Source: Schmidtea polychroa (Eukaryota). Taken from it: a stretch of 64,000 bases of DNA. Of this stretch, positions 1 to 64,000 are shown one piece after another. Below the pieces are notes generated by a model, which was not told the DNA's origin, made no database searches, and saw only the letters and a list, made by a program, of their open reading frames with translations. The DNA is taken from positions 185,442,001 through 185,506,000 of the forward strand of contig CM097885.1 of assembly GCA_044892525.1 (NCBI GenBank). Reading direction: 5' to 3'. Both the position numbers and the translations under genes were made by a program. The stretch's first letter is position 1. Every line of letters begins with the position of its first letter.

Positions 1-7
1 TTTCTTT

Positions 8-355
8 TTGTTTGATGATGATAATGAAAGAATGAAATGGTTTGTGAAATGTGATTATAATAGTAAGCTTGAAAAGGGTGATGTTATAATGACTAGTTAT
101 GATTTACCACACGGAAATTGGTATGTTAATACTCATTCACATGGACTACATAAAGTTAAAAGTAAGAATATTCATTTTTCTAGTTCACTTGTACAATATA
201 TAGATTTAATATTTTATGAAAAAAAGGTTGATGTTGATGAAGTTCGTAAAGCATTGAGAGAATTGTATAAAGATATCCTCTCAACAAGAGTTTCTTTTGA
301 TATCCGAGTATTGGTGCCAGATGGTGCTCAGAAGAATAAAGTCTTATTTTTTTAA
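8..355 (+). CDS. Hypothetical protein, probably part of the Maverick/Polinton element (may extend upstream of the window)
   Basis: 115-aa ORF ending 8 bp before the gasderminX-like ORF on the same strand, with intronless virus-like packing; no motif recognised. Confidence 0.4.
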   Translation: MFDDDNERMKWFVKCDYNSKLEKGDVIMTSYDLPHGNWYVNTHSHGLHKVKSKNIHFSSSLVQYIDLIFYEKKVDVDEVRKALRELYKDILSTRVSFDIRVLVPDGAQKNKVLFF

Positions 356-363
356 TTATTAAA

Positions 364-960
364 ATGGAAGAAGTAAGAGAAGAAAAAATTTACCCAGAAT
401 TGAGATCATCAAGATATTATTCTTCCAAGGCCTCGGCTCCCACAGAACTTGAAATTATGAGAGTAAAAGAATTTAAATCAGAAACCTTACATTTAAAAGA
501 TTTATTAAAGCATTATAAAAAAATTAAAAATAGATGGAATAAAGGGAATACAGTTTTAAAAGTTATAGGTTATTCTTTAGGATTTGCATCTGCAATATTA
601 ACAGTTATTTTACCCATAACTTTACCAGTTGTTACTCTTGCACCTGTAATACTTGGAAGTATTTCTGTGGCTGATGGTTTCTTAACTGAAATAGTTTCAT
701 TATCTTATACTTCTAAAAAGAAAAGTTTATATAGAGAAGTTTGTTTATCAATAGAATTAGGAATCTCTAAATTATTTTTATTTCAATTAAAAGCTTTGGA
801 AGATGGAATCCTGACAGACGAAGAAATAATGAAATCAAATCAAATAATACAAGATATAAAGAATGAGGTTATAAGATTAAAAAGGGAGGGCATGGTGGCT
901 AATGTTATAAGTAATAAAAAAACATCTCGAGAAAAATGGTTAAAGAATTCTTACTTATAA
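364..960 (+). CDS. Maverick/adintovirus conserved membrane-active protein (gasderminX-like)
   Basis: Starts with IYPEL, then a basic helix (HYKKIKNRW), a long hydrophobic hairpin (VLKVIGYSLGFASAILTVILPITLPVVTLAPVILGSISV), and ends with SKLFLFQLKALEDGILTDEEI. This is the pattern of the Polinton/adintovirus 'gasderminX' ORF. It is convergent with pPolB. Confidence 0.7.
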   Translation: MEEVREEKIYPELRSSRYYSSKASAPTELEIMRVKEFKSETLHLKDLLKHYKKIKNRWNKGNTVLKVIGYSLGFASAILTVILPITLPVVTLAPVILGSISVADGFLTEIVSLSYTSKKKSLYREVCLSIELGISKLFLFQLKALEDGILTDEEIMKSNQIIQDIKNEVIRLKREGMVANVISNKKTSREKWLKNSYL

Positions 961-1054
961 AATGGGTGTATTTTTAAAAAAGTAGATCAGGTTGCTATAG
1001 TTGCTTAAATTAATTGTCGACATTTTATTATTAAAAAATTAAATATCGTTGGTT

Positions 1055-4000
1055 TCAGTTATGGTTGAAAGCCAACCTATGAATCATTAATTTATGATCT
1101 TTAAATTCTTTATCACTTAGACCTTTTATATATTCAGGATCAGTATTAAAATATTTAAGTTCTAAACATATAGGATTAAAAACATGAGAACATAAAGGTT
1201 TCTCGATTTCTCTCTCGGGATAAATAATTTCAACATTATAAATATCAAGATCAGTAATCTTTGTATCATATAACTTATTCAACTTTTCTAGATTTTTTAT
1301 TATAGGGATTAAATTATTTCCAATAGGTAGAGTTGTCTTTAAATCACTTAGTATGAATCTCTTATCATCATAATTTGATAATGATACTTTTTGAGATTCT
1401 ATCAAGTGAATATCATGGTTTTCACTTTTAAGTTGATGTATTTCATCAATTTTATCTTTATGATTTGGATTCAATGTATCTATATAATCTTGATGAGAAA
1501 GATTCTTTGCAACCACTCTCTGTATTCCTTTACATCTGTTATCCTTTACAGGTTTTTCTTCTTGTCTCTCTGGTCCTTTAGGAAATATAGGATATCTATG
1601 TGTAATGGTTTCTTCTGTTTCTGGAGTTTTAAATATAAATGATCTAGTTATAAATTCAGGGTTTCTAAATGTTTCGTATGAATATTGTTTAGCACGAATA
1701 AATATTCCATTTTCTATAGGAGTAAAAGGTTTTTCATCTTTAAACGAAAATAGTTCTCCAGATGAATTTATTAAATTTGAAAGTATAGGATTTTCTTTCA
1801 TATCTTTTTGTAAATCATGAGTTCTTATTGTTAAAAACATTGAATCTGTATCCATTGCATGCATTGATATATTTGCTCCGTATATAGGTTGTAAGATGTT
1901 ATAATATGTTTCATACATTTGTAATTTTGAAAGTTCTAAAATTGTAAACCCTATAAATATTGGTTTGTTATATGTTTTCTCATAATTTTTTAATTCTACT
2001 GCAGTAAGATTTTCAGAAAATACTTGTGCGTTTTTAAATGTAGGCTTTCCTAGCATGCGATTATAACGCTTAATATCTTTGGTAGTATTTGTTAGGAGTT
2101 CAATATGAGTATATTTATCAACATTCTCCATTGTTTTCCCAAAGACTGAATTGTTTAAAATTTTATAATTATTATCTTTAAAAAGATTACCTTCTCTTTT
2201 TGCAATGTTTCGGCACCTAATGTTCTCCTCGATAAAAGCTTTCATGAATGGAGTTTGTTTAAATCTTATGACACTATGAACTTTTTTTAATATCATTCCT
2301 CGTGAAAGATAAAATTGGAGGAGTCTATAGTGACAAAGATAAAACCTTCGATCTGTTTGATCACAAAGAAGTTTCATTGTTGGAGGTTTATCTTGTGAGA
2401 TTTGCCATTCAGAAAGTTCGTTGATATCAATCTTTCTTCTTATGGGAGCTAAAGGAAAATATCTTGTTCCTGATTTTATATCATCTGGATAGTCGAGGTT
2501 GCATTCTATAAAGTAACCTATTGGAGAATCTTTCGATGTTGAAAGTATTTCTTTCATAAGGTCATCTGTTGGGTTCTCTATTTCAGTGAAATCACCCATT
2601 GGTAAAAATTGAGTCATAATTCCTGAATATAAAGCTGTTGCATCTATATAAAGTATAAATATAGGATTTTTCATTGTTTCTAATAATTCTTTTAATTCCT
2701 CATTGTTAATTTTCATATATGGATCATCAGGGTGTTTAGATAGTCTTCGGCTAGTAGTTATTGCATTTCTAGCTTTTATTTCTCTATTCCCCATTACTGA
2801 AGAGACTCCTCCTCTAATGTTTGTTTTAATTTGGTTAAACATATCGAGGTTAGTTAAAAGATCTATAATTTTATCACCTTCTTGTATATTTGAAGTCCAA
2901 ATGGTATATAACATAGTATCCCAAGCTAAAGAGGGTGCAGTTATATAATTATAAGGTTTAAGAACAAAAGATTTTGTAAATTCTTCAAAGCAATCTGCTA
3001 GAATATAAACATCCAAGGATAAATACATACTTGTATATTCTCCTAAAGTTTTACACTTGAATAATTCCCACATTTTATTTGCTCGAGAATATTCTTGATT
3101 TGTAATATGATTTTTTTGAAGTTGTGAATAGAAATCTTCTTGGCTAGGAAGACTTGTTTCATTATATCTTTCAAACGAGTCAACATAGTCATAAGGATAT
3201 ATTCCTTTTGCTAAACATGTAGGATATTCTTCTAGAGGAATATTATTTTTTTCCAAGAATTCTCGAGTGATTTTAAAATTTTCTGGTTTCATTGTTTTTG
3301 CTACTGCATCTAAAGACATTTGGAGAAAGTTTAACGAGTCTATAAATTTTAATTTTCCATATTCAATTGATTTATATTTTTCCTTTGTTAAGCCGATAAC
3401 TTTGAAAGAGTTTTTAGCATTTGCTGCGAGGTGTTTAATAAATAGATGTATGTCATATCCAAAAAGATTATGAAATATAACAGGTATAAATTTAGGAGTA
3501 TGGCAATTAAGATTGCAATTTTTATGAGCTGCTCCTCGATAATTATTTTCCTTTTTTAAATGATCATGATCTATAACTTTTTCATCAGGAAGAATATTCT
3601 GTTTACACATCCAACAGTTGGAAGTATTTTCATATTCTTGTTGTTGTTGATTAGAAATATTTTGAGGATACTTTGTTTTTAATATTTTAAATATTTCATG
3701 TTCTAGATCATTTATATTTTTAGTAAAATGATTCAAGACTTCTTCAGGGGTACCTCCTAGAATTGAATATTCTCTAGATTCTATGAGTTCAGGATAATTA
3801 CTTTTAAATAATAATTTATAAGCAGATGGTAATTGTTTAGTTTTTTTAACACTATTAGGTTTATTTCTTTTTCTTAGAAAGGCTTTCATCCTCTCTGGTT
3901 TCATCTTCTCTCCTGAGGAGTTCCATAAATCCATGAGTTTATTTTTTTCTATTATTTTTAAATATTGATAAACCAAATCTTGTTCATGGTTTATAGATTC

Positions 4001-5389
4001 AAAGTCACCATAAAGAACTCCAACTGTTTGTAGTAAATTTGAAAAGTTTTTAAAATACATCTTGGGACTATTAGGCATTTTAATTAAAGCTGGATCATCT
4101 TTTTCACAAAATCTTGTATGTTTAATCATAGAGTTTTTAGTTATTGAATAATGAAGACATCTTTTACATGTTCCTCCTCCACTAGTTGGATTCTCTGGTG
4201 ATGTAAAAGCTTGAAAGTTTTTTATTAAAACATAATGTTGATTATTTTGTTGTTCCAAGATTAAAAGATATATCTCGTTGTCCTGTGCTCCGTTATCCTT
4301 GGTTCCACTATCTGAAATATAAATTGGAATAATTTCTTTCCCTATAACATGTTCATAAATATTAAGTTTAAGATTATTTAATTTTTCAAATTCTGGAATG
4401 TCTTCTAGTTTCATTGGGTGTTTGAATCCTTTGGGAAATATTAATTCATTTTCATATTGTTTGTATCTTGAAACTCTTTGGGGATTTGTTGCTTGAGGAT
4501 GTAAATGTGCAAGTATTGACTAGATGAAACATTTGTTATCATTATTCTGTACATTTATAACATTTTTAGATTTAAAGGGTGTAGGAATATAAGATTTAGG
4601 ATTGGGTGGTAATCCTCTCCAATAATCAATCACTAAAGTTTGGAAAGAGTTGAATACTAAGTTTGAATCTCCTAATTCATTTTCTACTTCCTCTTGTTTT
4701 GCTTCTGCTGCTTTAATTATTTCTTTGATGGTTTTATCAAATCCTTTAATTGAAAATAAATATTTAAAAGGTATTCCAATTTCAACATCTAAGGGTGTTG
4801 TCTTTTCTTCTGCTCCTCGCCAGTATTTTGCTTTGATTATAATTTTATATTTTATAACATTATACCTTGTCGGTTTATAATTTTTTAAAGCTTCAGTGAA
4901 AGAATTTTTAATATTTTTTTTATTTTTATTTATATATTCTCCAGGAGTTGCAGGCCCATTAATTTTTAATTGAAATTCATCTATATGATTAAAATTATCC
5001 CAGTTATATTTTTCTCTTTCAACATGATCAGGTTCTCCTTCTGAATGACATTCCTCATCGTCAGAATTTTGTTTTTTATTTTTACATTCTTTTATATGTT
5101 CTAAATAATAGAAATTTAGTTTTGTTGAAAAGTTACAATGAGGACATGTAAATATTTCTCTATTTTTCCCGATACAATTTTCAAAATGTTTATTATATCC
5201 AGAATGTAGAAATCTTCCTTTACATTTAGGACAAACTTTTGAATTTGTATCATTAAGATTATTTTCTTTTAATAAATGAGCTTTCGATTTTAAGTGAGAA
5301 ATTAATCCAGTTTTATTTTTAAAAACTTTATTGCAAATATTACAATTCATTTTTAGAAAAAAATTTTTTATTGGATACCCTGTTTTCAT
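1055..5389 (-). pseudogene. Protein-primed family B DNA polymerase (pPolB) of a Maverick/Polinton, ~1444 codons, interrupted by one in-frame TAG at 4520-4522
   Basis: ORFs 4520..5389 and 1055..4414 are in the same frame and read INVQNNDNKCFI*SILAHLHPQATNPQRVSRYKQYENELIFPKGFKHPMKLEDI across the stop. Motifs present: N-terminal C2H2-like fingers, endonuclease-VII-like CWMC...DHDH...YRGAAHKNCN, ExoI GDFES, ExoII FHNLFGYD, ExoIII YLSLDVYILAD, PolA YIDATALY, PolB KILNNSVFGK, PolC MDTDS. Confidence 0.93.
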
Positions 5390-5457
5390 TTTATTTTTTA
5401 AGATTTATATTATTCATTTTTTATAATAAAAATTTAAAAAATGACAAAAAATCCAAA

Positions 5458-5539
5458 CCTTGATGGCGCAGTGGGCTAGACTGACACAGTGGTTCAAAAT
5501 GCTAGCGGTTCAAATCACATCTGAGGTTAGTTTTTTTTT
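5458..5539 (+). ncRNA. Putative tRNA-like Pol III transcription unit, copy 1
   Basis: A-box-like TGGCGCAGTGG, B-box-like GGTTCAAATC at tRNA-like spacing, then a T run immediately downstream. No clean cloverleaf could be folded. Confidence 0.45.
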
Positions 5540-5690
5540 CAACATAAAATAATATTAAAAATTTGAAAATAATATTGAAAATAGTGTGGGTATCTTATAT
5601 TTATAAAGTACTTGTATATTTTATTTTATTTATTTTATTTTATTTTATTTTTTTATAAATTAAAAATTAAAAAAATGACAAAAATCCAAT

Positions 5691-5772
5691 CCTAGATAGC
5701 GCAGTGGGCTAGACCGGCACCGTGGTTCAAATGGATAGTGGTTCAAATCACATCTGAGGTTAGTTTTTTTTC
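5691..5772 (+). ncRNA. Putative tRNA-like Pol III transcription unit, copy 2
   Basis: A-box-like TAGCGCAGTGG and B-box-like GGTTCAAATC. The 5' CCTAGAT can pair with the 3' ATCT(G)AGG. A T run follows. Confidence 0.45.
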
Positions 5773-6559
5773 AACATAAAATAATATTAAAAATTTGAAA
5801 ATAATATTGAAAATAGTGTGGGTATCTTATATTTATAAAGTACTTGTATATTTTATTTTATTTATTTTATTTTATTTTATTTTTTAGTAATTAATTATTT
5901 TTTAAACATAAATATGAAAAAAAAAATATTGAAACGGGTGATGGTGGCAAACCGGTAATTATCGCCACCTGTCTTTCGAACACCCCCGGATCGATCCCGG
6001 TAATGTGCACATTTATTTCTCAGTTGTTTTCGGACCTCTTTCGAATTCGCTTTCGAATTCATTTGTACTTTCGAGCAGCACACTTAAAACGCCGATGAAA
6101 TCGACTTCGTGAGCGAGAAGCGAATAATAAGGTGTGCTGCTATTATCGGATTGATTCTGATGTATGAGTCTGGCCAGCTTGTATATTGGAAGAGATTCGA
6201 TAAACGAAAGAGGTTGATAAATAAAAAAAATGATCCGGATCAAAAAAACTGTTGAGGGGACAGTGAAAAAAAAAATACCACTGTCCCCTCAGAGCAGTTT
6301 TACTATTTTTCATTTATTTTTTAATTTATATAATTTAAAATCAATAATCTGATAAAGATCAAATAGCCCTCTAACTTTTTCATAATGCCATTTTCTTTTC
6401 TATTCTCTTTTTAGTTTGAAGCTTTTGAGTTTGAGGCTTTAAAGATTAAAACAGTTAGAGTCATTAAGGGTGGTTGTTTTCAAAATATAGGGCTAAAATA
6501 CTATAAAAGTATAAGTTTTAGGTTGTTTTTCTAATAGCTTAAGTGATTTGGAGGCATGT

Positions 6560-7530
6560 TTTTGTTGGGGGGCTGTTTTGGTTGGGTATATAACCACACT
6601 ACTCGGATAAAACGAAAAACAAGATACCCTAGAAAACTTTAAAACACGGTTTTTACAAAATGGATACCCAAAGGAGTTCGTAGAAAAATACTTCTTGAGT
6701 GAATATAACTCTAATAGGCATGATACACAAAAGGAACATGTCAATAAGCGAGTAATATACCTACACTTCCCTTTTTTAAACAATAAGACATGTAACACAA
6801 TCAGAGCTTACATTCGCAATATGGTGCTGCCAGTTCATATTCGCCAAATTTTTATAACTGCTGCACCTTTGAAATCACAGCTTCGTAAGTCTCAAAAATC
6901 TCTAACATCAGACCTATTTCATCGAGATTGTATATGCCAATCCTCCACAAAATGTTTCTGCTTCTCAAAGAACATCCTTTACCAAATTACTTGCACAAGA
7001 TGTAACACATCGTACATAGGCGAAACACGTAGAACGTTTCAAACAAGACTCAACGAACACGTCAAGAGCAAAACCAGCAATTATCACGAACACTGGAAAA
7101 AAACCACAAATCAGCACCACTCTTACACGAAACAAATTGCAAAATGTTACAAGATGCGTTTAAAAACTCATTGCAAAGATTAGCCACTGAGACTCTTTAC
7201 ATCAAAAAACTTAAACCGTCCATCAACATTCAACAAAATTAATACTTAAATTAATATTTAATTAGATTTAAAATTAAAAAAATATTTAAAATTTAAAATA
7301 TAAAAAACGTTTTTTTTGCTAAAGAATTAAAAATTTAATTAAATTATAGAGTTTAAAATTTAAAAAAAATAGGAAATAATTTTTGGATAATTAAAATAAA
7401 ATATAAATAGAATATAGTTAAACCAATAAATTTATTATAAAATACTAAATTTATTATCCCCCAACAATAATTATTTAATGTAATAATGATCAAATTCATC
7501 TGAAAAAGGCAGTGCCGAAAATTTGTGAGT
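6560..7530 (+). mobile_element. Penelope-like retroelement (PLE) 3' remnant with GIY-YIG endonuclease
   Basis: NGYPKEF (end of the RT thumb) leads into ORF 6695..7183 with CFCFSKNILYQITCTRCNTSYIGETRRTFQTRLNEH (GIY-YIG). A frameshifted tail with a KKLKPSINIQ-like end follows, then a pLTR-like hammerhead at ~7494-7530. Confidence 0.8.
7494..7530 (+). ncRNA. Degenerate minimal type I hammerhead ribozyme in a PLE terminal repeat
   Basis: ATTCAT-CTGAAAA-A-GGC(AGT)GCC-GAAA-AT-TT-GTGAGT. Stem I is ATTCAT/GTGAGT (two G-U pairs), stem II is GGC/GCC, and the stem III core is palindromic AATT. The core CUGAnGA has G changed to A. Confidence 0.55.
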
Positions 7531-8135
7531 ATCAACTAATATCGATATATTACTAATTTATAGTCTTCAAACTCTCTTTTTAATTCAATGGATAAAATAA
7601 TCAGTGGTGAAATTGGAAGAAATAAAAGTTCTAATAATAAAAAGAAAAATATTATTATTAGCCCTCATCCTTTTAAAATTGTAAAATTAAATGAAGTTAT
7701 CTGATGATAATTTGGTTGAAATTCTTTCTGATAATCCTGATAAAATTCTTTCGGTTGACATTTTTTCAGACTCTGATAATAATTTATTACAAAATAACAA
7801 TGCGATTTCTAACATCTCTCATTCTATTATACCTATTGTTAGAAGCTAGAACATTCAATTCTTCTGTCATCATATAAATTACTAAGACTAAATAAATCCA
7901 AAATTATATTTCATTAAATCTGCTTATATAAACAAATATTCTTAGGACATTTTCTTTTTATAAATTTTAATTTCAACCAAATATCAACATATCACATTCA
8001 TAATTGAATTGCAATTTTATTAAAAATTAATATATTTCAAAATTAAAATTAAAATATTCATTTTAATTTTAAACCATTTTAATTCTAATTTATTTCAAAT
8101 AATTTAAGTTTCACTTTTAATTTTACAAAATTTAA

Positions 8136-8366
8136 CCTCTTAACCGGGGAACTTCTTTTTTAATTACGCAGCATATAACGGGCGCGCACTCTTTCACTAG
8201 GATGTGTCGAGACATGTATGGATGACCTAATAACGTTGATGTTCGAAAATATATGTTCCGCACGTTCCAGGGCGCAACATATATTTCAAGGACGTATTCA
8301 TATGTCCTACCCGTACCCGATATTGTCTACGTTTGACGTATTTATATGCCCCGCCCGGTTAACAGG
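8136..8366. mobile_element. piggyBac-type MITE (231 bp)
   Basis: TTAA at 8132-8135 and 8367-8370 flanks TIRs CCTCTTAACCGGG / CCCGGTTAACAGG (12/13 match). Confidence 0.75.
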
Positions 8367-8699
8367 TTAATCATGAAATAATTTTAATTTAACATTTTAA
8401 TTTCAACTCCTCACACCTATTATTAACCAATATGATGTATCGATTGCACCTATTGTTAATTTTGATTTAAATAAATCGCATAGAATGTTTCTCATTTAAA
8501 TTAAAAATCCGTTGATGTTCCCACACATCGTTGTTTGGACGGTTTTAAAAATAAGCTTTCTTTACTTAAACATAAGGGTTTGTGCGATAAAAATCAATTA
8601 GGGACCACTCTTTATACTTTGCCCTTAAATAAAAATTTACAATTTAATAATTTGGCTAAAACAGTGACTCCTCCTTTCGTTCGTTTTTTAGGCTGCCTT

Positions 8700-9900
8700 A
8701 CTTGCGGATGAGAGACATTTTCAAAGACATTTTTCAATCTCAGCAGGTCTACTTTTAATTAATAATTTTACTGGATAAAAAAATCATAAAAATCTTAGGT
8801 AGTTTGTGTAGATTGTGTAGTTAGGTTCCTTGATGAAATTAATAATATTAGTAATAATATAGTTTTTCCCCTTTTTAAAAATAATTATAAAATGAAAATA
8901 ACTATGACAACTGCTGATCGTCTTTCTTTTTATTCGGTAACTAAATGTTATCTGTGTAAGAAAACTTTAGCTGGCAAGGTTAGAGACGATGATCATTTTA
9001 TTTGTAATTTTTTGGGAGCAGCTTGTTTCACTTGAAATATTTCTAGACAATTAAAATTTGAATTTCCCATAGTTTTTCATAATTTAAGATAATATGACCT
9101 TCATCATATCCTCAAATCTGGTTTAAGTGATTTTAAATTTTTGGAAAATAAGTTGTATTCTTATAGCAAGTAAAAAGTTCCATTCTTTGGCTACAAGTAT
9201 CGGTGGATTAACTGTAAAATTCATTGAATCTTGACAATTCATTAATAGTTCATTAACCGAATCTGTCAAAACTTTAACGAGATCTGAGTTTGTAGGTAGT
9301 ATTGTTGACAGCAAATACATTTCCATATAATTTTACTACTTCTTTAGAAGTTTTAGAAAACACTTTTGAACTTCCACTAATTTGGGAAGGCGTGATTGAC
9401 ATTGAATGCAAAAAGGCGAAATCTATTTGGAAAGAAACCAATTGTGAGACTTTCTTCGATTATCTGATGGTTTATTTTAAACTTGATGTTTTTCTTTTGA
9501 CTACCTTTTCCAGCAATTTCGTTCAAAATCTTTAAATCACAACCGATTGGATCCACTTAATATTTACGGAATTCCCGATATGTCTTGGGCATCAGCTCTT
9601 ATTATTTTTGATCAACCTATCAAACTTCTCCAGGATATGGGGATGTATGATATTTTCGAAGGAGGATCCGTGGTGGATTAACTTTTGTTAACAAATATCA
9701 CGTAGTATCATCAGACACTACTGAATTATTATACATTGATAGAAATAATTTTTAAAGATGGACATTATCGCAAAAGTTACCTTATGATAATTTAAATGGG
9801 TTACCGATAATAATAAATTAATTAATTAAATTAAATCGATGGATTACTCCGGATTAAATTACAGCATTATGTAATTAATCCGAGGAGGAAGGAGAGGGGT
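8700..9900 (+). pseudogene. Second, heavily decayed Maverick-type pPolB remnant
   Basis: Broken-frame translation gives DCVVRFLDEI, KCYLCKKTLAGKVRDDDHF (endonuclease VII-like), FPIVFHNL..YDLH (ExoII), YLMVYFKLDVFLL (ExoIII), GIRGGLTFVNKYH and LLYIDRNNF (PolA). It has many stops and frameshifts and lies on the opposite strand to the first pPolB. Confidence 0.75.
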
Positions 9901-10366
9901 AGTGGCCTAGAAAAAGGGTTTTCAAGCCAAATATTCCATTAGTCTTANNNNNNNNNNNNNNNNNNNNNNNNNNNNNNNNNNNNNNNNNNNNNNNNNNNNN
10001 NNNNNNNNNNNNNNNNNNNNNNNNNNNNNNNNNNNNNNNNNNNNNNNNNNNNNNNNNNNNNNNNNNNNNNNNNNNNNNNNNNNNNNNNNNNNNTTATTTG
10101 TACGACTATCATTANNNNNNNNNNNNNNNNNNNNNNNNNNNNNNNNNNNNNNNNNNNNNNNNNNNNNNNNNNNNNNNNNNNNNNNNNNNNNNNNNNNNNN
10201 NNNNNNNNNNNNNNNNNNNNNNNNNNNNNNNNNNNNNNNNNNNNNNNNNNNNNNNNNNNNNNNNNNNNNNNNNNNNNNNNNNNATTATAAGATAAATAAG
10301 AATTAATAAGCAAGTATATATTTTCACAAATTTAATGGCACCACCTGCCACAAAAATAAAATTTGA

Positions 10367-11776
10367 TTAATCATGATCTGCAGTTTGATAAAGCTTTCTA
10401 TTTTTCGTCTCATAAGGTAGAACAAAACTGATAATGAATGCTATAAAATTTAATGCGAAAAAAATTAACGTTCCACCAACAAATGAATATTGAGCGATGA
10501 CAATATTAACAATGAATGGTGCCAAAACCCCTCCAATTCGTGACCAACTATTACAGAAGCCTGTGGCAAAACTTCTGACTGAGGTTGGAAAGACTTCTGT
10601 TGTATATATATAATTTGTATTTTGGAAACTTTTTATTGCGCCTCGAGTAAAAAACAGCAAAATACTGATTATAGTCGGAGTTAAGCAAAAATTCAAAAAT
10701 AACATTCCAGCACAAATAACTGATGTATAAATTGTAAATGTAAGTTTTCTACCAACCGTATTGATAAAAAGTAGAGATAAAGGGACAAATAAAATTTCCC
10801 CACTGGCTGATAATAACATATTTTTATAATCACTAACTGTCATTTCAAAACAACACGAATTGTCTATAGTCTCATTCATCTTGTTCTTGAGGATTTGCGA
10901 AACAACGGACCTGTCTTGTAAACATCTGTGAGGTATTTTATTTAAAATCGTAAGAATTAATATTAATCCGTAATAAGTTAGGCCGGAAATAAACCACATA
11001 AAGGACATGAGAAATGTTGTTAGAATATAATTGGGATGAAGCAAATCTTTAAACGATGATGAAAGCACTGGAACATCTTGAAAATCAGATATACGTTTGT
11101 CTGGAGTGTTCTTTTTTGTCATTTAATTTATTATTCGTAAGCATTTTGCTTATTGATTGTGCAATAATAAATATCTTGGAGATTCTGGAGTCCAGATCAT
11201 CGATAACAAAACAAAATAAATTGGAAATGTTGCTATGAATAGAAAAAATTTCCAACCAATTGTTGGAATAATTAAAAAGCCAACAGAAGTTATAAAAATT
11301 GATCCAACTCCCCAAAAGAACTGTAGTAAAACCATAAATGTACCTCGATGGTTCTCAGGAGTCCATTCAGAGAGAAGTGAATAAATCGATGCGGAATTTC
11401 CACCAATGAAAATACCAATAAAAAATCGTATTATAATCATCCGATGAATTGTCGGAGTAACCACACTTAAAGTTCCAAAAAACAAAAGTCCGGAATTCGT
11501 TATTAACAGAGTCGTTTTTCTTCCATATAGATCACTCAATTTTCCAAATAGAGGACTGCCGAAGAATATACCAATAAAAACTCCAGTTTTGAGAATGACA
11601 TCTTCAATAACCGTTATATGCCAATTGCAAGTAAGAATAGGGCCAAGGAAAGCTAGGATCAACATTTCTGTAGCGTCACAAGAGTGAATGATCCCTAGAA
11701 TAAACAGTAAAATGAAATGAAACTTACCAATTTTAATTTCATTCAGAGCTTCATCAAATGACATTTTCCTCTCCAT
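10367..11776 (-). pseudogene. SVOP: SVOP-like MFS transporter, copy 1, inactivated by two nonsense changes
   Basis: Same sequence as copies 2 and 3, but CAA>TAA at 11150-11152 and at 11123-11125 (HNQ*AKCLRIIN*MTKK). Confidence 0.88.
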
Positions 11777-12809
11777 TCAATAATTTTGAATTACGCGTAG
11801 ATTAGTGAATATTGTCACAATTTAGTGGTCACTTGCAATGGATACTTATAAGTTCATTCATATATTTGCTAGGTTTCATTGTTATACTTGAATACATTGT
11901 TACTAATAAGAAAGAAAACATTAATTTCGTACAATTATGCTGGTATTTTATTGCATAGACTGATATATAGATTAGAAAACTTTTTTTAAATCTAATATTC
12001 TTAAAATAACAAAAGGTAGATCANNNNNNNNNNNNNNNNNNNNNNNNNNNNNNNNNNNNNNNNNNNNNNNNNNNNNNNNNNNNNNNNNNNNNNNNNNNNN
12101 NNNNNNNNNNNNNNNNNNNNNNNNNNNNNNNNNNNNNNNNNNNNNNNNNNNNNNNNNNNNNNNNNNNNNNNNNNNNNNNNNNNNNNNNNNNNNNNNNNNN
12201 NNNNNNNNNNNNNNNNNNNNNNNNNNNNNAACGTGTAATTTGTGAGTCGTTATTGATAGAGTCATTAAATCCAAAAATTAATTTGCAGAATGTAGTGAAT
12301 ACTTGTGTTTTAAATGTTTTTATATAATTTTTTTGCATATTTGTATGTATGGATTGTTGTTGTTAAATGAAATAATTAATAAATTACTAAATTACTAGAG
12401 CTCGTACGGCATTAATTAATTTCGTCAACGGTGCAGTATTTTTGCTGTAGTGTTGATCAACACAACACTAAGGCTTATCGTAGTGAGTCCAGTGCGGCCA
12501 CTAAAGTAGGTAAATTTTAATTAAATGACTATTTTTGCAAGTAAATAACATACGTAAACTGACATTTAAAATTATGTGAACTACACATTACTAGGATCTA
12601 TAAATGGAAAAAAACCCTCAGACTCAAAATCGCCACAAAACACTTTTCTCTTATTATAGCCAGTTAATTGTCGAATAAAATGATCTTCTTCTGCTAAAGA
12701 ACTTTAGTTAAAATTACCAAGTTCATTAATTCTAAACTATGGCTATTCTATAAAAAACATTGATACTCCTTTTAGCTAACAATACTAATTACTTATGAAA
12801 TATTATGAA

Positions 12810-13130
12810 ATATTATCATTCTATTTAACGATGTTCAATTGAAAAGTAACTACCTAAAATCTTGATCTACCCTATATTTACCTCTATTCATCCTAAGGCT
12901 AACTCAAGTCACTTAATTCCATTACTTATAAAGTATTATCATTCTACTTAACAATGTTCATTTGAAAAATAAACACCTAAAATCTCGATCTAACTCTATA
13001 GCTGTCTCGATTCCTCTTAATGTTAATTATAAATGCTTAATTTCACTATTTATAACATATTGTGATTCTAGTTATTAGTTTTCCTTTACAAAAGACCCCC
13101 TAAAAATCTTGATCCACCTCTATATCATAA
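12810..13130. repeat. Degenerate ~120-bp tandem repeat, ~3 units (also in unit 2; unit 3 breaks inside it)
   Basis: The motif tattatcattcta...aatgttca.ttgaaaa...cctaaaatct.gatcta recurs with divergence. Confidence 0.55.
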
Positions 13131-13282
13131 TGTTAATTATAATTCTTGATATTATTATAATAATTTAAATTTTATAAATAAATATATAAAAAATTTATAA
13201 ATTTTTCCTAAACACACCCTCAAGTTGTGTAATAGTCAAAATCAATGTTACAAATACTAATTTAAATTACATATATATATTA

Positions 13283-14755
13283 TTGGACACTTTAAAAGTT
13301 GAATTGGACACTTTAAAAGTTGAATTGGACATATTAAAAGTTAAATTGGACACTAGTTATAAAACTGTAAAAGACGTGAATTTATATTTCAAATAAGACG
13401 ACTTTAATCAAACATGATCTTTCAAATTTTAAATCGCTCTCCTGCCACTGCTTTTGAAATGTTATTCATCATATGCATAACATATCCACAACAATCACCC
13501 GGGTTAATATTGTTCAAGCCATTACAGATAATATCCCGTAGATTTACATTATCCACATTCGATTATAAAATATTCTTGACGAAACTCTTCAACTTACTCC
13601 ATGCATTTTCGATGGGATTCAGCATGTATGAATAGGGTGAGAGAAATTTCAATACAAATCCGGTATCAGTAAAGATGTTTCGTATATAATCAGTTTTATG
13701 AATTTGAGCATTATCTAAAACTATCCATGCACCATTGTAAATCTCATCGCGTTGAATAATCGCAATTAGCTCCATTAAAAAATCACCGAATATTGAACTT
13801 GTACAAGTACTGTCGTCAACAATGCGGCTATGAATAATTTTGTTTGAATTCATTGCTGCAATAACAGTTACATTTCGACCTCTCACTGTTGGCATCACGA
13901 TATTTGCCCTTGTTCCAATTTTTGAGCGGGCGGTAGTTCGACGAATATGTAGATTAAAACCACATTCGTCTATAAAAATGCATTTCTCTTTCAGCGCGGG
14001 AGCATTTCGGGCAAAATCCAATGCGTATCGTCGTCTCTTTTCAATGGTTTCTGGTAAATTTACTCGTTCAAGTTCACGAGAAGCCTTTTTACATGTAATA
14101 CGAAGCTTCTCAAGACATTTAGACACAGACGTGGTTGATAAAGACACTCCTTCGGCTTCAAGTTTGTTTTTTATCATTTTTAAAGTAGTTTGATTATGGT
14201 TCTCCACAAAAAATTCAATTCGGTCTAGTATATTATCCGTAATTTTTGTTTTATTGTTACCACCTCTTTTTCCTACAATAAAAGTTCCTTTACGCTTGTA
14301 GTTGTTTATTATCGTTCTCGCGGTGCTCTCATTAAATCTGCAAGCAGCTGCTGCTTCCCTTATTGTTTTCCCGTCCACTGTGACCATGCTTATTAGCACC
14401 ATTTTAACGTCCCGGGTGGATTTGGCATACGATTTCTTTATAGGAGATTCGCGATTCTCATGCACATCCGCACCATCAATTTCAGTTTCTTCAATGTTTG
14501 ATTCGTCTGAAAATTTATAATATCGGCCATTTGACATGATTAATGATTTCAAACGATTATATATATTTGGGGGGTATTTAGTTGCTATGTTCTGTATATA
14601 AAGTATTTCTATAAAAACACATATTAAATAGTAGGGGTGTTATAAATAATGTCCAATTTAACTTTTAAAGTGTCCAATTCAACTTTTAAAGTGTCCAATT
14701 CAAATTCGAAAGTGTCTAATTTAAAATGGAAAGTGTCTAATTTAACGCGAAAATG

Positions 14756-14756
<1 letters not shown>
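13283..14756 (-). mobile_element. Tc1/IS630-family DNA transposon (DD34E), copy 1; transposase 13563..14552 truncated by a premature TAA
   Basis: HTH region plus FIDECGF...VLDNAQIH-(34 aa)-NPIE. The ends carry inverted arrays of a 21-bp unit (TTGGACACTTTAAAAGTTGAA x4 on the left, x5 on the right), and the right end is followed by (TA)n. The frame continues ~46 codons past the TAA to a TGA at 13422-13424. Confidence 0.88.
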
Positions 14757-14797
<41 letters not shown>

Positions 14798-15030
14798 TAA
14801 ACTTTAAAAATCAAGTCTATTTTTCCCATCTCTACTTTTAGGTTAGATATTGTTAGTAAACAACTGTATCATGATCATTACAAATCATACCCATCTCAAC
14901 CCATCCTAGTAGACTATCATGACATATACAACTTTATTATTATTGTTAATATGATTATTATCATTCTTATAAGATTCATATTATTATTCTCATTTTCATT
15001 ATTATTATGGTTTTTATTATTATAAATCCC

Positions 15031-18000
15031 TGTAGTTTTATTGACACAAGGAAATCACAACGTTTTTTAAATTCTATTTTTATCACAAAATCTGCATATT
15101 AAAACAAATTTAATTATGCAATTACATCTCCGCGTGATTTTCATCTTCGTTCTCAATAAAACTGGTTTCATAATCATCGACATATCGAGGTCTTTTCGTC
15201 CTGCCTCTACGTTCATCTCGGCGAAGTGTGTTGAGTGTAGGATTGTCTACGTCTGTTAATTCATCATCGTCGTTGTTCTCCACTGACGCTTCGTTGACAG
15301 CCGGTCGTATGTCGGAATAGTGTCGCCGAATACCGTTGATGTCGAAATTAGTTGATGAGTTCACCTTCGTTACAATCCCTTCACCCCATGTCGATGTGCA
15401 CTTCGCGTTTTGTGGTTTAACGTAAACTGCATCGCCAACTTGGAACGACGTGTCCTGTGTCTTCTCTTCTGTATAACAAGCACCAACTCCTTTCCAGCAA
15501 TATGAAAACACGGATGAAAACGGCGGTGTTCTGCACTTGTCATTGGGTGCTAGGTTATACCAATATACCATTTCCAATATTCCCTTGTTGGTTCTTGCTG
15601 CCAAGCGTTTAATTGTACGATGGTTCCGTTCTATTATGCCATTTCCTGATGGCTGATAAGCACATCGAAACACACATTTCACACCCCATTTGCGACACAG
15701 TACTTTCATTTGTGTCGACCGAAATGATGTCGCATTATCAATCAACAGCTCATCAGGGAACCTCGGTCTCTAAAAATCTGTTCAAGATTCCGTGTAATGG
15801 TCTCCGCGTCTTCACCTCTTATTTCTCTCCACAGAGCAAAACGACCCGGTCCACAATCAATCATAGTTAAATAAAGCTTACTTAGATAGTGTGTAACATC
15901 CATAGCCAGTCTCTTCCACGTCTCCTTAACGCTTAACTCTCCATGCTCCCATTTTACAGGCGCCGGATCGATAGATTGACATTCTGAACATTCACTAATT
16001 ATAGCCTTTACATCCTCAAGTGTAACGTCCGGCAAAGTTGCTTTGCAAAATACAACGTCTTCTGGGCACCGAAATGGTGCTGTCTATGACTTTCTCGTAA
16101 CACTTGGCTCACAACAGCAATGGTGCTTGCAGTTGGTTCGACACACGATTTAACCCATGTCAGCCCTTTATTACTGACTCTTGTGAGTGCATCTGCTTTG
16201 TTTTTATCTGTCGGGACAAACTCAACCGAGATCGTTAAGTCATAGCTTTTTCGTAATTCACAGATGATCTGCAGACGTCTTCGGACTAGCATCTCAGCAA
16301 TTCCATGAGTTCGGATTCTGGCAGTATCCGTTAAAACTGAATCTATTCAACTCCTGACGGTAGTAGAATCTGTTACTACAACTAAGTTGCTTCTTTCCCA
16401 GCTAATAGCTAAGTTAATTCCCTTTTTCACAGCGTCTAACTCTACAAGGTTTATATGAGCAAAATCGTTTTTCTTCCTCATCCATGATGCATCTTCGACG
16501 ATTTTTCCTGATATTTCTAACGCAACTCCTAATGCCAGATTGCTCGCATCGCACAAGACAATCGTAGATCCGTCCTTGTTTACGTGCCACTCACCAGTCA
16601 CGGGATCGCTCTCTTTCACCACGATATATCATTTCGTTAACCATTTTTAACGTGATTTTTCCAATCGTATCATCCCACTTACTTCCAGCACTGTGTCGTT
16701 TTATATAGTTACTTGCTACTCTTAACCATCTAGCAACAGGATAGTGCCCAACGAGTTGACCACAGAGGGAAAATAACTCCCTTCTTGACATAGTTGTAAA
16801 CGCACTGTGTGGCAAACTGTTTTCACGATGCCACGTACGACCATTAATACTTGTTTGAAGCTGGAGACCTAGCACTCTTGCATCATCAAACTCTTCCGGT
16901 GACTTTGTAATTAGCCTGTATGCTGCTAAATGGCTTATTACGTTTATTCTTGACTGGTTGACAATAATTTCATCAATACAACTATCTGTTGCTTTCCTGA
17001 TATATTCTCTTAAACTCAGTATCTTCCGTAATATTGTTGACATTATTTTCGGAGCCACATTTAAACCAAAACCGAGTCTCGTTAGAAAGTATCCGTTCCC
17101 TTTGTAACTAACCCTTTGGTGCTCCCATAGGTCTTCATCAACATGTATCTGAAGATAAACATTTTTAAGATCAATTAACATAACCTGCTCGCCCATCATT
17201 CTCTATCGCCTTAATGATTCGCCACATACATCACTTTGTCCAGTATGGCTACTAACATATTTATTTAGTTCTCGAAAATCCATTCCTGGACAAACTTTTC
17301 CTTTATTTGCTTGCTCTACTGCCAATAACGGAATTTTTCCATACACGACGTATTTCGTTGGAATTAGCCATCCTTCTTGAATCCACCGTTCAACCTCCAT
17401 GTCAAACTTGTGCTGCAACCCTGGATCGATTTTATAATTTGAAATTCTATTCAATAGTACAGCTGGTTCTGCTTTCCATTTCCACTTCACGGTCCACTTG
17501 CCGTCACTTAATGCTGCCGAAAAATCACCATCTTCAATTTGCAAATTCTCATTTAACTGATTCACAGCCACGCACGATACGTTTGCAATACCTGGAAAAG
17601 ATACACCCGTCTTGTCAATTTTAAGACCTCCCAGCATCCCTATTACGTCCATTCCTAAAATCATTTCAACATTAAGTGTTAGTTTCATCAACGAAACACA
17701 ATTAACACTCAATAAACTACCACCAACAATCAGCTGAACTTTCACATCACGCATACACTTGACTAGTGATCCATCCGCAGTCATGATACTCCCATTTCGT
17801 ATAAATCGTTTCTTCGCTATTCTGGCTGACACAACTGATTTGGAACATCCTGAGTCGATCAATGCTTTTACGGACTCCCCATTGATTATGACTGAAATAA
17901 ACTGCAACGCCATTATATTCGTGCTAGAGTAGGCGCTGGCGCACGCGCTACTCCTTTGGCATTTCCCGACTCTGAATTCCTGGTACACTCCTTTACAATG

Positions 18001-18870
18001 TGGCCCTCTTTTGTACATAGCCAACACTTCTTTCCTTGTTTCTTGAAACAACATTCTTCTAGATGGCCATTCTTTCCGCAATACGAGCATTTCTTTTTCT
18101 TGTCTTGTTTTCCCACGAAATTAGTTGATGAGTTCACCTTCGTTACAATCCCTTCACCCCATGTCGATGTGCACTTCGCGTTTGGTGGTTTAACGTAAAC
18201 TGCATCGCCAACTTGGAACGACGTGTCCTGTGCCTTCTCTTCTGTATAACAAGCGCCAACTCCTTCCCACGACAGCCGAACACAGTTCCATATTGTCACA
18301 GTTTACTAAGACACGAGACTGTTTCAAGACCTCAACAAGAGACATCTGCTGAATATTGGCATTGGATCGAAACTGTTGTGACGACACTGCTGGCAAACCC
18401 ATTATTAATACGCTTTTAATTATGATTTCGTTATCTATCTTGGCCAGAGATGCTAAGTTTTTGAGATCATTCAAATAGACATCTACTGGCTCATTGCACC
18501 ACCTTCGTTCACGGAATCGGTCATATGCTTGGAACATATCGATCGAATAGACATCGGTTAAGGCATGCTCGATCTTCAATGCCTTGCCTTTGTCTTCCGT
18601 GCTCAAATGCTGATATACTGCAAAAGCTGGTCCATCTAGATATAAAGGAATTATTTATTCCAACTCCACGATTTTTTGAATTTTTGCCACTAGCTTCACT
18701 TTCTGAATCCACTGTTAAACTTCACCTTCTCCATTGAAAATAGGTATCATCTTGTCCATGATATGGCCGCGATAGCTTGTAGTTTTATTGACACAAGGAA
18801 ATCACGTTTTTTAAATTATATTTTTATCACAAAATCTGCATATTAAAACAAATTTAATTATGCAATTACA
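15031..18870 (-). mobile_element. Compact Ty3/Gypsy LTR retrotransposon (3840 bp), copy 1, decayed gag-pol
   Basis: TG...CA LTRs at 15031-15126 (96 bp) and 18778-18870 (93 bp), with flanks ATCCC/ATTCC (probable 5-bp TSD, 1 mismatch). Gag starts at ATG 18759 and has two CCHC knuckles. Protease ALIDSGC; RT LTRLGFGLNVAP and a degenerate CIDEI; RNase H CDASNLALG; integrase H..H..C..C, AMDVT and IDNATSF in PR-RT-RH-IN order. Several stops and frameshifts. Confidence 0.92.
18766..18777 (-). promoter_or_regulatory. Candidate non-canonical primer binding site AGCTATCGCGGC directly after the 5' LTR (also 27544-27555)
   Basis: It abuts the LTR terminal CA and there is no TGG-type PBS. The plus-strand reading GCCGCGATAGCT resembles nt 1-12 of eukaryotic tRNA-Phe (GCCG..ATAGCTCAG). 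Confidence 0.5.
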
Positions 18871-19145
18871 ATTCCATTATNNNNNNNNNNNNNNNNNNNN
18901 NNNNNNNNNNNNNNNNNNNNNNNNNNNNNNNNNNNNNNNNNNNNNNNNNNNNNNNNNNNNNNNNNNNNNNNNNNNNNNNNNNNNNNNNNNNNNNNNNNNN
19001 NNNNNNNNNNNNNNNNNNNNNNNNNNNNNNNNNNNNNNNNNNNNNNNNNNNNNNNNNNNNNNATTATAAGATAAATAAGAATTAATAAGCAAGTATATAT
19101 TTTCACAAATTTAATGGCACCACCTGCCACAAAAATAAAATTTGA

Positions 19146-20555
19146 TTAATCATGATCTGCAGTTTGATAAAGCTTTCTATTTTTCGTCTCATAAGGTAGA
19201 ACAAAACTGATAATGAATGCTATAAAATTTAATGCGAAAAAAATTAACGTTCCACCAACAAATGAATATTGAGCGATGACAATATTAACAATGAATGGTG
19301 CCAAAACCCCTCCAATTCGTGACCAACTATTACAGAAGCCTGTGGCAAAACTTCTGACTGAGGTTGGAAAGACTTCTGTTGTATATATATAATTTGTATT
19401 TTGGAAACTTTTTATTGCGCCTCGAGTAAAAAACAGCAAAATACTGATTATAGTCGGAGTTAAGCAAAAATTCAAAAATAACATTCCAGCACAAATAACT
19501 GATGTATAAATTGTAAATGTAAGTTTTCTACCAACCGTATTGATAAAAAGTAGAGATAAAGGGACAAATAAAATTTCCCCACTGGCTGATAATAACATAT
19601 TTTTATAATCACTAACTGTCATTTCAAAACAACACGAATTGTCTATAGTCTCATTCATCTTGTTCTTGAGGATTTGCGAAACAACGGACCTGTCTTGTAA
19701 ACATCTGTGAGGTATTTTATTTAAAATCGTAAGAATTAATATTAATCCGTAATAAGTTAGGCCGGAAATAAACCACATAAAGGACATGAGAAATGTTGTT
19801 AGAATATAATTGGGATGAAGCAAATCTTTAAACGATGATGAAAGCACTGGAACATCTTGAAAATCAGATATACGTTTGTCTGGAGTGTTCTTTTTTGTCA
19901 TTTGATTTATTATTCGTAAGCATTTTGCTTGTTGATTGTGCAATAATAAATATCTTGGAGATTCTGGAGTCCAGATCATCGATAACAAAACAAAATAAAT
20001 TGGAAATGTTGCTATGAATAGAAAAAATTTCCAACCAATTGTTGGAATAATTAAAAAGCCAACAGAAGTTATAAAAATTGATCCAACTCCCCAAAAGAAC
20101 TGTAGTAAAACCATAAATGTACCTCGATGGTTCTCAGGAGTCCATTCAGAGAGAAGTGAATAAATCGATGCGGAATTTCCACCAATGAAAATACCAATAA
20201 AAAATCGTATTATAATCATCCAATGAATTGTCGGAGTAACCACACTTAAAGTTCCAAAAAACAAAAGTCCGGAATTCGTTATTAACAGAGTCGTTTTTCT
20301 TCCATATAGATCACTCAATTTTCCAAATAGAGGACTGCCGAAGAATATACCAATAAAAACTCCAGTTTTGAGAATGACATCTTCAATAACTGTTATATGC
20401 CAATTGCAAGTAAGAATAGGGCCAAGGAAAGCTAGGATCAACATTTCTGTAGCGTCACATGAGTGAATGATCCCTAGAATAAACAGTAAAATGAAATGAA
20501 ACTTCCCAATTTTAATTTCATTCAGAGCTTCATCAAATGACATTTTCCTCTCCAT
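19146..20555 (-). CDS. SVOP: Synaptic vesicle 2-related (SVOP-like) major facilitator superfamily transporter, copy 2, intronless, 469 aa
   Basis: 12-TM MFS pattern with SVOP hallmarks: FDEALNEIKIGKFH, DATEMLILAFLGP, LSDLYGRK, WTPESPRY, TYYGLILIL, INTVGRK, YIYTTEVFPTSVRS, LPYETKNR. Confidence 0.85.
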   Translation of the reverse strand: MERKMSFDEALNEIKIGKFHFILLFILGIIHSCDATEMLILAFLGPILTCNWHITVIEDVILKTGVFIGIFFGSPLFGKLSDLYGRKTTLLITNSGLLFFGTLSVVTPTIHWMIIIRFFIGIFIGGNSASIYSLLSEWTPENHRGTFMVLLQFFWGVGSIFITSVGFLIIPTIGWKFFLFIATFPIYFVLLSMIWTPESPRYLLLHNQQAKCLRIINQMTKKNTPDKRISDFQDVPVLSSSFKDLLHPNYILTTFLMSFMWFISGLTYYGLILILTILNKIPHRCLQDRSVVSQILKNKMNETIDNSCCFEMTVSDYKNMLLSASGEILFVPLSLLFINTVGRKLTFTIYTSVICAGMLFLNFCLTPTIISILLFFTRGAIKSFQNTNYIYTTEVFPTSVRSFATGFCNSWSRIGGVLAPFIVNIVIAQYSFVGGTLIFFALNFIAFIISFVLPYETKNRKLYQTADHD

Positions 20556-22070
20556 TCAATAATTTTGAATTACGCGTAGATTAGTGAATATTGTCACAAT
20601 TTAGTGGTCACTTGCAATGGATACTTATAAGTTCATTCATATATTTGCTAGGTTTCATTGTTATACTTGAATACATTGTTACTAATAAGAAAGAAAACAT
20701 TAATTTCGTACAATTATGCTGGTATTTTATTGCATAGACTGATATATAGATTAGAAAACTTTTTTTAAATCTATTATTCTTAAAATAACAAAAGGTAGAT
20801 CANNNNNNNNNNNNNNNNNNNNNNNNNNNNNNNNNNNNNNNNNNNNNNNNNNNNNNNNNNNNNNNNNNNNNNNNNNNNNNNNNNNNNNNNNNNNNNNNNN
20901 NNNNNNNNNNNNNNNNNNNNNNNNNNNNNNNNNNNNNNNNNNNNNNNNNNNNNNNNNNNNNNNNNNNNNNNNNNNNNNNNNNNNNNNNNNNNNNNNNNNN
21001 NNNNNNNNNNNNNNNNNAACGTGTAATTTGTGAGTCGTTATTGATAAAGTCATTAAATCCAAAAATTAATTTGCAGAATGTAGTGAATACTTGTGTTTTA
21101 AATGTTTTTATATAATTTTTTTGCATATTTGTATGTATGGATTGTTGTTGTTAAATGAAATAATTAATAAATTACTAAATTACTAGAGCTCGTACGGCAT
21201 TAATTAATTTCGTCAACGGTGCAGTATTTTTGCTGTAGTGTTGATCAACACAACACTAAGGCTTATCGTAGTGAGTCCAGTGCGGCCACTAAAGTAGGTA
21301 AATTTTAATTAAATGACTATTTTTGCAAGTAAATAACATACGTAAACTGACATTTAAAATTATGTGAACTACACATTACTAGGATCTATAAAGGGAAAAA
21401 AACCCTCAGACTCAAAATCGCCACAAAACACTTTTCTCTTATTATAGCCAGTTAATTGTCGAATAAAATGATCTTCTTCTGCTAAAGAACTTTAGTTAAA
21501 ATTACCAAGTTCATTAATTCTAAACTATGGCTATTCTATAAAAAACATTGATACTCCTTTTAGCTAACAATACTAATTACTTATGAAATATTATGAAATA
21601 TTATCATTCTATTTAACGATGTTCAATTGAAAAGTAACTACCTAAAATCTTGATCTACCCTATATTTACCTCTATTCATCCTAAGGCTAACTCAAGTCAC
21701 TTAATTCTATTACTTATAAAGTATTATCATTCTACTTAACAATGTTCATTTGAAAAATAAACACCTAAAATCTCGATCTAACTCTATAGCTGTCTCGATT
21801 CCTCTTAATGTTAATTATAAATGCTTAATTTCACTATTTATAACATATTGTGATTCTAGTTATTAGTTTTCCTTTACAAAAGACCCCCTAAAAATCTTGA
21901 TCCACCTCTATATCATAATGTTAATTATAATTCTTGATATTATTATAATAATTTAAATTTTATAAATAAATATATAAAAAATTTATAAATTTTTCCTAAA
22001 CACACCCTCAAGTTGTGTAATAGTCAAAATCAATGTTACAAATACTAATTTAAATTACATATATATATTA

Positions 22071-23543
22071 TTGGACACTTTAAAAGTTGAATTGGACACT
22101 TTAAAAGTTGAATTGGACATATTAAAAGTTAAATTGGACACTAGTTATAAAACTGTAAAAGACGTGAATTTATATTTCAAATAAGACGACTTTAATCAAA
22201 CATGATCTTTCAAATTTTAAATCGCTCTCCTGCCACTGCTTTTGAAATGTTATTCATCATATGCATAACATATCCACAACAATCACCCGGGTTAATATTG
22301 TTCAAGCCATTACAGATAATATCCCGTAGATTTACATTATCCACATTCGATTATAAAATATTCTTGACGAAACTCTTCAACTTACTCCATGCATTTTCGA
22401 TGGGATTCAGCATGTATGAATAGGGTGAGAGAAATTTCAATACAAATCCGGTATCAGTAAAGATGTTTCGTATATAATCAGTTTTATGAATTTGAGCATT
22501 ATCTAAAACTATCCATGCACCATTGTAAATCTCATCGCGTTGAATAATCGCAATTAGCTCCATTAAAAAATCACCGAATATTGAACTTGTACAAGTACTG
22601 TCGTCAACAATGCGGCTATGAATAATTTTGTTTGAATTCATTGCTGCAATAACAGTTACATTTCGACCTCTCACTGTTGGCATCACGATATTTGCCCTTG
22701 TTCCAATTTTTGAGCGGGCGGTAGTTCGACGAATATGTAGATTAAAACCACATTCGTCTATAAAAATGCATTTCTCTTTCAGCGCGGGAGCATTTCGGGC
22801 AAAATACAATGCGTATCGTCGTCTCTTTTCAATGGTTTCTGGTAAATTTACTCGTTCAAGATCACGAGAAGCCTTTTTACATGTAATACGAAGCTTCTCA
22901 AGACATTTAGACACAGACGTGGTTGATAAAGACACTCCTTCGGCTTCAAGTTTGTTTTTTATCATTTTTAAAGTAGTTTGATTATGGTTCTCCACAAAAA
23001 ATTCAATTCGGTCTAGTATATTATCCGTAATTTTTGTTTTATTGTTACCACCTCTTTTTCCTACAATAAAAGTTCCTTTACGCTTGTAGTTGTTTATTAT
23101 CGTTCTCGCGGTGCTCTCATTAAATCTGCAAGCAGCTGCTGCTTCCCTTATTGTTTTCCCGTCCACTGTGACCATGCTTATTAGCACCATTTTAACGTCC
23201 CGGGTGGATTTGGCATACGATTTCTTTATAGGAGATTCGCGATTCTCATGCACATCCGCACCATCAATTTCAGTTTCTTCAATGTTTGATTCGTCTGAAA
23301 ATTTATAATATCGGCCATTTGACATGATTAATGATTTCAAACGATTATATATATTTGGGGGGTATTTAGTTGCTATGTTCTGTATATAAAGTATTTCTAT
23401 AAAAACACATATTAAATAGTAGGGGTGTTATAAATAATGTCCAATTTAACTTTTAAAGTGTCCAATTCAACTTTTAAAGTGTCCAATTCAAATTCGAAAG
23501 TGTCTAATTTAAAATGGAAAGTGTCTAATTTAACGCGAAAATG

Positions 23544-23544
<1 letters not shown>
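22071..23544 (-). mobile_element. Tc1/IS630-family DNA transposon, copy 2 (transposase 22351..23340)
   Basis: Near-identical to copy 1 (E>D and D>Y changes) with the same premature TAA, so it was copied with the segment rather than transposed independently. Confidence 0.88.
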
Positions 23545-23575
<31 letters not shown>

Positions 23576-23808
23576 TAAACTTTAAAAATCAAGTCTATTT
23601 TTCCCATCTCTACTTTTAGGTTAGATATTGTTAGTAAACAACTGTATCATGATCATTACAAATCATACCCATCTCAACCCATCCTAGTAGACTATCATGA
23701 CATATACAACTTTATTATTATTGTTAATATGATTATTATCATTCTTATAAGATTCATATTATTATTCTCATTTTCATTATTATTATGGTTTTTATTATTA
23801 TAAATCCC

Positions 23809-26800
23809 TGTAGTTTTATTGACACAAGGAAATCACAACGTTTTTTAAATTCTATTTTTATCACAAAATCTGCATATTAAAACAAATTTAATTATGCAAT
23901 TACATCTCCGCGTGATTTTCATCTTCGTTCTCAATAAAACTGGTTTCATAATCATCGACATATCGAGGTCTTTTCGTCCTGCCTCTACGTTCATCTCGGC
24001 GAAGTGTGTTGAGTGTAGGATTGTCTACGTCTGTTAATTCATCATCGTCGTTGTTCTCCACTGACGCTTCGTTGACAGCCGGTCGTATGTCGGAATAGTG
24101 TCGCCGAATACCGTTGATGTCGAAATTAGTTGATGAGTTCACCTTCGTTACAATCCCTTCACCCCATGTCGATGTGCACTTCGCGTTTTGTGGTTTAACG
24201 TAAACTGCATCGCCAACTTGGAACGACGTGTCCTGTGTCTTCTCTTCTGTATAACAAGCACCAACTCCTTTCCAGCAATATGAAAACACGGATGAAAACG
24301 GCGGTGTTCTGCACTTGTCATTGGGTGCTAGGTTATACCAATATACCATTTCCAATATTCCCTTGTTGGTTCTTGCTGCCAAGCGTTTAATTGTACGATG
24401 GTTCCGTTCTATTATGCCATTTCCTGATGGCTGATAAGCACATCGAAACACACATTTCACACCCCATTTGCGACACAGTACTTTCATTTGTGTCGACCGA
24501 AATGATGTCGCATTATCAATCAACAGCTCATCAGGGAACCTCGGTCTCTAAAGATCTGTTCAAGATTCCGTGTAATGGTCTCCGCGTCTTCACCTCTTAT
24601 TTCTCTCCACAGAGCAAAACGACCCGGTCCACAATCAATCATAGTTAAATAAAGCTTACTTAGATAGTGTGTAACATCCATAGCCAGTCTCTTCCACGTC
24701 TCCTTAACGCTTAACTCTCCATGCTCCCATTTTACAGGCGCCGGATCGATAGATTGACATTCTGAACATTCACTAATTATAGCCTTTACATCCTCAAGTG
24801 TAACGTCCGGCAAAGTTGCTTTGCAAAATACAACGTCTTCTGGGCACCGAAATGGTGCTGTCTATGACTTTCTCGTAACACTTGGCTCACAACAGCAATG
24901 GTGCTTGCAGTTGGTTCGACACACGATTTAACCCATGTCAGCCCTTTATTACTGACTCTTGTGAGTGCATCTGCTTTGTTTTTATCTGTCGGGACAAACT
25001 CAACCGAGATCGTTAAGTCATAGCTTTTTCGTAATTCACAGATGATCTGCAGACGTCTTCGGACTAGCATCTCAGCAATTCCATGAGTTCGGATTCTGGC
25101 AGTATCCGTTAAAACTGAATCTATTCAACTCCTGACGGTAGTAGAATCTGTTACTACAACTAAGTTGCTTCTTTCCCAGCTAATAGCTAAGTTAATTCCC
25201 TTTTTCACAGCGTCTAACTCTACAAGGTTTATATGAGCAAAATCGTTTTTCTTCCTCATCCATGATGCATCTTCGACGATTTTTCCTGATATTTCTAACG
25301 CAACTCCTAATGCCAGATTGCTCGCATCGCACAAGACAATCGTAGATCCGTCCTTGTTTACGTGCCACTCACCAGTCACGGGATCGCTCTCTTTCACCAC
25401 GATATATCATTTCGTTAACCATTTTTAACGTGATTTTTCCAATCGTATCATCCCACTTACTTCCAGCACTGTGTCGTTTTATATAGTTACTTGCTACTCT
25501 TAACCATCTAGCAACAGGATAGTGCCCAACGAGTTGACCACAGAGGGAAAATAACTCCCTTCTTGACATAGTTGTAAACGCACTGTGTGGCAAACTGTTT
25601 CCACGATGCCACGTACGACCATTAATACTTGTTTGAAGCTGGAGACCTAGCACTCTTGCATCATCAAACTCTTCCGGTGACTTTGTAATTAGCCTGTATG
25701 CTGCTAAATGGCTTATTACGTTTATTCTTGACTGGTTGACAATAATTTCATCAATACAACTATCTGTTGCTTTCCTGATATATTCTCTTAAACTCAGTAT
25801 CTTCCGTAATATTGTTGACATTATTTTCGGAGCCACATTTAAACCAAAACCGAGTCTCGTTAGAAAGTATCCGTTCCCTTTGTAACTAACCCTTTGGTGC
25901 TCCCATAGGTCTTCATCAACATGTATCTGAAGATAAACATTTTTAAGATCAATTAACATAACCTGCTCGCCCATCATTCTCTATCGCCTTAATGATTCGC
26001 CACATACATCACTTTGTCCAGTATGGCTACTAACATATTTATTTAGTTCTCGAAAATCCATTCCTGGACAAACTTTTCCTTTATTTGCTTGCTCTACTGC
26101 CAATAACGGAATTTTTCCATACACGACGTATTTCGTTGGAATTAGCCATCCTTCTTGAATCCACCGTTCAACCTCCATGTCAAACTTGTGCTGCAACCCT
26201 GGATCGATTTTATAATTTGAAATTCTATTCAATAGTACAGCTGGTTCTGCTTTCCATTTCCACTTCACGGTCCACTTGCCGTCACTTAATGCTGCCGAAA
26301 AATCACCATCTTCAATTTGCAAATTCTCATTTAACTGATTCACAGCCACGCACGATACGTTTGCAATACCTGGAAAAGATACACCCGTCTTGTCAATTTT
26401 AAGACCTCCCAGCATCCCTATTACGTCCATTCCTAAAATCATTTCAACATTAAGTGTTAGTTTCATCAACGAAACACAATTAACACTCAATAAACTACCA
26501 CCAACAATCAGCTGAACTTTCACATCACGCATACACTTGACTAGTGATCCATCCGCAGTCATGATACTCCCATTTCGTATAAATCGTTTCTTCGCTATTC
26601 TGGCTGACACAACTGATTTGGAACATCCTGAGTCGATCAATGCTTTTACGGACTCCCCATTGATTATGACTGAAATAAACTGCAACGCCATTATATTCGT
26701 GCTAGAGTAGGCGCTGGCGCACGCGCTACTCCTTTGGCATTTCCCGACTCTGAATTCCTGGTACACTCCTTTACAATGTGGCCCTCTTTTGTACATAGCC

Positions 26801-27648
26801 AACACTTCTTTCCTTGTTTCTTGAAACAACATTCTTCTAGATGGCCATTCTTTCCGCAATACGAGCATTTCTTTTTCTTGTCTTGTTTTCCCACGAAATT
26901 AGTTGATGAGTTCACCTTCGTTACAATCCCTTCACCCCATGTCGATGTGCACTTCGCGTTTGGTGGTTTAACGTAAACTGCATCGCCAACTTGGAACGAC
27001 GTGTCCTGTGCCTTCTCTTCTGTATAACAAGCGCCAACTCCTTCCCACGACAGCCGAACACAGTTCCATATTGTCACAGTTTACTAAGACACGAGACTGT
27101 TTCAAGACCTCAACAAGAGACATCTGCTGAATATTGGCATTGGATCGAAACTGTTGTGACGACACTGCTGGCAAACCCATTATTAATACGCTTTTAATTA
27201 TGATTTCGTTATCTATCTTGGCCAGAGATGCTAAGTTTTTGAGATCATTCAAATAGACATCTACTGGCTCATTGCACCACCTTCGTTCACGGAATCGGTC
27301 ATATGCTTGGAACATATCGATCGAATAGACATCGGTTAAGGCATGCTCGATCTTCAATGCCTTGCCTTTGTCTTCCGTGCTCAAATGCTGATATACTGCA
27401 AAAGCTGGTCCATCTAGATATAAAGGAATTATTTATTCCAACTCCACGATTTTTTGAATTTTTGCCACTAGCTTCACTTTCTGAATCCACTGTTAAACTT
27501 CACCTTCTCCATTGAAAATAGGTATCATCTTGTCCATGATATGGCCGCGATAGCTTGTAGTTTTATTGACACAAGGAAATCACGTTTTTTAAATTATATT
27601 TTTATCACAAAATCTGCATATTAAAACAAATTTAATTATGCAATTACA
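23809..27648 (-). mobile_element. Compact Ty3/Gypsy LTR retrotransposon, copy 2
   Basis: LTRs at 23809-23904 and 27556-27648; same lesions and flanks as copy 1. Confidence 0.92.
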
Positions 27649-27929
27649 ATTCCATTATNNNNNNNNNNNNNNNNNNNNNNNNNNNNNNNNNNNNNNNNNN
27701 NNNNNNNNNNNNNNNNNNNNNNNNNNNNNNNNNNNNNNNNNNNNNNNNNNNNNNNNNNNNNNNNNNNNNNNNNNNNNNNNNNNNNNNNNNNNNNNNNNNN
27801 NNNNNNNNNNNNNNNNNNNNNNNNNNNNNNNNNNNNNNNNNNNNNNATTATAAGATAAATAAGAATTAATAAGCAAGTATATATTTTCACAAATTTAATG
27901 GCACCACCTGCCACAAAAATAAAATTTGA

Positions 27930-29339
27930 TTAATCATGATCTGCAGTTTGATAAAGCTTTCTATTTTTCGTCTCATAAGGTAGAACAAAACTGATAATGA
28001 ATGCTATAAAATTTAATGCGAAAAAAATTAACGTTCCACCAACAAATGAATATTGAGCGATGACAATATTAACAATGAATGGTGCCAAAACCCCTCCAAT
28101 TCGTGACCAACTATTACAGAAGCCTGTGGCAAAACTTCTGACTGAGGTTGGAAAGACTTCTGTTGTATATATATAATTTGTATTTTGGAAACTTTTTATT
28201 GCGCCTCGAGTAAAAAACAGCAAAATACTGATTATAGTCGGAGTTAAGCAAAAATTCAAAAATAACATTCCAGCACAAATAACTGATGTATAAATTGTAA
28301 ATGTAAGTTTTCTACCAACCGTATTGATAAAAAGTAGAGATAAAGGGACAAATAAAATTTCCCCACTGGCTGATAATAACATATTTTTATAATCACTAAC
28401 TGTCATTTCAAAACAACACGAATTGTCTATAGTCTCATTCATCTTGTTCTTGAGGATTTGCGAAACAACGGACCTGTCTTGTAAACATCTGTGAGGTATT
28501 TTATTTAAAATCGTAAGAATTAATATTAATCCGTAATAAGTTAGGCCGGAAATAAACCACATAAAGGACATGAGAAATGTTGTTAGAATATAATTGGGAT
28601 GAAGCAAATCTTTAAACGATGATGAAAGCACTGGAACATCTTGAAAATCAGATATACGTTTGTCTGGAGTGTTCTTTTTTGTCATTTGATTTATTATTTG
28701 TAAGCATTTTGCTTGTTGATTGTGCAATAATAAATATCTTGGAGATTCTGGAGTCCAGATCATCGATAACAAAACAAAATAAATTGGAAATGTTGCTATG
28801 AATAGAAAAAATTTCCAACCAATTGTTGGAATAATTAAAAAGCCAACAGAAGTTATAAAAATTGATCCAACTCCCCAAAAGAACTGTAGTAAAACCATAA
28901 ATGTACCTCGATGGTTCTCAGGAGTCCATTCAGAGAGAAGTGAATAAATCGATGCGGAATTTCCACCAATGAAAATACCAATAAAAAATCGTATTATAAT
29001 CATCCGATGAATTGTCGGAGTAACCACACTTAAAGTTCCAAAAAACAAAAGTCCGGAATTCGTTATTAACAGAGTCGTTTTTCTTCCATATAGATCACTC
29101 AATTTTCCAAATAGAGGACTGCCGAAGAATATACCAATAAAAACTCCAGTTTTGAAAATGACATCTTCAATAACCGTTATATGCCAATTGCAAGTAAGAA
29201 TAGGGCCAAGGAAAGCTAGGATCAACATTTCTGTAGCGTCACAAGAGTGAATGATCCCTAGAATAAACAGTAAAATGAAATGAAACTTACCAATTTTAAT
29301 TTCATTCAGAGCTTCATCAAATGACATTTTCCTCTCCAT
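27930..29339 (-). CDS. SVOP: SVOP-like MFS transporter, copy 3, intronless, 469 aa
   Basis: Intact ORF differing from copy 2 at three residues (L/F, W/R, R/Q). Confidence 0.85.
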   Translation of the reverse strand: MERKMSFDEALNEIKIGKFHFILLFILGIIHSCDATEMLILAFLGPILTCNWHITVIEDVIFKTGVFIGIFFGSPLFGKLSDLYGRKTTLLITNSGLLFFGTLSVVTPTIHRMIIIRFFIGIFIGGNSASIYSLLSEWTPENHRGTFMVLLQFFWGVGSIFITSVGFLIIPTIGWKFFLFIATFPIYFVLLSMIWTPESPRYLLLHNQQAKCLQIINQMTKKNTPDKRISDFQDVPVLSSSFKDLLHPNYILTTFLMSFMWFISGLTYYGLILILTILNKIPHRCLQDRSVVSQILKNKMNETIDNSCCFEMTVSDYKNMLLSASGEILFVPLSLLFINTVGRKLTFTIYTSVICAGMLFLNFCLTPTIISILLFFTRGAIKSFQNTNYIYTTEVFPTSVRSFATGFCNSWSRIGGVLAPFIVNIVIAQYSFVGGTLIFFALNFIAFIISFVLPYETKNRKLYQTADHD

Positions 29340-29614
29340 TCAATAATTTTGAATTACGCGTAGATTAGTGAATATTGTCACAATTTAGTGGTCACTTGCA
29401 ATGGATACTTATAAGTTCATTCATATATTTGCTAGGTTTCATTGTTATACTTGAATACATGAGTAGTATGAAACATTGTTACCAATAAGAAAGAAAATAT
29501 CAATTTCGTACAATTATGCTGGTATTTTTTGCATAGACTGATATATAGATTAGAAAACTTTTCTTAACTCTATTCTTAAAATTACAAAAGTAGATCAACA
29601 TTGACGACCTTAAA

Positions 29615-29616
29615 TA

Positions 29617-29662
<46 letters not shown>
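29615..29662. repeat. (AAT)n microsatellite; the equivalent position in units 1 and 2 is an N run
   Basis: Seen directly. It suggests the N runs are masked low-complexity tracts of variable length. Confidence 0.8.
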
Positions 29663-29664
<2 letters not shown>

Positions 29665-30332
29665 TTCTATAATTATTGGAAACGTGTAATTTGTGAGTCG
29701 TTATTGATAGAGTCATTAAATCCAAAAATTAATTTGCAGAATGTAGTGAATACTTGTGTTTTAAATGTTTTTATATAATTTTTTTGCATATTTGTATGTA
29801 TGGATTGTTGTTGTTAAATGAAATAATTAATAAATTACTAAATTACTAGAGCTCGTACGGCATTAATTAATTTCGTCAACGGTGCAGTATTTTTGCTGTA
29901 GTGTTGATCAACACAACACTAAGGCTTATCGTAGTGAGTCCAATGCGGCCACGAAAGTAGGTAAATTTTAATTAAATGACTATTTTTGCAAGTAAATAAC
30001 ATACGTAAACTGACATTTAAAATTATGTGAACTACACATTACTAGGATCTATAAATGGAAAAAAAACCCCAGACTCAAAATCGCCACAAAACACTTTTCT
30101 CTTATTATAGCCAGTTAATTGTCGAATAAAATGATCTTCTTCTGCTAAAGAACTTTAGTTAAAATTACCAAGTTCATTAATTCTAAACTATGGCTATTCT
30201 ATAAAAAACATTGATACTCCTTTTAGCTAACAATACTAATTACTTATGAAATATTATGAAATATTATCATTCTATTTAACGATGTTCAATTGAAAAGTAA
30301 CTACCTAAAATCTTGATCTACCCTATATTTAC

Positions 30333-30947
30333 AAAGTCAATGATGTAACACCAAAGTTTTTGAAAATTGAGCTGGAAGTAGTATATGATCCATTATATTG
30401 TGTTTCAATTTGAAATGTTATCAGAATAAAATTAGGCATTCTTTTGTCACCAAATATTTGTTCTTTATAGAATGATGAAGCACCTTTAGCAATAGCAAAT
30501 TGTAAAATTTCATTTGTTTTTAATGGATAAATTGCATGTTTTGAATTAAGACCCCATTGATGTCCAGCTAATACTGATGGGTCCACTCGAACTCTTCTCA
30601 CCAATAATTTTGCATCAACTAATTGTCATATTGGTGCACCTGCACTAGTAAGAGATAATGGAGAATCGGATCTTTTCAGTCTAATGTGTACATTAACTCC
30701 TGGAAGCAAATATTTCGGTTGATCCATAAAGTCGAGTTGTAATGATGAGCACATGGTGAATAATTTTGAGCCTTTAACCCACTTTTTTCATTCATCATTT
30801 GTTGTTGCATAACCCATAGGAGTAAGACATGTATTTTTAGTATCAGAATTGTAATTTAAATTAGTTTCTTTTAAGGCCTTGTGAATGAATGTATTACCGC
30901 CCTCAATCTTGATATTTTCTTGAGTGAGATTTCCATTGAACAACATT
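30333..30947 (-). pseudogene. Polinton/Maverick major capsid protein fragment
   Basis: Broken-frame translation gives FNGNLTQE...HKALKETNLNYNSDTKNTCLTPMGY...LQLDFMDQPKYLLPGVNVHIRLKRS...AKLLVRRVRVDPSVLAGHQWGL..KHAIYP...KRMPNFILITF...YNGSYTT...FKNFGVTSLTL, matching the Polinton double-jelly-roll MCP pattern. Truncated at 30332. Confidence 0.75.
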
Positions 30948-31340
30948 TTCTTTTTCATTGTAGCCTTCCAGGCGCTGTTTCCTTCCAATTCCTTTTTGAA
31001 CATGGCCAACACATTCAAGCTTCAACATAAACCTTTTAGACCTTTGAGATTATAAAAGCCTTAGAATCTCTGTCACCCAAAAGTTTGTGTATTGCACACC
31101 ATCTCTTGTCTGTATACCACCTGTATACCATCACTCTTTCCTTCATAATTGTAGCTGCATTCACCTTAGTGATTTGGTGATATACTGCACCGAGGGCAAT
31201 TTGATGTAATTGGCTCTACATCCAGGTTAATTAGAATTAATTACCAGGACATATGACATCTTTCTGCCAGCTTCCATCAAAGATCACGGTGAATTGCATG
31301 ATACTGTGGAGGACGAAATAGCCAGCGATGCTATGCCAAA
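30948..31340 (-). mobile_element. Mutator-like (MULE) transposase remnant
   Basis: The motifs FDGSWQK, LLGDRDSKAF and KLECVGHVQK appear in shifted frames. Confidence 0.7.
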
Positions 31341-31639
31341 ATCTTTTAACAAGTTTGTAGTGATTTTTTTTCTAACATTTGTTTTGATTCGTCATTTTGA
31401 TTTTTACCTAGTATATAAATGTTTGGAAAAAAGCTAATTGTGGTTCATAGCTTTAGAAACTAAAATTCGAAGTAAAATATAAAAGAAAATAAACATGAAA
31501 ACTATACTTTTATTTATTTGTTAATTCAAAAAAACTTGCTTAATTAAAACAGAAATTTAGTAAAACAAAATACAAAATTATAAAATTCATACATAAATAT
31601 TACAATAATTTAATTAAATCATTTTAAATATTTCCAAAT

Positions 31640-33900
31640 AGCTACTTGGTTTTCGCTATATTCTTTAGGTTTAGATTTTTTCACCAGCTGAATTATTACT
31701 CCTCAAACAATGTGTCACGTAAGGTATTGAATTCCAAAGTTTCGAATGGGCGGCCAATTAAGTTCAAAGTCATCACATTCAGTGCCGGATTAACCATATT
31801 GTAAATGTTTCAATTGAAACGGGCCCACTCGTAACTTAACAAGTTAGGGGGCCTACTATGAAATTAATAAATTTACAATATTTGTCGGCTAAAATAAAAT
31901 AAAACAAAAACATATGGTTCTTATTATTTTATGTAAGATGATATAGCCAGATAGGTCTTGTATCCCTTACAGTTGGGCCAAGATGCACATCTATATCGAG
32001 ATAAGCTGTAGCATGGACTCCTATATTATGATATAGAGTCCATGGCTGTAGGCATTAGTAGCATGTATGTACCCGATTGAATTTGAGCAGATCGGGTGAT
32101 GGGTCTAGGATCGTTGGCGCAGCATATAATTATATCTGGAAACTTGAAACTTTCTTCAGTCAACTGAATACTACCACAATTTATATCTGTATATATGGTT
32201 ATAGGAGATAAATAACTTGACATATTGTATTTATACAAGGAATCTAATATTTATCCCACATGTGCTACTAAATCATTGCATTATAACATTCTTCTAGCTT
32301 CGCTCTCTTGAGATTATCTAACCGGTGTAGTAGAATGTTACTTTCTTTTCACCGCATTCATTCATGCTTTGCTAGATTAGAGATTTTTTTACATATTTTG
32401 TGTGGCCGTTGGAGGGTCTATAACACTAAAATTTGAATATAAGTTAAATATGACCGTTTAACGGTGTAATACACAAAATTACATAATAGTATATTATAAT
32501 TATTTTTAAAATCATTAATATCAATAATATTATTATTAACACTAATATTAACATTAATTAACATTTACTATTAAACCATGAAAAAATTTGAATCTGGCAC
32601 ACAAAAACGCCAAAAGAAACGTCTTTTTGAAAAGGCGGCAGAACTGCAACGTGGCGGAATCGATAAGTTTGTTAATAGATCTGAAACTTATAGTGAATCC
32701 GTTGAAATAAAATTAGCTGATACTGAGAAATTACTACAAAGTTCATCTGCAACAGATGTTTCGCCGCAAGAAAACGATTTTAATGAAATAAATTCTTCAT
32801 CAGAACAACTAAATATCATCCACCCCGAATCAATCGTAAATACGCTAACTTTGTTTGACACTGCTAAACATGATATTATATCTGTAACTGATCCAACCTT
32901 GTGGAATGTACTGGATAGTAATCTTGTGAATTATTGGCTCCACGCTGGGCTCAATGCGTGTGCAAACCGTGATGGAGTTTATGCAAAATCGTTAAGGAAA
33001 TATGCCAATTGTAACAGAAAACTGAACAATTCAGCATTTTATTCACAATCTCACAATAGAGAAAAAATTCAAAGGCATTTGGCTTTTGTATTCGCCATCA
33101 TCTGGATGATTTTTTTGTTTTGTATGTAAACTGTTTTCGATAAACAGTTCGTCTGCTCTTGCGACTACAGGATTTGACAGCTGGAGTACCATAAATCGAC
33201 TTGAACAACACGAAAAATCAGCTGATCACAGATACGCTCTAACCACTTATGCAACGCGTATATCCAATGTTCAGACTTTGAACAAATCAATTTGGGAGCA
33301 CGCTGATAAGCAAAAAAAATGCTGTGAGATCAACCCTGGCTCAAGAAAGACGAAAGAGCTTAACACTGATGGATATTGAATACGAAATCGTTCAAAGCCT
33401 TGACTTTCATGATATCATTGACTTTTTCTCAGCAATTAAGTCGCGTCGTCGAGATTTTTAACATTATGCACAACATAGGACGAGTAAGTGTAGCCTAGTA
33501 TGCGCCCCAATTGAATGTTAATTAAAATTGAATTATATGTTTCTGCAAGCATCTAAGGGGCCTACACTATAGTTCTGAAACAGGCCTACAAAAGTTTAAT
33601 CCGGCTTTGATCACATTTGATAAGGTTTTGACTGTTTATCTGGATCTCGTATCAGTAATTATGATGTTATTAATGAAAATCCTCGTTCTGCTTCAGCACT
33701 GCTAACGGTAATCGTAATAAAGATATTTTTGACCTTTTGAATATTTTCTCCAATTTTACTAATTTCTGATTGCCATTGCTTATTACAGTTTCTAAATAAT
33801 TACGGAAATCATTCTTTTGAATATAGTGCATGACTCCTGTGTAAGATAATGAAAACGCATGACCCACTATATTTGTAAAAAATAGAGACATTCAGTGTTA
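31640..33900 (-). mobile_element. Old hAT transposase C-terminal (dimerisation) remnant, split by a younger hAT insertion
   Basis: ITVSSAEAERGFS lies right of the insertion; TLSNVMTLNLIGRPF reads through once the insertion and one TSD copy are removed. Confidence 0.65.
31780..33609 (+). mobile_element. Internally deleted hAT transposon (ZMYM1-like/TTF-zinc-finger type)
   Basis: TIRs CAGTGCCGGATTAA / TTAATCCGGCTTTG with a perfect 8-bp TSD ATCACATT (31772-31779, 33610-33617). ORF 32578..33129 starts MKKFESGTQKRQKKR and is fused to a C-terminal remnant (IIDFFSAIKSRR). Confidence 0.88.
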
Positions 33901-35790
33901 TTTGTCACTAATTGTAGGTGATTTTCACCAAATTGTTGACTTCACTCAACATTAAAAATTTAACACAATGATTTATATTCATGTACCTTTAAAAAAGTGT
34001 AATAATTACAATTTTGAAAAATTTTCATATTTTACTCTATTCTCATATTTTACTCAAAATTCACTCTATTTTGATATCTATTATATTTACTAAAAAATTA
34101 ACTATTTAAATTGCTAATATCATAATTAATCAAAACTGGCTTTTGATTATTTCCATGTTCTATATCCATATATTTTTGTGCATTTGGTAACTAGTTCTAG
34201 TTAGTTCAAGTAGAATCTTTTTTACCTACAAGAAAAAAATCGTGCATTTAACGGTTAATATTCATTATTAAGTGCTTTGATGTCCAGGTCTTTGACTTCT
34301 ATTTGGAAAGGCACAGACGAGCGTTGGACCAAGAAGAAATGTCAAATGTGTCTTTTAGGCACATGCGTTTGACCACCATTTATTAAAACTGGTAATATTA
34401 AAAGCAACTACCTCTGTCAATTTGACTAGGTTTCGCTACGAATTGTTCACTTAATTTAATCACACCTAAATTAGTTTCTTTAGATTCGACAACATTGGGG
34501 TTTCTCCATTTTTCTGATTTCTTTTAAAGAACATTCACGTATCTGTCATTTTCCTTAATTCAATTTTCAATTAAAATTTCGATTCAGGTTAAATTTGTTC
34601 CACTTGAGTTGGATCAGCTGATATTTTCCTGTCAAGTTCAGATATTTTGTTTCTAAATGATTAATCGATTTCAATTAATTGAATTGATTGTAATTGTGAT
34701 CAATAATAAATGTTCATAATCATACCTGGAGTCAGATAGATAGATGGTAATATTTAATTTCACCAACAACCCCAACAATTTTAATAGTTAAAGACATATT
34801 TTGAATTTATTTGTAATTTGACGATTAATTTTGATTTAAAGAGCATTTAACGTACATTTATTTTATTACTACAAACTTCTAATTCACATTAAAACACTTT
34901 AGGAATGTAATAAATTTTATCCAACATCTTAACAGTTCAAATTACATAATTCTTTTTATATTCAAAATTTTATATAAAATATGGAAACTTTTAAATAACA
35001 AAATCAATAATTAATTAGTATTTATTTTAAACCTTTCAATAGCGTCATGGCTATATATTTTTATATTGGGTTAAGAGTTGGTGATAATATTTGTAAAGTT
35101 AAAATTCTTACTCTGACTCAAAGCGTGTCTTTGACTGACTCACAAATAACACTTGACAACAGAAATCTTTATTGATAATCACAAATAACTTTCACTTTAC
35201 ATTGACTATTAATTCAACATTCTGCTCGGTGACTATACAATGCTCATTGCAACACTCAGTGGGGAATAGGACTCGTGTACAACACCAGATTGAAAGATCA
35301 CTAACTACTGATTGGTTTATCGACTGGGACTTTAGGTTGATTGTTTTCTTTGACCTTCACAACTTTTTTCAAATATTCAAATAACTTCTTTTTGTTTATT
35401 TCTCTACTAATTCTATTCTACAAATTTTCTCAAACAATTATTCTTCACAATTATATTTTCTTTTTACAATTATTCTTCACAAATCGTTTTCCAATAAATT
35501 TTCATCTGATTTTGTCTAATTTGTTGTCTCGAATTTTGTCTCTATTTTGTGTCTACCAGTTTATAAAGCTGGTTTTATCTGTGGCACTAGAGATAATCAA
35601 ATGTTTTCCACTTTTCTTTCTCCTGCATTTCCCGACTGTTCTCATTTTATCTCTGACAGATGTCGAGATATGTTTTCCTTTTCCCTTTTTGTTAGGCCGA
35701 CTTCTCCCGGCAATTCCGCTATCTTTGACAAGCTGTTCAGATACGGCTTTCCCATATCTTGTTTTTCTGGAATTTGAAATTCCACCTTTT

Positions 35791-36183
35791 TTTGTACTTC
35801 TTAATTAACAATGACTTTTGTTTTAATTTCTTGTTTGTTTTCTTTTATTTGATTTATCTTTCTCATTTCTCATTTTTTTACTTCTGTTTTCTTCTCCGAG
35901 TTCCAATAGATTGTTACGTTTGTCATGACGATCTTCTTCCAGGTAATTGACTTATTTATTATACCTTTTGCTATTTAGGTATTGTTAAGGATACCTAAAT
36001 GATAAATAGCATAATAAATAAATAAATTACCTGGGGAAGATCGTCATGACAAACGGGATGATCTATGGGAACTCAGAAAAGAAAACGGATGTAAAAAGAA
36101 ATTAAAAATGAGAAGGATAAGTCAAATAAAAGAAAACAAACAAGAAATTAAAACAAAGGTCATTGTTAATTAATAAGTACAAA
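35791..36183. repeat. Long imperfect palindrome (arms ~190 bp, 8-nt loop at 35983-35990)
   Basis: 35791-35982 is the reverse complement of 35991-36183 with scattered mismatches and indels, e.g. TTTGTCATGACGATCTTC / GAAGATCGTCATGACAAA. Confidence 0.9.
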
Positions 36184-36489
36184 TAAAGGCTCAAAGTGAA
36201 ATTCATTCTCAACATATTTATATATTTACAATTATGTTCAAAAGCCTATAGCTGGATACACCTTTGCAAATAACTATTTTAAATTATTCCACGCAACCTC
36301 CGGAAAAGAAACATTATTACAAACAAAATGACAGATAAATCGCCTTCCCTTTAATTATAATAAATTTGGAAATTAAAATCTTAGAATTAATTTAAAATAA
36401 AATATAACTTAAGAAATCTTGTAATTACTTCGAACCATAATAAATAATCAATTTAAAATGCTAATAAAATATAATAGAACTTTTACAGA

Positions 36490-37443
36490 ATGAGTGACAA
36501 GGACGATTTTGAATCTCTTGAAGACCGAATAAGAACTTTCAATCATTTAATAGAACAGCTTCACTTAATAACCGAAGAGCAAGGAAAAGGATATTCTGAA
36601 TATGAAACCAATCATGACACTAGCACTACGACAACGTCATCAACAGATTCCTCACCATCATCTTCATTTCAAGCGATAGTACGTTTTCGGCAAACATCCG
36701 ATCAATGGGAGGTACCTTTGAGCTCAGACCAAAGACTAAGAATACTCAGTAAAAACCGTCACATGAAGCCACAATTTGAACTCAACGAATGGCAAAAGAA
36801 TACTCCCAAACCTCCATTATTGACAATTGAAGAAGAAAAGAATGAAACGATATTTGATCAGAATCCTGTTTCTTCAGTTGCCAACAACGATAAAATTATT
36901 ATTTCGAAAACAATGGAAATTCTATCTAGAATTTCTATTTCCAATAACATCAAAATTGAGGAATCTCTATCAGAAAAGTATCTAAACGAGCAAATCAAAG
37001 AGAATTCCACAAATACAGTTTCAGAAAATGAATTCTCTCAAGAAAGCCCAAATGAAAATTTGCAAATCGAGACCCGGATAGAGAATGAGATGGATTCCGC
37101 AATGCCACTTTCGGATCATCGCAGTATCCAAAAACTCTATAAAACAAAAGAAGTAATCAAAAAGATTTCTGAGAAAGATTTCATTATGATGCTTTTAAGT
37201 AATATTTTGAAAACAACTGTTTCACATTTTCTGTCCGCAAAAATTATTCCTTTCTCCCTAATTTGGAACTGCCGGAACTATCGCAAGAAACAACGATCGA
37301 TAAAATGGAACCAATTGATAAATTCCCCCCTGAATCCACTTTTTTATAGTGGAAAAATTAATTCTTCACATTTGAAATGGAATTTCTGTAAATATAAATG
37401 TTTATATGATAGAAATAGAAGAAATTGTCTGAAAGCGATTTAA
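36490..37443 (+). CDS. Orphan 317-aa ORF with a Ser/Thr/Glu-rich N-terminal half; possibly a retroelement ORF remnant
   Basis: Long uninterrupted frame in AT-rich DNA; no motif recognised. Confidence 0.35.
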   Translation: MSDKDDFESLEDRIRTFNHLIEQLHLITEEQGKGYSEYETNHDTSTTTTSSTDSSPSSSFQAIVRFRQTSDQWEVPLSSDQRLRILSKNRHMKPQFELNEWQKNTPKPPLLTIEEEKNETIFDQNPVSSVANNDKIIISKTMEILSRISISNNIKIEESLSEKYLNEQIKENSTNTVSENEFSQESPNENLQIETRIENEMDSAMPLSDHRSIQKLYKTKEVIKKISEKDFIMMLLSNILKTTVSHFLSAKIIPFSLIWNCRNYRKKQRSIKWNQLINSPLNPLFYSGKINSSHLKWNFCKYKCLYDRNRRNCLKAI

Positions 37444-38679
37444 TTCAAGCATGAAATTAAATGAAACTAATCGATCAAAATCTTTGTAGAACTTCTCTCA
37501 AAAAAATACAACATCGATATAGATAGAGCTGCTTTAATTGGTTTTGTTTTAATAATAAGATGGGGCTTACCGGAACTTTCAACGAGAAACCAGGAAATCT
37601 TTTCAAATAAACAGATTTTTATAGAAATTTTCATATATTATACAGGGGTGTTCAGCCTTTTCAAGCAATTGGAATCTTTTGTTGGGAGACTTAAGGGTAA
37701 GACCTGAGAAGAGTCTATGGCATTGAGGCAGGTCATCCACTCTCAAGGCAATCACATGATGGTACTGTATACAGTGATTGAGTGTGAGCAAACAAATGAG
37801 CTTCGTTACCAACATACTATTTCCTTGACACCCATCTATAATTCTGAACTGTCGATGGAAGGGTTTCGTCTATGGTTAACTCTTTTCTTTAGGCGTGACG
37901 TATTTACGCTATCCTAATTTCTTTTCGGCTATTTAAGACAACAATGCGTAATTATACTTCACAATCAACATAATAATGTCAATAAAAATGAGACAGAAAA
38001 CAATTAATTCGAGATTAAATTCATAAGATAGTACAATTAGTAACATCAAGAAAGTGTTGCTTTTCAAGGAGTTGTCAGTAGTTCACCCAGCTCGAAAAAT
38101 ATATCTTCATCTATAATAAAAATCAAATTTTATTGTATTACAAAGGCCACTCGGGCGTAAGGGGAGATGTTCTCGAGCCTTATGCTTTCTGAATCTTCTA
38201 ATTTGAATTCTTTGAACGCTGTGCTGGAGCTCAAGCGTTAAACGTGGNNNNNNNNNNNNNNNNNNNNNNNNNNNNNNNNNNNNNNNNNNNNNNNNNNNNN
38301 NNNNNNNNNNNNNNNNNNNNNNNNNNNNNNNNNNNNNNNNNNNNNNNNNNNNNNNNNNNNNNNNNNNNNNNNNNNNNNNNNNNNNNNNNNNNNNNNNNNN
38401 NNNGCAATTATTGTAATAGTCAATTTTACGATGACTGTCACAGTGTAATGGAAAAGGAGAAAGGTGATTTGTGGTGGTGGTTAATGGCTAGAAGGCAGTA
38501 GTGGTGAAGGGTAATGATAAACATGCTACTAGCGACGTATAAATAAACGATATAAATTAGACATAAGACAAAGCCAATAAACAATAACGAAAAAAAGAAA
38601 AAAAATGGACATAGTTTTGTCCGGACCATAGACCAAATACAAAGGCCAGTGAAGTGTATTCTTGTATGGATAGGCAAAG

Positions 38680-39065
38680 TATTGGACGTGTCTTCAGTTA
38701 CGTGATTGGATTGATTAGGGTTACTTGGATGTTCAGATGAGGATGATTGAAACTGAGTTAGGATGTTGGAATGTAGATTTTTAAATCCAGATACTTGAAT
38801 AATGGTGATGCTTTGATGTTTGATTGGATGGTGAAGCTTGGGCGTTTGATTGGATGGATGAATTTGGATGTTTGATTGGATGATGAAGCATGGATGTTTA
38901 AATGAAAGGTGAGGCTTTTAACTGGTGATGTTTAATTGGTGATGCTTGGATGTTTAACCGGTGATGTTTTTGGATGTTTAACTGGTTGCTTGGTGCTATA
39001 AAATAGAACACTAGGGCAGGATGCGGATGATGATTCTTTGGTTGGTGTGTGGGTGGGGCTTGATG
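38680..39065. repeat. Degenerate short-unit tandem repeat (GATGTTT(A/G)A(C/T)TGG-like) next to masked tracts
   Basis: Recurring tggatgtttaactggt / gatgtttgattggatg motifs. Confidence 0.6.
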
Positions 39066-39412
39066 NNNNNNNNNNNNNNNNNNNNNNNNNNNNNNNNNNN
39101 NNNNNNNNNNNNNNNNNNNNNNNNNNNNNNNNNNNNNNNNNNNNNNNNNNNNNNNNNNNNNNNNNNNNNNNNNNNNNNNNNNNNNNNNNNNNNNNNNNNN
39201 NNNNNNNNNNNNNNNNNNNNNNNNNNNNNNNNNNNNNNNNNNNNNNNNNNNNNNNNNNNNNNNNNNNNNNNNNNNNNNNNNNNNNNNNNNNNNNNNNNNN
39301 NTTCAATTATTATCCTTAATATTATTATAATAACTATCACATATTTATTATTATTACTATTCTAACTATTATTATTAATTAATTTTATTATTCAGGTTCC
39401 TATTATAATTAT

Positions 39413-42400
39413 TGTAAGGAGTTAGTAAACCCCTATATAGAATTATTATGGTTAAATGGTAGAAGTGAGATCAGTTAGTAGAAATAATTATTTCTGTTAA
39501 ATTTTTATATTTAAATTCTATATTAAATTATATCATATTATATTATATTATATTAAATTTAATCAATTAAATGTATGACCAGTAATTACATTAATATTAT
39601 TAATTATCACGCCTCAGTGTTTAAAAACGCTAGTAAACGAGATAGATTTGAAGTTGTTATAAAAAATAAATGCTTGAAGAAGATTTGAATTTAATTGCGT
39701 CTAACATGGCGACCACGACCACTGGTTTATTGATAAGCAGACTATTACCTGAGAAATTTCACAGAGGCGATGATCTAGAAAATTTTATCAAGGATTGTCA
39801 AAGATTTTTTGGCGCGACACAAACAACAATTAGGATGCAAGTAATATTAACTACAACATTACTTGACAGATCGCAAATGGAAGATTATGAAGCAGCTGAA
39901 GGAAAAACTATGGAAGAGAAACTTCGATGTGCATTTTCGAAACCGACATCATGATCTAAAAGAAGCTTTGAGTTATGAACAAGGATTAGATTCAGCAGAA
40001 ACTTTTATAGAGAAAATTAAAAAGATGACAAAGAAATTAATAGCGCACAAATGAGATGAAGAAGAAATAGAAAAAAGCGACAATAAAGAAATTAGAAAAG
40101 GTAAACAAAATTATGGGTCATATTAATGTTGTGAAGACTTCACCGGTTGTTCAAAACTACAGAAGCTACAGAGATGTTGCTCAAAGAGGAATGGTAAACA
40201 GAAATAATACTTTCAAGCAGCGAAACGTCAGTAACCGACAATTGGAATGCTGGACATGCAAGAAAACTGGTCATATTAGTCGAGAATGTCAAATGAAAAA
40301 GAAAATGACGTGTTTTGCATGCGGAGTTGAAGGCCACATACGGCGAGAATGTTCAACGATTCAATGCCAAAGATGTCACTTACGTGGACACAAGGAGATT
40401 GACTGCTATACAAATTTGGAAAGAAGGAAGTTTCAAACTAATTCAAACATGAGAAACAATATTTATTATGCCCATCGAACCACAAGCTTTAAACAACAGA
40501 TCAACAATCCAGGAAGAACAATTGCAACAATTGAAGCTAATGATGAGACAATGCCACTGGAGTATTCAGATGATGCAGAAGACAAATATGAAGATATCAA
40601 CACGGGAGGCAATGATCGGAGCAATATACTAGGTAATTTTGATATTGATGTAAATATTGGTCATAAAAATTTGATAATGTAAATAATCCGTATATATATA
40701 ATAATGTAGAACCTTTATGTAATAAAATTTGTAATTTTAGAAAGTTTCCTTTAAATAATTTTAAATGTTGTAGTTATTTTAATGCCGATCGATCTTTAAT
40801 AAATAATAATAATAATCCTAAGAATCAAGAAGAGTATAATCAAATTAAAGAAGCAGAATATAATAAAATAGTAAATGAAAAAGTTTATAAATTTATTAAA
40901 AAGGCAGAAGATAAATTAGAGAGAAATGAAATTGGGTGGATTAATGAAATATCAGAGGAGCAAAATATTTTCACTAAAGATGAATGGAAACGACCGAAAC
41001 TGAGTTATGACAAAATGCAAGGTACAACCGAGTACAACTCTTGAAATTCAGGGCTATAGAATGGAATGCTTACTAGATTCAGGAGCAAGAGTAAATGTAA
41101 TGGCAGAAGCAGTTGTGGACAAATTAGTAAATGTGAAAATCATAAAAACAGATGAGATGTTAAGATGTGCAAATGATAGTAAATTAGAGAAAATCGGAAA
41201 AATATATATTGATGTTAGAATTGGTAATATGGAAAGGAAAATAACATTTATTAAAAATATTGTTCCAGATATAATAGGCGGAGTGGAATTGCAGAAAGAG
41301 TTTGGAATTGAATTAAATTACATCAAGCAAAATGAAGAAGGATATAATGAATTTGTGTGTGAAATAGAAGGTAGATTTGGGGAAAAGATTACAGATAACG
41401 AGAGATGCCAAAAAGCAATAGAAATTCTAAGTTTAAACGAAAATAAATGACTGTTAGAGATTGTTAAAAACAATAAAAGTGTTTTTATGGCTAATAACTG
41501 AGATATTGGATGTACTGATTTAATTGCACATAAAATCATCACAAAAGAAGGGCCAATTATGATAAAACCCAGAAAACAACCATATGTGGAAGCAATAGTG
41601 AAAATAAAATCTGGACTGAGGAATGTGAGAAAGCTTTCGAAGAAATGAAAATGGCGTTGACTACAGCGCCAATTCTCGTATTTCCAGATTTCAAGAAAGA
41701 ATTCATATTAGATACAGACGCAAGCTTTGATACAATTGGAGCTGTATTATCACAAAGAGATGAAATGGGGCATGAACACGTTATTGCATATGGATCCCAT
41801 GCAATGAGTAGCCATAAAAGAGGATATTGTATAACACGAAAAGAGCTTTTGGCTATATATTATTTCTGTCGCCATTTCAACCATTATTTATATGGTAAAC
41901 GGTTTGTTTTGCGCACTGATCATAAAGCAAGAACTTTTATGTTAACGACAAAGAAGCCTATAACAGCACAGTTCCAAACGTGGATAAATTACTTGAGCAG
42001 TTTAGTCATAAAAATGGAGTTCAGAAATGGTACGGCGCATACGAATGCAGATATGCTGTCTGCAAATGCGGCAAATGTGTACAATGTTTGATGGACCATG
42101 ATAACCCTAAATCAGGGCGATTAAAAACGAGATTGTTAACATTGATGACCGAAAATAATGGAAATGAATGGCAAAGAGATAATGTAGAAATACAAGATAT
42201 AAAAGATCAAATAAATGAAAGGAAAAATAATAAATATATGTTAAAAGGAAATATTATCCATACCAATCAAAACAAAATATCGATACCAGAAACAAAAAGA
42301 CGAGAAATAATTGAGGAAACACATTTATTATTATGCCACGCAGGAGTAGAAAAAGTTATGAAATATATTAGGAACAATTTTGATATGGAAGATTTGCTAA

Positions 42401-43010
42401 ATGAGTTAAAAGAGACCATTTCAATATGTGAAGCATGTCAGAAAAACAAAGTTTTAACTACAAAGTCAAAAGAAAAAACTCAAGTAATTCAAGCTTCAGA
42501 ACCTATGGAGAAACTATTGGATATTTACGGTCCATTAAGAGAAACCTTCAGAGGAGAAAAATATATTTGTGCAATAATCGATCATTACAGTAAATACATG
42601 TCTCTAACTCCTATTAGAAAGCAAGATGAAAATACAATAAAGGTAGTTTTGTTAAATAATTGGATATTGAAATTTGGAGCCCCTTAGGAACTACATGTTG
42701 ATTGTGGAAAGAATTTCGAAGCAAATAGTATTAAAGAACTAGCAAAGGCAGCAGGAATTGAGTTGATATTTTCGAGTCCGTATCATCATAATACTAATGG
42801 TGTAATTGAGAGACAATTTCGTACTATAAGAGACTACATTAACGTATCACTCAGAGAAGGAGTTTAAAAAGCTGGGCAAAATTATACCTGATATAGAATA
42901 CGTTTTAAATGCGACAGCTCAAAAAACTACTGGAAAGAATCCAGCAAAAATTATATTTGGAAGAAAGATTAATAGATCGCAATGGCATAGTAATAATGAA
43001 GTGGAAGTCC
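39413..43010 (+). mobile_element. Decayed, 3'-truncated Ty3/Gypsy element (5' LTR ~39413-39706; RT largely deleted)
   Basis: TG...CA block followed by PBS TGGCGACCACG (tRNA-Arg(UCG)-like). Gag with several CCHC knuckles (40113..40682), protease LLDSGA (41007..), RNase H ILDTDAS...ELLAI (41645..), integrase H..C..C and DIYGP...LHVDCG. Many stops and frameshifts; no 3' LTR found. Confidence 0.82.
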
Positions 43011-43029
43011 GTCGAAATATCAAAAGCCA

Positions 43030-43560
43030 TGTTCATGGAAAGAATTTGATCATTCGGGAAATAATCTAGAATACCAGAAAAACCGGTTTTGGAGATTATA
43101 ATAAATCAAACATATTCCAGCAAAACCTTTGCAATTTAAACTAAAATTCCACATCGATTCAGGCACCGAAGTGAGTTTGGTACCAGTCAAGTTATTCGCA
43201 TCAGATTACGATAGTTTATCAAACAGACTTGAAACAGCAAATAAAACAAATATCCGTGTATACCAAAAGAAGATAAAATTTAAAATCGATGACTTGGAAG
43301 GAATCTTCGCATGTAACTTCACAGTACTTGATATTAACAGAGATATTGGTGGTGTCGACTTCTTTGTCTATTACAAGATCGTGATCTGCTGCAATGGTGC
43401 TCAGATCAATGGAGGAAATGAAATATCAATGGGAGATTTCAAAAAACAAATCTCCAATAACTCCGAAGAAGTATCTCTAATGATAGAAACATCTCGACCA
43501 TCTATTGCACATTGAGTTCTGTAACATGAAGGTACAATTATTGGCACGCCCTGACAAGAA
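43030..43560 (+). mobile_element. Fragment of a different Gypsy-type element (aspartic protease region)
   Basis: FHIDSGTEVSLVP retropepsin motif in ORF 43129..43515. Confidence 0.55.
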
Positions 43561-44879
43561 TTTGACAAGTTTTTAGAGAAAAATACTTTTTCGTCCAAGT
43601 AAAAGCAATATGGCATAGTTCATTGTTGTAAGATGTATTTATATAAACCATTCATATTCATAGCATTCATATTTTATTATTTGAATGTTGTGGTATGTTG
43701 AAATTGAATGTTGAAATTGTTCAAAATATTATTTGGATTTGAATTAATTCACCAGAAATGAATTAAGAAAATACTTTGTTTAAATAATATATAATTATTC
43801 ACGACTTTGAATTTATTAATGTCTAAAATTAAACGAATCCTTATAATTGTTAAAAAAGCGATATAACTATCTGCATTGTGTATATAACAAAATCCTCAAT
43901 TCAGTCGCAAAGACAGATAAATATATTTTACTGAGAACTTGCTACAATCTTGATTATATAGGAAACAGCAGAATTTTTTCAACCATATATCTGGAAAAGA
44001 TTACAGTCAAATATAATATGTTATCACTCCTTTTGGTTTATTTGTATATGTCACCATACCAGTTAGACTTCGAAAAACAACGTAAATATTTTAAAGATAC
44101 AAGGACAATGTTGTTCTATATTTTATATTGGTAAATATTATATCAAACCGAACTCAAATCATAATGCAAGAAATGTCCAGAATTCAAGATTATATATGCT
44201 ACACAATGTATCATCCAGGAAATAACGCAAATATCAGATGAATTATTTTTTGCAGATGAAAAGTTATTATTGAATGTTTTAGAATGAAAATATATTTTCA
44301 AATTTACTTAAAGTTACTTTATTCTCACTATTATCTGCAGACAGATATTTTTAATAAATTTAATTTTTATATGATTTTAATTTAAATAATTTTGAAAATA
44401 GTCGAACACTATAATACTTATATTATATACAGCATCCTAGATTGTCCCTGCAGTTCCAATGACTAGAGTAATTGAGTGACGCCTTGTCTCTTCATTAAAG
44501 TTTCTTTTGTCACCACAGAGCAGCACCTTCTTATTAATATTCTAGTTATAAGAACAAATAAAAACATTTGAATTAAATTATATGTTCACTGTTCTTCAAA
44601 AAACATTTGAACTGCAAAGCGCAAACTCGAACCTGACACCAATTTTTATAATAAAACATGAAATATAACTATACCCATGCTCATGCTACATGTTATACTG
44701 AATCCCTTAAAGAATTTAGTTTGTCCTTTCAGAAATACTAAAAAAGATTCAGTTAGATATCTTGTTGTTTTAATAATTAGGATTTTGCGGTTTTTGTGAA
44801 TTAATTAAAACTTGTTATTTATAAATTCTTTGATTAAATATATATTGTTAGTTTCAAGATTTTTCTTGCAAATTTAAAG

Positions 44880-46175
44880 ATGGATTTCACTGGCGACCAC
44901 GCCGAAAATCAAAATATCAACGCCATTTCGAAATCGACAAAATCGCTAATGGAATGCCTACCGAAATCATGCCAAGACATGCTCACACTGAACATCAGAC
45001 GATATGATGGACGAGGTTTAAAAGAAGCCGAAGAATGGATCAGAGATATAGAAGAATGGTTTCTGACAAATGGACAGCAATTGACAAGCACTTTCGATGT
45101 GTTATTAGTGGCAGAAGCAAAGACATTGTGGGGAAACGTCAGAGAAACAGAAACAACAGATGTAAAAGCCAAAGCGTGGTTCTTAAATACGTTCACAATT
45201 ACAAAATCTATAACTGACAAAATCAGAGAATTGGCAGCTATGGAACAGGAAGATGATGAAAGGTTTGCAGCTTTTGAGATACGGCTAAGAAAAGCTTTAG
45301 CTGAAGTTGTAAATTCAGGACGATCAGAAGAAGATATTGTTCAAGACCTCATCGCAAATAAAGCACGCGATGCGAGACTGCGGGAGATACTATTGACGAA
45401 ACCAGAAACAAAAATTGAAGAAACGAGATCATTGGCGAAAACTTTTGAAAGTAACAAAAATGGAAACCATAAAACAAAATTTGTTAAAGCAATCGGTCAA
45501 AGAACATACGCTAGCGTGACTGAGGGAGGGCAGATGAGAATTCAACAGAATACCCAAAATCCCATGCCTACATCACCACAAAGAAGGCAATCAGAAGACC
45601 GATTTAGTCACCACAGATCAAAAAGAGACGAATATCCTATACGCGGACCAATACAATATGAAGGAAATAACCATGGTCGTCGAGAACAACCTCCAAGAGA
45701 ACAATTCTTGAGAAATGCGAGAATCCCGAATAGCTCAGAAAGGAAGCTGCCAACAATATCCATGAAGAATATAGCAAGGAGGCTGTACAACGAAAGTAGA
45801 GGACTACCACAAGCATCGGTCCCAAAATTAATGGTAGGTGATTGTTTTTGCTGTGGCGAAAAGGGACACAGAAGGTATGAGTGTCCACTGGGAAATAAAT
45901 GCCTGATATGTGGCAAGGAAGGTCACGGTTTCCGAGATTGTTTTTCGTTACGGAAAGAGGTTCCACACCGATATCAAAGGATAGCGTGCATAGAAGAAGA
46001 ATATTCAAAATCTGAAAGAAGAGATTACACCGAGAACAGCCAGGATTTCAGAACTGCTCACAGCGACATGGAAGATAGATACAATGTCCCTGAAAAATAT
46101 ACTATATTGAGAGAAGACGGAAAAAACAACAGCGACTCCATGGGTTTCATTTCGTCGGTGGAGTCAAGACAATAA
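44880..46175 (+). CDS. Gag (two CCHC zinc knuckles), intact ORF
   Basis: CFCCGEKGHRRYEC and CLICGKEGHGFRDC; capsid-like N-terminal region. Confidence 0.85.
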   Translation: MDFTGDHAENQNINAISKSTKSLMECLPKSCQDMLTLNIRRYDGRGLKEAEEWIRDIEEWFLTNGQQLTSTFDVLLVAEAKTLWGNVRETETTDVKAKAWFLNTFTITKSITDKIRELAAMEQEDDERFAAFEIRLRKALAEVVNSGRSEEDIVQDLIANKARDARLREILLTKPETKIEETRSLAKTFESNKNGNHKTKFVKAIGQRTYASVTEGGQMRIQQNTQNPMPTSPQRRQSEDRFSHHRSKRDEYPIRGPIQYEGNNHGRREQPPREQFLRNARIPNSSERKLPTISMKNIARRLYNESRGLPQASVPKLMVGDCFCCGEKGHRRYECPLGNKCLICGKEGHGFRDCFSLRKEVPHRYQRIACIEEEYSKSERRDYTENSQDFRTAHSDMEDRYNVPEKYTILREDGKNNSDSMGFISSVESRQ

Positions 46176-46195
46176 ATTGTGAAATAGGAAATGAA
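46121..46195 (+). promoter_or_regulatory. -1 programmed ribosomal frameshift signal (A AAA AAC plus stem-loop or pseudoknot)
   Basis: Heptamer at 46121-46127 in X XXY YYZ phase with gag, then a 6-nt spacer and stem GACTCCA (46134-46140) / TGGAGTC (46159-46165). Loop TTCATTTC (46146-46153) can pair with GAAATGAA (46188-46195). The -1 frame is open into pol. Confidence 0.75.
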
Positions 46196-49100
46196 CGACG
46201 AAGAGACGAGGCAGAAGAAGAGATGTACCAGACGAAAGATGGAAGAAATTGGAGTAAAATAATGGTGAATAATACCGAAACACAGATGTTATGGGATTCT
46301 GGAGCATCAGTAACAGTCATGAGCAAGAGTTTGTGGGAGAAAATAGGTAAACCAGAACTTAAACGTAGTATGATATTATTGTGCGGAGTTTTTTCAACTG
46401 GAGGTGAAGAAGCAATGGGATACATGACTATACCGGCCACATGGAATCAGAAGACCAAAATAATCACAGTAGTAGTGGTAAAAGAGATCAAACCAGAATT
46501 CATAGGGGGCATTGATACAATGAAAGAGTTTGGAGTAAAGTTAGTGAAAATCAATAATATAGAAACGTCATTTATAAACAAAATTTACACTGATGAAGAA
46601 AGAATAAATAAAGCACTAGTGGCGATGGCAGGTGACAATAATAAAGATATTGAAGGAATGATTAGGGAATACGGTGGAATTTTTATGGCATCGAAATTCG
46701 ATCTGGGATTTACAAACTTAGTTCGACATGAGATGCGGATAACAGGAGGCCCAATAATGCAACATCCTCGACGTCAGCCAATGCACATGGAGAAAAGGAT
46801 TGAAGAACTGATAAAAGAGTTAATGAAAGCAAATGTTATTCGATGTTGCAAGAGTCCTTGGAATGCCCCGTTAGTTATAGTAGGGAAGAAAGATGGATCT
46901 ATCAGGATGTGTGTAGATTATCGTGGATTAAATTCCATAACAGAAAAAGAGTCATTTCCTATGCCTAACACCAAATTCTTACTAGACTGTCTCGCGAATG
47001 CAAAAGTATTTTCGTCAATCGATTTAGGTCAGGCGTATTATCAAATGGAGTTGGCTCCAGAAATTCAAGAAATGACTGCATTCAGTACAAGAGAAGGACA
47101 ATTTTGCTTCAATAGACTACCGTTTGGCTTAGCAACAGCTCCTGCGACATTCCAGAGACTGATGCACACAGTGCTAGAAAAAATGCTATTCAAGGGAGTA
47201 GTAGTTTATCTAGATGATATCTTGGTATATGGTAAAAGTCAAAAAGACCACGATGAGCTATTAAGGGAAATATTCAGAAGAATTAAATTGGCAGGACTGA
47301 AGATAAATCCAGAAAAATGCAAATTCAATAAAACAGAATTGTGTTTCCTTGGTCACACAATTAACGAGAAGGGTATCCAGACAAACAGGAAGAAAGTGGA
47401 AGAGATCGAGAAAGCAGAAGTACCAAAATGTTCAAAACAATTGAGATCGTTTCTCAGATTAACGACCTACTATAGAAGATTCATCAAAGACTATGCCAAA
47501 ATCGCCGAACCATTATACGCTGCAACATCTGGATGCGATAAAGATATAAATTGGACTAAAGAATGCAATGAGAGCTTCCAAACTCTGAAGAGACGGTTGT
47601 GCGAAGCACCTATCCTTGATTTTCCAAGAGAAGATAGGACTTTTATCTTAGACACAGACGCTAGTTTCGGAGCCATTGGTGCAGTTTTGAGTCAAATTAC
47701 AGAAGATGGAGAAGAATCTGTCATAGCTTATAGCTCGAGACATATGTCATCACACGAAAAGGGATACTGTGTAACCAGGAAAGAACTGCTCGCCGTACAT
47801 GAATACGTCATGCATTTTAGAGAATATCTGTACGGAAAAAAATTCATAATTCGCACCGACCGCAAGGCATTGGTTTTCATGAACACTACAAAAACGCCAA
47901 TCAGTCCGCAATTCCATACATGGTTAGCTAACCTGCCGGAATATGATTTTGAACTAAAATATCGGAAAGGCGAAGAACACTCAAATGCAGATAGACTATC
48001 AAGATTAAATAGTATGGTTTGCACCCAGTGTCAAACATGACATGAAGAAGCTAAGGAANNNNNNNNNNNNNNNNNNNNNNNNNNNNNNNNNNNNNNNNNN
48101 NNNNNNNNNNNNNNNNNNNNNNNNNNNNNNNNNNNNNNNNNNNNNNNNNNNNNNNNNNNNNNNNNNNNNNNNNNNNNNNNNNNNNNNNNNNNNNNNNNNN
48201 NNNNNNNNNNNNNNNNCTATGGAAAAAGTATGGGAACAACAACAAAAGGACATTCGGTTACGAGAGCTGCGAGAGATATTGGAAAATGGATGTACACGGG
48301 AGAAAAAGAATTGTTTTCCTTTTAACGTAAAAAATACACAAATTGATGGAGGATTAATAACAGTAGAAAAGAACAAAAATATCTTAATGTTAGTCCCAGA
48401 AACATTTGCAGGCCTGTTAACTACAACGCTACATGAAGAACTATGTCACATTGGAGTTAAGAAATTATTTCATTATATGGAAAAGATATTTTATTGGCCG
48501 AAAATGCCAGAAACAATCCAATTCTGTTTACAATGTTGCGAGATCTACGCTAAGAGAAAGATCGATCAGACAAGAACCAAGGAAACATTTATTCCTAGAT
48601 ATAGCTCTGAATTCCTAGAACAGATTGTTATAGATGTGGCTTACATGGAAATAAACGCCAAAAAAAATATATGTTAGTAATGGTGGACCGTTTTAGCAAA
48701 CTGATTTCTTTAACTGCAATCACAAAGCAAGACGAAGGGACCATTTTCAAAACAATACTTAATAGTTGGATCTATCGATTTGGAAAACCGAAGAGTATTT
48801 TAACAGATAAAGGCCGAAATTTCGAAGGGAATTTCCTAAGACAGAAGCTACAGAAACTTGGAATCAAACAGGAATTCAGCTCACCTTACCAGCACCAATC
48901 AAATGGTTTAGCCGAAAGAGCCATACGAACGATAAGAGATCTTATTACAGCAACATTGGCAGGCGGATGTGAAGAGAGAAACTGGCACGAACTTCTACCC
49001 AGAATAGAGTTCACTATAAATAGCAGTCGACAAAGTGCTACAGGTTTATCACCATTTAAGATAATTTATGGACGGAGTGTTAACCTACACTCTAACCTGA

Positions 49101-49394
49101 AACAAGCCGAGATATCAAGAAGCGAAAGAGTCGAAGACGCGAGATTTAACTTGAGTAAAGCCGCAGACACTATGAGAGCCATGGATAAGACAAAGAGGGG
49201 CACTCGTGTTTTCGAGGTGGGGGGAGGAGGTACTCGTACGTAAAGAGCCGCAGAACAGGCACAAGGATGGTATGCAATACGATGGGCCATATAAAATCGC
49301 CAGATTTCTATCACCTCATCGAGTCGAACTACATTCACAAGAAGGAACGAAAGAAAGAAGAATCGAGTGGCTGAAGAAGTGGAAAAAGTCTTAA
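46124..49394 (+). pseudogene. Pol (PR-RT-RH-IN), broken by a TGA at 48038-48040 and by frameshifts near 48.1-48.2 kb, 48660 and 49220
   Basis: LWDSGAS protease; RT YLDDIL with PFGLATAP; RNase H ILDTDAS; integrase H..L.H...C..C, IDVA, TDKGRNF, GLAER; GPY motif DGPYKI. Confidence 0.9.
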
Positions 49395-52008
49395 GAAGGG
49401 GAGAGTTAGATATCTGTTTGTTTAAATAATTAGGATTTTGCGGTTTTTGTGAATTAATTAAAACTTGTTATTTATAAATTCTTTGATTAAATATATATTG
49501 TTAGTTTCAAGATTTTTCTTGCAAATTTAAAGATGGATCTAAAGATGGATTTAACTGATTCAAAAAAGAAAATGAAAACCAAAATAAATTTTAGAAAAGT
49601 ATTTTTATATTTAAATTTCAATATTTACATTTCAAGATCTAAAATAATGTTTACATCGCAATGTTAAGAACCCTAAGTGAAAATTCAATATTATTTACTC
49701 ATTTAACAAACAAACTTTAAATATTTCACAGTTTTTTACGAATAATTTTAAATGATCATCGATGAATTATTTCAAAATTTTTTATTGAACATTAATCCAT
49801 TTCAGCTATAATTTTTTTTAACTTGTTTAAATCTATTTCATAATTTATAATATTTTAAACTGTTACTAAGTTGTTAATTAACTTGAATTTTAATTAAAAT
49901 TTATTGAGGTATGTATTAGAATAACTATATTTATATACATACAAATATATATTTCCTTCTATAATCCAATGGATTTAAGTGACATTAGGAATTCTAGATT
50001 GCCAAATAAAATTGATAAATCTCTTTTTAACGGTAATTTATTTATTTTGTTTAAGCATTTTCTAATTTATAAACACATGCTAAAATTTTAATTGCTATTT
50101 AATACAACTATAAAGAATAATTGAAATTTGGAATATTTATTTTTTTTGTTACGAAGTTTATAAATTTCAAATAAAATTTTTTTCTTTTTTGAAATTTTCA
50201 ATTTTTGAAATTAACCAATTTATCTATTATAAAATGTTATTAATATTATTTCAAGCCTTTGTTTATTAATGCTGATTAAAATGCAACGTCATTCATACAG
50301 TTCTGGGCACATTTCCACGGTACAACAATTTGTTGAATCAACTAAAAAAATCAACTGCTTACAGTTCCACCTTCAGTAGCATTATAATTATAATTGAGAT
50401 TCTTAATCATAATTTGCCGAAAATTTGAGTAATTAAATTGAACTCATTTTCTAACTACTTTCACATCACTTTATTGTAAGCTGACTAATGACCGGATTAT
50501 ATTGCTGTTCACATAAAAATATTAATCTAGCAAGTGAATAAAATTTCAATTAGTACTAAAAAAGAGAATTTCACTGGTTCTGACTCACCATCATTGGGTA
50601 TCCTGGAAAATTAGTAAAGCATTTTGATGTATTATCGATTTCTATTGGAAGATATGAATAATCATAGTTCATTTTTTATTCTTTAAACTAGTACCTCTCA
50701 ACTTACACGGAAACAAGTACTGTTTCCGAAAAAATACGAAAAAACGCATGTAAAGAATGTTTAATACGTACTACGGATCTAATAACTACTTTTACCTAGA
50801 AAAATGTTGGAAGTTGTTTGTGAGCTCGAATGCTACTTTCACTATAAAGATTTAAATAGCTTGACAATAATTAACTCTAAATATTTGAAATTTTCACGAA
50901 ATAATTAGATTAGATTTGCGGACCGGTGACTGGAAAAGAGTGCTATAAAAGATAATAAATCATGTTAAAGTAATTGAATTCATAATATTTTACTGTTTTT
51001 TCTCTTAAATTAATTAAACTTTGTATCCAAATGCATTATTTTTTTTCAAAAGTACTTTTGTATTGTAGAATATAACTTGTAGAATATGAAGTTAAAAAGG
51101 AAAAGAATAATATAAAAAGGCCGAAAACATTAAGATTTGCAATATTAAATTTTTATATATATTTGTCCTATAGCAGTAGATCAATAGGTCAAATCAAATT
51201 TAACTATATAAATTTCCACACTACCTTTATCAAGTGCCTGTTAGAAATCTTGGTTTATTTATTACATGCGGAAATGAAAAGTGAAAGTATCATAGTTTTA
51301 GATTAATTTTATTATTTTTACCGTTTGCGGACGGTAGACCAGCATTGCTGGCCACGAATTTTGTTCCAGAATTCCTACAATGTATAATGGCCAGCTGTGC
51401 TGGCCAAACTTTAAAAAACTCATACCACGATATCGGGAATTCGTATACTAAAAAATCATGCTAAAATATATACTAATTAAAGTCAATTCCGCAAACGGTT
51501 AATAAATGTTGGAAATTTAGAAACTGTTTGTTTTGCAAATAGAGCTGAATTTTGATAAAATGCTAATGTTTTCTGTTGAGGGTCTTGGAAATTTGTCTTT
51601 CTTAGCAATTTTGAAACCCGTTTTGTGAACATTGACATTTGCCTCGTGATTAAGCTGGGTCTTATAATGAATTGTAAAAGTATTGAAATGCACATCTTTT
51701 TGCCAAAAATTGAATTGTATTTGTTTAATTATGGTATCAACGAAGTTTAATATGATGTTGGTAGTTTGTCTTATTTGATATCAAACCTAACACCATCCGA
51801 TAAATTTTCTCTAAAATGCACTGCATTTTGGTTTCAAAGACTGAGACAAATAGTCGCATTTAAATATTTTAAACGTGGTTTGAAGCGTGAATATTATTAC
51901 ATGGAATTCTGGGATTTCAGAATTGCATATTTCATACAATAACAGCCTCGAAGAATTATTTGCACAATCTAATCTACTATTTTCACGTAAAATTAGACGT
52001 ATCTAAAG

Positions 52009-52805
52009 AAGTGGCGTAGCTACCATATAGCAAGAGTAAGCAATGCATAGGGGCCCACAAGACAGGGGGGCCTTTTTTACAAATTTCCTTATTTTTCTTC
52101 AGAAAACAATGTCAAACAACGGCACGGTCGGCACCAGTCAACAGAGACCTCCAAATGATCGATTTGTGGTTTTATGTAATAAAGCTCCACTGTTTTATTT
52201 ACTTATTACATTAGGTACATTATTTACTTGCATTTTTACCTATGTATGCAATCCCCTCTGCGTCTCCCTCGCTAATAATATACTGTATAAGCAAGCAACT
52301 TTAGTTATCTAAGTAAATCGCCCATTCCTATAGGGGTCGAAAAAATTGTATCGCTTGTCGGCTATACACATTACTATCATTTTATAACGATTTATACTGT
52401 TATATTGTATATTGAGCTCTAATTATTTAATTAAATCGTCTTTCCAAAGAGGACCCAAAAATGTTTTACCTGCGGCGCAAAACTCCTCTGTAACTATAAG
52501 CCCTTCTTTCAAATAACACTCTCCCCTCCCCCTTAAAAAATCTTGGGTAGGCCTAAGCCACTGGTCTCATATCGTACAAAATAAACACGGTGTTCCATCA
52601 AAATTTCAAGAGTTACGAAGTGTTCCGTCGCAGGAAAAGTTTGGGAAACCCTGGTCTAATTCAATTGTGCTTCCAAAGGGGTCCAAATTTTTTTTTCCTG
52701 TGGCGCTATGGTGCTCCGCACCTATTTCACTTGTGTATGCAGTATAGGGGGGGGCCCATCTATGACTCATTGCATAGGGGCCCAAAATTCCTAGCTACGC
52801 CACTG
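52009..52805. mobile_element. hAT-type MITE (~797 bp) just upstream of LRRC49
   Basis: TIRs (A)AGTGGCGTAGCTA / TAGCTACGCCACTG; 8-bp TSD ATCTAAAG / ATCTAAAC (7/8 match). Confidence 0.8.
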
Positions 52806-52910
52806 ATCTAAACCCGAGAAAATATTTATTGCACTCAATTTAAAAATACTTGTATTTCAGGTTTACATTTTTATCCGGGACTTTCAAGCTCTGGTTAATA
52901 TACAATAATC

Positions 52911-54293
52911 ATGCCTTTCCAAATAGAAAAACCGCCTAAATTCAAACCATATTTAAATTTAGATTATTCAAAAAGCGCAAGGCACAGATCATCTTTCAAT
53001 ATGCCAAATTTTCCTGATAACCGTCGCACAAAAACTTCATTATCCGAAAAGGATTTATGTAGATTATTGTCTCATTCATTGTTTTGAATGTAATGCTGAT
53101 TTTAGTATTTAATGACATACGTGAAGATTCTTTGAATTTCTTTTACCAAAAGCAGACACAACTGAAAAAATCGAACCAAAAATCAGAAAAAAACATAATT
53201 CCTTGTGTTATAGTTCGCAGAAAACAAGAAGAAAAACAGAAAAATCCTGATAGAATAAGCTTAGACCGGTAAAATGTTTTTTGAAGGTTTTCTTTTGAAC
53301 GATTTCTAAAACTCTAGTCAAAATTTGACAAGTTGCCCAATATTAGAGAATGAGGACAATTTGAGATTACTCAATTATCAATACAACTATATCAATCAGA
53401 TCCAGCATTTAGATAAGCTGAGGAAATTAATTCTTCTAGATCTCTATGATAACAGGTTAGATCTTTATTCATTATTTCAATTTATCGCCTTGCACTTTTT
53501 TCATTTTTATTCATATATTTAGTGAAAGGGTAGAATTCACGTTTAAGTTAAAACTGAATATTGCTAATAAACATTGAAATTGTATATATCAGATTACATA
53601 AATTTTTATATAAATATTTAAATTAATTAATTAAAGTAAGTTTAAAATATAAAAATAAATTAAAATATATTAAATATTAAAATAAATTAAACCAGCATTG
53701 AAATCAGCATCAAAATTAAAATAATAAAAAAAACCTCGAACAGATTGTTTGAATATTACAAACAAGGGCAGTTTTTTGAATAAAATAAATTTAGTAATTT
53801 ATTAATTATGGAGATTGAAAATGAATTCGACGTTGTTGTGGCTAACATTTAGTATTCTAATTTATGTTGTAAACCGCTGATTACGAATTAATTTGTTATT
53901 AGCAATCATCATGTTGATGATAGACTTTTAAAGTTTTATTCTATTTCATTTTAAAATGTACATAATTTATCAGCCAATTAGAAATATTGATAAATCAATA
54001 AGGCACAATCATGTCTTTGTTGCAAAATTTAATTTTTTAAAACATCATTTCTAGATACATGTCTGTCAGAATTTTCCATCAAATATAAGTTACATTCAAT
54101 ATTTTATATCACCATTGGATTACAAAATCGGTGTAAACACAACTAAAATTTGCAATGGCATCCAATGACGGTAAGTTATAACTGAATGAAATCAAGATAT
54201 ATCAATTACGCTTCCTTTATCTTGAGCTTTTTAGATTATCGTTCAATATTTTCAATTATATTTTGATAGATAGCCTAAAAATCGAGGATAATA

Positions 54294-54329
<36 letters not shown>

Positions 54330-57300
54330 CAATCGATAATATTGTAGCCATACTGTGACCAAAAATTAGACATGTTATTAAAATAGTTTATATTTTAAAA
54401 TATTACAATAGTTGATGGTACTATTTTTAAAATTATAATTATGTTATTACAATTGAAGTATTTTTGATATCTCATGGTTGCTAAACATCATTTCTCCTAG
54501 GTTCTCGTCGTTTTGGCTATAATATATATATATATATAATACCATGAGCAGGGGTGTCCAACCTTCTAGCTTCCCTGGCCACATTAGACACCAGATGAGT
54601 TGTTTTGGGTTACACAAAAAAAATTCACTTACACTAATAATGGCTGATAAGAAAATAAAACTTATGTTATATAGTTAGCATATTTATGTATTTTATATAT
54701 TTATTAATTTATTAATCCAGAAGTAAAAGACAAAACCAAATTCAGAAATTAGTGAGACACTTGACTTTGTTTTTGATATACTAATGTGTCAATACTTGCT
54801 TCGATGGAAGTAGTTGCGATTCTTAGTGATTGCTCAAGGTGCTCATCAAATAGTTTCGTTCTATTTTTATTCTTTGTGTGCTTCATCCGTGAAAATAACT
54901 GCTCACAAATGTAGGTGCTTCCAAATAGCGGTGACATAAATAGGACATGGTTGTGAAGCGAGAGATATTTTTCCTTGGGAAATATATCTTATAAAAGTCG
55001 AGTAAAGAGACTTAATGAAATTTTTCTTTAAGTTGAATGCCAGATTGTAACTTTATGCATTCTATTTGAAAATTGGCTGGTAATAAGTTAATTTCGACTG
55101 AAAAAGGAGTCGCAAATATACCAAAAAGTAGATAATTTTTCCGGAAATCTTGGAACCTATTATCAAACTCCTGTATCAAATCGGAAAGCAAAGTTACATA
55201 TTTTTCGTTGTTCAGGGGACCGTGTTTCGCCAAGGTGTTGAAATGCATAAAATTGTTTGCCTTAATTTGTGATTGCCATAATTTCAGTTTCATTTCAAAT
55301 GCTGATATAGTTTGAAACATTGTATTTTTAAGTTGGTCTTTACCTTGAAGATGCGAATTTAACTCATCTAAATGAGTGGTCAAGTCTACTAAAAATGCCA
55401 AATAGATGAGCCAGTGTTTATTGTCAAGTTGTTCGGGCACAAATTTCGTTTTCGATTCCATAAATGACTTGATTTCATTTCGCAAATCATAAAATCTTTT
55501 CAACATGTTTTTTTTAATCTTTTTAACCATCTAAGTTCCGAAAAGTAAATGATATCCCCATATTCCGCATCCATAATTTTAAGAAATTCCTGGAATTGAC
55601 GATGATTCAATCCCTTGGCTCTTATAAATTTTACAGTGTCGATGACAATCGGCATCACGTTATTCATCTTTAAACATTTTGCGCATAAATTTCCCTGATG
55701 TACTTACTATGCAGTGATATTTCATAAAACGTAAATTATGGGCGGCAAATGCATCGTATTCTACTAATTTTACAAGTCCTTCTCGTTTACCTACCATTAC
55801 CGGAAAACCATCAGTTACTATTCCAGACATATTCGCAACGGACAAAGAAAATCGTTTCAGTGTAGTTTTCACCGCTTTATACAAATCTCTTGATTTAGTC
55901 GTGCCTTTTAATGGCACTAAAGAAGCCATTTCTTCAGTGACATTATATTCTTCATCAATACCTCTAATAAAAATTGCCAATTGAGCTGTGTCAGTAGCAT
56001 CAGTACTTTCGTCTATCGCTAAAGCATAAAATTTAAAATTAGCTGCTCTACTCTCCAAACCTGCTTCAACAGATTTTCCGATTTCTTCAATTCGCCTGGC
56101 TATTGTCTGGTGAGACAAAATGATTTTTGAAAATTCTTCTTTTTTATCAGGGCAAATTATATCTGCAACGCTTTCCATGCATAGCTTAATAAACTCACCA
56201 TCAGCAAATGGTTTGGAGTTTTGTGCTATCAAATTTGAAACCACATAACCAGCTTTTACAGTAGAATCCTTTTGAGTTGTAATTTTTTTTAAAAACTTTG
56301 TTGAGATGATAGACTTTTTTTCAATTCTACTCTTTTGTCTTTATGACACATTCCTTGATTTGAATTAAATTTACTAGCATGTTTTTGCGTCTAATGCGTC
56401 TGTAAATTGTAGTATTTGAAAACAGGTACAAATTCCAGACAGATTAAGCACATTGCCTTAGTATTTGCCTCAACAAAAAAGTAGTCATCTGTCCACTTGT
56501 CGTTGAACAATCTTCTTTCTTCCATAAATTTTCTCCTTTTTCGTTCGGTTTCTTTTTGTGGCGTTGCAGAAGCCATGCTGAAATTAAAAAGATTGATAAA
56601 TATTTTAAAAATGCAAATAAATACCCCTCGTGATATTTTTTTAAATTTGCCTCCTAAATTTGTTGTTTAAGTTGGTAATGCTAATAAACATTAAATTTGA
56701 AAGCATTTTGTATGCTGTTTTTTTTCTAACCTAACCGCATTTTTTAACTTTTTATTACTAAATTTTCATAAAAAATTTGCATAAATAATTGTGTTACGTT
56801 TTGGTACCATGTTGGGATCCTTTAAACTTCGTAATAAATCCATTACATCATGATTCCATCGTTCATAGATTCCTTTGTTCAAATTTTTGAGACGATCCGC
56901 ACTTATTGTACTGTTCATACCGACAAGATTGTGATACATAAAATTAATGACGGTGTCTACAGTTTGTAGTTTGCAGTTTGTATCTTTTCTGCTTAATACT
57001 TCAACGGCCAGTTTTATTGGAGTCATCGTAGCTAGCAAAACCTTGAGTGAGTCAAAATCAAGATTTTATGGATTGTAACATTATGGATAATATAATCAAA
57101 TTTTTGAGAATGGATAAGGGAATTTAAAGAATGGATAATCCATAATGGATTAAAACATGTAAAAATTACTTTATTCTATTGAAATATTTGTTTAAATATT
57201 AAAAAGAAATTCACATTTTTTTCATGTTGTGCGGATACAACTTAGTTTGGCATCTGCTAGGTGGCGCTAGTATCGCATTTTAGCTCAAAAAACCATTCGA

Positions 57301-60300
57301 ATTTTTTAAAAACCATTAAATTAATTTAAAGCTTTAAAAATAATTTTTTAGAAAATATTATTTATTTAGTCTAACTAGCTTTGGATGAATAAATATTACG
57401 GCTAAGGAGATGTCTTTCTCGTTGTGTTATTTAAATATATTTTCCGTACAAATGAATCTAATCAAATCATAATAATTTTAAAAATTCTTTGTTAAATAAT
57501 TTGTTAAGAAAAGAAATTCGCAAAATTGAAATTCTATCTATTTCTTTTATATTATTAAGCTTATATGACATTTCAAATTGACAGAAACCTTGCGAAAAAT
57601 TGATCTCACTCTTTGTTATTGCAGTTTTCAACCCATTTTTAATTATTTTAATATTTGCATTTTTATTTGTTTGCAAAAATTGTGTTAATGAATAAAACGG
57701 AAAGTATTTTTTAAAAAAATGGCTAAATATAAGAACTGCTAAAATTCTATCAGCACACACTGGTCTTTTTCGAGTTCCCTTTAAATAAAAGAACGAAAAA
57801 GTTTTTAAAAAAATTTCGCTTCTATTGCAGAATTTATTTATTTGTACAAAGGGAAAACGGCTCTCAAAAAACGGCCGTTTTCAAATTTCATCAGAAAATG
57901 GTCGTTTTTCGTTTTCCTTTAACAGCATCAGAGACACTAATCGTGTTCCAATCTGTAAAGCGATTTGTAAATTCTTTAACTATTTGTAGCAATCCAACTC
58001 GCTCCAAAAACATTAAAGATATAAGAAATGGCAATATAACATAAATTGTAATGATTTTGAAAGAAATTACAAATAAAATGTATAGTGATAAAAATATCAT
58101 ACATTTTTGTTTACCATAAATAGCTTAAGCTCATTTTTTGAAAAAAGTGACTTATTTCACATTCCAAATAAACGACCAAAATAATGGCGAAAATGTTTAG
58201 CATAATATTCAGAAGATTTGCTCAATTAATAACTTGATTCAAAACCAGTCCGTTTTTTAATATTTTTTTATACATTGTAATGTAATGTTAATGTTTTATG
58301 TATAATTGTTTTAATACAATTATAAATTATACTAACTAACTCAATTCGAGTAACGGCCCCCGAGATCCAACAAAAGGATCTATATAGCAATTCTCTATAG
58401 TAATAATTTACTATAGAGAATTAAAAATTTTAAAAAATCGAAATAAAATTGACAAAAAAATAGACAGATCAAGGGAGACAGTTCGTGTCGGAATTATTTA
58501 ATGCCCTATGTAAAAAATATGAAATAAAACGCAACCGAACCACTGCTTACAACCCACAAGCAAACGGAAAATCGAAAGATTACATAGGACACTTAAACAA
58601 AGCATTCGAACTAAAGCAAACGAGAGAAATTGACTTACAGAATTACCGACAATCCTACTGGGGTTAAGGAACACCCCCGACTCAATCGACAACGAAAATC
58701 CTTCTTTCTAAGTTTTTGGCAGAGAATCAAACCTCCCATCACTCAAAAACAAAACACCAGATAATACAGAAACAAATAAACAAACAACTGACAAAAACAG
58801 CGGAAACATAGAGAAAAATCCAAAAGGAATTTTAAAAAGGAGACCGGACTCTGAATTGGATGGGAAAACAGTGCTTACAACAGATTTCATACTAATTAAA
58901 AAACCATTCACAAAAGGTTTCGAATCCAAATACAAAGGTCCGTTCAAACTCCTAGAAATCAACAAAAACGGTGCCGCAATAATTAAAAACAACAACAAAA
59001 TGAAAATAAACATAAGGCGAATAAAACCCTACCACCAGAACCAAAACCCACAAAACAACCCACCAAAAGACAAAACACAAACTAAAACACAAACAACTCA
59101 CAAAAACATCACAGCCATTGTCCTAAATAAAACAGAGACATAAAAAAACAAAACACACGCACAAACAATGTTGATTGTACAGTTTTTATTTCGTTGGCAA
59201 TCCGGATAATAATCGGTTTGAACTATCCGGATATTTTCTGAATTACGGATAATTCGAAATCCGGATATTTTGAATCAATTATCCGGATATTTTATTTTCG
59301 AAAAAGTAAATTTTTATCGTTTCAAAAATTTGAATTTTACAGGGTTTTTCATCGTATTTTGACAATGTGTCAACCAATTTTGACATTGTGTCACCGTATT
59401 TTGATAAGTAAAAAAACTATTATAAATATTTGTAGATGAATTATTTATATAAAATATTTTATTTCTTATAGTTAAAAAAGTCATTTACAACAATTAAATC
59501 AAAAAAAACATTATATTGGTATTTTCACAATCCAAAATCCTTTTCCGATCATTATTATTGATATGTTGATTGACCATTAAGGGTGTATTAAAAATTTTTC
59601 ATTTGTCAAAATACGGTGACACAATGTCAAAATTGATTGACACAATGTCAAAATACGGTGACACAATGTCAAAATTGGTTGACACAATGTCAAAATACGA
59701 TGACAAAATGTTAAAATACGGTGAGAAACCCTGTATAATCAGAGTTGGTTGTGCACTAACATTACATTTAGAGATTTTTGTTTTACTCGTATTTAAATCA
59801 AATCAGAGTTAGTTGTGCAGTGCACTTTGTTTTGGTGGTATTTCTGTGCTGAAAAACGAATTTAAATCAAATTAAAGGTATGTATGAATATATTTAAAAT
59901 TTTAAAAATTTATTTTGTATTTTGAAGGGTTATCGTTATAATAATGTCTTCAAAAAAATCGGAGGTTTGGATTCACTTTGAAAAACATAGTTCTGAGGAG
60001 GCGACATGTAGAAAATGTGGTAATAATATCAAATGTAAAGGATCTTCTACAACTCCACTCATAAATCATTTGAAAAGACATGAAATTTATATCAACAAAA
60101 GAACGTCGAATCAAGAAGAAACTACAAGTGTCAAATCTTCAAAAATTGTAAATTCACAACAAATTTTAAAGTTTGTTAAGAGAGAAAGCTTAGGTGAGTT
60201 ATTAGCAAAATGTGCTGCAAAAGATGGATTTTCAATCCACGCAATAACTAATTCATCAGCAATTAGAGAATTTATACATAAAAGAGGATTCGAAATGCCA

Positions 60301-63300
60301 CGTAGTCGAAACACAGTTGAAAAACTTATAATTCAGTTTTACGAACAGAAACGAGAAGAACTTAAAAACAATCTAAATACAAAAAAAAACAATGAACAAA
60401 AATTCAGTATTACAGTCGATGAATGGACGGACATAAATATGAAGCGTTATATGAATGTTACACTACATAGCAAGAGTATCTGTTATAAATTAGGATTGGC
60501 AAAAATCGATGGATCTTGTGACGCTGAAAAAACTAAAAAAATAGTGAAAGATAAACTTTTATAATTCGGTATTCAGTTTTCAGATATTGTTGCCTCCACG
60601 CATGATGGTGCTGCTCTTATGCAGAAGTCAAGGACGAAATATTTCTGCAATCAGTCAATTGTGCTACAATCACGCCATTCATTTGGCCGTGATTTGTGTT
60701 TTTTATAAAAAAACAGGAACGGTTACGACATCTGATGATGAAAATAATTGCAAATTTGATGAGCAGTCTGAAAACGATTCTGATTCTGATTATGAAAATA
60801 GTGATATTGAACACGAAAATATGAATTTAGGATTTGATAATACTGGTGTTAATAATATACTTATGAGACCTGACATTAATGTTGTTATATCTGAATCACG
60901 GAGGCTTATAAAATTTTTTAAATTTTCTGCTGTTCGAAAAAATGTTCTTCAAAAATATGTTATGGAACAAGAAAAAAAAAGAATTACATTTACTGTTGGA
61001 TTGCAAAACCAGGTGGAACTCATTGGTCCCTATGATTGAGCGACTCCTAAAGTTAAAAAAATGTATTAAACAATCATTGATTGACTTATTAGGAACGGAA
61101 AAAGAATATTACAATGAACAAAATTTCGTAATCCTAGAAAATATGTTAAATATCTTAAAACCACTTGAATTAGGTGTAAAAGAGTTGAGTAACGAACAAG
61201 CAACACTTTTATCTAGAGAAGGTGTTTTTAAATTTATGTTTAAAAAATTAAACGATATTGATTCAGATTTGAGCAATGAAATGTTGACGTCATTAAAAAC
61301 AGAAATTTTAAAACGAAGAAATAAAGAAGTAGTATCTTTGATGAAATTTCTACAAAATTCATCAATCTCCAGAGATGATAATTTTGATGATATTACATAT
61401 GCTTCGAAACCAGCAATCTATGCCTATGCAAAAGATACAATGAGTCGATTGTATGCAATTCCAGAAGATGAAAATCATGTGTCTTCGTCCGGATCTGAGG
61501 ATGAAATTTGCGAACCGATTACATTGGTTATGGAATTGAAAAAATCTATAGCTTCCATGAGCAGTGAAAATCCAACAAAATTTCAAAATAATAATTTTGA
61601 CTCTTTACAAAAAGAATTTAAACTTCTTGAAGGCAATGGAAAACTAACTCACAACTTAGAAAAACTTTTGAATGCTCTTAATACGATTCAACCAACCTCC
61701 ACTAGCAGTGAGAGAGTTTTCTCGGTGGCTGGTACATTTTCAACAAAAGTAAGAAGTAGACTTCAGTTTCCATTGTTGAACGCTTTGGTATTCTTGAAAT
61801 ATTATTTCAATAATGAATAATAAATTAATAATTATTAAAAATAATAAAACTATATTATTATATACTTTCTTTTTCTTGAATTAAATAAAATGAACTTAAA
61901 AACTAAAATATTTTGATTTTTTTTTCTAAATTTCAGAATTGGCAAATATCCGAATAGTATCCGGATATCCGGATATTTCATGTTTAAGCTATTTGATATC
62001 CGGATACCAGAAAGTCCGGATAATTGACATCTAACCCTAACCCTAACAAACAATGTTGATTGTACAGTTTTTATTTCGTTGTAATTATGTAACTGGTTGT
62101 AAATTTTTTCTTTTATCCAGGTTGTATAAAAAATAAAAATAAAATACAAAGAAACACATAACAAAAAAAGGTTATTGTGAAAATGTTATTACTTTTACTT
62201 GTTATTGATTCGTGTTAACCTCCGGTTTTAAAGGAGGAAGTTATGTAATGTAATGTTTTATATAATTTTTTTAATGCAATTATAAATTATACTAACTAAC
62301 TCAATTCGAGTAATGGCCCCGAGATCCAACAAAAGGATCTATATAGCAATTCTCTAGAGTAATAATTTAAAAAATTAAAAATTAGAGAATTAAAAATTTT
62401 AAAAAATCGAAAAAAATTGACAAAAAAATAGACTTGGTAATTTGGCAGAATAGAATACCAGAACAGAAACTAAATTAAATCAGTATAAGGAATTTCTTTA
62501 TCTGACCTAATAGTAAAAGAATATTGAAAAATCATCAAAAACAATCCCGAGAAAGAAACTTACCTTCCCCGTTATCGTAGGACGAATTATAAGAAATATT
62601 AGAAAATTATTACAAATCCAATTTGAGAAAGAGACTCGATCTAAAAACGAAAACATTCTATTCACTGTGAAACGAACAATTCAAAAATGAAAATATTCTA
62701 TCTACTGTGAAAGGAACAATTTAAAAACGAATACATTCTATCTACTGTGGAACGAACAATTCAAAAACGAAAATATTCTATCTACTGTGAAACGAAAAAA
62801 GCCATATAATATATCCTGACAAACCAAGAGAATTGAATTAAAGAACGAATTCCGTCACGAAAAACTAATCTCAAGTTATTCAATAATTTTATATTATTAA
62901 TAAAAGTTACACTCGTTAATGTTTCCGATTTGGATTTTTTGTATTTTATATTTGGAAATTGTTAAAGTATATATAACCTAACACACACACACACACCCTA
63001 ATTGTCCCGACACAGATTTTTACAGGAGACTCTGTTAGCTTCTGACAAACCGTCCTTTGTACATCGTTATTAAATTTCAAGACCCATAACAATTATTATT
63101 AACTTTGATTGGCTATCTTTTTCCATTGCACTTATAAAATTTTGGATTGTATGTTTAATTGATTTACTTTTTAATATTAACATTTTCAATTTTTAAGTTT
63201 TCACATCAAATTCTCATAACTATGTTTAGTGTAAAATATATTTTAATTTTACATTTCTTTTACAAATTAAGAATCGAAAAAATATCAGGTCTGGAAGCTC

Positions 63301-63616
63301 TGAAATCGTTGCGAGTTCTTATGCTCGGACGGAATCGAATATCGAAGATCGAAGGTCTTGAAACACTGACTCGTCTCGATGTATTGGATTTGCATGCCAA
63401 TTCGATACAAGTGATTGAAAATATCAATCATCTCAGTGATTTGCGAGTGCTTAATCTTGCCGGCAATGTAATTACATGTTTGACCAACCTGAAGGGATTA
63501 TATTCCTTATCAGAAGTAAACGTCCGTCGCAATTGTGTGGAGTCCGTTATTGATGTAAATTCTACAAATTGTCCAAATTTGCAAAGAATTTTTCTGAGTT
63601 TTAACCATCTTGGGAG
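52911..63616 (+). CDS. LRRC49: Leucine-rich repeat-containing protein 49 orthologue, 5' exons; the gene continues beyond the last exon seen
   Basis: Exons 52911-53058 (tentative), 53106-53268, 53318-53455 and 63272-63616, with in-phase GT-AG introns of 47, 49 and 9816 bp. The spliced protein reads ...NPDRISLDRQNLTSCPILENEDNLRLLNYQYNYINQIQHLDKLRKLILLDLYDNR-IEKISGLEALKSLRVLMLGRNRISKIEGLETLTRLDVLDLHANSIQVIENINHLSDLRVLNLAGN...IFLSFNHL, colinear with vertebrate LRRC49 as I recall it. Confidence 0.85.
54549..56580 (-). mobile_element. SPIN/Charlie-type hAT (GTF2IRD2-like transposase), decayed, intronic
   Basis: TIR CAGGGGTGTCCAAC at 54549. Fragments: FNDKWTDDYFF...CLIC, SKPFADGEFIK, ALAIDESTDATDTAQLAIFIRG, VTDG...MVGKREG, HC, FGSTYICEQLFSRMK. 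Other TIR not found. Confidence 0.88.
56766..57040 (-). mobile_element. Short hAT transposase fragment
   Basis: PIKLAVEVLSRKDT...GIYERWNHDVMDLLRSLKDP parallels the LKPLELGVKELS...ILKRRNKEVVSLMKFLQ segment of the 60942 ORF. Confidence 0.5.
59197..62045 (+). mobile_element. hAT transposon with BED finger, decayed; ORFs 59944..60564, 60587.., 60942..61820
   Basis: SEVWIHF...CRKC...STTPLINHL..H (BED), ITVDEWT, HDGAALM, CYNHAIHLAV, KTRWNS, PTSTSSERVFSVAG...RSRL. ATCCGGAT subterminal repeats at both ends. Confidence 0.88.
59340..59733. mobile_element. Tc1/mariner-type MITE (394 bp) inside the hAT
   Basis: TA TSD (59338-59339, 59734-59735), TIRs CAGGGTTT(T)TCA.CGTATTTTG, and internal arrays of (T/G)TGACACAATGTCAAAAT. 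Confidence 0.85.
62643..62798. repeat. 40-bp minisatellite x~4
   Basis: The unit AAAAACGAAAACATTCTATCTACTGTGAAACGAACAATTC (with variants) starts at 62643, 62683, 62723 and 62763. Confidence 0.9.
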
Positions 63617-64000
63617 GTTGAGTTTTTTTATTTTATTATTATAATTATTTTATATATTATTTGGAAGAAAACAAAACACAACTAATTGTTGAAGTAGATT
63701 GAAAATAATTATTTCATAATCGAACATTCTCTTCAAATAATTAAACTTTTAATAATAAAAAAAGTCTTANNNNNNNNNNNNNNNNNNNNNNNNNNNNNNN
63801 NNNNNNNNNNNNNNNNNNNNNNNNNNNNNNNNNNNNNNNNNNNNNNNNNNNNNNNNNNNNNNNNNNNNNNNNNNNNNNNNNNNNNNNNNNNNNNNNNNNN
63901 NNNNNNNNNNNNNNNNNNNNNNNNNNNNNNNNNNNNNNNNNNNNNNNNNNNNNNNNNNNNNNNTTAATAAAAATAATTAATAATAATAATAGTAATTAAT

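Follow-up and report, generated by a model that had tools for sequence, protein, structure and literature searches.

The terminal inverted repeats of a Maverick (Polinton) element in Schmidtea polychroa carry a module of RNA polymerase III (Pol III) type that is real, conserved and apparently undescribed. It combines short tRNA-like cassettes, each with a tRNA-like head, and an adjacent long unit whose predicted RNA is rich in hairpins; one copy lies in the window, the 64,000-nucleotide stretch of DNA analysed here. With a probability that we put at about one half, the cassettes are promoter/terminator units in both repeats that bind Pol III factors, and the hairpin-rich RNA of the adjacent long unit is the functional product.

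Mavericks are usually viewed as protein-coding elements, with terminal repeats that are plain ends for replication and integration. With a conserved Pol III module in such repeats, a DNA transposon or endogenous virus would have a non-coding means of resisting silencing, and the VA/EBER/TMER theme would reach into the Polinton branch. The module has roughly 3,100 matches in the genome and could thus be, for the host, a considerable drain on TFIIIC or supply of Pol III RNA. It predicts RNAs of about 75, 92 or 365 nt and Pol III occupancy at both ends of the Maverick.

The carrier element

Maverick ends have long terminal inverted repeats, tips made of AGT repeats and a 6-bp target-site duplication, and all of these were found in the window copy and in three others. 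The right terminus of the window copy is at 6603 and its left terminus at L031:1250 (G000:C1:185,433,250), for a span of about 15.35 kb; here L031 is the 10 kb adjoining the window on the left, G000 is this assembly, and L-numbers denote loci that were read.

1055..5389, minus strand: gene for protein-primed DNA polymerase B (pPolB), with PF03175 and a zinc finger
5670..6603, no strand: right terminal inverted repeat, about 935 bp, 99.4% identical to L031:1250-2184
6604..6609, no strand: target-site duplication of 6 bp, repeated beyond the left terminus at L031:1244-1249

In Maverick copies with two heads at each end, the terminal inverted repeat measures about 1,150 bp (L033 and L034 compared). 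An earlier note on this DNA had put the cassettes, which it followed to 5885, at the end of the Maverick; the terminus is actually at 6603, and the cassettes stand in or against the terminal inverted repeats.

The gene set has the marks of a Maverick/Polinton (protein-primed PolB, retroviral-type integrase, packaging ATPase, double-jelly-roll capsid): alongside pPolB there are a double-jelly-roll capsid, an A32-type ATPase and an integrase that includes a PLA2-like domain. Pfam matches in L031 are PF00665 with PF08398, PF04665 and PF21738. PLA2-like genes are named as a mark of the Alpha class in a passage of one survey (PMC8502044). A stop splits the pPolB gene of the window copy into ORFs at 4520-5389 and 1055-4414; other Maverick copies have longer pPolB open frames.

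The two cassettes

The tandem cassettes next to the polymerase gene resolve into the following parts.

5457..5539, plus strand: head A, a tRNA-like type-2 Pol III unit with A box 5464-5474, B box 5507-5516 and a T9 run at 5531-5539
5540..5689, plus strand: AT-rich spacer of the first cassette, with a (TATTT)n tract
5690..5771, plus strand: head B, the second tRNA-like Pol III unit, with A box 5697-5707, B box 5740-5749 and a T8 run at 5764-5771
5772..5935, plus strand: AT-rich spacer from head B to the long unit

Most of what the earlier note had described here is borne out. Its two 233-bp repeats appear in TRF as a tandem repeat at 5388-5885 with a period of 232 bp (232-233) and 2.2 copies. 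The A box, the B box at tRNA-like distance and the T-run that it saw in each repeat are present in both heads, with the B box 43 nt past the A box, and the divergent arrangement some 70 bp upstream of pPolB was measured as 68 bp from the start of head A to the pPolB start codon (5389), in opposite orientation. Both heads have the A and B boxes 30-60 nt apart and the T-run expected of a tRNA gene (consensus in the part of PMC12498455 consulted), and each holds an extra B-box-like word at the position of the anticodon arm (5491-5498 in head A). A scan for an A box, B box and T-run finds 2 units in window positions 1-6603 and 3 in the 10 kb of L031, as against a single degenerate match in the other 57 kb of the window, and the cassettes are therefore not chance occurrences.

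Head B is part of the terminal inverted repeat, with the same head in the left repeat, and head A is a tandem extra. The two heads are identical at 66 of 76 positions in an ungapped alignment, and the cassette spacers match at 98% over 127 nt. The contrast between divergent heads and similar spacers, put earlier at 9 differences in about 70 positions beside identical spacers, is thus real, although the counts become 10 in 76 and 98%. An 8-base word of the spacer (5583-5590 and 5815-5822) recurs inverted at the very tip of the Maverick, either by chance or as a common protein site.

As tRNA genes the heads were rejected. ARAGORN finds 0 tRNAs in the window, no Rfam tRNA family matches at E values up to 10, and there is no cloverleaf with an anticodon arm. 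Nor do the heads fold better than their shuffles (z +0.3 to +1.1 in four folds), and comparison of head copies for structure or covariation, a check that had been proposed, yields neither a cloverleaf nor a terminal stem common to the variants.

Abundance, variation and ancestry of the heads

In the genome, a 19-mer taken from the head is found 1,700 times without a mismatch (reverse control 0), and the exact terminal word of the Maverick has 963. The question had been raised whether the cassette occurs only with this Maverick family. Maverick sequence was found at 60 of 60 head loci, made up of 30 best-match loci and the 30 first-listed motif loci, and 29 of the latter include the outer repeat and 1 only inner sequence; like those of the long unit, these samples were drawn by motif, chiefly in the first 30 Mb of contig C1, and could miss a diverged free family. 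Cassettes occur at both Maverick ends, 1-3 per end, and all face the terminus. Among 30 loci there is one head per end in 11, two in 18 and three in 1.

Variation was followed in 71 distinct cassettes out of 135 occurrences. Variants carried by at least 4 rows, here called common, occur at 1 of the 31 sites in the boxes, 23 of the 43 head sites outside them and 10 of the 54 sites in the spacer. The retention of the boxes relative to other head sites has p 2e-6, the rows being related copies and the p values descriptive. At A/T sites alone, diversity is 0.19 in the non-box head as compared with 0.06 in the spacer. Because all four combinations occur at 86 of the 171 pairs of common head sites, which thus fail the four-gamete test, the heads are mosaics, assembled from a small number of old modules for the 5' part, the middle and the 3' part. 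The earlier note had judged divergent heads beside unchanging spacers to be the opposite of a neutral pattern. The contrast does hold family-wide, but unequal exchange among tandem cassettes and old variants would produce it without diversifying selection.

With boxes and T-run held, the remainder of the head variable and no cloverleaf, the heads fit promoter/terminator units better than structured RNAs. Descent from tRNAs is likely. Compared with four host tRNAs (Lys, Arg, Trp and Cys), head A is closest to Trp, with 7 of 1000 box-fixed shuffles as good; for head B the comparison with Trp is not significant (70 of 1000, again among four isotypes). Host tRNA genes form very large single-isotype tandem arrays, with 869 Trp-pattern and 1,020 Cys-pattern matches; such arrays lie at G000:C4:55.02 Mb, C1:269.25 Mb and C4:76.66 Mb.

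Left-end units and the host rDNA spacer

The left repeat of the window copy includes two further units, both located by the box scan.

L031:2574-2647: tRNA-like unit C
L031:2807-2881: tRNA-like unit D

The segment around them, L031:2447-2933, is 92-93% identical to the rDNA intergenic spacer in all 3 rDNA contigs read, and unit C resembles tRNA-Cys more closely than any of 1000 shuffles (0 as good, four isotypes compared). The host spacer itself (L325:7285-8470 in G000:C115, and L327 and L329) has 4-5 tRNA-like A/B-box units in tandem, about 243 bp apart and antisense to the rRNA genes; ARAGORN finds none of them, and one type resembles tRNA-Cys. The array is present in 3 of 3 rDNA contigs read.

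Older left ends that were read are without the rDNA-spacer segment. In several older copies a piece of the spacer that has diverged further (76-90%) lies outside the long unit, and in L216 it includes a C unit that faces the terminus. Two subfamilies thus have Pol III-type units in common with the rDNA, at a different place in each, and in both the units face the terminus as the native heads do. The simplest reading is of two separate exchanges between the rDNA spacer and the Maverick, and since the fuller unit array stands in the rDNA, we infer that the direction was from rDNA to Maverick.

An origin of heads A and B in the rDNA spacer was also considered and rejected. BLAST gives no match of either head to the host rDNA spacer, and beyond the boxes there is no significant similarity (100-446 of 1000 shuffles as good). 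An older head type is closer to the spacer, with 15-16 of 1000 shuffles as good.

The long unit

A third unit with A and B boxes, longer than the heads, follows just downstream of the cassettes, outside the range covered by the earlier note (5440..5885), with boxes at the same 43-nt offset as in the heads.

5936..6301, plus strand: long unit, with A-box-like 5945-5955 and B-box-like 5988-5998
6027-6030, plus strand: internal T4 run
6033-6215, plus strand: structured core of three hairpins, followed by A tracts
6143..6203, plus strand: predicted hairpin inside the core, pre-miRNA-sized, 25 pairs including 8 G-U
6245-6301, plus strand: closing hairpin, with T runs at 6298-6322

The predicted sense fold reaches -133 kcal/mol (z -8.2), as against z -4.5 for the antisense. 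Folded separately, the core has z -6.3 and the 97 nt at the start of the unit have z +0.5; the sense fold is lower than the antisense in 9 of 9 long-unit copies (15 shuffles each). In the core helices of the window copy there are 10 G-U and 0 A-C juxtapositions on the sense strand, a count that leans that way through registers chosen from the sense fold.

The core is also the best-kept part of the module. Two older-subfamily copies (L215 and L216) are 94.5% and 95.6% identical to the window in the core, and L185 is 88% identical; elsewhere in older-subfamily copies identity falls to 66-75% in pPolB DNA, 76-78% in the spacer and 78-87% in the head, with an outer repeat that is unalignable. The high identity of the core could instead reflect exchange of repeat segments between subfamilies.

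Support for the fold from substitutions is limited. In an alignment of 22 copies (of 99 units extracted by their two anchor motifs, 21 kept at less than 97.5% identity, one with a long insertion omitted and two added by hand), 94% of cells pair and 14 cells are changed on both sides (0 of 500 shuffles), the structure tested coming from one of the aligned sequences. Five pairs are changed on both sides, a number that 76 of 500 shuffles reach; 3 of them fall in a weak helix, and two are convincing (6082:6133 and 6257:6287). In a larger set of 88 rows, which leaves further C3-array copies aside, pairing is kept by 10 of 13 variants found in at least 4 rows, 4 of 12 found in 2-3 rows and 15 of 46 singletons. 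The singletons are near the 30% expected from the substitution spectrum. Frequent variants differ from singletons with Fisher p 0.009, and pooling all shared variants gives p 0.077. The 5' stems are poorly kept, at 71% paired.

The internal T4 run lies 92 nt into the unit and is present in 19 of 22 aligned copies. Two of the four tRNA genes of the host that were read, those for Trp and Cys, likewise end with T4, and Pol III may therefore terminate ahead of the core.

Across the genome, a 21-mer of the long unit has 3,111 matches at up to 2 mismatches (control 1). All 30 core-motif loci have terminal-repeat sequence around them, and at 27 a full head stands upstream. Among the first 100 exact long-unit matches, 88 are tied by coordinates to a head, a terminus or a locus that was read, and BLAST ties the other 12 to the Maverick. 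The head of the long unit compares with tRNA-Cys at 23 of 1000 shuffles as good (four isotypes compared). Rfam searches with E limits of 10 and of 1 give only sub-threshold chance matches and no VA family, and BLAST gives no match of the long unit to the host rDNA spacer.

An origin of the long unit in a host gene was suggested by a tandem array on contig C3 (G000:C3 about 25.48-25.58 Mb, L190-L212) that looked like a host gene array, and was rejected on finding capsid-gene sequence there. Each array unit, of 964-976 bp, consists of the start of the capsid gene, a shortened head and the long unit; because it carries the start of the capsid gene, the array derives from the left end of a Maverick.

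Contigs of runs labelled as three other organisms cover the core at about 90-97% identity and little else of the repeat. Summed contig depth over the core is 28 times that of the heads and 23 times that of pPolB in run X2, 10 and 7 times in X3 and similar in X1, figures that carry no evidential weight because contig depth cannot rank parts; X1-X3, only guessed to be RNA, were chosen for holding part of the query, and X1 and X2 belong to one study. In the DNA-like run X10, contig depth is flat within 1.7-fold. The comparison skipped AT-rich parts, and the X2 and X3 contigs extend past 6309. It covered contigs of eight runs, among which a lack of cover is no evidence either, and no run recorded as RNA was found to contain this stretch.

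A model for the module

Type-2 boxes are bound by TFIIIC, which recruits TFIIIB (set out in a section of PMC12498455). In the model that we favor, the heads would bind host TFIIIC and TFIIIB at both ends of the Maverick, and would be kept for being bound or transcribed and not for the sequence of their RNA. Loading of Pol III factors would leave the ends accessible and aid the long unit beside them, where transcription with read-through of the internal T4 would yield a long, duplex-rich RNA. This RNA would then counter host silencing, either as a double-stranded decoy or as a precursor of small RNAs; in one animal, Polintons are strongly targeted by piRNAs, according to the portion of PMC8532177 consulted.

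The earlier note had proposed the 70-80-nt head RNAs as an analogue of the adenovirus VA RNAs. The heads do not support that proposal, as they have no fold and no common stem and are mosaics of older variants, and the long unit, with its predicted RNA, is the better VA/TMER-like candidate. In a bolder and distinctly tentative version of the model, Pol III would transcribe both repeats of this lineage into large amounts of an RNA of about 365 nt that blunts host small-RNA silencing, convergent with VA RNAs and TMERs, and the lineage would collect host Pol III cassettes (twice from the rDNA spacer) for TFIIIC loading. If true, abundant Pol III RNA and TFIIIC-loaded ends would help explain the very high copy number of the Maverick.

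Alternative explanations

All of this could be played out in DNA only, with B boxes that position or insulate the element, hairpins that serve as signals for replication, excision or packaging on a displaced single strand, and RNA that is incidental. We consider this unlikely, even though every unit lies in a terminal repeat or borders on one, the antisense strand too has a better fold than its shuffles, the heads keep two B-box-like words and no fold, and the internal T4 could end transcription ahead of the core. The excess of G-U over A-C in the core helices, biased as the registers are toward the sense fold, argues for RNA, and the core lies about 400 bp from the terminus while the outer repeat beside that terminus is not conserved between subfamilies. 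Less probable again is that the head RNAs of 70-80 nt are what functions, as decoys or tRNA mimics that diversify under pressure from the host. Intact boxes and terminators do make short RNAs plausible, several distinct head types coexist in the family, and non-box head sites vary more than the spacer even at A/T sites; yet these RNAs would have neither a folding signal nor a stem common to the variants, recombination among old variants explains the mosaic pattern, and some copies, for example those of the C3 array, are without most of the head interior.

The units could also be neutral passengers, scraps of host tRNA-like and rDNA-spacer sequence that were present in an ancestor and multiplied by copying and homogenisation of the terminal repeats. 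Just such scraps are suggested by the two inner units of the left end, which match the rDNA spacer of the host at 92-93% identity and are absent from older left ends, and young Maverick copies are near-identical throughout. We nevertheless find this improbable as an account of the whole, for the boxes are selectively held (on p values that are descriptive for related rows), and conservation of the long core far exceeds that of its flanks and of the polymerase gene. That a dispersed host SINE or tRNA pseudogene has landed in this copy by accident is hardly credible. The layout of the long unit is indeed SINE-like, with a tRNA-like head, a body and A tracts, and sampling by motif, mostly in the first 30 Mb of C1, might pass over a diverged free family. 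Free copies with target-site duplications of their own, the mark of a SINE, are nonetheless absent from these samples: none stands alone in the 60 head loci, the 30 long-unit loci or the first 100 long-unit matches, and the sole array found outside an element, that on C3, derives by its capsid sequence from a Maverick left end. Promoter/terminator heads beside a functional long-unit RNA thus remain the reading that we prefer.

Relation to known systems

The adenovirus VA RNAs are known by their size and by their roles against PKR and Dicer. They share with the Maverick units tandem arrangement and a carrier with a protein-primed polymerase and a double-jelly-roll capsid, and the long unit is predicted to be similarly rich in imperfect duplex. 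The internal A and B boxes of the VA promoters (stated in the part of PMC12498455 consulted) are a further likeness. The differences are that the Maverick units have no Rfam VA match and sit in terminal repeats, whereas VA genes are mid-genome; the heads, of about 75 nt, are unstructured, and the long unit is about 365 nt. A stable double-stranded fold of VA type is absent from the heads and is predicted, with limited covariation, for the long unit.

Closer in layout are the TMERs of murine gammaherpesvirus 68, tRNA-like Pol III units with hairpins for which transcription and miRNA output have been shown (in the sections of PMC4337559 consulted). These too form a cluster of tRNA-like units at a genome end, have type-2 Pol III boxes and are not working tRNAs, and their tRNA-like head followed by hairpins recalls the Maverick long unit. 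No sequence relation was found, however. The RNA of the Maverick long unit is a predicted one, the short heads have no hairpin, and the units are doubled in the inverted repeats of an integrating element. The combination of a tRNA-like Pol III head with a pre-miRNA-sized hairpin is present at 5936-6301 and absent from heads A and B.

B boxes in the inverted repeats of the Schizosaccharomyces pombe mating-type region bind TFIIIC and act as heterochromatin boundaries, flanking a silenced domain on both sides (as given in a passage of PMC2908685). B boxes in repeats on both flanks are likewise found at the Maverick ends. Here, by contrast, full units with A box, B box and terminator stand on a mobile element, and a binding or barrier role is putative.

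Host-derived non-coding genes are not foreign to Polinton-type elements. Polinton-like viruses carry conventional tRNAs and pieces of rRNA (in the portion of PMC12220804 consulted), and in the part of PMC8502044 consulted tRNAs are mentioned once, in a figure legend on other MELD viruses. The likeness extends to pieces of rDNA. The tRNAs in these two sources are detected by ARAGORN or Rfam and, in the passages concerned, read as codon support; the Maverick units, in contrast, fail both ARAGORN and Rfam, have no cloverleaf and are fixed parts of a terminal repeat.

There is no sign of the module outside this Maverick lineage in the relatives sampled, by tests that are weak. A/B boxes are not enriched at 81 loci of integrase relatives (4 matches, as against 0-8 in shuffles); one of these loci had visible terminal repeats, with no unit inside, which makes for a weak test. 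Five places of this genome with other pPolB elements, decayed and with ill-defined ends, showed no A/B-box units, and viral contigs gave one integrase relative, no pPolB relative and no core-motif match. The earlier note knew of no description of such RNAs in Mavericks, and in agreement with this a search of the open-access literature yielded no account of Pol III units in Maverick terminal repeats and no paper that treats a Polinton together with VA RNA.

Surroundings of the element

A 154-aa ORF, the one ORF compared for this purpose with Pfam and PDB sequences, has no match to TBP. The Maverick is inserted into a Penelope-like element, with a reverse-transcriptase ORF on the left flank (L031:34-1254) and a GIY-YIG ORF on the right (window 6604-7183). 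A palindromic derivative of the Maverick, with the polymerase end on both sides and a 6-bp target-site duplication, occupies L037-L039 (G000:C1:37.277-37.296 Mb). Further along the window, at about 10000-30000, an 8.8-kb unit is repeated about three times and holds an MFS transporter, a Tc1/mariner element and pieces of retroelements. A decayed polymerase fragment at 8900-9750 belongs to a different Maverick-type family, and its neighbourhood is duplicated about 505 kb upstream (G000:C1:184.94 Mb).
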